DNA of 32,000 nt from Catenovulum adriaticum (GTDB lineage Bacteria > Pseudomonadota > Gammaproteobacteria > Enterobacterales > Alteromonadaceae): NCBI RefSeq assembly GCF_026725475.1, contig NZ_CP109965.1, positions 1,333,385 to 1,365,384 of the forward strand, in the 5' to 3' direction. Under the pieces are notes generated by a model. That model ran no database searches, was not told the origin of the DNA, and worked only from the letters and a program-made list of their open reading frames with translations. Shown here piece by piece: positions 1 through 32,000 of this stretch; position 1 is the first letter of the stretch; every line of letters starts with the position of its first letter. The position numbers were made by a program, and so were the translations under genes.

Positions 1-149
1 CATCAGTACAGTTTGTATTTATTTCACACAATAAAATTGCAATGGAAATGGCAACTCATTTGGTTGGGGTAACTATGCAAGAGCCGGGCGTGTCTAGGAT
101 GGTTGCGGTTGATATCGATAAAGCAATTGAGTTAGCAGAATTAGAATAA
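1..149 (+). CDS. smc: Chromosome segregation protein SMC, C-terminal end (partial; start lies upstream of the window)
   Basis: Frame 3 reads ...[46 protein letters not shown] with stop TAA at 147-149. This resembles the conserved SMC C-terminal head segment (signature/D-loop region). It lies directly upstream of zipA, as in many gammaproteobacteria. Confidence 0.75.
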
Positions 150-194
150 CCTAAACAAAATAACTTAAATTAGAACAACTTATAAAGGTAAATA

Positions 195-1235
195 ATGGCC
201 GAAGAATTAAGAATTGTATTTATGGTGTTAGGCTTATTAGCGATTGTTGCGCTAGTGGTACACGGATTTTATACCGTCAGAAAAAATAAGCAGATACCTA
301 AAGAAGAAGATTTAGACGCTAATTCAAATATGGGCGCAGATGATGATATTGAATATGTCTCAAAAGCTCGTGTAATTAGTGGTGGCAATAATGGATCAGA
401 CAAAGCGGAGAAAACAGAAATACAAGACGAATCTGTTTTCTCTAGTTCAGAACCCCAAGCTGATACTGATAAATTAAGTGGTTTCAAAGAAAGTTTGAAT
501 AAAACGAAAAAGTTTTCATTTAAAGACGGTATTAATCGGATTAAACCTGAGAAAAAAGCAACACAAAGAACCCGAGTTGAACCTGAAATAGAAGCGACTC
601 AATTGCAAATGAATCTGCCAGAAGATAATGTAGCAGATCAAGACATAACAGCAGATGATGAAGATGTTGATATCTCAGAGCAATTATTGGCTCGCGAATC
701 TTCATCTACTCAATCAGCCAACACAGAGCAAAGCGCGGGTGCGAGTGAAAGTGCAGCTGAGTCGGTCGCTGAAAAGCCGGTTTCAGATGAAAAGCCATCA
801 ACCCAACCACAAGAAGTTTTGATATTAAATGTGGTTGCGCCAGAAGGCCAGTTGATGTCGGGCGCAGTATTATTACCTACTTTATTAACGCTTGGATTTA
901 AATTTGGTGAGTTTAATATATTTCATCGTCATCAAGACGAATCTGGATCGGGCGATGTATTATTTAGCTTAGCGAATATGTTTAATCCTGGTACGTTTGA
1001 TATCGATAATATTGAACAGTTTACCACTCAAGGGGTTTCATTATTTTTAAGCTTACCAGTGAATGCTGACTCCACAGCGACTTTTAACATGATGCATAAT
1101 GCGGCGAAAAAGATAGCAGCTGAATTTGATGGCCAAGTATTAGATGGTCAACGTAATTTGTTAACAGGCCAAACCGTTCAACATTATATTGAACGAATTA
1201 GAGAATTTGAACGTCGTCAGCTTATAAAATCATAG
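195..1235 (+). CDS. zipA: Cell division protein ZipA (FtsZ membrane anchor)
   Basis: N-terminal TM helix (LRIVFMVLGLLAIVALVVHGF), a long acidic/Ser-rich low-complexity linker, and a conserved C-terminal FtsZ-binding domain (VLILNVVAPEG...GFKFGEFNIFHRH...LFSLANMFNPGTFD). It follows smc. Confidence 0.9.
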   Translation: MAEELRIVFMVLGLLAIVALVVHGFYTVRKNKQIPKEEDLDANSNMGADDDIEYVSKARVISGGNNGSDKAEKTEIQDESVFSSSEPQADTDKLSGFKESLNKTKKFSFKDGINRIKPEKKATQRTRVEPEIEATQLQMNLPEDNVADQDITADDEDVDISEQLLARESSSTQSANTEQSAGASESAAESVAEKPVSDEKPSTQPQEVLILNVVAPEGQLMSGAVLLPTLLTLGFKFGEFNIFHRHQDESGSGDVLFSLANMFNPGTFDIDNIEQFTTQGVSLFLSLPVNADSTATFNMMHNAAKKIAAEFDGQVLDGQRNLLTGQTVQHYIERIREFERRQLIKS

Positions 1236-1381
1236 AACCAACGCCTACCTTTTTAAGTCAATTGTTGAGAATTTTTTGGCAATTGACTTGAATTCAGCTT
1301 ACTTTAATCCCATATAATCACCATAATCTAAGTTTAGCCTGTTTATATTTTTAAACGCTAACTTGATCTTTTATTTGGTAT

Positions 1382-2191
1382 TTGTTGAGGTTTAATTTGT
1401 ATTCACCAGTCCATTCACAGCTTGAGCAACTAAGCGCTTTTTTACCTGCTAGCGACATTTCACAAGCCCAGAAAAAGTTTGATGATACAGTGGCACAAGT
1501 GCAAGATAAGTTACAAGGAATTGACGATACAATTGATAAAGTACAGCTGATTTTAGATATTTTCTATTTTGATAATCTGTTTTGTTTATCCGTTAACCAA
1601 CCTCACAATGCGGGGCACAATATGGCTAGCGCATTGGCTTTTCATTGCGCAGAAACCCCGTTACTAGCTGTTATTTTAGTTGATTTGCTCAGACATGCAG
1701 GTGTTGACGCGGATCCTGTTATGGCGCAAGCGGGCGCCTTGGTTAGAGTTTCATTAAGTGAAAACCAATTTATATTTATTAAAGCTGATTCTGGTATGAG
1801 TTTAGACTGGTCTGAAGTTGAACAGCATATTGGTTTGCGCAGTCAGGACAAATTAAATAAAGATGACAACAAGGTTAAAGGACCAAATGATTTGACCATT
1901 GCAGACAATAAAGAAATTGATTTGCTGTTGCTAAATTTATTTAAATCGGAACTGATTGAGTTAGCTGAATTTGAACAAGCATTTGAGGTATCTCAGGTGT
2001 TGCTAGAACTAGATCCTGATAATCCATATGAGCGACGAGATCGTGGGTTTTTATTGCAACAGATGGATTGTGATAAATTAGCTGTGGCTGATTATGAGTT
2101 TTTTATTAAACAGTGCCCTAAAGATCCGGTTGCTCAGGTATTAAAAACACAGTTACCGAATATGCAAAATCATCGTCGAGATATCCACTAA
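1382..2191 (+). CDS. SirB1/YchA family protein (transglutaminase-like N-terminus plus TPR-like C-terminus)
   Basis: 269 aa. The C-terminus LELDPDNPYERRDRGFLLQQMDCDKLAVADYEFFIKQCPKDPVAQVLKTQL closely parallels the E. coli YchA/SirB1 C-terminus as I recall it (NPEDPYEIRDRGLIYAQLDCEHVAL..YFVEQCPEDP). The ORF-track start is TTG, so the start is uncertain. Confidence 0.65.
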   Translation: MLRFNLYSPVHSQLEQLSAFLPASDISQAQKKFDDTVAQVQDKLQGIDDTIDKVQLILDIFYFDNLFCLSVNQPHNAGHNMASALAFHCAETPLLAVILVDLLRHAGVDADPVMAQAGALVRVSLSENQFIFIKADSGMSLDWSEVEQHIGLRSQDKLNKDDNKVKGPNDLTIADNKEIDLLLLNLFKSELIELAEFEQAFEVSQVLLELDPDNPYERRDRGFLLQQMDCDKLAVADYEFFIKQCPKDPVAQVLKTQLPNMQNHRRDIH

Positions 2192-2232
2192 GCTTTTATT
2201 TTTTATAACTGTATTTTTATAACTTTATTTTT

Positions 2233-2263
2233 AATAAGTCGCGGGTTTCTCCCGCGACTTATT
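2233..2263. terminator. Bidirectional intrinsic terminator between convergent genes
   Basis: Perfect 13-bp inverted repeat AATAAGTCGCGGG-tttct-CCCGCGACTTATT, flanked by T/A-rich runs on both sides. It sits between the stops at 2191 (+) and 2290 (-). Confidence 0.8.
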
Positions 2264-2289
2264 ATTTATTGAGCAATTTAGCAATTGAT

Positions 2290-3666
2290 TTAGCGTTTAA
2301 AATGTTGGTAAATTAAATCAAACACATCTGTCATTTGATAGTCTTTATCGCCAGCCAGTGAGTCAGGTAAAATTAAAATAGGTCCTTGCTCTGGGTTATC
2401 TACACAGCGCCCATGACTGCCTTTAACCAAGCTAGGGTCAAGCGGAATCACATCCATTAACATTCTAAAGCCAAGTTTTTTCTTAATCAGTTTGCCAATG
2501 ACTTTAAGTGTTGGAAATTTGATGTTTGGATCAACATACATTTCAACCGGATCATAACCAGGCTTTCGGTGAATATCGACTGTACGGGCAAAGTCAGGGG
2601 CTTTTTTATCATCAAGCCAATAATAATAGCTAAACCAAGCCTCTTTTGTACTAATAGCAACTAAATCACCACTGCGCTCGTGGTTAATATTCAAGGCTTG
2701 CTGCTCCGTTTTATCTAATACCTGTTCAACGCCTGGGGTTGCTAATAATAGTGTTTTAATTTCCGCTAGGCGCTCTGGCTTATTTATATAAATATGTGCA
2801 CATTGATGATCAGCAACGGCAAATGCATCACTAGCACCACAGTCTAAATTTTCAAAGCCTTTGGTTTCACGTACTTTTATACAGTCGTTTTTACGCAGAA
2901 TTTGGTTAATTGGGATAACTTGGTTCACTTGCGTGATCCCATATTCAGAAACAATCAGATACTCAGGTGAAAACGCTGCCAATTCTGAGATGATATTACC
3001 TACAACCGCATCTATCGCCTGAATATCTTTGGCGATATCTGGGTGATTTGGCCCAATTTTTTGTAAGTTATAATCTAAATGAGGTAAATAAACTAACTGT
3101 AAATCAGGTTTATTTTGTTTAAATTCTTCGATTGCAGCTTTACCTATCCATTGGCTCGCGCCTATACCTGCTTTAGGCCCCCAAAAATTAAAAAATGGAA
3201 AGATACCTATTTTATCTTCAATACCTTGGTGTAAGCCATTAGGCGATGAATAAAGGTCAAACACTTTGCCGCCGTCGGCTAAATAATGCGGACGGGGAGT
3301 TATGCTGTTATCAACGTTGGCGTACATGTTGTACCACCAAAATAATTTTGAAACTTTAAATTCCGGAATTTCACGTTTTAACACATCCCAAATTTTATCG
3401 CTTTGCACAATTTGATTGGCTTGTTTCCAAAAGCCAACTTCGGCTAGCTCTTTAAAATACCAGCCGTTACCTACAATGCCATGCTCATCTGCTGTTTTAC
3501 CAGTTACCATTGTGCTTTGTGCTGTGGTGGTCACAGCGGGGAAAACATCTTTTAATGGTTTTGATTGATAGCCTTGTTGAATTAACTTATTTAAATTTGG
3601 GGTATTGTCGCCCAACATATATGGGCTTAACCCAACAACATTGATAACGATTAATGGAGATGGCAT
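2290..3666 (-). CDS. eboF: Alkaline phosphatase / nucleotide pyrophosphatase-phosphodiesterase family protein (EboF-like)
   Basis: 458 aa. The N-terminus LIVINVVGLSP...FPAVTTTAQSTMVTGKTADEHGIVGNGWY is typical of the type I phosphodiesterase/NPP metal-site and nucleophile-Thr region. It is the last gene of the six-gene operon, 15 nt after the preceding stop. Confidence 0.8.
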   Translation of the reverse strand: MPSPLIVINVVGLSPYMLGDNTPNLNKLIQQGYQSKPLKDVFPAVTTTAQSTMVTGKTADEHGIVGNGWYFKELAEVGFWKQANQIVQSDKIWDVLKREIPEFKVSKLFWWYNMYANVDNSITPRPHYLADGGKVFDLYSSPNGLHQGIEDKIGIFPFFNFWGPKAGIGASQWIGKAAIEEFKQNKPDLQLVYLPHLDYNLQKIGPNHPDIAKDIQAIDAVVGNIISELAAFSPEYLIVSEYGITQVNQVIPINQILRKNDCIKVRETKGFENLDCGASDAFAVADHQCAHIYINKPERLAEIKTLLLATPGVEQVLDKTEQQALNINHERSGDLVAISTKEAWFSYYYWLDDKKAPDFARTVDIHRKPGYDPVEMYVDPNIKFPTLKVIGKLIKKKLGFRMLMDVIPLDPSLVKGSHGRCVDNPEQGPILILPDSLAGDKDYQMTDVFDLIYQHFKR

Positions 3667-3681
3667 TGTGATAATCCTTTA

Positions 3682-5013
3682 TTATGTAATTTTGTTTGCT
3701 AATAAATTGCGTTTGTTAAGTTGCGCTTCTAACCAAAAAAACTCTTCGCTTAAGCCTTGTGTTAAATCAAAAGAATCTTGTGCCTGACTGGTTAAATATT
3801 GCAGCCAAGTATAAGTTTCTATTTCAAGATAAGGCTTAAAATCAGCTTGAGACTGTAAATAATCTAAACAGGCTAATATGCCAGTTTGTGTTGTATTAAT
3901 TTTCTGAGCTTCACTTAATTTAATTTGGCTTAGATGAATAGGTACGTGATAATGTACAGTACAACTGAACTCAGGTTCACCTTGCAGCTGTTTTTGCGCT
4001 AAAACTTGATTGAGCTCAGCGCTATTTAAATCAGCTATATGAATTAAGTTGGTTTTGTTGTTTACGTTTGACTGATTTATTTTGCACTGATGAAGAAATT
4101 TTTTATCGTTTAATAGTTGGCAAAGCGCTTCAATATTGTGCTTGTTTTTAAGGGTTGCGTGAATAGCGTTAGATATTTGAATTTTACAAATTTGAATACC
4201 TGCTTCGCGAATTTTTTTAAGCGATAATTGAATATCTTCGTGCATTACCGCTTGGTGACAAGTGTCAAAACAGCAGCCAATATAATTTAAAATATCTTGC
4301 GCGGCTAAGCCTTTATTTTTTGCAGCGGGCAGCAAATCTTGCTTGAAAAAATCGATTAATTGTTGGCTGGATTCAAAAACACAATCAGGCTCCATTTCTA
4401 AACCAATTTGTATTCTAACTTGGGTGTTTTGTTCAAGTTGTTTTAAATATTGCGCCAGCTCAATTAAGTGTTCAATTGCAATTTGGTGTAATTGTGAGGT
4501 CCACTCTTTTGCATATGCTAGGGGCAGGGTCGATATTGCGCCTAAGTATCGTGTTTCTCCTTGGAGCTGAATTTGGGTTGCCGTTTTTTTGCAAATCGTT
4601 TGGCTTAATATATTTGCAAGATTTTGAGTGTACACAAGTCTTTTTTTATCAGCCCAAGTAGGCAAATAAACGGCTTGCTTAACAATGTCTTGGTGAAAAT
4701 TACCATACGGAAAACCATTTAAACTGGTTAGCGCAAGTTGGTTTTGTGTAATAACATTCACAAAATTTTGTAGGGCATCATTATCATTAACCAGCTGCTT
4801 TGCAACAGGAGACGCAAGCCATAAACCGGATGCCATTGAATTTTGCTGGCGTTTTTTTAAAACCGGATTAAACCAATTTTGAATATTGGCTAGCACTTGA
4901 GTTAATTCGGTACCCGGATGAACATTACTACAATAAGCAAGCTCTTGAGATTGCCATAAATTAATGGGCAGCATAAGTATTACATTTGATCGTTTATTAA
5001 GTGAATATATCAA
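3682..5013 (-). CDS. eboE: Xylose isomerase-like TIM-barrel protein (EboE-like)
   Basis: 443 aa. N-terminal YCSNVHPG, an internal GLEMEPDCV segment and CFDTCHQAV are typical of sugar-phosphate isomerase/epimerase TIM barrels. Its position between the TatD-like and NPP-like genes fits EboE. An alternative start is Met14 at 4974. Confidence 0.65.
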   Translation of the reverse strand: MIYSLNKRSNVILMLPINLWQSQELAYCSNVHPGTELTQVLANIQNWFNPVLKKRQQNSMASGLWLASPVAKQLVNDNDALQNFVNVITQNQLALTSLNGFPYGNFHQDIVKQAVYLPTWADKKRLVYTQNLANILSQTICKKTATQIQLQGETRYLGAISTLPLAYAKEWTSQLHQIAIEHLIELAQYLKQLEQNTQVRIQIGLEMEPDCVFESSQQLIDFFKQDLLPAAKNKGLAAQDILNYIGCCFDTCHQAVMHEDIQLSLKKIREAGIQICKIQISNAIHATLKNKHNIEALCQLLNDKKFLHQCKINQSNVNNKTNLIHIADLNSAELNQVLAQKQLQGEPEFSCTVHYHVPIHLSQIKLSEAQKINTTQTGILACLDYLQSQADFKPYLEIETYTWLQYLTSQAQDSFDLTQGLSEEFFWLEAQLNKRNLLANKIT

Positions 5014-5067
5014 TTTGTCAGCAAGTAAGACGGTTTAAATAATAACAAATTGATGAAAATTAAGGCA

Positions 5068-5102
5068 ATTGAGTTTGTGCGTATTTAGTCCGCACAAACT
5101 CA
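5068..5102 (-). other. Intra-operon stem-loop between eboB and eboE
   Basis: 13-bp perfect inverted repeat TTGAGTTTGTGCG-(9 nt)-CGCACAAACTCAA in the 97-nt eboB-eboE gap. On the transcribed strand it is followed by a partly T-rich tract (ttgccttaattttc). Confidence 0.6.
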
Positions 5103-5110
5103 ATAAGCGG

Positions 5111-5995
5111 TTAGTTTTTTTCAATAATAGGATCTTGGCCGCGAGTCACTCTATTATCATTGTAGGTTTGAGTTTGATCAATTAATGGTTTTTTCACCAT
5201 ATCAATTGATATACGGCCACTTTGAGCAAAAAAGTTAATTGGGTTATTAAAAGTAACTAATTCAACATCGGCTTCACTAAATCCTGATTCAAGCATATGT
5301 TTAGCTGTTTTAGGTACTTTAAGCGGATCACTAATGCCCCAATCAGCTGCACTATTGATTATCATTTTCTCAGTGCCGTACTCTTTTAATAAGTTAACCA
5401 TACGAGGTTCAGACATTTTAGTATTTGGATAAATACTGTGCCCACGCCAACAGTTTGTTTCTAACACTAGTGGGAGTGTTTGCTCGTTTAAATGATCAAC
5501 TAATACCATTTCTTCGGCGATACCACTTTCTTTAATGGCATCTAATGTGCGTTTGGTACCATTGATTTTGTCTCTGTGTGGCGTATGAATCAGCACTGGT
5601 AGCTCTAAATTTTTAGCCAGTTCTAATTGCTCTAGTAAAAACCTGTCTTCTTCTGGTGTCATGTCGTCGTAACCAATTTCACCTACGCCAACTACATTAT
5701 CTTTTTGACAGTAACGCGGTAATAATTTCATAACTGCTTCGGCCAGTTCAACATCGTTAGACTCTTTAGGATTTAGCCCCATAGTACAAAAGTGCATAAT
5801 GCCAAATTGTGATGCCCTAAAATGTTCCCAGCCAATTAATGTATCAAAATAATCAATAAATGAACCAACTTGTGTTCGTGGTTGACCTAACCAAAATGCA
5901 GGTTCAATTACCCCAACAATTCCGGCTTCGGCCATGTTCTGATAATCATCTGTAGTGCGTGACAGCATGTGGATATGCGGGTCAAAATAATTCAT
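5111..5995 (-). CDS. eboB: TatD-family metal-dependent hydrolase (EboB-like)
   Basis: 294 aa. It begins MNYFDPHIHM (the amidohydrolase HxH motif) and has further His/Asp/Glu motifs (VGEIGYD, LIHTPH, INSAADW). Confidence 0.8.
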   Translation of the reverse strand: MNYFDPHIHMLSRTTDDYQNMAEAGIVGVIEPAFWLGQPRTQVGSFIDYFDTLIGWEHFRASQFGIMHFCTMGLNPKESNDVELAEAVMKLLPRYCQKDNVVGVGEIGYDDMTPEEDRFLLEQLELAKNLELPVLIHTPHRDKINGTKRTLDAIKESGIAEEMVLVDHLNEQTLPLVLETNCWRGHSIYPNTKMSEPRMVNLLKEYGTEKMIINSAADWGISDPLKVPKTAKHMLESGFSEADVELVTFNNPINFFAQSGRISIDMVKKPLIDQTQTYNDNRVTRGQDPIIEKN

Positions 5996-6047
5996 AAATC
6001 ATCCTTATTAATGCTAATGCGTGCCGGCATAAGCGTTGATACTTATA

Positions 6048-6842
6048 TTAATCTAACAATGAGAGCGCATTTTGCTCATGAAGCTGTTGATTTATTTGTG
6101 CCTGATGCTGAGCATCTTGATGCATAAAATGCTTAAGGTACTGTTGAACCTGGCTTTGATTGTTGTTATCAAGCTGGTTAAAAATAACGGCTTGCCAAAT
6201 TGAAGCCGGAGGCAATCTGTCTGCCAGTGCTTGCTCAATTGCGTAAGCAAAACACATGTTAGATAACTTAGGGTTTAGCCTGTTTTTTAAGTTTGTTATT
6301 TGGCTAATATCTAAGCCCATAAATAAAGATTTTAAGACCAACTGATTAAAATTAAGTTCCGGAAAATATTCAGCTGGGTAGGGGTTATTAAGTGCAATCG
6401 CTGAATACTCAATTAAGCTATTGCAACGGCAAGCTTTAATTGCCGTTTGTACGGCTAGACCTTGAGGATCAAGCCAGATTAAACTTGCTAGTAAAGCACA
6501 TTTTTCACTTTCATCGCCAAACTGATAGTAGTTTTTTAATAGTTTGGTTGTGACCTCTGTTTGTGACTCAAACGTTATTTTTTTGTCGGTTTCAAGCGCG
6601 TTTTTAATTAATAGCAGTCTAACTAACTGAGCTAAGTTTAATGCGTTAAACTCAGCTGAAAAATCAATTTCTTGGGTGAACTTTCTTTTAACAAAAACCG
6701 ATTGATTGAGTAGCTCAAGTTCTAAATCATCATGGGTTTTAGCTTGCTTAATTAGCTTAATTGCTTTTGTTAACCAAGACTGTTGTTCATCTGTTAATAA
6801 CGGCGAAAGCTGTTCGGAAATTTTTGTCACTAAATTATTCAT
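6048..6842 (-). CDS. eboA: Hypothetical protein, EboA-like by position
   Basis: 264 aa with no motif I recognise. It is translationally coupled to the upstream UbiA gene by a 2-nt gap. The call rests on operon context only. Confidence 0.45.
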   Translation of the reverse strand: MNNLVTKISEQLSPLLTDEQQSWLTKAIKLIKQAKTHDDLELELLNQSVFVKRKFTQEIDFSAEFNALNLAQLVRLLLIKNALETDKKITFESQTEVTTKLLKNYYQFGDESEKCALLASLIWLDPQGLAVQTAIKACRCNSLIEYSAIALNNPYPAEYFPELNFNQLVLKSLFMGLDISQITNLKNRLNPKLSNMCFAYAIEQALADRLPPASIWQAVIFNQLDNNNQSQVQQYLKHFMHQDAQHQAQINQQLHEQNALSLLD

Positions 6843-6844
6843 TT

Positions 6845-7753
6845 TTAGGTCATGTATAAATATTTACTTAAGATACGACAGGGTGGCAATAAAGCGAGTA
6901 CCACCAATGCCCAAATGTAATATCCGGAAATAGCCAACATTAGCGCATCGAGTGGGATTACACCAATAATCATAAACATGATCATTTTTTGAATGTTATC
7001 AGGCGTGAAGTTAAACCAAAGCGGTATTAAACGTTTCAGCATTAAAATAAGCCAAACCACAATTAAACCACTACCGATTAATTGAGTTTGAATTGATTCA
7101 CCTAATACATAAAACAGCAACATAAATAAGCTGGCTGCCGTGGCTAGCAATAATCCAGAGGTTAGCCATAATGCATTACGATTTTTAGCTTGGGTCTCTT
7201 GCTTACTCAAAAAGGTTAAGCCAGTGATATAAAACCAAATGGGTAGGGCAATTAAATAGATACTTTGAGGTAAAACTTGCTCGCTTGATTGAAACGTAAA
7301 AACAACAAAACTTGCGCCTAATAGCCAATTAAAATAACGACAAAAGCCCATCATAATAGAACCGGCTAAGCCTTCTTTAAAAACACTGTTGTAAAGCAAA
7401 ATACAAGCGGCTAACCCAAACCCAACGTAAAAAGGAATTAAATTAGGCCATGAAAAATAAGCGCTTAATAATAAACCTGCGGCCATTAAACCTAAGCCAA
7501 ACAGCCAGCCTATTTTTAGTGAGATTTGTCCGCTGGGGAGCGGTCGGTTTGCACGTTCTGCTAAATCTTCTTTGTAATCAAAGCAATCATTAAGCGCCAT
7601 ACCGCCATAATAAAAAGCGAGACTAGCCAGCACCAAAATTACTAGGCTACTGTTGACTTGACCAGAACTAGCAATTACTGAGGCCGCAATTATATTACTT
7701 ATTGCGGTTAATCCATTTGGCGCTCTAACTAGTTGTAATATCGATTTTAACAT
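6845..7753 (-). CDS. eboC: UbiA-family aromatic/polyprenyl prenyltransferase, integral membrane (EboC-like)
   Basis: 302 aa and very hydrophobic (about 8-9 TM segments). It carries the first Asp-rich motif NDCFDYKEDLAERANRPLPSG (NDxxDxxxD). Its start overlaps the upstream stop by 1 nt (TAATG). Confidence 0.85.
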   Translation of the reverse strand: MLKSILQLVRAPNGLTAISNIIAASVIASSGQVNSSLVILVLASLAFYYGGMALNDCFDYKEDLAERANRPLPSGQISLKIGWLFGLGLMAAGLLLSAYFSWPNLIPFYVGFGLAACILLYNSVFKEGLAGSIMMGFCRYFNWLLGASFVVFTFQSSEQVLPQSIYLIALPIWFYITGLTFLSKQETQAKNRNALWLTSGLLLATAASLFMLLFYVLGESIQTQLIGSGLIVVWLILMLKRLIPLWFNFTPDNIQKMIMFMIIGVIPLDALMLAISGYYIWALVVLALLPPCRILSKYLYMT

Positions 7754-8934
7754 TATGCTACTTGCTCAATCAGCTGGCAATATTGCTCAGATTGAATGCA
7801 TTTAACTGAATCCGCCATGATTTGAATATCAATTTCATTGACTTCAAAACCTTTGCCAATTCCGTTTAATAAAGTAATACATAGGCGACCGCCCAAATGC
7901 TCTTTAAATTCGTTAAGTGCTTGCTCTACATTTAATTTACGTAGGGCAGGGTGATTTAACTCAAAACCTAACACATCGAGCAATGATAAAATTTGTTTTA
8001 ATTCATGCTCGCTTAAATAGCCAAGTTTGAACGAATAAATGCTGTCCATTGCAATACCAATGGCAACGGCTTCACCATGTCTTAGTTCATTATTCGATAA
8101 TTCTTCCAGTTTATGTGCAGACCAATGACCAAAATCTAATGGACGCGCACTACCATATTCAAAGGCATCACCGCTGTTTGCGATATGATTTAAATGCCAT
8201 TTTGCGCCCTTAATAATCATGTTTTCCATGGAGACATCTTCAAATTGAGCTAATAAATGGCGGGCTTGATAAAGCTCATTAAAAAAGCGTTGGTCTTTGA
8301 TTAATGCCACTTTTATGGCTTCGGAAATACCAGACCGCTTGTCGCGGTTAGATAAAGAATCGAGTAAATCAAAGTCGTTTACAACTGCAAAAGGGGGGAC
8401 AAAAGTGCCTAAATAATTTTTGCGTTTGTGGTAGTTAATTGCGTTTTTAACGCCAACACCGGCATCGTTTTGACCTAAAACTGTGCTTGGCATTCTAATT
8501 AAACGAATCCCTCTGTGGGCGGTTGCAGCTGCAAAGCCGACAGCATCAACCACAGCACCACCGCCGATTACTAAAATATATGAGTGTCGGTCAATTGCAT
8601 GTGTTTCTACAGCTTGGTAAATAGTATCTAATAATAGTTCATCATTTTTACAAGCTTCGCCGCCTTGAATAATAATTTCAGGCAATACAGGGATTTGATG
8701 GGTTTTATAATAATTTTTTAATTGTGCGATTAATTCAGGTTGATGCTTTGCCACCTCAGAATCAATAACAGGTAATAGCTTAGGAGATTCATGTAAGTTA
8801 TCAATGAGCTTAAATAAGGTATCGTTGCTTACATTAAAACTTTGCCGGGTAAATAATACTGGATAATCATAACTCACCTGAAATTGTTGACGGATATTAA
8901 CTGACGAATAGTCAAATGGATTATTTTGAGTCAT
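7753..8934 (-). CDS. eboD: 3-dehydroquinate synthase-like sugar phosphate cyclase (EboD-like)
   Basis: 393 aa. It has the Gly-rich nucleotide-binding motif VIGGGAVVDAVGFAAATAHRGIRLIRMPSTVLGQNDAGVGVKNAIN and the metal-site region HGEAVAIGIAMD, both typical of the DHQS/EEVS superfamily. It is the first gene of the operon. Confidence 0.85.
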   Translation of the reverse strand: MTQNNPFDYSSVNIRQQFQVSYDYPVLFTRQSFNVSNDTLFKLIDNLHESPKLLPVIDSEVAKHQPELIAQLKNYYKTHQIPVLPEIIIQGGEACKNDELLLDTIYQAVETHAIDRHSYILVIGGGAVVDAVGFAAATAHRGIRLIRMPSTVLGQNDAGVGVKNAINYHKRKNYLGTFVPPFAVVNDFDLLDSLSNRDKRSGISEAIKVALIKDQRFFNELYQARHLLAQFEDVSMENMIIKGAKWHLNHIANSGDAFEYGSARPLDFGHWSAHKLEELSNNELRHGEAVAIGIAMDSIYSFKLGYLSEHELKQILSLLDVLGFELNHPALRKLNVEQALNEFKEHLGGRLCITLLNGIGKGFEVNEIDIQIMADSVKCIQSEQYCQLIEQVA

Positions 8935-9206
8935 GTTTACCTCTTTAGTACGACGACAAATCTGTACATTAGAATCGCTAATAAGCTTCAGTTATTACTA
9001 AAATATTAATCAAAGGCAAATAGTATAACCTTAGTTCAACACAATCAATATTATATGTTGAAATGCTGTTATAGTTTTTGTTTTTTAGGGTATAACGTTT
9101 ACTATTTATTCATTTTAGACTACCAGAAATCTGTATTTGACGTTTTTTACCGTTTAAAAAGAGGCTTTGGTGTTAACAATTTACCGCAAACTAATTGCTT
9201 ATATTT

Positions 9207-9230
9207 AGACGTTTAGACGTCTAGACGTAA
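9207..9230 (+). promoter_or_regulatory. Three tandem MetJ boxes upstream of metA
   Basis: AGACGTTT-AGACGTCT-AGACGTAA are three contiguous 8-bp repeats matching the met-box consensus AGACGTCT. They sit 5 bp upstream of a candidate promoter: TTGACA at 9236-9241, a 17-bp spacer, then AACAAT at 9259-9264. Confidence 0.8.
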
Positions 9231-9298
9231 ACTATTTGACAAAAGCGGCAAATCCAGCAACAATTCACCTTCTTTAAATCAGTCTGGAGCCATAATAG

Positions 9299-10231
9299 AT
9301 GCCTATCAAAATTCCTGATCAGTTACCCGCGATCCAAGTTTTGGGTGAGGAAAACATCTTTGTAATGTCTGACAGTCGAGCGCAAAGTCAAGATATTCGG
9401 CCGTTAGAGTTAGCCATTCTGAATTTAATGCCAAACAAGATTGAAACCGAAGTTCAATTAATGCGTTTATTAGCAAATTCACCATTGCAGGTGAATATTG
9501 ATTTGCTGCGTATTGATATGCATGTTTCTAAAAATACACCAGAGTCACATATGTCTGCTTTTTATCATTTATTTGATGATATAAAAAAGAACAAAAAAAA
9601 TTATGACGGCTTAATTATTACAGGTGCACCTTTAGGTTTAATTGATTATACCGAGGTAAAATACTGGGATAAAATGAAAGAAATTATGGATTGGGCACAG
9701 CAACATGTACAATCTACGTTATATTTGTGCTGGGCGGCACATGCGGCTTTGTATCATCAATATGGCTTAAATCGTTTTTTACGTGACGAAAAAATTTCAG
9801 GTGTATTTAAACACAAAACCTTAGATCCACTTGAGCCTTTAACTCAGGGTTTTGATGACGTTTTTAATATGCCACATTCACGTTATGCACAAGTGCCACT
9901 TGAGGAACTTGAAGCGCATGATAAATTGAATGTTTTAGCTAGCTGTGATGAAGGCGGCGCTTTTTTAGTTGCCAGCAAAGACAGACGAAGTGTATTTATT
10001 ACTGGACATCCAGAGTATAATGCAACCACGCTACAAGATGAATATTTACGTGATGTTAAAACTGGTTTAGAACCAGCGATACCGGAACATTATTTTCCGG
10101 ATGACAATCCGCAATTAGCGCCAAATAATGTCTGGCGAAGCCATGGTAACTTACTGTTTTGCAATTGGTTAAATCATTATGTGTATCAAGCGACACCATT
10201 TGATTTGTCTCAATTATCCGGGCAAAGCTAA
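9299..10231 (+). CDS. metA: Homoserine O-succinyltransferase
   Basis: 310 aa, collinear with E. coli MetA (MPIKIPDQLPA..., ILNLMPNKIETE, GLIITGAPLG, TGHPEYNATTL, WRSHGNLLFCNWLN). Confidence 0.95.
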   Translation: MPIKIPDQLPAIQVLGEENIFVMSDSRAQSQDIRPLELAILNLMPNKIETEVQLMRLLANSPLQVNIDLLRIDMHVSKNTPESHMSAFYHLFDDIKKNKKNYDGLIITGAPLGLIDYTEVKYWDKMKEIMDWAQQHVQSTLYLCWAAHAALYHQYGLNRFLRDEKISGVFKHKTLDPLEPLTQGFDDVFNMPHSRYAQVPLEELEAHDKLNVLASCDEGGAFLVASKDRRSVFITGHPEYNATTLQDEYLRDVKTGLEPAIPEHYFPDDNPQLAPNNVWRSHGNLLFCNWLNHYVYQATPFDLSQLSGQS

Positions 10232-10255
10232 GTTTAGGTAATTAGGTTGAATGAA

Positions 10256-10286
10256 AAAAGCGCCACAGGTTGGCGCTTTTGCATTT
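10256..10286 (+). terminator. Intrinsic terminator of metA
   Basis: AAAAGCGCCA-caggt-TGGCGCTTTT followed by GCATTTTC. Confidence 0.75.
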
Positions 10287-10403
10287 TCAAGAATCAAGTA
10301 AAATACAGGTTTTTATTTTATTACAGGCCTGTATAACAACAAATATACATTGAGTTGATGAACGCGAATTATCAACAATATAAAGGTTTTGAGAAGGTAT
10401 TGT

Positions 10404-13400
10404 ATGAGTAAACAGAGTGAAGTCAGTCAGGTTATTAAATCGCTATTAAAAGAGCGAATCCTAGTTTTAGATGGCGGTATGGGAACTATGATTCAAAACC
10501 GCAAGCTGACCGAACAAGCCTACCGTGGCGAGCGTTTTGCTGACTGGCATTTAGATGTTAAAGGGAATAACGATTTATTAAGTTTGACCCAGCCTGAAAT
10601 TATCGAAGAAATTTACAGCGATTATTTATCAGCAGGGGCTGATATTATTGAAACCAATACTTTTAACTCAACAACGATTTCAATGGCTGATTATGAAATG
10701 CAGTCTCTGAGTCGTGAAATAAATGTTGAATCAGCAAAATTGGCTCGTCGTATAGCAGATAAGTTTACCGCTCAAAACCCGGATAAACCTAGATTTGTCG
10801 CAGGTGTTATTGGCCCAACTAGTAAAACAGCTTCTATCTCTCCTGATGTAAATGACCCCGGCTTTCGTAATGTCAGTTTTGATGCATTGGTTAATGCTTA
10901 TACGGAATCAACAGAAGCGTTAATTGAAGGCGGCGCCGATTTAATTTTAATAGAAACTATTTTCGATACGCTTAATGCTAAAGCGGCTGGTTTTGCGGTT
11001 TTGCAAGCATTTGAAAATACGGGTATCGAATTACCTATTATGATTTCGGGGACCATTACTGATGCATCCGGTCGAACATTATCAGGTCAAACCACAGAAG
11101 CTTTTTATAATTCGCTTCGCCACCTTCAACCAATTTCGATAGGTTTAAACTGTGCGTTAGGCCCAGCTGAGCTTCGCCAATATGTTGAAGAGCTTAGTCG
11201 AGTATCTGATTTTGCTGTTTCAGTACATCCAAATGCAGGTTTACCTAATGCGTTTGGTGAGTACGACTTATCGCCGGAAGATATGGCCATTCATATTAAA
11301 GAGTGGGCTGAATCAGGCTTTTTCAACATTGTGGGTGGTTGTTGCGGCACCGCCCCTGAACATATTGCAGAGATTGCAAAAGCGGTAAATGGGGTGACAC
11401 CACGCGAAATTAAACCGCGCGAAGTTGCCTGTCGTTTATCTGGTTTAGAGCCTCTTACGATTAATAGCAGCTCGTTATTTGTAAATGTTGGTGAACGAAC
11501 CAATATTACGGGTTCTGCTAAATTTAAACGCTTAATAAAAGAAGAGCTTTATGACGAAGCCTTAGATGTTGCACGCCAACAAGTTGAAAATGGTGCGCAA
11601 ATCATCGACATTAATATGGATGAAGGCATGTTAGATTCACAAGCTGCGATGGTGCGCTTTTTAAATCTGATTGCCTCAGAGCCTGATATTTCTCGTGTCC
11701 CTATTATGATTGATTCATCTAAGTGGGAAATTTTAGAAGCGGGCCTTAAATGCATCCAAGGCAAAGGCATTGTTAACTCTATTAGTCTGAAAGAAGGTGA
11801 AGAAAAATTCATTGGACAAGCTAAATTATTAAGACGTTATGGCGCCGCTGTTATTGTTATGGCATTTGATGAAGATGGCCAAGCAGATACACGCGCTCGC
11901 AAATATGAAATTTGTAAACGCTCTTATGATGTTTTAGTTAACAAAGTTGGATTTCCGCCAGAAGATATTATTTTCGATCCGAATATTTTTGCCGTTGCAA
12001 CTGGTATTGATGAGCATAACAACTATGCAGTCGATTTTATTGAGGCATGTAAAGATATTACTGATAATTTACCTCATGCAATGATCTCTGGTGGTGTTTC
12101 AAATGTATCATTCTCGTTCCGTGGTAATGATCCCGTTCGAGAAGCCATTCATGCTGTATTTTTATATTATGCGATAAAAAATGGCCTAACTATGGGTATC
12201 GTTAATGCAGGTCAGTTAGCTATTTATGATGATATTCCAGCTGAATTAAAAGCTGCGGTTGAAGATGTTGTTTTAAACAAAACCGATGAAGCAACAGAAA
12301 ACTTACTCGCGATTGCAGAAAATTATCGTGGCAGTGGTGCCAAAGCAGAAGATCCAGCCGCACAGGAATGGCGTAGTTGGGACGTGAAAAAACGTTTGGA
12401 GTATTCGTTAGTTAAAGGGATTACTGATTTTATTGAAGAAGATACAGAAGCCGCTCGTCAAGTTTCTGAAAAACCACTGCATGTGATTGAAGGGCCGTTA
12501 ATGGACGGCATGAATGTAGTAGGCGATTTATTTGGTGAAGGCAAAATGTTTTTGCCACAAGTGGTCAAATCTGCCCGAGTAATGAAACGAGCGGTTGCTT
12601 ATTTAGAACCTTACATCGAAGCCCAAAAAGAAGAAGGCCAAACCAACGGGAAAATTTTATTAGCCACGGTGAAAGGTGATGTTCACGATATAGGCAAAAA
12701 TATTGTAGGTGTGGTGCTGCAATGTAATAACTATGAAATTGTTGATTTAGGTGTCATGGTGCCAGCAGACAAAATACTAAAAACGGCGATTGAAGAAAAA
12801 TGTGACATTATAGGTTTATCAGGTTTAATTACACCCTCGCTGGATGAAATGGTTCACGTGGCAAAAGAGATGAAACGCCAAGGTTTTGAATTGCCATTAC
12901 TGATTGGTGGTGCGACGACCTCAAAAGCTCATACCGCTGTAAAAATAGAGCAGCAATATGAACATCCGGTAGTTTATGTACCTAACGCTTCTCGTAGTGT
13001 CTCGGTTGCATCATCTTTATTAAGTAAAGAGTTACGTCCGGCATTTGTTAAGCGTATAGATGAAGAATATGAGCGAGTTCGTGAACAACATGCTAACCGT
13101 GGACCTCGTACCAAATTAGTCAGTTACGAAGCAGCCCAAGCGAATCGCTTCCCGTTGTCTTTTGAAAATTACACACCAGTAAAACCCAAAAAATTAGGTA
13201 TAACTGAGTTACAAGATGTATCTATCAGTGATATTCGCCAATATATCGACTGGACACCTTTCTTTTTAACTTGGCAGCTAAGCGGTAAATATCCTGCTAT
13301 TTTACAACATGAATTAGTCGGTGAAGAGGCGCAAAAATTATTCAATGATGCTAATCAAATTTTGGATACCATTGAGCGTGAAGGCAAAATTAAAGCCAAA

Positions 13401-14102
13401 GGTATATTTGGTTTATTTGCGGCTGCGCGCCAGGGCGATGATATTAGTATTTTTGAAGATGAAAACCGTAACTCAGAGTTAATGCGGGTACATCATTTAA
13501 GAAACCAAGGTGAGAAAAAAGCGGGCCAATACAACCGAGCATTAAGTGATTATATTGCCGATGCAGACTCAGGCATTGATGATTACATAGGTGGCTTTGC
13601 GGTAACTGCTGGTTTTGGTGTCGATGAATGGGCGAACGAGTTTTTAGCTGAGCACGACGATTACAATAGCATTATGGTAAAAGCAATCGCCGATCGATTA
13701 GCTGAAGCCTTTGCTGAATATTTACATCTTAAAGTGCGTACCGAATACTGGGGTTATGCACCGGATGAAGATTTAAATAATGAAATGCTCATTCGTGAAA
13801 AATATCAAGGTATTCGTCCGGCTCCAGGTTATGCAGCTTGTCCAGAACACACAGAGAAAAAGCTATTATGGCAGTTACTGGATGTTGAAAACCGAGTTGG
13901 AATTAGCCTAACTGAAAGTTGTGCTATGTGGCCGGGCGCTTCCGTTAGTGGTTGGTATTTTGCTCATCCAGATAGTAAATATTTTGCGGTTGGTAAAATT
14001 AAGCAGCAGCAAGTTGAAAGTTATGCTGAGCGTAAAGGCATGACACTCACAGAAGCTGAACGTTGGTTAGCACCTAACTTGGATTACGATCCAGACGCAT
14101 AA
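10404..14102 (+). CDS. metH: Cobalamin-dependent methionine synthase
   Basis: Full-length collinear similarity to E. coli MetH: the Hcy-binding, pterin-binding, B12-binding ([11 protein letters not shown]) and AdoMet activation domains are all present. The true start is most likely ATG at 10404 (MSKQSEV...), not the TTG at 10389 in the ORF track. Confidence 0.95.
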
Positions 14103-14136
14103 CAACTCATATGCTTAAATTTAGCCAGTTGGCCGT

Positions 14137-14170
14137 ATAAATCCCACATTTTTGTGGGATTTATATTTTA
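14137..14170 (+). terminator. Intrinsic terminator of metH
   Basis: ATAAATCCCAC-attttt-GTGGGATTTAT followed by ATTTTA. Confidence 0.75.
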
Positions 14171-14181
14171 ATTAACATGAA

Positions 14182-15069
14182 ATGGTAGGGCTTTTTGTGA
14201 ACTCATCGAAGGGCATTCGTCTTAATAAATTTATCAGTGATTCAGGTTATTGCTCGCGTCGTGAAGCCGATAAGTTGATCGAACAACAAAACGTAACTAT
14301 TAACGGAAAAGTGCCGGAATTAGGCACCAAAGTGATGCCAACTGATTATGTAGAGGTAAAAGGGAAACGGATATTTTCTAGCCCTAAAAGTAAAGTTGAT
14401 AGGGTTTATATTGCTTATAATAAACCTGTTGGTATTACCTGCACTACAGAGCGTGATGTTAAAGGCAATATTATTGACGCGATTAAACACAGAGAGAGAA
14501 TTTTTCCGATAGGGCGCCTAGACAAACCCTCTGAAGGGTTAATCTTTTTAACCAGTGACGGCGACATCGTTAATAAAATTTTGCGGGCAGGCAATAATCA
14601 TCAAAAAGAATATATAGTGACAGTTGATAAAACAGTTACTCAAGATTTTGTCGATAAAATGGCATCCGGCATTCCTATTTTGGAAACAGTGACGCAACCT
14701 TGCCAGGTGGAAAAAGTTAGTCGTTTTGTCTTTAAAATTATTTTAACCCAAGGCCTGAATCGTCAAATTAGACGCATGTGCGAATATTTAGATTACCAAG
14801 TCGTTAAACTCAAACGCACACGAATTATGAATGTTAAATTAGGCGATTTAAAAAAAGGCCAATGGCGTGATTTAACAGAACAAGAAATGCACGAAATAAA
14901 CCAAGCAGTTGCTGACTCAACTAAAACAGCAGATGTAAATGAGCAAGTGAGTAGCGTAAATCCGAGCGCCAGCAAAACAAAAAAAGAAAAAGTTTTTATT
15001 CAAGTTGCTAAACCTAAAAAGATTGAAAAGCCTAAGTCGGGTCGTGCCAAACTCAGTTTAAAAAGATAG
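14182..15069 (+). CDS. rluF: 23S rRNA pseudouridine synthase, RluF-like (RsuA family)
   Basis: It has an S4 domain ([22 protein letters not shown]), the catalytic motif [28 protein letters not shown], and a Lys-rich tail like E. coli RluF. GTG at 14197, with an AGGG about 6 nt upstream, may be the real start. Confidence 0.85.
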
Positions 15070-15312
15070 CTTAAGAAATTAACTGAAAGTTTAAATTTTA
15101 TATTTTTGATTTAATTAAATATTTCAGTTAAATGAAATGTAGATGAATATAAAATGACATTTATATTTCAGTTTGAAATAAAAGTGTCATATAAAGTTAA
15201 TATAATCTCTCGTATTATCAAAATTAAGCTTAACTTTACTTAGTCTAAGTTGCTTGAATTAAGCTTAATTATCGCTAATCTTAAGCTGTTACTTTTAATG
15301 TGGGACGACTCT

Positions 15313-16260
15313 ATGAAATCTGTTTTTTACACTGCGCTTGCAACGTCTGTTTTGTTAACTACGGCTGCTCAAGCTCAATCTGATTTATTAACTGTTTATG
15401 GCAGAGCAAATATTTCGCTGCAGTTTTCAGAGTCGGATGAAACTGCAACTGATTTAAAGAGCAATAGTTCAAGGTTTGGCGTTAAAGGTGAAGCTAAACT
15501 GGAAAATGATTTAATTGCAATTTATCAAGCTGAGTTCGGGGTTGATTTTACCGATGAGTCTAAAGAACAAAACATCACGGCTCGTAATCAATATGTTGGT
15601 TTAAAAGGCCACTTTGGGCAAGTTAGATTAGGCCGAATGGACACAGCTCATAAATTTTCACAAGGCAAAGTCGATTTATTTAACAATTATAACGCCGATA
15701 TTAAAAGATTGTTTTCGGGCGAAATTAGAGCTAATGATTCAATTACTTATATTTCACCAAGCTACAACCAATTTTCGTTAGGCGTGACTTACTTAACGCA
15801 GGAAGAAAACGACGCAGCTGAGCGAGACAGTGCTGGCTTGTCAACTGCCCTAATGTACGGCGACAAAAATTTGAAGAAAAGCAGCTTATATTCAGCTTTG
15901 GCTTTGGATAATGATGTAAAAGGCGAAGACCGAGTTCGTTTTGTCGTGCAAAAATCTTTAGGTCAATTTACTTTAGGTGCAATGGCCCAACGTCAAAAAA
16001 ATAATAATTCAGGTGAGTCAGCGACAGGCTATTTGTTGAATGCGGCTTATCAAAGTGGAGAATTTAAGTATAAAGTTCAGCACCAATTAATTAATGGTGA
16101 TAGAGAGCGCAGCACATCTTCTATCGGTGTTGATTATAAGTTAGGCAGTGCTACGAAAGCTTTTGCATGGCTTAGCTATGATGATCACTACGAAAATAAC
16201 GATATTGTTATCCAAGATCGCCGTACCACAGTTGCGTTCGGGCTTGAACACAAATTTTAA
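15313..16260 (+). CDS. Outer-membrane porin (Gram-negative general porin family)
   Basis: From ATG 15313 the protein begins with a signal peptide (MKSVFYTALATSVLLTTAAQA). It has alternating beta-strand character, an SRFGVKGE motif, and a C-terminal ...FGLEHKF ending in Phe. The upstream extension in the ORF track is unlikely to be translated. Confidence 0.8.
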   Translation: MKSVFYTALATSVLLTTAAQAQSDLLTVYGRANISLQFSESDETATDLKSNSSRFGVKGEAKLENDLIAIYQAEFGVDFTDESKEQNITARNQYVGLKGHFGQVRLGRMDTAHKFSQGKVDLFNNYNADIKRLFSGEIRANDSITYISPSYNQFSLGVTYLTQEENDAAERDSAGLSTALMYGDKNLKKSSLYSALALDNDVKGEDRVRFVVQKSLGQFTLGAMAQRQKNNNSGESATGYLLNAAYQSGEFKYKVQHQLINGDRERSTSSIGVDYKLGSATKAFAWLSYDDHYENNDIVIQDRRTTVAFGLEHKF

Positions 16261-16272
16261 TTTTATTAACTA

Positions 16273-16294
16273 AACCTCAACTCGGGTTAAGGTT
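16273..16294 (+). repeat. Solo copy of the 20-22 nt dispersed motif AACCTCAACTCGGGTTAAGGTT
   Basis: It matches 20/22 positions of the reverse complement of 27213-27233 and 16/18 positions of 26989-27006. It lies between the porin stop and the porin terminator. Confidence 0.7.
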
Positions 16295-16323
16295 AACTTA
16301 TCTTTATTTTAGTAAAATACCTA

Positions 16324-16350
16324 AAAACCACAGCCTTGCTGTGGTTTTCT
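16324..16350 (+). terminator. Intrinsic terminator of the porin gene
   Basis: AAAACCACAGC-ctt-GCTGTGGTTTT. Confidence 0.8.
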
Positions 16351-16371
16351 ATATCTAATTCTTTTTACCGA

Positions 16372-16404
16372 CTGTCATATTTTTGAAATGAATTTGTCAT
16401 AACA
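16372..16404 (+). promoter_or_regulatory. Pho box-like PhoB site upstream of pstS
   Basis: The sequence CTGTCAT-ATTT-TTGAAAT-GAAT-TTGTCAT-AACA has 11-bp phased 7-mers. The first matches CTGTCAT at 7/7 and the third at 6/7. It lies about 50-80 nt upstream of the pstS ATG. Confidence 0.6.
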
Positions 16405-16450
16405 TATGGCGACACAAGAAATATAGATAAAATCGGCTATTGGAGCATGT

Positions 16451-17416
16451 ATGAATCTAAAAACTATTATTAAGTATGTAGGTTTTCTAACGACTTTCTT
16501 GATCACCAGTCAAGCCAGCGCGATTGATAATAACTTACCTGAATACCAAAAAACGAGTGGTGTTTCAGGAAAAATATCATCTGTAGGCTCAGATACGTTA
16601 GCCAATATGATGACATTTTGGGCTGAAGAATATAAAAGAATATACCCAAATGTGATGATTCAAGTGCAAGCAGCTGGTTCATCAACTGCACCGCCAGCAT
16701 TAACGGAAGGCACTGCGCAGTTTGGTCCTATGAGCCGTTCGATGAAATCAAAAGAAATTGAAGCATTTGAAGAACGCTTTGGTTACAAACCAACAGCCGT
16801 GCGGGTTGCAATTGATGCACTGGCTGTATTTGTAAATAAAGATAATCCAATTGAAGGACTATCGATTAAGCAAGTCGACGCTATTTTTTCCTCAACTTTA
16901 AAGTGCGGGTCGAACACAGATAGTAAACGTTGGGGTGAGTTAGGTTTAACGGGTGACTGGGATCGTAAAGATATTCAATTGTTTGGTCGTAACTCGGTTT
17001 CTGGTACTTATGGGTATTTTAAATCTAAAGCTTTATGTAAAGGTGATTTCAAAAATAATGTCAATGAACAACCGGGTTCTGCTTCTGTTGTGCAATCTGT
17101 TTCGTCTTCGTTAAATGCGATAGGATATTCTGGTATAGGCTATCGCACTTCGGGCGTTAAAGCGGTTCCTTTATCAAAACGCGGAAGTGGATATGTTGAT
17201 GCGACTATTGAAAACGCAGTTGCTGGTAAATATCCACTGTCACGCTTTTTATATGTGTATGTGAATAAGCATCCGAATAAACCGCTTGATCCATTAACGG
17301 CTGAATTTATCACTATGGTTTTATCAAAATCAGGCCAATATATTGTTGAAAAAGATGGTTATATACCGTTACCCGCGGTTATCGCAAAAAAAGAGCTGGC
17401 TAAATTAGGCTTGTAA
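16451..17416 (+). CDS. pstS: PstS-family periplasmic phosphate-binding protein (PBP-like-2 type), orphan with no adjacent pstCAB
   Basis: It has a signal peptide and the motifs [37 protein letters not shown] and [10 protein letters not shown], typical of phosphate ABC substrate-binding proteins. Confidence 0.8.
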
Positions 17417-17446
17417 GCAAACGACTGCAAGCTCTAGATGTTTTTT

Positions 17447-17480
17447 AAAGCTGTGAATTTGTATTCACAGCTTTTTTTTT
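17447..17480 (+). terminator. Intrinsic terminator of pstS
   Basis: AAAGCTGTGAAT-ttgt-ATTCACAGCTTT followed by a T-run up to 17480. Confidence 0.85.
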
Positions 17481-17496
17481 GGCTAAAATGATTGAT

Positions 17497-17509
17497 TGAA
17501 AATTTTTCA
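17497..17509 (+). promoter_or_regulatory. MetR box upstream of glyA
   Basis: TGAAAATTTTTCA exactly fits the MetR consensus TGAA-N5-TTCA, including a central A/T. It is about 105 nt upstream of the glyA ATG. glyA is MetR-activated in E. coli. Confidence 0.5.
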
Positions 17510-17613
17510 GTTTGATGATGCAATAAAAACCATTAACAAATAGTAGGCATAAGCCGAAGAAAATTATACAATGCGCCTTTTAAAATTTACTGCGCTTTTT
17601 AACAGGAGAAACC

Positions 17614-18870
17614 ATGTTAACACGTGACATGAATATTGCTGATTTTGACCCTGAGTTATGGCAAGCCGTTCAAGATGAAACGGTTCGTCAGGAAGAACAT
17701 ATTGAATTAATCGCTTCAGAAAACTATGCGAGTCCTCGTGTACTTGAAGCTCAAGGTTCTCAACTAACTAATAAATATGCTGAAGGCTATCCGGGCAAAC
17801 GTTACTACGGTGGTTGTGAGCACGTAGATGTCGTTGAGCAATTAGCAATCGATCGCGCAAAAGCATTATTTGGTGCAGATTACGCGAATGTCCAGCCTCA
17901 TTCAGGCTCGCAAGCCAATGGTGCAGTTTTTCAAGCTTTATTACAACCTGGCGATACTGTGTTAGGGATGAGCTTAGCGCATGGTGGTCACTTAACACAC
18001 GGCGCACATGTTAACTTTTCAGGAAAACATTACAACGCAATTCAGTATGGATTAAACCCAGAAACGGGCGAAATCGATTATGAACAGGTAGAAGCGTTAG
18101 CCTTAGAGCACAAACCAAAAATGATTATTGGTGGTTTCTCAGCTTATTCTTTAGTGGTTGATTGGGCTCGTTTACGTGAAATCGCAGATAAAGTTGGTGC
18201 TTATTTATTAGTAGACATGGCGCATGTTGCAGGTTTAATTGCGGCTGATGTTTACCCTTCTCCAATGAAGTATGCAGATGTTGTTACCACAACGACTCAT
18301 AAAACATTAGCTGGCCCGCGCGGTGGTTTAATTTTATCGGCGAAAGGCGATGAAGATATTTATAAAAAATTAAACAGCGCAGTTTTCCCTGGTGGTCAAG
18401 GTGGTCCTTTATGCCACGTGATTGCTGCTAAAGCGGTTGCTTTTAAAGAAGCAATGTCAGACGAGTTTAAATCGTACCAGCAGCAAGTGGTTAAAAATGC
18501 ACAAGCTATGGTTGAAGTATTACAAGCGCGTGGTTACAAAGTGGTTTCTGGTAAAACTGAAAATCATTTATTCTTAGTTGATTTAATCGACAAAGATATT
18601 ACAGGTAAAGAAGCAGACGCTGCACTAGGCAAAGCAAATATCACGGTTAATAAAAACTCAGTTCCAAACGATCCACGTTCACCGTTTGTTACGTCTGGTT
18701 TAAGAATCGGTACACCTTCAATTACTCGTCGCGGTTTTAACGCAGATGATGCCAAAGCATTAGCGGGTTGGATTTGTGATGTATTAGATAATATTGAAAA
18801 CGAAGAAGTCACTAATACGGTTAAGCAAAATGTATTAGATATTTGTAAGCGCCTTCCGGTTTACGCTTAA
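17614..18870 (+). CDS. glyA: Serine hydroxymethyltransferase
   Basis: 418 aa with canonical SHMT motifs ([40 protein letters not shown]). An AGGAG lies upstream of the ATG. Confidence 0.97.
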
Positions 18871-18908
18871 TAGAATTAATGTCGATTTATCGAATTAATT
18901 GACCTAAT

Positions 18909-18932
18909 CAGGCCGCTTATGCGGCCTGTTTT
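18909..18932 (+). terminator. Intrinsic terminator of glyA
   Basis: CAGGCCGC-ttat-GCGGCCTG followed by TTTT. It lies inside the ORF-track 5' extension of nrdR, which argues for the later nrdR start. Confidence 0.8.
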
Positions 18933-18948
18933 AATTATAAGGTTTGAT

Positions 18949-19416
18949 ATGCATTGCCCATTTTGTGCAACACAGGAAACCAAAGTGATCGACAGCCGCT
19001 TAGTTGCGGAAGGCCATCAAGTTAGGCGTCGTCGTCAATGTTTAGATTGCTTAGAGCGATTTACAACGTTTGAAACTGCTGAGCTTGTGATGCCAAGAGT
19101 TATAAAAACAGATGGTTCACGTGAACCCTATCATGAGAACAAGCTGCGAGCAGGGTTAATGAGAGCGCTTGAAAAACGACCTGTGAGTACAGAGCAAATT
19201 GAAACTTTAATTAGTCAACTTGAATCGGCCCTAAGAGCAACGGGCGAACGTGAAGTCGAAAGTAAGTTAATTGGTAATATACTAATGGAAAAAATCAAAC
19301 AAGTGGATCAAGTCGCGTATGTTCGATTTGCCTCTGTTTACCGTTCGTTCCAAGATATCAAAGAGTTTGGTGAAGCAATTGCCGGTTTAGATGATAAAAC
19401 GGCTAAACACAACTAA
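18949..19416 (+). CDS. nrdR: Transcriptional repressor NrdR
   Basis: From ATG 18949 the protein reads [42 protein letters not shown] (a zinc ribbon), followed by an ATP-cone domain. Confidence 0.95.
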
Positions 19417-19449
19417 GCTGAATAAAATTCAACGCTAGGCCAATTACAG

Positions 19450-20580
19450 ATGAGCTTATTTTATCCGGAAGATTTGAACTACATGGCGAGGGCTATTCGA
19501 TTAGCAGAACGGGGACGATTTACCACATCTCCTAATCCTTGTGTGGGCTGTGTGATTGTAAAAAACAATCAAATTATTGGTGAAGGTTTTCACATTCAAG
19601 CTGGCGGACCCCATGCCGAAATCAATGCACTTACCCAAGTTGAACAAAGCCAAGCCACCGCTCAAGGTGCAACAGCTTACGTAACTTTAGAACCTTGTAG
19701 TCACACAGGAAAAACGCCACCTTGTGCCAGTGCTTTAATTAAAGCAGGCGTCGCGACTGTAATTGTTGGCATGGAAGATCCTAACCCTTTGGTAAGCGGA
19801 CGTGGTATTCAAATGCTACGTGATGCCGGTATTCAAGTGCACCAAGGTTGTTTAGAGTCAGCCTGTAAAAAAATTAATCCGGGCTTTAATAAACGGATGA
19901 CGCATAAGCGTCCCTTTGTTCAGGTTAAATTGGCTTCTAGCTTAGACGGCAGAACAGCAATGGCATCGGGCGAAAGTAAGTGGATAACCAGTTATCAGGC
20001 CAGAAAAGATGTTCAGCTTTACCGTGCGAAAGCTTGTGCTATTCTAACAGGTTCAGGGACTGTTATGGCGGATAACCCGCAAATGAATGTGCGCGAAAGC
20101 GATTTTCCTTTGACTGATTATCCAATAGAAAGTATTCGTCAACCTGCAAAAATTATTATTGATAATCAGTCACAACTGACACCTGATTTAAATATTTTTG
20201 CGAGCGAAACACCTGTTTTTGTCGTTAAAAATAAAATTAAAGTGACACCGCCCCAACAAAATTGGCCTAAACACGTCACTCAGATTGAATTATCAGGTAA
20301 TGACCACAATATTGATTTAACAGCATTAATGCTCGAGTTGGGTGCCTGTCAGATGAACCATATTTGGGTTGAGGCCGGTGCCAAATTAGCAGGTGCATTG
20401 ATTCAGCAAGGGTTAGTTGATGAACTTATAATTTATCAGGCGCCTAAATTAATGGGCGAAAATACGAAAGGTTTATTAGATGTGCCAAATTTAACTGAGC
20501 TAAGCCAAGCCGTTGAATGGCAATATGCAGACGTTCGCCAGATAGGCCCAGATTTAAGATTAACATTAAGAGCCAAATAA
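19450..20580 (+). CDS. ribD: Bifunctional diaminohydroxyphosphoribosylaminopyrimidine deaminase / 5-amino-6-(5-phosphoribosylamino)uracil reductase
   Basis: It has deaminase zinc motifs HAEINAL and PCSHTGKTPPC, plus a C-terminal reductase domain. Confidence 0.95.
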   Translation: MSLFYPEDLNYMARAIRLAERGRFTTSPNPCVGCVIVKNNQIIGEGFHIQAGGPHAEINALTQVEQSQATAQGATAYVTLEPCSHTGKTPPCASALIKAGVATVIVGMEDPNPLVSGRGIQMLRDAGIQVHQGCLESACKKINPGFNKRMTHKRPFVQVKLASSLDGRTAMASGESKWITSYQARKDVQLYRAKACAILTGSGTVMADNPQMNVRESDFPLTDYPIESIRQPAKIIIDNQSQLTPDLNIFASETPVFVVKNKIKVTPPQQNWPKHVTQIELSGNDHNIDLTALMLELGACQMNHIWVEAGAKLAGALIQQGLVDELIIYQAPKLMGENTKGLLDVPNLTELSQAVEWQYADVRQIGPDLRLTLRAK

Positions 20581-20583
20581 CAC

Positions 20584-21234
20584 ATGTTTACAGGTATAAT
20601 TGAAGCAGTTGGAAAGATTCAAGCCATCAACGCCAAAGCGGGTGATTTTGAATTAGTCGTTAATAGTCAATCCCTTGATTTAAATGATGTTAAGTTAGGC
20701 GATAGTATTGCCGTAAGTGGCGTATGTTTAACGGTTACCCATTTTGATTCACAGAGCTTTTCAGCTGATGTGTCAGCGGAAACGATAAAACTAACTAAAT
20801 TAGCCGATTTGTCGGTTGGTTCAGAGGTGAATTTAGAAAAGGCCTGCTTGCCAACTAGTCGCTTAGGTGGCCATATAGTGAGTGGACATGTGGATGGTGT
20901 CGGATATGTTTCTCGCATTACGCCAAATGCCAATGCCATTGATTATTGGATTAGTGCGCCCGCTGAGTTGGCTAAATATATCGCACAAAAAGGCTCTATT
21001 ACTGTGGATGGAATTAGCCTGACCGTAAATGATATTCAAGAGAGTGATTTTAGGTTAACCATTATTCCTCATACAAGTGAAAAAACCACAATTAATGACT
21101 GGCATGTTGGCAGTAAAGTAAATTTAGAAGTTGATGTAATAGCCCGATATCTTGAGCGTTTAATGTCAGCCCCAAGTCAAGTTTCTTCTGGTGTAACTAT
21201 GGAGTTATTGGCTAAAAGTGGATTTATCAAATAA
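20584..21234 (+). CDS. ribE: Riboflavin synthase
   Basis: MFTGIIEAVG start and duplicated lumazine-binding barrel repeats (GDSIAVSGVCLTV / GSITVDGISLTV). Confidence 0.95.
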   Translation: MFTGIIEAVGKIQAINAKAGDFELVVNSQSLDLNDVKLGDSIAVSGVCLTVTHFDSQSFSADVSAETIKLTKLADLSVGSEVNLEKACLPTSRLGGHIVSGHVDGVGYVSRITPNANAIDYWISAPAELAKYIAQKGSITVDGISLTVNDIQESDFRLTIIPHTSEKTTINDWHVGSKVNLEVDVIARYLERLMSAPSQVSSGVTMELLAKSGFIK

Positions 21235-21246
21235 GGTACAAGATTA

Positions 21247-22359
21247 ATGAAATTGAACACAGCTGCAGAAATAATTGAAGATATCCAGCAGGGTAAAATT
21301 GTTATATTAATGGATGATGAAGACAGAGAAAACGAAGGCGATATGATAGTTGCAGCGCAGCATTGTACCCCACAAGCAATTAACTTTATGGCGACTCATG
21401 GGCGTGGTTTAATTTGTTTAACGCTGACTAAAGACCGTTGCCAGCAACTTGATTTACCTTTAATGGTAGATCGTAATCAAGCTCAATTTGGTACTAATTT
21501 TACGTTGTCTATTGAAGCAGCCACCGGTGTAACAACAGGGATATCAGCGGCAGATCGTTCAACCACGGTTAGAGCCGCGGTCGCACGCGATGCAAAACCA
21601 GAAGATATTGTACAACCGGGTCATATTTTTCCGATTATGGCGCAAGAAGGTGGCGTGTTAAATAGAGCCGGACATACAGAAGCAGGCTGCGATTTAGCAC
21701 GTTTGGCTGGGTTGGAACCAGCTGGTGTTATCGTCGAAATTTTAAATGAAGACGGTACTATGTCGCGCCGGCCCGAGCTTGAAAAATTTGCACAAAAGCA
21801 TGATTTAAAAATTGGTACTATTGCTGATTTAATTGAATACAGAAACAATACAGAAACTACAATTGAAAAAATTGCAGAATGCAAATTACCAACTGAGTTT
21901 GGTGAATTTGACTTAATTACCTTTAAAGATACGATCGATGGTCAGGTACATTTTGCATTAAAAAATACTGAGCTAACGCCTGATAAACCCAGTTTAGTAA
22001 GGGTTCATGTTAAAGATATTTTGGCTGATTTATTAGGCTCAACCCGAGACGAAAGCAAAAATTGGACGCTGAGTCGCTCACTGGAACGAATTGCTCAAGA
22101 AGGTGGTGTGTTGCTGTTATTGGGTAAAAATGAAACGCCAGAAGAGTTAATGGCTAAAGTGAGCGGATATCAGCTTGAAGATGAAGGCAAACCAGTCCGT
22201 CGAATCGATAGCTGGCAACAGACGTCTCGCACCGTCGGTGTCGGCTCGCAAATATTATCGGCGTTAAATGTTGGCAAAATGCGTTTATTGAGCTCACAAA
22301 AAAAATATCATTCTTTAGCCGGTTTCGGTTTAGAAGTAGTTGAATACGTTGACGAATAG
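21247..22359 (+). CDS. ribB: 3,4-dihydroxy-2-butanone-4-phosphate synthase fused to a degenerate GTP cyclohydrolase II-like domain (RibBX-type)
   Basis: The N-terminal half has DHBPS motifs ([29 protein letters not shown]). The C-terminal half aligns with GCHII, but the zinc-Cys region reads [23 protein letters not shown] and contains no cysteine. Confidence 0.85.
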
Positions 22360-22480
22360 TCTTTTTTGGCTAATTCGACATTTATTTTTGTATTTCACCA
22401 TTAAATATTCACAGGTTGGGGCAAATTTTTGTTAGAATTAGCGCCAATTTTTACAGCACAAATTTTAAGGTAATTATCTG

Positions 22481-22945
22481 ATGCAAGTTATTGAAGGTGC
22501 ATTTTCAGCACAAGGTAAAAAGTTTGCCATTGTGGTATCTCGTTTTAATAGTTTTATTGTTGAAAGTTTAGTCGAAGGCGCAATTGATACATTAAAACGT
22601 CATGGTCAGGTTGAAGACAAAGACATTACGATTATTCGTTGTCCTGGTGCTTATGAATTACCTTTAGTGGCCAAAAAAGTTGCTGAGACAAAAAATTATG
22701 ATGCGATTATTGCATTGGGTGCCGTTATTCGTGGTGGTACACCGCATTTTGATTTTGTTGCCAACGAATGTAACAAAGGCCTAGCTCAAGTTTCTTTAGA
22801 TTTTGGTTTACCAGTGGCTTTTGGGGTATTAACCACAGATTCAATTGAACAAACGATAGAACGAGCAGGCACAAAAATGGGCAATAAAGGTGGCGAAGCT
22901 GCTTTAAGTGCATTAGAAATGGTCAATTTAGTTAGCCAATTATAA
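22481..22945 (+). CDS. ribH: 6,7-dimethyl-8-ribityllumazine synthase
   Basis: 154 aa, collinear with E. coli RibH ([59 protein letters not shown]). Confidence 0.95.
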
Positions 22946-22967
22946 TTGCATTGCTCAGGAGTTCAGT

Positions 22968-23387
22968 TTGAAACCTTCACACCGCAGACGATCGAGAGAA
23001 TTAGCGACCCAATCAATTTATGGATGGCAAATCTCTAAAAATATGATTAAAGATATTATTGAAAGCACAATAGATGAAACCGATCTTAAAAGCTTTGATG
23101 TTAACTTTTATCGTAATTTAGTATTAGGCACAGCGCAAAATTCAGGTGATTTAGATAAAGCTTACGCTGAGTATTTAGCGCGTGACCTTGAAGAACTCGA
23201 TATGGTTGAAAAAGCTATATTGCGAGTGGCAGTATTTGAATTAGTACATTGTCCAGAAGTGCCGTATAGAGTTGTGATTAACGAAGCTATTGAAATATCA
23301 AAAACATTTGGCGCAGATGAAAGCCATAAATTTGTTAATGGTGTTTTAGATAAAGCCGTTAAAAAACTTCGTCCGCACGGAAAATAA
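22968..23387 (+). CDS. nusB: Transcription antitermination factor NusB
   Basis: TTG start with an AGGAG 7 nt upstream. MKPSHRRRSRELATQSIYGWQ and the C-terminus ISKTFGADESHKFVNGVLDK match E. coli NusB. Confidence 0.93.
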   Translation: MKPSHRRRSRELATQSIYGWQISKNMIKDIIESTIDETDLKSFDVNFYRNLVLGTAQNSGDLDKAYAEYLARDLEELDMVEKAILRVAVFELVHCPEVPYRVVINEAIEISKTFGADESHKFVNGVLDKAVKKLRPHGK

Positions 23388-23402
23388 AGCGTTAAATGAT
23401 TT

Positions 23403-24380
23403 ATGGCTGAATTTGATTTAATTAATCGTTATTTTAAAGTTGGCCAAACGCCACAAAGTGTCAAATTAGATAAAGGGGATGACTGCGCGTTAGTTGTCCC
23501 TAATTTTGAACTCACTAACGCTTCTTTAGCGATCACCACAGATACCCTAAATAGTGGTACCCATTTTTTACCTGATATTCATCCGCACGCATTGGCTTAT
23601 CGTTGTTTAGCCACTAATTTAAGTGATCTAGCAGCAATGGGGGCAAAACCTAAGTGGTTTAGTTTAGCGTTAAGTTTGCCTAAAGCTCTTAGTGATAATC
23701 AAACCTGGCTCGCTCAATTTAGCGAAGGGCTATTTGAGTTGGCAAATGAACATCATATTCATCTAATTGGTGGAGATACTACTTCTGGGCCTTTAAGCAT
23801 CACAATTAATGCAATGGGTGAAGTTGATCATCAAAAAGCACACAAACGTTCTGGCGCCAAAGCACAAGATAAAATATTTGTCTCAGGTACCTTAGGAGAT
23901 GCTGCAGGCGCATTAGAAATTTTGTTGAAAAAGACAAAAGCCAAAACACAAAACATTCAAGAGGCTTTATTAGCTCGTTTTAATTATCCAACTGCCAGAG
24001 TCGAGTTAGGTACTCGGTTATTAGGACTTGCGAGTAGTGCGATTGATATATCCGATGGGCTATTAGCTGATTTACAGCATATTTTAAAAGCGTCTGGTGT
24101 TGGAGCCTGCATTGACATAGCAAAACTACCTTGTTCTGAGGCGCTATTAGCGCAGTTTTCCGCAGCGAAAGCTCAGCAATTGGCAGCAACGGGGGGAGAC
24201 GACTATGAGCTATGTTTTACCGTACCCGCAGATAACGTAAATGAGTTAAATCAACTCAGCCAACAACTTGATTTACCGTTAACTTGTGTTGGCGAAATAA
24301 GTTCCGACAAATCATTTGTGGTTAATCATAATAATAAGCCAACTCAACTCAGCCAAACAGGATATCAACATTTTGTCTAA
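23403..24380 (+). CDS. thiL: Thiamine-monophosphate kinase
   Basis: Motifs EFDLINRYF, GDDCALV, AITTDTLNSGTHF, NLSDLAAMGAKP, IGGDTTSGPL and GGDDYELCFTVP are collinear with E. coli ThiL. Confidence 0.93.
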   Translation: MAEFDLINRYFKVGQTPQSVKLDKGDDCALVVPNFELTNASLAITTDTLNSGTHFLPDIHPHALAYRCLATNLSDLAAMGAKPKWFSLALSLPKALSDNQTWLAQFSEGLFELANEHHIHLIGGDTTSGPLSITINAMGEVDHQKAHKRSGAKAQDKIFVSGTLGDAAGALEILLKKTKAKTQNIQEALLARFNYPTARVELGTRLLGLASSAIDISDGLLADLQHILKASGVGACIDIAKLPCSEALLAQFSAAKAQQLAATGGDDYELCFTVPADNVNELNQLSQQLDLPLTCVGEISSDKSFVVNHNNKPTQLSQTGYQHFV

Positions 24381-24891
24381 ATTTTCGATTCGTCCAGAAT
24401 TTAAAACTATTAATTGTCTTCATCCGGTTCATATTTTAGCATTTGGTTTTGGCTCAGGTTTAGCGCCAAAAGCGCCTGGTACATTTGGCACGTTAGCGGC
24501 AATTCCTTTATTTTTAATTTTGAGTTTATTTTCGACCCCAGTTTATTTTGCGGTCACCCTATTTTTTATGTTAATAGGGCCTTGGATTTGTGGTTATGCA
24601 GCACGCTCGTTAAATGTACATGATCACCCTGGTATTGTTTGGGATGAAATAGTTGGTTTGTTAATTGCCCTTTTTTTGTTTCCGCCAACTTGGTTAAATA
24701 TCGTTTTAGGTTTTGCCTTATTTCGCCTTTTTGATATTTTAAAACCTTGGCCGATTAGTTGGTTCGACAAAAATATGCATGGTGGCTTTGGCATTATGAT
24801 TGATGATGTGATTGCGGGTTTTATGGCTTGGTTTTCACTGTATTTAATCAACCACTATTTGATTAACCTTAACCTAATTGCTTTAACTTAA
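24373..24891 (+). CDS. pgpA: Phosphatidylglycerophosphatase A
   Basis: It has the conserved core HILAFGFGSGLAPKAPGTFGTLAAIP and DHPGIVWDEIVG. There is no ATG upstream of the core. A TTG at 24373 overlaps the thiL stop and gives an N-terminus of E. coli-like length. The TTG at 24316 in the ORF track is the alternative. Confidence 0.85.
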   Translation: MSKFSIRPEFKTINCLHPVHILAFGFGSGLAPKAPGTFGTLAAIPLFLILSLFSTPVYFAVTLFFMLIGPWICGYAARSLNVHDHPGIVWDEIVGLLIALFLFPPTWLNIVLGFALFRLFDILKPWPISWFDKNMHGGFGIMIDDVIAGFMAWFSLYLINHYLINLNLIALT

Positions 24892-24913
24892 CTCAGCGTA
24901 GCTAATTCACGAT

Positions 24914-25756
24914 ATGATAGAATTAACCGCCATTGATTATAACGGACCAGAAGCGGCCGAACGATTTGTTGAATCACTTAAACAAACAGGCTTTGGAGTG
25001 CTTAAAAATCACCCGTTATCAAAAAATTTAGTTCAAGATTTATATCTGCAATGGCAGCAATTTTTTGATTCAACTCATAAATATGATTTTGAATTTACTC
25101 AGCCTAAACAAGATGGATTTTTTTCAACTAACAAAGCTGAAACTGCCAAAGGCGCACAATATCAAGATTTAAAAGAATACTTTCATTATTACCCTTGGGG
25201 TCAATGTCCGGAAGACTTAACGCAAATAACACTGGATTATTATCAAAAAGCTAATCGGTTAGCACAAACATTATTAACTTGGGTTGAAGCGGAATCTCCA
25301 AATATTGTTTCAAAGCATTATACTCAGCCCTTATCTAGCATGATTGAAAATAGCGAAAATACTTTACTGCGTATTTTGCATTATCCCCCTCTTAAAAAAG
25401 ATCAAACCATTGGTGCAATAAGAGCCGCCGCCCACGAAGACATTAATTTATTAACGGTTTTACCTGCTGCTAATGAGCCAGGCTTACAAGTTAAAACTTT
25501 AACGGGGGAGTGGCTTGATGTACCCAGTGATTTTGGTTATATAATTATTAATACTGGCGATATGTTACAAGAAGCTTCAAATGGCTACTTTCCGTCTACA
25601 ACCCATAGAGTTATCAACCCAACGGGAGCAGGACAAACCCAATCGCGCATATCAATGCCACTTTTTTTACATGCCCGGCCAGATGTAAAATTATCAGATA
25701 GATATACAGCTCAGAGTTACTTAATAGAGCGTTTAACAGAACTCGGGGTTTTGTAA
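24914..25756 (+). CDS. 2-oxoglutarate/Fe(II)-dependent oxygenase (isopenicillin N synthase-like family), substrate unknown
   Basis: 280 aa. It has the facial-triad HxD (AAAHEDINLLTV), a distal His (PSTTHRV) and an RxS 2OG-binding motif (SRISMPLF). Confidence 0.8.
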   Translation: MIELTAIDYNGPEAAERFVESLKQTGFGVLKNHPLSKNLVQDLYLQWQQFFDSTHKYDFEFTQPKQDGFFSTNKAETAKGAQYQDLKEYFHYYPWGQCPEDLTQITLDYYQKANRLAQTLLTWVEAESPNIVSKHYTQPLSSMIENSENTLLRILHYPPLKKDQTIGAIRAAAHEDINLLTVLPAANEPGLQVKTLTGEWLDVPSDFGYIIINTGDMLQEASNGYFPSTTHRVINPTGAGQTQSRISMPLFLHARPDVKLSDRYTAQSYLIERLTELGVL

Positions 25757-25765
25757 ACTTTATAG

Positions 25766-26275
25766 CAATCGTGATTTATTCATATATCAATGTTATACAA
25801 AAGCCGAAGACAGAGGGTTCAGGTAGCAGCGATTTTACATCGCGTGAAAACACGTAATCAGGTTAATTTATACATGCAAAGCTTTAAAAACGCGGGGTAA
25901 ACCCGCTGCTACGGGCTAGGTTATGGTGTCTGGTTCATGTATCAATATTATACAAAAGCCGAAGACAGACGGTTCAGGTAGCAGCGATTTTATATCGCGT
26001 GAAAACACGTAATTAGGTTAATTTATACATGCAAAGCTTTAAAAACGCGGGGTAAACCCGCTGCTACGGGCTAGGTTATGGTGTCTGGTTCACGTAACGC
26101 GATTTATTCATGTATTAATGTGATAAAAAAGGGCCCGAAGGCCCAAGGGTGTTAAGATGGTTCAGGTAGCAGCGATTTTACATCGCGTGAAAACATGTAA
26201 TCAGGCTAATTTATAACATGCAAAGCTTTAAAAACGCGGGGGAAACCCGCTGCCACTAAGCGATTTTTATGACTG
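25766..26275. repeat. Tandem array of about 3.2 structured repeat units (periods 155 and 188 bp) between convergent genes, running into the sulA 3' end
   Basis: The core GGTTCAGGTAGCAGCGATTTTACATCGCGTGAAAACACGTAATCAGGTTAATTTATACATGCAAAGCTTTAAAAACGCGGGGTAAACCCGCTGCTACGGGCTAGGTTATGGTGTCTGGTTCA starts at 25816, 25971 and 26159. Copies 1 and 2 differ at only 2 positions; copy 3 is more diverged. Each unit contains the hairpins GCGGG-n5-CCCGC and CGTG-aaaa-CACG, plus a long-range stem GTAGCAGCG/CGCTGCTAC. Confidence 0.9.
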
Positions 26276-26681
26276 TATTATTGGTTGAGTTACGCTTAGA
26301 TCCTGTTGGTTTAATCATAATACAAGCTGCATTTGAACTTTGAGCTGTTTCGATTAAGCTGTTTCTTTCAGCTTTTTCTAATTCATCAAACCAAGCTACC
26401 ACAGCACAGCATTTTCCTAACTTTAAGGCTTTTTCAGATATTTTGGCAATGTTGTCATTTGCGTGCGGATGTATAACTAACATTCTGTTTAGTTGAATAC
26501 CAGCTTGCGCTAAACGCTGTTTACTTGGCATTTTTTTTGGTGCGACAACACAAAGCCAGCGGTTATCTTCTTGTAGCCTTGCAATACCAGCCCAAAATCG
26601 CATTTCAAATAGATCACTAGTCGAGTTAGTCGAAAAGAAACGAGTATTTCTTACAGCATCAGTCAATATATAGGTATTCAT
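26256..26681 (-). CDS. sulA: SOS cell division inhibitor SulA
   Basis: 141 aa. The segment NRWLCVVAPKKMPSKQRLAQAGIQLNRMLVIHPHANDNIAKISEKALKLGKCCAVVAWFDELEKAERNSLIETAQSSNAACIMIKP aligns along its length with E. coli SulA ([31 protein letters not shown]...[22 protein letters not shown]...AANEGNAMGFIMRP). LexA boxes lie upstream. Confidence 0.85.
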   Translation of the reverse strand: MNTYILTDAVRNTRFFSTNSTSDLFEMRFWAGIARLQEDNRWLCVVAPKKMPSKQRLAQAGIQLNRMLVIHPHANDNIAKISEKALKLGKCCAVVAWFDELEKAERNSLIETAQSSNAACIMIKPTGSKRNSTNNTVIKIA

Positions 26682-26705
26682 TGTTAGTTATCCATACAGT
26701 GTTGT

Positions 26706-26741
26706 GTGTATGGATATACAGTATACTGGTTTTTTATACAG
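26706..26741 (-). promoter_or_regulatory. Two adjacent LexA (SOS) boxes in the sulA promoter
   Basis: Read on the minus strand, 26741-26726 is CTGTATAAAAAACCAG (CTGT-N8-CCAG). 26721-26706 is CTGTATATCCATACAC (CTGT-N8-ACAC), embedded in TACTGTATATCCATACAC, which resembles the E. coli sulA operator TACTGTACATCCATACAGTA. The boxes are 25-60 nt upstream of the sulA ATG. Confidence 0.75.
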
Positions 26742-26988
26742 GTCAACTTTAATATACAAAAAAGTTTAAATAAAAAGCAATTTTAAGGTTTTTGTTGAAA
26801 TAATAATTTTCTATGCTAGATAGCGGGTTATGTTTAAAATTATTTAAAAACAATAGGTTAAATTTAGTTTTATTAATAAGTTGTATTGAGAGATATCATT
26901 GAGAAAATAATTTTAATCATGCTTTTGAATTTTTATAAACCCATTTATATACATAGCTATATTTAAATGACTGTATATAAACTTAATT

Positions 26989-27233
26989 AACCTCAACTCG
27001 GTTTAATCAATATGTATCAAACGGCGTTTTTTCTCGGGGACTGTGTTAAATTCCTTTGCATACAACCCTATGGGTGGGGGAGACAGTGCGATGCCGGAAC
27101 CAAAGCCGAGGCTAGCTATTGACGCGTTAATTTACCTTATCCACGCAAAGAAATCTCGTTAAAAACCATGCAAGGCTGTAAGATTAAACAATTCAATTAG
27201 TTAGAATACAACACCTTAACCCGAGTTGTGGTT
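26989..27233. mobile_element. MITE-like nonautonomous element bounded by imperfect terminal inverted repeats
   Basis: The left end is AACCTCAACTCGGTTTAA (26989-27006). The right end, reverse-complemented, is AACCACAACTCGGGTTAAGGTG (27213-27233), giving 16/18 matching positions. The interior is 206 bp, noticeably more GC-rich than its surroundings, and contains no credible ORF. Related solo copies lie at 16273 and 27436. Confidence 0.5.
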
Positions 27234-27353
27234 AGTTAGCGTAATGCGATTTTATGACTTTGAGCATCATCCGGAGTTTGGATTGAACTGAATAAGTTAG
27301 CTTTTCAAATACAGCAGCCTGCTGTAAATTGCAGTGTAACCATATGCCGTGTT

Positions 27354-27392
27354 AGAAATATCTTAGTTAGATTGCTAAATCTAACTATTTCT
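27354..27392 (+). other. Long imperfect hairpin upstream of the DCC-family gene
   Basis: In AGAAATA-tctt-AGTTAGATT-gcta-AATCTAACT-ATTTCT there are about 15 paired positions with one 4-nt bulge. It lies 66 nt upstream of the ATG at 27458. Confidence 0.5.
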
Positions 27393-27457
27393 GCCTTGGC
27401 TAAGACATTTTCCAGCTTAAATTATAAACAAAGGTAAACTCGGTTTAGGTAAGCATT

Positions 27458-27883
27458 ATGGACAATCACTATATTATTATTTTTGATGGCGTTTGCAATT
27501 TTTGTCATGGCGCTGTTAATTTTATCATTAAGCGCGATTATGCTAATCAATTTGTATTTGCGCCTATGCAAAGCCCTGCGGCACAAAGATTAATGGCAGA
27601 GTATAAATTAGCAGACGCTGGATGTGATTCTTTCATATTGATAAAAAAAGGTCATTGTTATTTAAGAACGCATGCAGCAATTGAAGTCACTAAAGATTTA
27701 TCTGGTGCTTGGTATTTATTGTCGGTGTTTAAGGTAGTACCCGCGGTGATTCGTGATTATTTTTATCGTTTGTTAGCGTCAAATCGATATAAATGGTTTG
27801 GTAAAAAAGATCGCTGCTTAATGCCTGATGAGAAACTTGATAGTAAGTTTTTGTGGTCAGAAGCATCTCTGTATAAATTATAA
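27458..27883 (+). CDS. Thiol-disulfide oxidoreductase DCC family protein (DUF393)
   Basis: 141 aa. The N-terminal IIFDGVCNFCHGAVNFIIKRD carries the CxxC motif characteristic of DCC/YuxK-like proteins. Confidence 0.8.
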   Translation: MDNHYIIIFDGVCNFCHGAVNFIIKRDYANQFVFAPMQSPAAQRLMAEYKLADAGCDSFILIKKGHCYLRTHAAIEVTKDLSGAWYLLSVFKVVPAVIRDYFYRLLASNRYKWFGKKDRCLMPDEKLDSKFLWSEASLYKL

Positions 27884-27979
27884 ATGAGTTGATCTTATTC
27901 ACTGAATTTTATTAAAAATTAGAAGCTTTATTAATCGTTCTTTATCACTCGCTTTTTTTGGGGCGGGCAGAGTTTGTAA

Positions 27980-28008
27980 AAGCAGCGCATTGTTCTCATG
28001 CGCTGCTT
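27980..28008 (-). terminator. Intrinsic terminator of the glycoside hydrolase gene
   Basis: On the minus strand, AAGCAGCGCAT-gagaaca-ATGCGCTGCTT is followed by TTTAC (the T-run is partly within the stem). Confidence 0.7.
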
Positions 28009-28048
28009 AGGTTGTGGCTTAAGCTTATAAGCTATTCCAAAGCCAACT

Positions 28049-30451
28049 TTAATGACGGCTTAATTCAACTGAAGTTGAAAATACTTGAAGTACAGCTGAA
28101 CTCACAAAACCGCCAGTGTCTGAAAATTCAACCGTAACCGTGTTACTTGCTTGAAGTTGATCATAAGGAACCGGAATTTCAATCACGCCAAAAAAGTTAG
28201 GTCGGCCAGTTGCTGTTTTGCCTTGTTTTTGATCGTAGCCTTTTACATCAGAAGGCACTGATACTAAATTGCCATTAACAGCGACAACTGGAGAAAGCGA
28301 CTTATCATGGTCTCGCCCTAATCCTAAGCGTAAAACCGCTTCCCCTTGAGCATTGACACTTACATCGTCAAATGTAAAGTTAATGGCTTGGTTAGCATTT
28401 ATTGCTTGTTGGTAGGTAGTTGCGTAGTAGCGTTTTTCAGTATTAGATTCGGTTACCTCAATATTGTTTGCATACTCTAAACGGATAATGGTTGTGGCTT
28501 CTGCAGGTAATGTTAGCGCTTCTGGCAGCTCCGTTAAGGTTTCTTCAATGAATTGAGATTCATTATTAGCTGTATAGCTTAACTCTTTATAACTAATTGA
28601 ATCTAAAGTGTTACCGTCGACACCAAGGGCGTTTAAGTTAATTTTTACATCTTCAAACTCTAGGTTGGTTAATACAATGTAAGCCTGGTTGCCATCAACA
28701 TAGCTATCCGTTAATACATCTATTTCGTCAGAATAGCTATCTACTCGAGTACCTGTTACTTGTGACCATAATTTGTAGAAGTTGACATGATCTGAATAAA
28801 CCCAAGTGTCATCATTCGAACCATCACGTTCTTTTTTCTGAACCATCAAACGACTAGAGTAAGCGATGCTTTTTCCGTTTACTTCACGGCGTCCCCATTC
28901 TGCTTTTACAGGTATAAAAGGAATAACTTTTAAAATATTATTAGGTCGCTCTAAAAATTGAGTATTCATGGTCGTAATTGATAATACCTTTTCAGCATCA
29001 CGTTGAGGTGTCCAGTCTTCATTTACTCTAGCATGTACCGATGAGCCCACTTCTGAAATTAAAATGGGTTTAACCTGACCAAATTTTAAATAAGTATAGT
29101 GCTCAAGCATATCAAGTGTCGCTTCTAAGTTACTGCCTCGGCGGTATCGCTCTGAGTTTTGAAACGTAGGAAAGTCATATAAATGGATTGATATAAAATC
29201 CATGTTTTCACCGGCTGTATCAATAAAGAGTTTGTCTCTTTCTTCCCAACGTTGAAAATTATTTTTATCAAAATCAGGGAAGGCAATGGTATAACCTCCA
29301 ATCATAATATCGTCATTTTTACTTTCTTTTCTAATTTCTGCCGCCACTGTATTATGAAACTCAAAGACTTTTAGGGGTTCAACATAATTAGCTTGGCCTT
29401 CACGATCTGTCGTTAAATCATATAAAGGCTCGTTCATTACTTCAAAGTAAGTGGGTTTGGTTTGGCCCATATCAGTTTCACTTTGAGCAAAAAAGTTTGC
29501 TAAAAATTGCGACATATAATGGCCCGTTGCTGTTCCGAAGGGTTCTTGCGCAGTATCTGTTTGCGAAAATGCCCAGTCGGGATCGCCATTTACAGGCTTT
29601 ATTAACGTACCTTCTGGCCAATATGGATGTTGCTGACCACCAGCAATCATATCTTGCATTCGATCTTCTACTAAACGGGCATTTACGTTTTTATAACTTG
29701 TGCCATTATCGTAAATCCACTTAACATCACCGCCACGTTGACTGGCAGATGTTTCATCTACAAAACCCGGTTTAGTCGCATCTTGTGAGACATTACGTAA
29801 GTTCCAGCCTATTGAACCAGTATCTCGGCCAAAATAAACGTCATAGCCGCGCATAAAATCTAGCATTAAATCTTCACCTAATTCGTTAGGTGCATCTAAG
29901 CTATGTACATCGTTTTGACCCCAACCATTCTCTAAATTATTTGCATGTATCGTAATATACTTTTGTCGGTCTAAGGTTTCTATTCCGCCAACACTATGCT
30001 TCATGTTTAAATTGACATCCACTTGAACAACACCATCGTCAATAATTTGCTCGGCTAAGGTCGTTACCGTGAAAGTTTGGGTTACCCCACCTATGCTTAA
30101 TGTCGCTGAATTTTCGGTTAAAAAAGTACTGGATGATTGTAATCTAACGACGACCGAATCTTGGTTGTTTACTTGCCCCTCAGATTGAGTGAATTCGCCC
30201 CCATTAACTGCATATTCACCACCTTCAATTGAAATAGGGGTTGCTGTATTAATACCGCTTACCGTCACCGTATTTGAGTTAATCTGGGTATTTAAAGTGG
30301 CGTCGTCAATTGCGGTTAGGGTAAAGTTATTAGGTGTTGTATCTTTAGCGGTTTCTTCTGGGGTATTGGCGTCATCTGATCCTCCAGATCCGCCACAGGC
30401 TGTTAAATTGAGCGCTGAAGCAATACAAATTGCGGCTAAGCTGAATTTCAT
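28049..30451 (-). CDS. Clan GH-A glycoside hydrolase lipoprotein, GH86-like (candidate beta-agarase/porphyranase)
   Basis: The likely start is ATG 30451, giving MKFSLAAICIASALNLTAC (lipobox LTAC) and a GGSGGSDD linker. An Ig-like N-terminal domain follows. The TIM barrel has the acid/base motif YFEVMNEP and the nucleophile motif ILISEVGS, 126 aa apart. About 270 aa of C-terminal beta-sandwich-like sequence follows. The GH86 assignment relies on remembered architecture and catalytic-Glu spacing and is not verified. Confidence 0.55.
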   Translation of the reverse strand: MKFSLAAICIASALNLTACGGSGGSDDANTPEETAKDTTPNNFTLTAIDDATLNTQINSNTVTVSGINTATPISIEGGEYAVNGGEFTQSEGQVNNQDSVVVRLQSSSTFLTENSATLSIGGVTQTFTVTTLAEQIIDDGVVQVDVNLNMKHSVGGIETLDRQKYITIHANNLENGWGQNDVHSLDAPNELGEDLMLDFMRGYDVYFGRDTGSIGWNLRNVSQDATKPGFVDETSASQRGGDVKWIYDNGTSYKNVNARLVEDRMQDMIAGGQQHPYWPEGTLIKPVNGDPDWAFSQTDTAQEPFGTATGHYMSQFLANFFAQSETDMGQTKPTYFEVMNEPLYDLTTDREGQANYVEPLKVFEFHNTVAAEIRKESKNDDIMIGGYTIAFPDFDKNNFQRWEERDKLFIDTAGENMDFISIHLYDFPTFQNSERYRRGSNLEATLDMLEHYTYLKFGQVKPILISEVGSSVHARVNEDWTPQRDAEKVLSITTMNTQFLERPNNILKVIPFIPVKAEWGRREVNGKSIAYSSRLMVQKKERDGSNDDTWVYSDHVNFYKLWSQVTGTRVDSYSDEIDVLTDSYVDGNQAYIVLTNLEFEDVKINLNALGVDGNTLDSISYKELSYTANNESQFIEETLTELPEALTLPAEATTIIRLEYANNIEVTESNTEKRYYATTYQQAINANQAINFTFDDVSVNAQGEAVLRLGLGRDHDKSLSPVVAVNGNLVSVPSDVKGYDQKQGKTATGRPNFFGVIEIPVPYDQLQASNTVTVEFSDTGGFVSSAVLQVFSTSVELSRH

Positions 30452-30871
30452 CTTACGATCGATTAATGTCATGTTAACACCTTGCATAGGATTGATTATA
30501 AAATTTTAATTTGGTTAATTTTATACATAATTTTGTATATTGTATACAATAATTGTGTTTTTAATGTTTTATTAATGCATGTTAGATGTTGTTTGTTTTG
30601 TTGAAATGTAAAAATAGAAACTAGCTTTATACGCGCTCTGTTATCATTAGATGAAAACAGATAAAAGGCAGGAATATAGCTAAATAATGGTTAGTCATTG
30701 TTTAGCTAAAAATATAAGCATTTAATTTTTAGGGATATATTTTGATATAGTCTTAAATAAAATACTTTGTATTAGGCATGTTTTTATTTATAAAGTTATA
30801 AGATAATTAGGTATTAAATAAGTATTTTTACTACAATTGTTAGTAAGTATAAACAGGAATCATGGTTACTG

Positions 30872-32000
30872 ATGACCAAACTGACGTTACAGCAAACGCT
30901 TAAATTATTTTTAGTCTCTATTGTTTTGATTGGTATTACTTGTCTTTACATTGTTAATTCAACGCTTCATAAAGCTCAGGAGAATGAAGAGTGGGTGACT
31001 CATACCTATCAAGTTATTATTGTATTAGAGTCTGTTAGAAATCATATCCAAATAGCAGAGTCAAACCAACGTGGTTTTTTATTGACGTTAAATGAGGCTT
31101 ATCTTGATTCTTTCACTGAGTCTATCGATTTAGCTCTTGATGAATTAGTTAAATTAAAGCAGCTAACCACAGATAGTTTAGAGCAACAACAAAAACTTAA
31201 ATCGCTAACCAAACTCACTCAAGCTAAATTTTCAGAGCTCAAAAAAACCGTGCAATTAGCGAAATCAAGTCAATTATCCGAATCATTAAATATATTAAAA
31301 AATAATTCGGGTAAAAAGTTAATGGACCAGATTAACACGATAATTACCCAGCTTAATGATCACGAAAAATACTTACTCAAAATACGTAAAAATGCTTTTA
31401 ACGATGCTAAAAACATGAGTAAATTCCTATTTATTGGATGCATTATTTTAATTTTATTTTTGGTTTTTAGCGCTACGATTTATATAAAAAGAAGTGCCAT
31501 TGACCCACTTGCAAAATTAACACAGCAACTAACAAACACAACAGACGATAATATGCCATCTATTAGCTCAAAGCACGCTAGTGTAGAAGTAAAACTACTG
31601 AGCAATACGCTAAAAAGGTTGATGCAGGATGTTAATTATAACATGAATGCACTTAAACTAGCTCAAAGAACAGCAGAAGAAAGTAGCCAAATCAAAACTC
31701 AGTTTTTGTCTAACATGAGCCATGAAATTCGTACGCCATTAAACGGTATTATTGGTACCTTACAAATTTTAGCCCAGAGCAAAAACGAGATAAAAATTCA
31801 AAATTTAATTGATAAATCGCTTCTTTCAAGTAAGAGTTTATTAACCATTATTAATGATATTTTAGATTTCTCTAAAATGGATGCTGGTATGCTAAATCTT
31901 GAAAAAACGGTATTTGCGTTCAAAGAAATTGCAGAATTAGTTATTTCAGATTTAACGGCCATAGCTAGAGAAAAAGGCATAGCGTTAGAATTGCATTATG
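30872..32000 (+). CDS. CHASE3-domain sensor histidine kinase (partial; continues past the window end)
   Basis: An open frame from ATG 30872 is absent from the ORF track because it has no stop within the window. It has TM1 (LFLVSIVLIGITCLYIV), a periplasmic CHASE3-like segment (WVTHTYQVIIVLESV...ESNQRGFLLT...YL), TM2 (FLFIGCIILILFLVFSATIYI), and the H-box FLSNMSHEIRTPLNGIIG. Confidence 0.8.
   Translation, partial: MTKLTLQQTLKLFLVSIVLIGITCLYIVNSTLHKAQENEEWVTHTYQVIIVLESVRNHIQIAESNQRGFLLTLNEAYLDSFTESIDLALDELVKLKQLTTDSLEQQQKLKSLTKLTQAKFSELKKTVQLAKSSQLSESLNILKNNSGKKLMDQINTIITQLNDHEKYLLKIRKNAFNDAKNMSKFLFIGCIILILFLVFSATIYIKRSAIDPLAKLTQQLTNTTDDNMPSISSKHASVEVKLLSNTLKRLMQDVNYNMNALKLAQRTAEESSQIKTQFLSNMSHEIRTPLNGIIGTLQILAQSKNEIKIQNLIDKSLLSSKSLLTIINDILDFSKMDAGMLNLEKTVFAFKEIAELVISDLTAIAREKGIALELHY

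Follow-up and report, generated by a model that had tools for sequence, protein, structure and literature searches.

A stand-alone ebo operon in Catenovulum adriaticum that probably directs the synthesis of a thallusin/saccharoquinoline-type meroterpenoid

Yurchenko et al. 2016 (PMC5133447) defined the eustigmatophyte-bacterial operon (ebo), which work from 2024-2026 has linked to thallusin, a signal through which bacteria shape the growth of seaweeds. The question raised here is whether six packed genes in a 32,000-nt stretch of Catenovulum adriaticum DNA (hereafter the window) constitute such an operon, and which product they would make. The original prediction, which was made from the sequence, had connected these genes with eustigmatophyte plastids, the EDB locus of Pseudomonas fluorescens and scytonemin export in Nostoc, and all three links are present in the literature.

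The ORF listing of the window gives exactly six ORFs that fill positions 2290-8934, all co-oriented on the minus strand as had been proposed (Table 1), and the encoded proteins are identical to the consecutive C. adriaticum proteins WAJ71361-WAJ71356. The profile-HMM search suggested with the prediction was run, and the NCBIfam and Pfam profiles support Ebo families in the order eboD-eboC-eboA-eboB-eboE-eboF, in agreement with the proposed ebo/EDB-type identity. Profile E-values range from 1e-33 to 1e-158, which, with the retention of the block in 12 other species, is far beyond chance. The domain calls of the prediction (DHQS-like cyclase, UbiA, TatD-like protein, TIM barrel and NPP/Phosphodiest enzyme) proved right by profiles and, for the TIM fold, by a structural model. 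The names given by NCBI already label two of the six genes as Ebo.

The genes are closely spaced. The stop codon of eboD and the start codon of eboC overlap by 1 nt (TAATG), the eboC-eboA gap is 2 nt if ATG 6842 is used, and the eboE-eboF gap is 15 nt, all of which had been correctly described. Two larger gaps had not been mentioned. The eboA-eboB gap is 52 nt, and the eboB-eboE gap measures 136 nt to the ATG of eboE and 97 nt to a TTG at 5013, up to which the ORF stays open (443 aa, 3682-5013), while NCBI and Logan both use ATG 4974. Rfam, tRNA and terminator scans detected no RNA element and no internal terminator within the operon. The hairpin found by the terminator scan beyond eboF is likely a bidirectional terminator that ends the ebo operon, and the single overlap, the short gaps, the lack of an internal terminator and this terminal hairpin together support an operon. 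At the other end, AAAGAGG precedes the ATG of eboD by 5 nt as a strong Shine-Dalgarno sequence. Unlike the spacer around it, a non-coding block upstream of eboD is kept in the window, in Catenovulum sp. 2E275 and in an Alteromonadaceae MAG; this makes it a candidate ebo promoter or operator. The promoter-like element in this block was missed by a consensus scan because only 8 of 12 positions match.

Table 1 Features of the ebo locus, with positions counted from the first nucleotide of the window.
Feature	Position	Strand	Description
eboD	7753..8934	-	393 aa; DHQS-like sugar-phosphate cyclase
eboC	6845..7753	-	302 aa; membrane UbiA-type prenyltransferase
eboA	6048..6842	-	264 aa; soluble all-alpha helical-repeat protein; alternative GTG start 6830
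eboB	5111..5995	-	294 aa; TatD-like, amidohydrolase-fold, metal-dependent hydrolase
eboE	3682..4974	-	430 aa from ATG 4974; xylose-isomerase-like TIM barrel
eboF	2290..3666	-	458 aa; alkaline-phosphatase-superfamily (NPP-type) phosphohydrolase; last operon gene
Hairpin (likely terminator)	2232..2264	.	G+C-rich, 14-bp stem; terminator scan; between convergent eboF and sirB1-like genes
Conserved non-coding block (candidate promoter or operator)	9020..9075	-	Upstream of eboD; weak sigma-70-like TTGATT-17-TACTAT

The ebo genes are directly bordered by a sirB1-like gene and metA, with ZipA and the SirB1-like protein encoded on one side and MetA, MetH and RluF on the other, and the housekeeping surroundings described earlier are thus real. 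Judged by its sequence, this is a complete ebo operon of the eboA type, standing alone between housekeeping genes. The proposed synteny comparison across Alteromonadales was also carried out: the same D-C-A-B-E-F order occurs at 11 of 12 other loci, and the twelfth has no adjacent eboD. Clustering of the flanking ORFs at the 12 loci revealed nothing shared across lineages except the six ebo genes; since the flanks vary between lineages, these six genes are the only conserved unit. A conserved accessory gene, such as one for a ring-cleaving oxygenase or an aspartate-handling enzyme, was sought beside the 12 clusters and not found, and no enzyme for a final oxidative step was seen at the locus. 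A 2OG-Fe(II) oxygenase gene lies 16 kb away in the window; elsewhere it shows no linkage to ebo. The idea of a horizontally acquired island was rejected: there is no sign of recent acquisition because the G+C content equals that of the flanks and the insertion site is common to Catenovulum sp. 2E275 and the MAG. Other Catenovulum species carry the ebo cluster in different contexts. The closest cluster-bearing relatives are algal-polysaccharide degraders of the genera Catenovulum, Saccharobesus, Agaribacter, Paraglaciecola, Colwellia and Gayadomonas, and a beta-porphyranase-domain protein is encoded 19 kb away in the same window; this lifestyle speaks for the thallusin-type product discussed below.

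PGAP-annotated, plasmid-borne ebo clusters of Aureibacter and Roseivivax served as stand-ins for calibration, and their proteins show the same score pattern as those of the window. EboD (identical to WAJ71361.1) reaches 526 bits against NF004852 (cutoff 333) and 212.9 bits against the true-AroB model TIGR01357, under its cutoff of 305, a pattern shared by the EboD proteins of both stand-ins. Its Pfam domains are DHQ_synthase and DHQS_C, and its nearest solved structure is the EEVS ValA (4p53). By these scores, EboD is a DHQS-like cyclase distinct from AroB. EboC, a Pfam UbiA protein with about 8-9 hydrophobic stretches, has NF035940 EboC as its best NCBIfam match (164.6 bits, under the equivalog cutoff of 250) and the SCO3242 family as its second (132 bits); with NF035940, its score falls below that of a Bacteroidota EboC (342 bits) and above the 85.8 bits of the alphaproteobacterial Roseivivax EboC. 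Compared over the full length with the protein that PGAP names EboC in Aureibacter, it shows 30% identity, and in a set of 15 EboC sequences Y48, R139 and the residues N55, D56, D59 and D63 of the NDxxDxxxD motif do not vary.

The catalytic motifs are intact in EboB, EboC, EboD, EboE and EboF. EboB matches Pfam TatD_DNase (E-value 2e-12), and its nearest solved relative is AF_1765 (3guw; 104 bits), whereas true TatD DNases score at most 28 bits. It is 81-94% identical to other Alteromonadales copies, an unusually high conservation, and across phyla 117 of its 294 residues are invariant, including H7, H9, E106, H137, H140, H168 and D218. EboF (identical to WAJ71356.1) matches Phosphodiest (PF01663; E-value 4.5e-60), with T46, D286, H287, H291 and H418 among its invariant residues. 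Identity to the counterparts in annotated clusters of two other phyla is 54% for EboB and 48% for EboF. EboE shares 100% identity with "metabolite traffic protein EboE [Catenovulum adriaticum]" and scores 340.5 bits with NF035939 TIM_EboE (cutoff 250). A sequence search of solved structures gave no match for EboE, and its AlphaFold model (pLDDT 92.6) is related by Foldseek, with probability 1.0, to SCO6571, UlaE, Art22 and xylose isomerases; its invariant residues include E193, E195, D237, H240, H295, E384 and E386. The activity predicted for EboE is that of a metal-dependent isomerase, epimerase or dehydratase with the keto-cyclitol as its substrate. EboA is the protein in which no recognizable motif had been noticed, which stands for the Pfam copy used, where it has no match, but not for NCBIfam EboA_domain (NF035938; 114.3 bits, cutoff 50) or the precomputed Pfam PF28008 EboA on record. 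With the full-length EboA_family model, it scores 89.7 bits, under the cutoff of 320, a cutoff that the EboA proteins of both stand-in clusters miss as well. Its AlphaFold model (pLDDT 97.1) is all helical, and a fold search of this model against the PDB gave no significant match (best E-value 0.17); EboA is likely a non-catalytic adaptor or scaffold.

The original prediction held that the product of this cluster had never been defined, which is out of date. EboC homologues, including Ubi-297/EboC, which farnesylates 8-HQA, were reported in 2022 to farnesylate hydroxyquinoline carboxylates (PMC9235831), and Kallscheuer et al. 2026 (bioRxiv 10.64898/2026.05.21.724671) assigned ebo to thallusin biosynthesis. 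In that preprint (10.64898/2026.05.21.724671), the presence of ebo matched thallusin production in 35 strains and 3 cyanobacteria, single deletions of eboB, eboC, eboE and eboF each abolished thallusin/saccharoquinoline synthesis, and EboC farnesylated 6,7,8-trihydroxyquinaldate. In vitro farnesylation is known for three EboC homologues. According to the preprint, thallusin/saccharoquinoline is built from a cyclitol and L-aspartate, the label of which is incorporated; the two are condensed and aromatized to a quinoline, which only then is prenylated to give a secreted product. In view of this route, a cyclitol or cyclitol phosphate that is prenylated and anchored in lipid, as proposed earlier, is not the best reading. 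The pairing of a TatD-like protein with an EndoIV-like TIM barrel also resembles the DNA-repair pair YtkR4/YtkR5, a main reading that was dropped because single eboB and eboE deletions abolish thallusin. By its ORFs and its NCBIfam and Pfam matches, the window locus is of the kind that the preprint takes to be thallusin-producing, suggesting by analogy that this complete eboA-type operon most likely, with somewhat better than even probability, makes a secreted thallusin/saccharoquinoline-type meroterpenoid. We infer this assignment because ebo-carrying gammaproteobacteria are absent from the strains tested, the sole Pseudomonadota producer in the strain table (10.64898/2026.05.21.724671) being the alphaproteobacterium Tranquillimonas. 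The assignment rests largely on this one preprint, which is not peer-reviewed, and our literature search found no paper linking Catenovulum to thallusin.

A route can be proposed on this basis. EboD would convert mannose-6-phosphate to DEI, as is shown for a characterized homologue (PMC12904256). The soluble EboE, EboB and EboF would then join the cyclitol to the C4N unit of L-aspartate, with aromatization to a trihydroxyquinoline-2-carboxylate; in other phyla eboB, eboE and eboF are required and aspartate is incorporated (10.64898/2026.05.21.724671), and the assignment of single steps to enzymes is our inference. EboE would act as a metal-dependent TIM-barrel isomerase/dehydratase, EboB as an amidohydrolase-fold hydrolase and EboF as a phosphohydrolase, with EboA probably a non-catalytic helical adaptor. 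By analogy with its homologues, EboC is predicted to farnesylate the hydroxyquinaldic acid intermediate at the membrane, and it may also cyclize the farnesyl group. Oxidative ring opening by a further putative enzyme would yield thallusin, which in an agar-/porphyran-degrading host may act on the macroalgal host as a morphogen and/or an iron-binding compound.

In Alteromonadales, the operon might instead make another prenylated metabolite derived from a cyclitol, related to thallusin but with a different prenyl length, no ring opening or another amino-acid partner, and its ecological target could lie outside green-algal morphogenesis. Such a modified product is possible because EboC lies under its equivalog cutoff and because EboC, EboE and EboA share only about 30% identity with the Bacteroidota type, diverging fast within the order as well (42-70% identity); moreover, the gene arrangements that the main text of PMC5133447 names do not include D-C-A-B-E-F, and the preprint strain table contains no ebo-carrying gammaproteobacterium. 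However, the EboC of Roseivivax is more divergent and a related ebo-bearing alphaproteobacterium nevertheless makes thallusin, the same compound is made by producers from five phyla despite widely differing gene orders (10.64898/2026.05.21.724671), and EboC retains Y48 and R139 of the substrate site as well as the NDxxDxxxD motif, so a variant metabolite is regarded as unlikely, at about one chance in a handful. Another alternative, adjacent primary-metabolism genes for a true AroB and a UbiA/MenA quinone prenyltransferase, is what the NCBI names of the first two genes ("3-dehydroquinate synthase" and "UbiA family prenyltransferase") would imply. It has negligible probability and is effectively refuted: EboD fails the AroB equivalog and passes the model matched by the EboD of other clusters, EboC has no UbiA, MenA or chlorophyll-synthase equivalog near cutoff, EboA and EboE belong to ebo-specific families, and the six-gene block is kept as a unit in different genomic contexts.

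Two further readings start from reported phenotypes. A membrane prenyl-cyclitol carrier that aids periplasmic export, as proposed for the scytonemin monomers of Nostoc, corresponds to the lipid carrier of the original prediction. It would fit the name "metabolite traffic protein", which NCBI retains for EboE, and the accumulation of scytonemin precursor in the cytoplasm of Nostoc punctiforme ebo mutants (PMC6282210). It has a small probability: no scytonemin or other pigment genes are present in the window or beside any of the 12 related clusters; N. punctiforme secretes thallusin and the preprint authors deem the scytonemin effect possibly indirect (10.64898/2026.05.21.724671); and EboC homologues prenylate aromatic quinolines, not cyclitols (10.64898/2026.05.21.724671, PMC9235831). 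The chance is slight that the locus resembles EDB in controlling the production of indole derivatives that repel nematode or protist grazers. EDB of P. fluorescens NZI7 is needed to repel Caenorhabditis elegans, and its expression in Escherichia coli gave tryptophol and indole products (review PMC12904256), but the three extra EDB genes described in that review are absent here, where only the six ebo genes are conserved, and the indole phenotype might arise downstream or through regulation.

The ebo locus is real and a mostly ordinary example of a widespread cluster. A bolder and tentative reading, which we hold to be possible but improbable, is that agar-/porphyran-degrading Alteromonadales (Catenovulum, Agaribacter, Paraglaciecola, Colwellia and Thalassotalea) form a previously unrecognized guild of producers of thallusin-type morphogens, possibly of a lineage-specific variant specified by the fast-evolving EboC, EboE and EboA, the last of which would be a helical scaffold of unsolved fold. 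If so, bacteria that digest red-algal cell walls would also steer algal development. Thallusin synthesis by C. adriaticum would make this species the first known producer among gammaproteobacteria and would tie a polysaccharide-degrading "consumer" lifestyle to a picomolar algal growth signal, a link of importance for aquaculture and for the ecology of seaweed microbiomes. The tight six-gene operon without accessory genes is also a convenient minimal cassette for heterologous reconstitution, which could help to assign aspartate condensation, aromatization and oxidative ring opening.

Compared with known systems, the locus shares with eboA-type ebo operons the EboA-F families (EboC as a probable member), co-orientation, tight packing and catalytic motifs, and it stands alone as it does in most non-cyanobacterial carriers. 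Its order differs from ABCDEF in Bacteroidota and Cyanobacteria and from the D-E-C-F-A-B type of alphaproteobacteria, its EboC and EboA (family model) score under the NCBIfam cutoffs, and its host is a gammaproteobacterial agar/porphyran degrader. EboD shares with the sugar-phosphate cyclase superfamily (DHQS, EEVS, DDGS and DOIS) the fold, the NAD- and metal-binding motifs and 25-35% identity, but it fails the AroB equivalog model, and the characterized EboD makes neither dehydroquinate nor a C7 cyclitol but a C6 deoxy-inosose (PMC12904256). EDB of P. fluorescens NZI7 likewise comes from a gammaproteobacterium and has a homologue of each of the six ebo genes, together with three additional genes, none of which is conserved beside the Alteromonadales clusters (EDB content per review PMC12904256). 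Its reported read-outs are indole/tryptophol derivatives and nematode repellence, not thallusin (PMC12904256), and this phenotype, from the one studied gammaproteobacterial relative, counts against thallusin here. [quoted passage not shown]

Profile searches, calibrated against two PGAP-annotated plasmid ebo clusters, upheld the original prediction of an ebo operon. The two clusters come from Aureibacter tunicatorum (Bacteroidota, gene order ABCDEF) and Roseivivax marinus (Alphaproteobacteria, order D-E-C, then F reversed, then A-B). EboE (EboE equivalog, 340 bits, cutoff 250) and EboA (EboA_domain model, 114 bits, cutoff 50) pass their models, EboB matches Pfam TatD_DNase, and EboF matches Pfam Phosphodiest (E-value 4.5e-60). 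EboD passes NF004852 with 526 bits (cutoff 333) and stays below the true AroB model (212.9 bits vs a cutoff of 305). Because the Aureibacter and Roseivivax EboD proteins score like it (NF004852, 531 and 552 bits; aroB, 237 and 202 bits), NF004852 is in practice an EboD-type model. The top profile of EboC is the EboC equivalog NF035940, with the SCO3242 family second, and its 164.6 bits lie under the cutoff of 250; since the outgroup scores (Aureibacter 342, Roseivivax 86 bits) bracket this value of 165, EboC proteins from outside Bacteroidota and Cyanobacteria normally score below the cutoff. Identity to the two outgroups is 54% for EboB, 46-48% for EboD, 48% for EboF, about 29% for EboE and about 32% for the C-terminal domain of EboA, and EboC is 30% identical to the Aureibacter protein across its full length. 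True AroB and UbiA genes of primary metabolism are ruled out by the equivalog scores. All six proteins are identical to the consecutive NCBI entries WAJ71361 to WAJ71356, from a 3.2-Mb replicon of Catenovulum adriaticum (Alteromonadaceae, listed also as Catenovulum sp. TS8), and a Logan contig of run SRR21890345 matches the window.

Coordinates of the ebo genes and other features in the window
Feature	Position	Strand	Length or detail
eboF (gene 6)	2290-3666	-	458 aa
eboE (gene 5)	3682-4974	-	430 aa counted from ATG; frame open up to TTG 5013
eboB (gene 4)	5111-5995	-	294 aa
eboA (gene 3)	6048-6842	-	264 aa
eboC (gene 2)	6845-7753	-	302 aa
eboD (gene 1)	7753-8934	-	393 aa
Hairpin after eboF	2232-2264		G+C-rich, 14-bp stem
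Candidate internal promoter	5039-5068	-	TTGCCT-18-TATTAT, extended-10 TG
Three MetJ-type boxes	9230-9207	-	tandem, 8 bp each
V_AS9 match	21344-21447	-	51.3 bits, gathering score 50
Riboflavin-group ORF	21247-22359		
2OG-Fe(II) oxygenase	24914-25756	+	280 aa; DIOX_N + 2OG-FeII_Oxy
SulA-like cell-division inhibitor	26256-26681	-	
DCC1-like thiol-disulfide oxidoreductase	27458-27883	+	
Beta-porphyranase-domain protein	28049-30487	-	812 aa; Porphyrn_cat_1 + BPA_C
CHASE3/HisKA sensor kinase	30818-32000	+	runs past window end

As originally described, positions 2290-8934 hold six packed, co-oriented minus-strand genes, and the ORF listing of the window returned exactly these six there, with no rival long ORFs. 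The reported 1-base eboD/eboC overlap (TAATG) and the 2-nt and 15-nt gaps also stood, but two larger gaps had been left out, the full series after the overlap being 2, 52, 136 (97 with the TTG start of eboE) and 15 nt. A strong ribosome-binding site (AAAGAGG) precedes eboD, the hairpin follows eboF, and a terminator scan found no convincing terminator inside the block; the six genes are likely co-transcribed. The G+C content of the block equals that of its flanks, which are housekeeping genes as predicted (the SirB1-like gene and metA) and also include zipA beside the SirB1-like gene and metH and rluF beside metA.

The 364-nt spacer between the divergent eboD and metA carries three tandem MetJ-type boxes, TTACGTCT, AGACGTCT and AAACGTCT, just upstream of a metA promoter-like site (TTGACA-17-AACAAT). 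Their sequence does not vary between the window, Catenovulum sp. 2E275 and an Alteromonadaceae MAG, and they probably regulate metA, not the ebo operon. A separate spacer block, conserved in the three syntenic genomes, holds a candidate promoter, a weak TTGATT-17-TACTAT at about 9048-9020, some 85 nt before the start of eboD. The promoter-like site in the 136-nt eboB-eboE spacer may act as an internal promoter driving eboE and eboF.

Among species-representative genomes, the scan recovered 12 ebo loci. All belong to Alteromonadales (Catenovulum species, an Alteromonadaceae MAG, Thalassotalea, Agaribacter and Colwellia/Colwelliaceae), and the order D-C-A-B-E-F is kept in 11 of them. The exception, Catenovulum maritimum Q1, has no eboD beside eboC; the gene may lie elsewhere in the genome or have been lost. 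At positions 5973-7373 of that locus, an unrelated ORF of 466 aa, hydrophobic at its N-terminus, stands in its place, and in Agaribacter flavus the operon is split between eboE and eboF by a Fic-domain ORF of 197 aa (motif HPFREGNGR, positions 11535-12128 of its locus). The window's metA and sirB1-like flanks recur only in Catenovulum sp. 2E275 and the MAG, and clustering of all flanking ORFs of the 12 loci gave no further conserved neighbour, so the six genes form a self-contained unit. Named relatives found through EboA and EboE (Saccharobesus, Gayadomonas, Paraglaciecola, Shewanella gaetbuli, Photobacterium and Granulosicoccaceae) are mostly marine, and many degrade algal polysaccharides. 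In addition, large plasmids or chromids carry entire ebo clusters (Aureibacter pAT1, the Roseivivax plasmid and 45 further plasmid records), with hosts including Streptomyces, Mycetohabitans, Ketogulonicigenium, Salipiger, Roseivivax, Deinococcus, Azospirillum and Aureibacter. The Roseivivax cluster adjoins RND efflux and tripartite tricarboxylate transporter genes, the latter noteworthy given that thallusin is itself a tricarboxylate.

The background given with the prediction agrees with the literature: eustigmatophyte plastids and bacteria were the basis for defining the ebo cluster (PMC5133447), and further work ties it to export of a scytonemin precursor in Nostoc (PMC6282210) and, in Pseudomonas fluorescens, to the nematode-repellence locus EDB (review PMC12904256). 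The accompanying view that its product had never been defined is outdated. EboC homologues (Ubi-297) attach a farnesyl group to 8-hydroxyquinaldic acid and similar quinolines (PMC9235831), and according to a May 2026 preprint (10.64898/2026.05.21.724671), ebo presence tracks thallusin production across 35 strains of four phyla and cyanobacteria. In that work, Stieleria maiorica strains with a single deletion of eboB, eboC, eboE or eboF no longer made thallusin or induced Ulva morphogenesis, L-aspartate passed its four carbons and its nitrogen to the quinoline core, EboC of three phyla farnesylated 6,7,8-trihydroxyquinaldate, and ebo arrangements in Pseudomonadota varied in gene order.

By analogy with these homologues, EboD would form a keto-cyclitol, whose carbons together with aspartate would give a trihydroxyquinoline-2-carboxylate; this would be farnesylated by EboC in the membrane, and some oxidative step would convert the saccharoquinoline to thallusin. 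EboC has about 8-9 hydrophobic stretches and keeps the NDxxDxxxD motif as well as the Tyr and Arg placed in the aromatic-substrate pocket by the Ubi-297 paper (PMC9235831). None of the other five Ebo proteins has a signal peptide or membrane segment, which places the early steps in the cytoplasm. The EboE model (pLDDT 92.6) is a xylose-isomerase-like TIM barrel, matching SCO6571, the L-xylulose-5-phosphate 3-epimerase UlaE, the isomerase Art22, xylose isomerases and a keto-glucal hydratase with probability 1.0 at identities of ≤12%. Its invariant E193, E195, D237, H240, H295, E384 and E386 fit a putative divalent-metal site, and EboE plausibly isomerises or dehydrates an inosose en route to the aromatic ring.

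EboB keeps amidohydrolase-type metal ligands; among solved structures its nearest relative is AF_1765, an uncharacterised protein, and not the TatD nucleases. Its conservation is striking: copies from different Alteromonadales genera share 81-94% identity (EboE, 45-60%), 117 of 294 residues stay invariant once one Bacteroidota and one alphaproteobacterial sequence are added, and only 172 of 1.84 billion cluster representatives matched it at E-value ≤1e-30. This conservation matches that of MetH (90-91%, two closest genomes); EboE, EboA and EboC of the same operons show 42-70%. The EboA model (pLDDT 97) consists of helices only in a repeat-like arrangement, and had no significant fold match in the PDB (best E-value 0.17, TM-scores ≤0.42). 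An adaptor or scaffold fits EboA better than a core catalyst, given this helical-repeat model, its absence from Planctomycetota thallusin producers (10.64898/2026.05.21.724671) and its fast evolution (42-63% identity within Alteromonadales); eleven invariant polar residues leave open a binding or catalytic role.

Elsewhere in the window, 19 kb from the operon, the beta-porphyranase-domain protein is a red-algal galactan hydrolase, indicating a macroalga-associated lifestyle. The 2OG-Fe(II) oxygenase gene downstream of thiL-pgpA is unlikely to encode the enzyme for oxidative ring opening of saccharoquinoline to thallusin, as none of the 12 related loci links it to ebo. The sole Rfam match, to the Vibrio antisense RNA V_AS9, lies antisense within a riboflavin-group ORF that is taken, from its position, to be ribBA.

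This lineage may make a different meroterpenoid, since EboC, EboE and EboA are divergent and the strains tested for thallusin included no ebo-carrying gammaproteobacterium: among Pseudomonadota, the alphaproteobacterium Tranquillimonas was the one producer tested, and Alteromonas macleodii, without ebo, was a non-producer (10.64898/2026.05.21.724671). Our search found no literature tie of Catenovulum or its relatives to thallusin. A metabolite-traffic or lipid-carrier system is weakened as an explanation by the lack of a partner pathway at this locus, and also because Nostoc itself secretes thallusin. On the favoured reading, a secreted thallusin-type product, Alteromonadales are probable producers of such compounds, and the compact operon could help assign the remaining biosynthetic steps.

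In summary, this gammaproteobacterium, a degrader of seaweed polysaccharides, carries a genuine and intact ebo operon. Clusters of this kind are known and by now largely explained, and an anti-grazing role of the EDB type lacks its counterpart here: the EDB cluster of P. fluorescens has three extra genes, whereas the Catenovulum operon carries none of them.

Follow-up and report, generated by a model that had tools for sequence, protein, structure and literature searches.

GTAG-tagged repetitive extragenic palindromes (REPs) carry an unpaired dinucleotide after the GTAG head and form head-to-head or tail-to-tail dimers, including heterodimers, whose members lie 20-100 bp apart (Di Nocera et al. 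2013; PMC3733652). The association of REPs with REP-associated tyrosine transposases (RAYTs) was defined by Nunvar et al. 2010 (PMC2817692), who also noted marine gammaproteobacteria with REPs clustered near the rayt gene; in Escherichia coli, the RAYT gene is itself flanked by BIMEs (PMC2817692). The REP Pput2 of Pseudomonas putida reads GTGGGAGCGGGTTTACCCGCGAA (Nunvar et al. 2010; PMC2817692), and the REP consensus of P. putida KT2440 is TTCGCGGGtaaaCCCGCtCCtaC (PMC11585281).

We analyzed a stretch of 32 kb (hereafter the window, meaning the whole stretch), in which a tandem array of three units is very probably a cluster of GTAG-tagged REPs with a BIME-like organization. The description of GTAG-tagged REPs by Di Nocera et al. 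2013 fits this array. One of its two modules, termed REP-A here, is nearly the P. putida REP, GT(G/A)GGAGCGGGTTTACCCGCGAA (PMC2817692, PMC11585281). As in that REP (GTAG-1 type), a GT(A/G)G head is followed by an unpaired dinucleotide, a GCGGG/CCCGC stem with a TTTA(C) loop and a CG tail, and both belong to families of extragenic, often paired and RAYT-associated elements (PMC2817692, PMC11585281, PMC3733652). They differ in the dinucleotide (CA here, not GA), in the loop, which has 5 nt here, in the host, a Catenovulum-like Alteromonadales bacterium, and in the partner, because REP-A is combined here with a second subtype whose stem is GCGAT (REP-B).

With the BIMEs of E. coli (REP/PU Y, Z1, Z2; BIME-2 arrays) the array shares two subtypes in alternating orientation, linkers of fixed length and tandem reiteration at the 3' ends of convergent genes, but in sequence the two have nothing in common except the GTAG head, and the 155-188 nt period includes a duplicated flank and a decayed terminator. 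It also resembles the REPINs of Pseudomonas fluorescens SBW25, in which inverted REPs are separated by a short spacer and can form one long hairpin, and related bacteria possess a RAYT that belongs to the same family. However, REPINs replicate as whole doublets with a spacer conserved at many loci, whereas the spacer of the array was found at this locus only. The doublet of the array is heterodimeric, and tandem duplication rather than transposition gave rise to its extra copies.

Structure of the array

The window is ordinary chromosome (zipA, metA, metH, glyA, nrdR, rib genes, nusB, thiL and pgpA are present). The array fills the gap between a gene for a 2OG-Fe(II) oxygenase on the plus strand and a gene of the SulA family on the minus strand. 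The features of the locus are as follows.

24914-25756, plus strand: 2OG-Fe(II) oxygenase gene, the left neighbor converging on the array (Pfam 2OG-FeII_Oxy, DIOX_N)
25766-25822, minus strand: left array end, with another copy of the 34-nt flank that follows the terminator and with a decayed sulA terminator (about 25798-25817; repeat search, alignment)
25823-25844, plus strand: REP-B of unit 1 (GTAG-CA-GCGAT-TTTAC-ATCGC-G); the same 22-mer is dispersed in Pseudoalteromonas
25845-25890, no strand: spacer of unit 1, 46 nt, with the small hairpin CGTG-aaaa-CACG and an A/T-rich stretch
25891-25912, minus strand: REP-A of unit 1 (GTAG-CA-GCGGG-TTTAC-CCCGC-G); an identical 22-mer stands beside a RAYT gene of Pseudoalteromonas (L046)
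25953-25972, minus strand: a decayed sulA terminator that separates unit 2 from unit 1 (alignment)
25978-25999, plus strand: REP-B of unit 2 (loop TTTAT)
26000-26045, no strand: spacer of unit 2, 46 nt
26046-26067, minus strand: REP-A of unit 2
26125-26144, minus strand: intrinsic terminator of sulA, GGGCC-TTCG-GGCCC-T6, kept in REP-less relatives
26166-26187, plus strand: REP-B of unit 3
26188-26234, no strand: spacer of unit 3, 47 nt (1-nt insertion)
26235-26256, minus strand: REP-A of unit 3 (GTGG head, loop TTTCC)
26256-26681, minus strand: sulA-like gene, 141 aa (Pfam SulA; homologs)
26706-26741, minus strand: two candidate LexA-box-like sites upstream of sulA, CTGTATATCCATACAC and CTGTATAAAAAACCAG (read from the sequence)

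The three near-identical cores between convergent genes that a preliminary description of this locus had reported are present, with spacings of 155 and 188-189 nt in a repeat search (TRF gave a period of 155 nt with 2.1 copies and 96% matches at 25779-26096). Copies 1 and 2 are the same at all but two of 122 positions (25838 and 25859), and copy 3 departs from copy 1 in a few substitutions and a 1-nt insertion. The fourth partial unit proposed earlier does exist, but it is a partial flank (25766-25822) and not a partial core: it consists of a further copy of the 34-nt flank and a decayed copy of the terminator. Every hairpin of the preliminary description was recovered in its place, as was the minus-strand terminator, GGGCC-ttcg-GGCCC followed by T6, at 26125-26144. 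For the oxygenase gene, no intrinsic terminator was visible on the plus strand in a terminator scan.

Each unit is a head-to-head heterodimer of two GTAG-tagged REPs with the GTAG heads outside. Read on the minus strand, which is the strand of sulA, every core contains GTAGCAGCGGGTTTACCCCGCG (REP-A), a spacer of 46-47 nt and the inverted CGCGATGTAAAATCGCTGCTAC (REP-B). Both modules have 22 nt and a common plan, i.e., a GTAG head, the dinucleotide CA, a GC-rich stem of 5 bp, a TTTAY loop, the return stem and a G; in REP-A (GTAG-CA-GCGGG-TTTAC-CCCGC-G) the stem GCGGG/CCCGC and in REP-B (GTAG-CA-GCGAT-TTTAY-ATCGC-G) the stem GCGAT/ATCGC enclose a loop of 5 nt. All six modules carry a GT(A/G)G head, which is GTAG except in REP-A of unit 3 (GTGG). 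They follow each other in the order B-A, B-A, B-A, with 46-47 nt within pairs and 65 or 98 nt between pairs.

The structural elements that had been listed for each unit can be read in these terms. The GC hairpin GCGGG-n5-CCCGC at 25892-25906, 26047-26061 and 26236-26250, followed on the minus strand by GTTTTTAAAG, is the REP-A palindrome, and the 9-bp long-range stem GTAGCAGCG...CGCTGCTAC is formed by the two inverted GTAG heads, GTAGCAGCG and CGCTGCTAC, that face each other. The small hairpin CGTG-aaaa-CACG is present as described. The equivalent palindrome of REP-B, GCGAT/ATCGC, was missing from that list. The overlap of 3 nt between the long stem and the GC hairpin also holds, and the two are alternatives: either each REP folds alone or the two REPs pair with each other. 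A whole REP pair is a 22-nt imperfect inverted repeat, for which RNAfold gave one long hairpin in four of six folds (-31 to -34 kcal/mol; z-scores -2.0 to -3.8).

Among the open reading frames of the array, which have only 25-36 codons, none is conserved in the unit, as had been stated before. One repeated frame, MFSRDVKSLLPEPS..., varies in length by copy, with 14 codons in copy 3 and 11 in L003, a relative; as a gene, this short frame across REP-B was rejected because of its variable length between copies and the lack of a visible ribosome-binding site. A sigma-54 or sigma-70 promoter at TTTGCATG-TATAAAT in the spacer was also considered and rejected, as it has no acceptable -35 or -24 element, and the promoter scan agrees. 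In the 32-kb window, GTAG-headed GC-rich hairpins number five, all of them within the array (shuffled windows contain 1.3 on average and at most five, but scattered), and no further REP copy was found elsewhere in the window.

The REP family in Pseudoalteromonas and its transposase

The REP-B 22-mer CGCGATNNAAAATCGCTGCTAC was scanned in one genome per species and matched at least 120 stretches. Among the matches listed, it occurred in 29 Pseudoalteromonas assemblies (and in one MAG labelled Chlamydiota), with many loci per Pseudoalteromonas assembly, and the 173 copies with full flanks (175-176 in all) had 170 different flanks; the apparent abundance of REP-B in Pseudoalteromonas is partly due to selection, because REP-B was the query of the scan. 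The information content is 2 bits inside the REP-B module and drops to about 0 bits immediately outside. The dispersed module has 22-23 nt and occupies extragenic sites over hundreds of kb. Of 175 REP-B copies, 174 fall outside ORFs of 120 aa or more, though such ORFs cover 78% of the bases; among the matches listed, 69 copies are found between convergent and 9 between divergent genes. A forward GTAG hairpin stands within 130 nt upstream of 44 of the 176 copies, i.e., these are head-to-head dimers, with variable spacers. The exact REP-A 22-mer was found six times in the Pseudoalteromonas stretches listed.

GTAG-headed hairpins in the Pseudoalteromonas sample number 381, compared to 47-100 for five control tetramers; 190 of them carry the REP-B stem that was used to choose the loci, and the remaining 191 are still two to four times as many as the controls. 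Their stems include GCGAT, GCGGG, GCGGC, GCGAC, GGCGT, CCGAC, GCTAC and others, with pairing kept and TTTAY as a common loop. REP-A and REP-B are identical, letter for letter, between many Pseudoalteromonas species and the window. A targeted full-text literature search found no paper on this Pseudoalteromonas REP family.

The question raised earlier, whether the unit is dispersed or local, therefore has a twofold answer: the REP modules are dispersed in Pseudoalteromonas, and the full unit with its spacer (about 100 nt) was found only at this locus. A generic REP-like element, which would speak against a locus-specific system, is what the Pseudoalteromonas genomes contain. Thus, where the preliminary description left the choice between a multi-copy small-RNA locus and a repeat family, the repeat family stands (dispersed GTAG-tagged REPs associated with a RAYT) and the small-RNA locus is not supported. 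REPs, imperfect palindromes of 20-40 bp that can form a stem-loop and lie mostly at the 3' ends of genes, are a known class of selfish short DNA repeats, and the array is real but ordinary.

A cognate transposase of the family was identified in P. atlantica HQB-187 (L046, positions 6838-7287). This ORF of 149 aa scores 133.6 bits on the NCBIfam model REP_Tyr_transpos (cut-off 80) and 41 bits on Pfam Y1_Tnp, and it matches PDB 4ER8, the E. coli TnpArep, with E = 3e-8; judged from these matches, it is a bona fide RAYT. Upstream of the gene stands a head-to-head pair that ends in the exact REP-A 22-mer, downstream there are REPs of the GTAGCAGCG type followed by REP-A and REP-B, and the TAG stop codon of the gene lies inside a GTAG head, as at sulA. 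By homology, the enzyme would multiply REPs on single-stranded DNA, recognizing the hairpin together with the GTAG head. RAYT-annotated homologs occur not only in numerous species of Pseudoalteromonas but also in Colwellia, Zobellella, Oceanimonas and Pseudomonas; among the best 120 homologs, none is a Catenovulum-named protein, and domain searches found no RAYT in the 32-kb window. Y1-transposase-like ORFs of 320 aa (L063, L074 and L057) were rejected as the cognate enzyme, as they score below the curated cut-offs, are multi-copy and are flanked by a different hairpin (CCTACTT...AAGTAGG). For the study of REP/RAYT systems, the Pseudoalteromonas family offers two partner subtypes and a RAYT gene whose stop codon lies inside a GTAG head.

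As to the organism of the window itself, the window sequence was matched in metagenome runs only; no isolate or RNA run matched. In two of these metagenomes (X1 and X2) the organism is present at about 6.5x, and they contain a contig of 69 nt in which 39 nt separate two REP-A copies, further contigs at 4-5x in which REP-A or a head-to-head pair has other flanks, and a REP 31-mer at 14-28x. A RAYT-like fragment of 63 nt, 86% identical to the region of the catalytic tyrosine, occurs at 3-3.5x in X1, X2 and X4. In X5, a metagenome of the same study from which the organism is absent, neither REP contigs nor the REP 31-mer nor the RAYT-like fragment were found. The X1 and X2 contigs, which are similar in depth and not assignable to one genome, suggest that the window's genome has a RAYT and a small REP population of its own, with apparently few copies and not hundreds. 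The full unit had no match to other X1 or X2 contigs; one other head-to-head pair was found in X2, with a spacer of 45 nt that is not alignable to the spacer of the array. Pattern scans of the JGI metagenomes gave no matches for the spacer or for REP-A with its TTTTNAAAG tail. A contig from X4 (Logan) joins unit 1 directly to unit 3; it may be a one-unit allele or, equally, an assembly collapse through shared 31-mers, and it was left out of the evidence. The Pseudoalteromonas REP family is also found, apparently at low copy number, in a distant lineage of Alteromonadales.

The sulA locus in relatives

The nearest named relative is Catenovulum sp. 2E275 (SulA 70% and ThiL 72% identical), and ThiL of the window is only 50% identical to that of Pseudoalteromonas; on sequence identity, the genome of the window is assigned to the Catenovulum clade. 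In L003 (SulA 95% identical), the region 3' of sulA contains one full pair, the terminator and a half pair (REP-A and half of the spacer). The REP element is absent downstream of sulA in L004, L005 and L006 (SulA 82%, 70% and 74% identical, respectively), and no REPs were found in 5-8 kb of sequence from relatives with SulA identities of 70-82%. L005 and L006 keep the same terminator (TTAACACCCTTGGGCC..GGCCCTTTTTT), preceded by 12 conserved bases, CTTAACACCCTTGGGCC(TT/TG)CGGGCCCTTTTTT. The stop codon of sulA is TAA in the REP-less relatives and TAG in the window. The closer relatives sampled from the Catenovulum clade lack the REP modules at the sulA locus.

In the window, the terminator follows unit 3, which places the pair of unit 3 within the sulA 3' UTR, of which it makes up most. 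An alignment showed that units 2 and 1 are each followed by the same terminator with deletions of 12 nt and 3 nt and then by the same 34-nt flank; since the same deleted terminator and the same flank recur after both units, the array is best explained by tandem duplication of pair, terminator and flank. From the relatives, we infer a local history in three steps. One REP pair would have arrived between the sulA stop codon and its terminator in the common ancestor of the window lineage and L003, the pair would then have been duplicated in tandem together with the terminator and some 40 nt of flank downstream, as a segment of about 155-190 nt and likely by unequal recombination or slippage, and the duplicated terminators would finally have decayed. 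The locus thereby illustrates BIME-like array growth, in which a REP pair is duplicated in tandem together with the neighboring terminator.

Only unit 3 would be transcribed together with sulA, and its RNA would fold into a stable hairpin of the 3' UTR, beginning at the stop codon; units 1 and 2, which lie beyond the terminator, are probably inert. By analogy with the REPs of E. coli and Pseudomonas, the hairpin of unit 3 could shield the sulA mRNA from 3' exonucleases or hinder translation termination.

Alternative readings and the origin of the modules

The array could instead be a row of tandem small-RNA genes, each unit yielding a minus-strand transcript of 80-160 nt that ends at the hairpin and a U-run, possibly under SOS control. 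We regard this as very improbable, although the array adjoins an SOS gene, its units fold better than shuffled sequence and the minus strand has five terminator-like sites, compared to 0.8 +/- 0.9 in shuffles. The three hairpins of the units that look like terminators are the REP-A palindrome, and the T-run after it is interrupted in L003 and absent from 222 of 225 Pseudoalteromonas REPs; the sole strong terminator is that of sulA itself. Unit 3 gives two hints about the strand that contradict each other, since its long stem remains paired on the minus strand by way of a G-U pair, whereas its small hairpin stays paired on the plus strand only (G-U on the plus strand, an A-C mismatch on the minus strand). 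A scan found no promoter-like site in 25766-26275, and Rfam gave no relevant match, either at the gathering threshold over the window or at E <= 10 over the array, in agreement with the earlier failure to match the unit to an RNA family (the best matches, MIR171, sroD and the L10 leader, are at chance level). Genuine tandem pairs such as PrrF1/PrrF2 and OmrA/OmrB likewise consist of near-identical structured units of about 100-150 nt in intergenic tandem, but the units of the array lack a promoter and a terminator of their own. The unit is not kept in related species either, being absent at the syntenic site in L004, L005 and L006 (SulA 70-82%), and it has no conserved single-stranded region: what is conserved across genera is confined to the two dispersed 22-nt palindromes, with no single-stranded "seed". 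For annotation, a false lead is thereby removed, in that the tandem units are selfish or neutral palindromic repeats and not a new family of regulatory RNAs. Even less credit can be given to integron attC sites in a row, or to some other element of recombination or replication such as empty cassettes or iterons, a reading that we consider next to negligible: the units are indeed imperfect inverted repeats of about 90 nt in tandem, but RYYYAAC / GTTRRRY core sites are missing from their ends, cassette ORFs are lacking, neither an integrase nor a replication gene lies in the window, the whole array had no plasmid or phage match in blastn, and the dispersed module has 23 nt and is extragenic across hundreds of kb.

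A host function for the pair of unit 3 is compatible with the reading as a REP cluster, to which it would add. The pair might have been co-opted in the sulA 3' UTR, where it would tune SulA through mRNA stability or through stalling at termination. REPs of E. coli stabilize upstream mRNA, and for REPs near stop codons, lower translation has been reported. At this locus, the hairpin is stable, the pair stands upstream of a conserved terminator and would thus be transcribed with sulA, and the first base of REP-A is the last base (G) of the TAG stop codon, an overlap that is the same in the window and in L003. Yet the same kind of overlap occurs at the rayt gene and may therefore reflect a preference of insertion and not a function, and the relatives do without any such element. 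In unit 1 of L003, moreover, GCATG replaces GCGGG, a change that abolishes the REP-A hairpin, leaves the long stem weaker and is not compensated elsewhere; this argues against selection on the structure. On balance, we consider co-option improbable, if less so than small-RNA genes. For SOS biology, the point of interest is a possible change in SulA output through the REP hairpin next to the sulA stop codon. The consensus of the LexA box is CTGT-N8-ACAG, and each of the two candidate sites upstream of sulA, CTGTATATCCATACAC and CTGTATAAAAAACCAG, has one mismatch from it.

REP/RAYT systems are usually described as strictly vertically inherited. A recent transfer of REPs and RAYT across genera, with the array as an early colonization at low copy number and one pair perhaps drawn into the sulA 3' UTR, is a tentative idea that we hold to be rather unlikely. 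It is prompted by the letter-for-letter identity of both modules in spite of a ThiL identity of only 50%, and by their absence at the locus in the closer relatives sampled. The presence of identical REP modules in two distant genera is in any case mildly unusual.

Stop codon, terminator and upstream region of sulA

In the rayt locus of P. atlantica (L046), the GTAG head of the downstream REP contains the TAG stop codon of the Pseudoalteromonas transposase gene. The window and L003 (the sulA locus of a relative with 95% SulA identity) show the same kind of overlap between the sulA stop codon and REP-A, and in relatives that have no REP at this locus sulA ends with TAA. The overlap of stop codon and REP at both rayt and sulA may reflect an insertion preference.

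Stop codon and REP overlaps, sulA terminator and putative LexA sites
L046 7279-7306: overlap of the rayt stop codon with the REP
Window 26254-26258: overlap of the sulA stop codon with REP-A
Window 26125-26156 (minus strand), L005 4478-4508 and L006 4508-4538: sulA terminator with the 12 preceding bases, CTTAACACCCTTGGGCC..GGCCCTTTTTT
Window 26706-26741, minus strand: two LexA-box-like sites immediately upstream of sulA

L005 and L006, the REP-free sulA loci of two relatives, keep the terminator together with its 12 preceding bases despite SulA identities of only 70-74%, whereas the remaining sulA 3' untranslated region is unrelated between these loci and the window. This terminator sequence was not found in the Pseudoalteromonas loci. 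Upstream of the gene, each of the LexA-box-like sites has one mismatch to CTGT-N8-ACAG, and as sequence motifs they are consistent with SOS control of sulA, the gene that bears a REP pair in its 3' untranslated region.

REP-B loci in other genomes and possible array variants in metagenomes

In many Pseudoalteromonas loci (L013, L015, L026, L032, L087, L092, L098 and L107, among others), long stretches of repeated 7-nt units, resembling microsatellites, border REP-B; one flank has, for example, (AGCACCT)n or (CTAGGNN)n and the opposite flank (AACTCGC)n or (ATCTCGT)n. Among the matches listed in the genome scan, the only one outside Pseudoalteromonas (L119, JBEPVL010000006.1) lies on a contig of a metagenome-assembled genome labelled Chlamydiota; contamination or a binning error is the probable cause. 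A set of multi-copy ORFs resembling Y1 transposases, about 320 aa long and with a CCTACTT...AAGTAGG hairpin at their flanks, scored 20 bits with Pfam Y1_Tnp (below the cut-off) and 41.6 bits with the NCBIfam RAYT model (cut-off 80); they make up an element distinct from the GTAG REP family of the array.

Y1-transposase-like ORFs
L074 4047-5018 and 5696-6667
L057 1083-1607
L063 1-985

A 166-nt Logan contig from metagenome run X4 joins unit 1 of the array directly to unit 3 (junction 25853/26197) and skips 343 nt, which represents either a one-unit allele of another strain or an assembly collapse via shared 31-mers. Another contig, from run X1, lacks 19 nt at 26053.

Other elements in the window

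Besides the array, the window contains three copies of another short intergenic repeat, TAACCTCAACTCGG(G/T)TTAA, two of which show 95% complementarity to each other. The sole Rfam match at the gathering threshold in the window, V_AS9 (Vibrio antisense RNA AS9; score 51.3 bits, threshold 50), lies antisense within the ribBA coding region (21247-22359) and may reflect nothing beyond coding-sequence conservation.

Second repeat and Rfam match
16273-16293, plus strand: repeat copy 3' of the porin gene
26989-27003, plus strand: repeat copy between sulA and the DCC1-like gene
27213-27233, minus strand: repeat copy between the same two genes
21344-21447, minus strand: V_AS9 match
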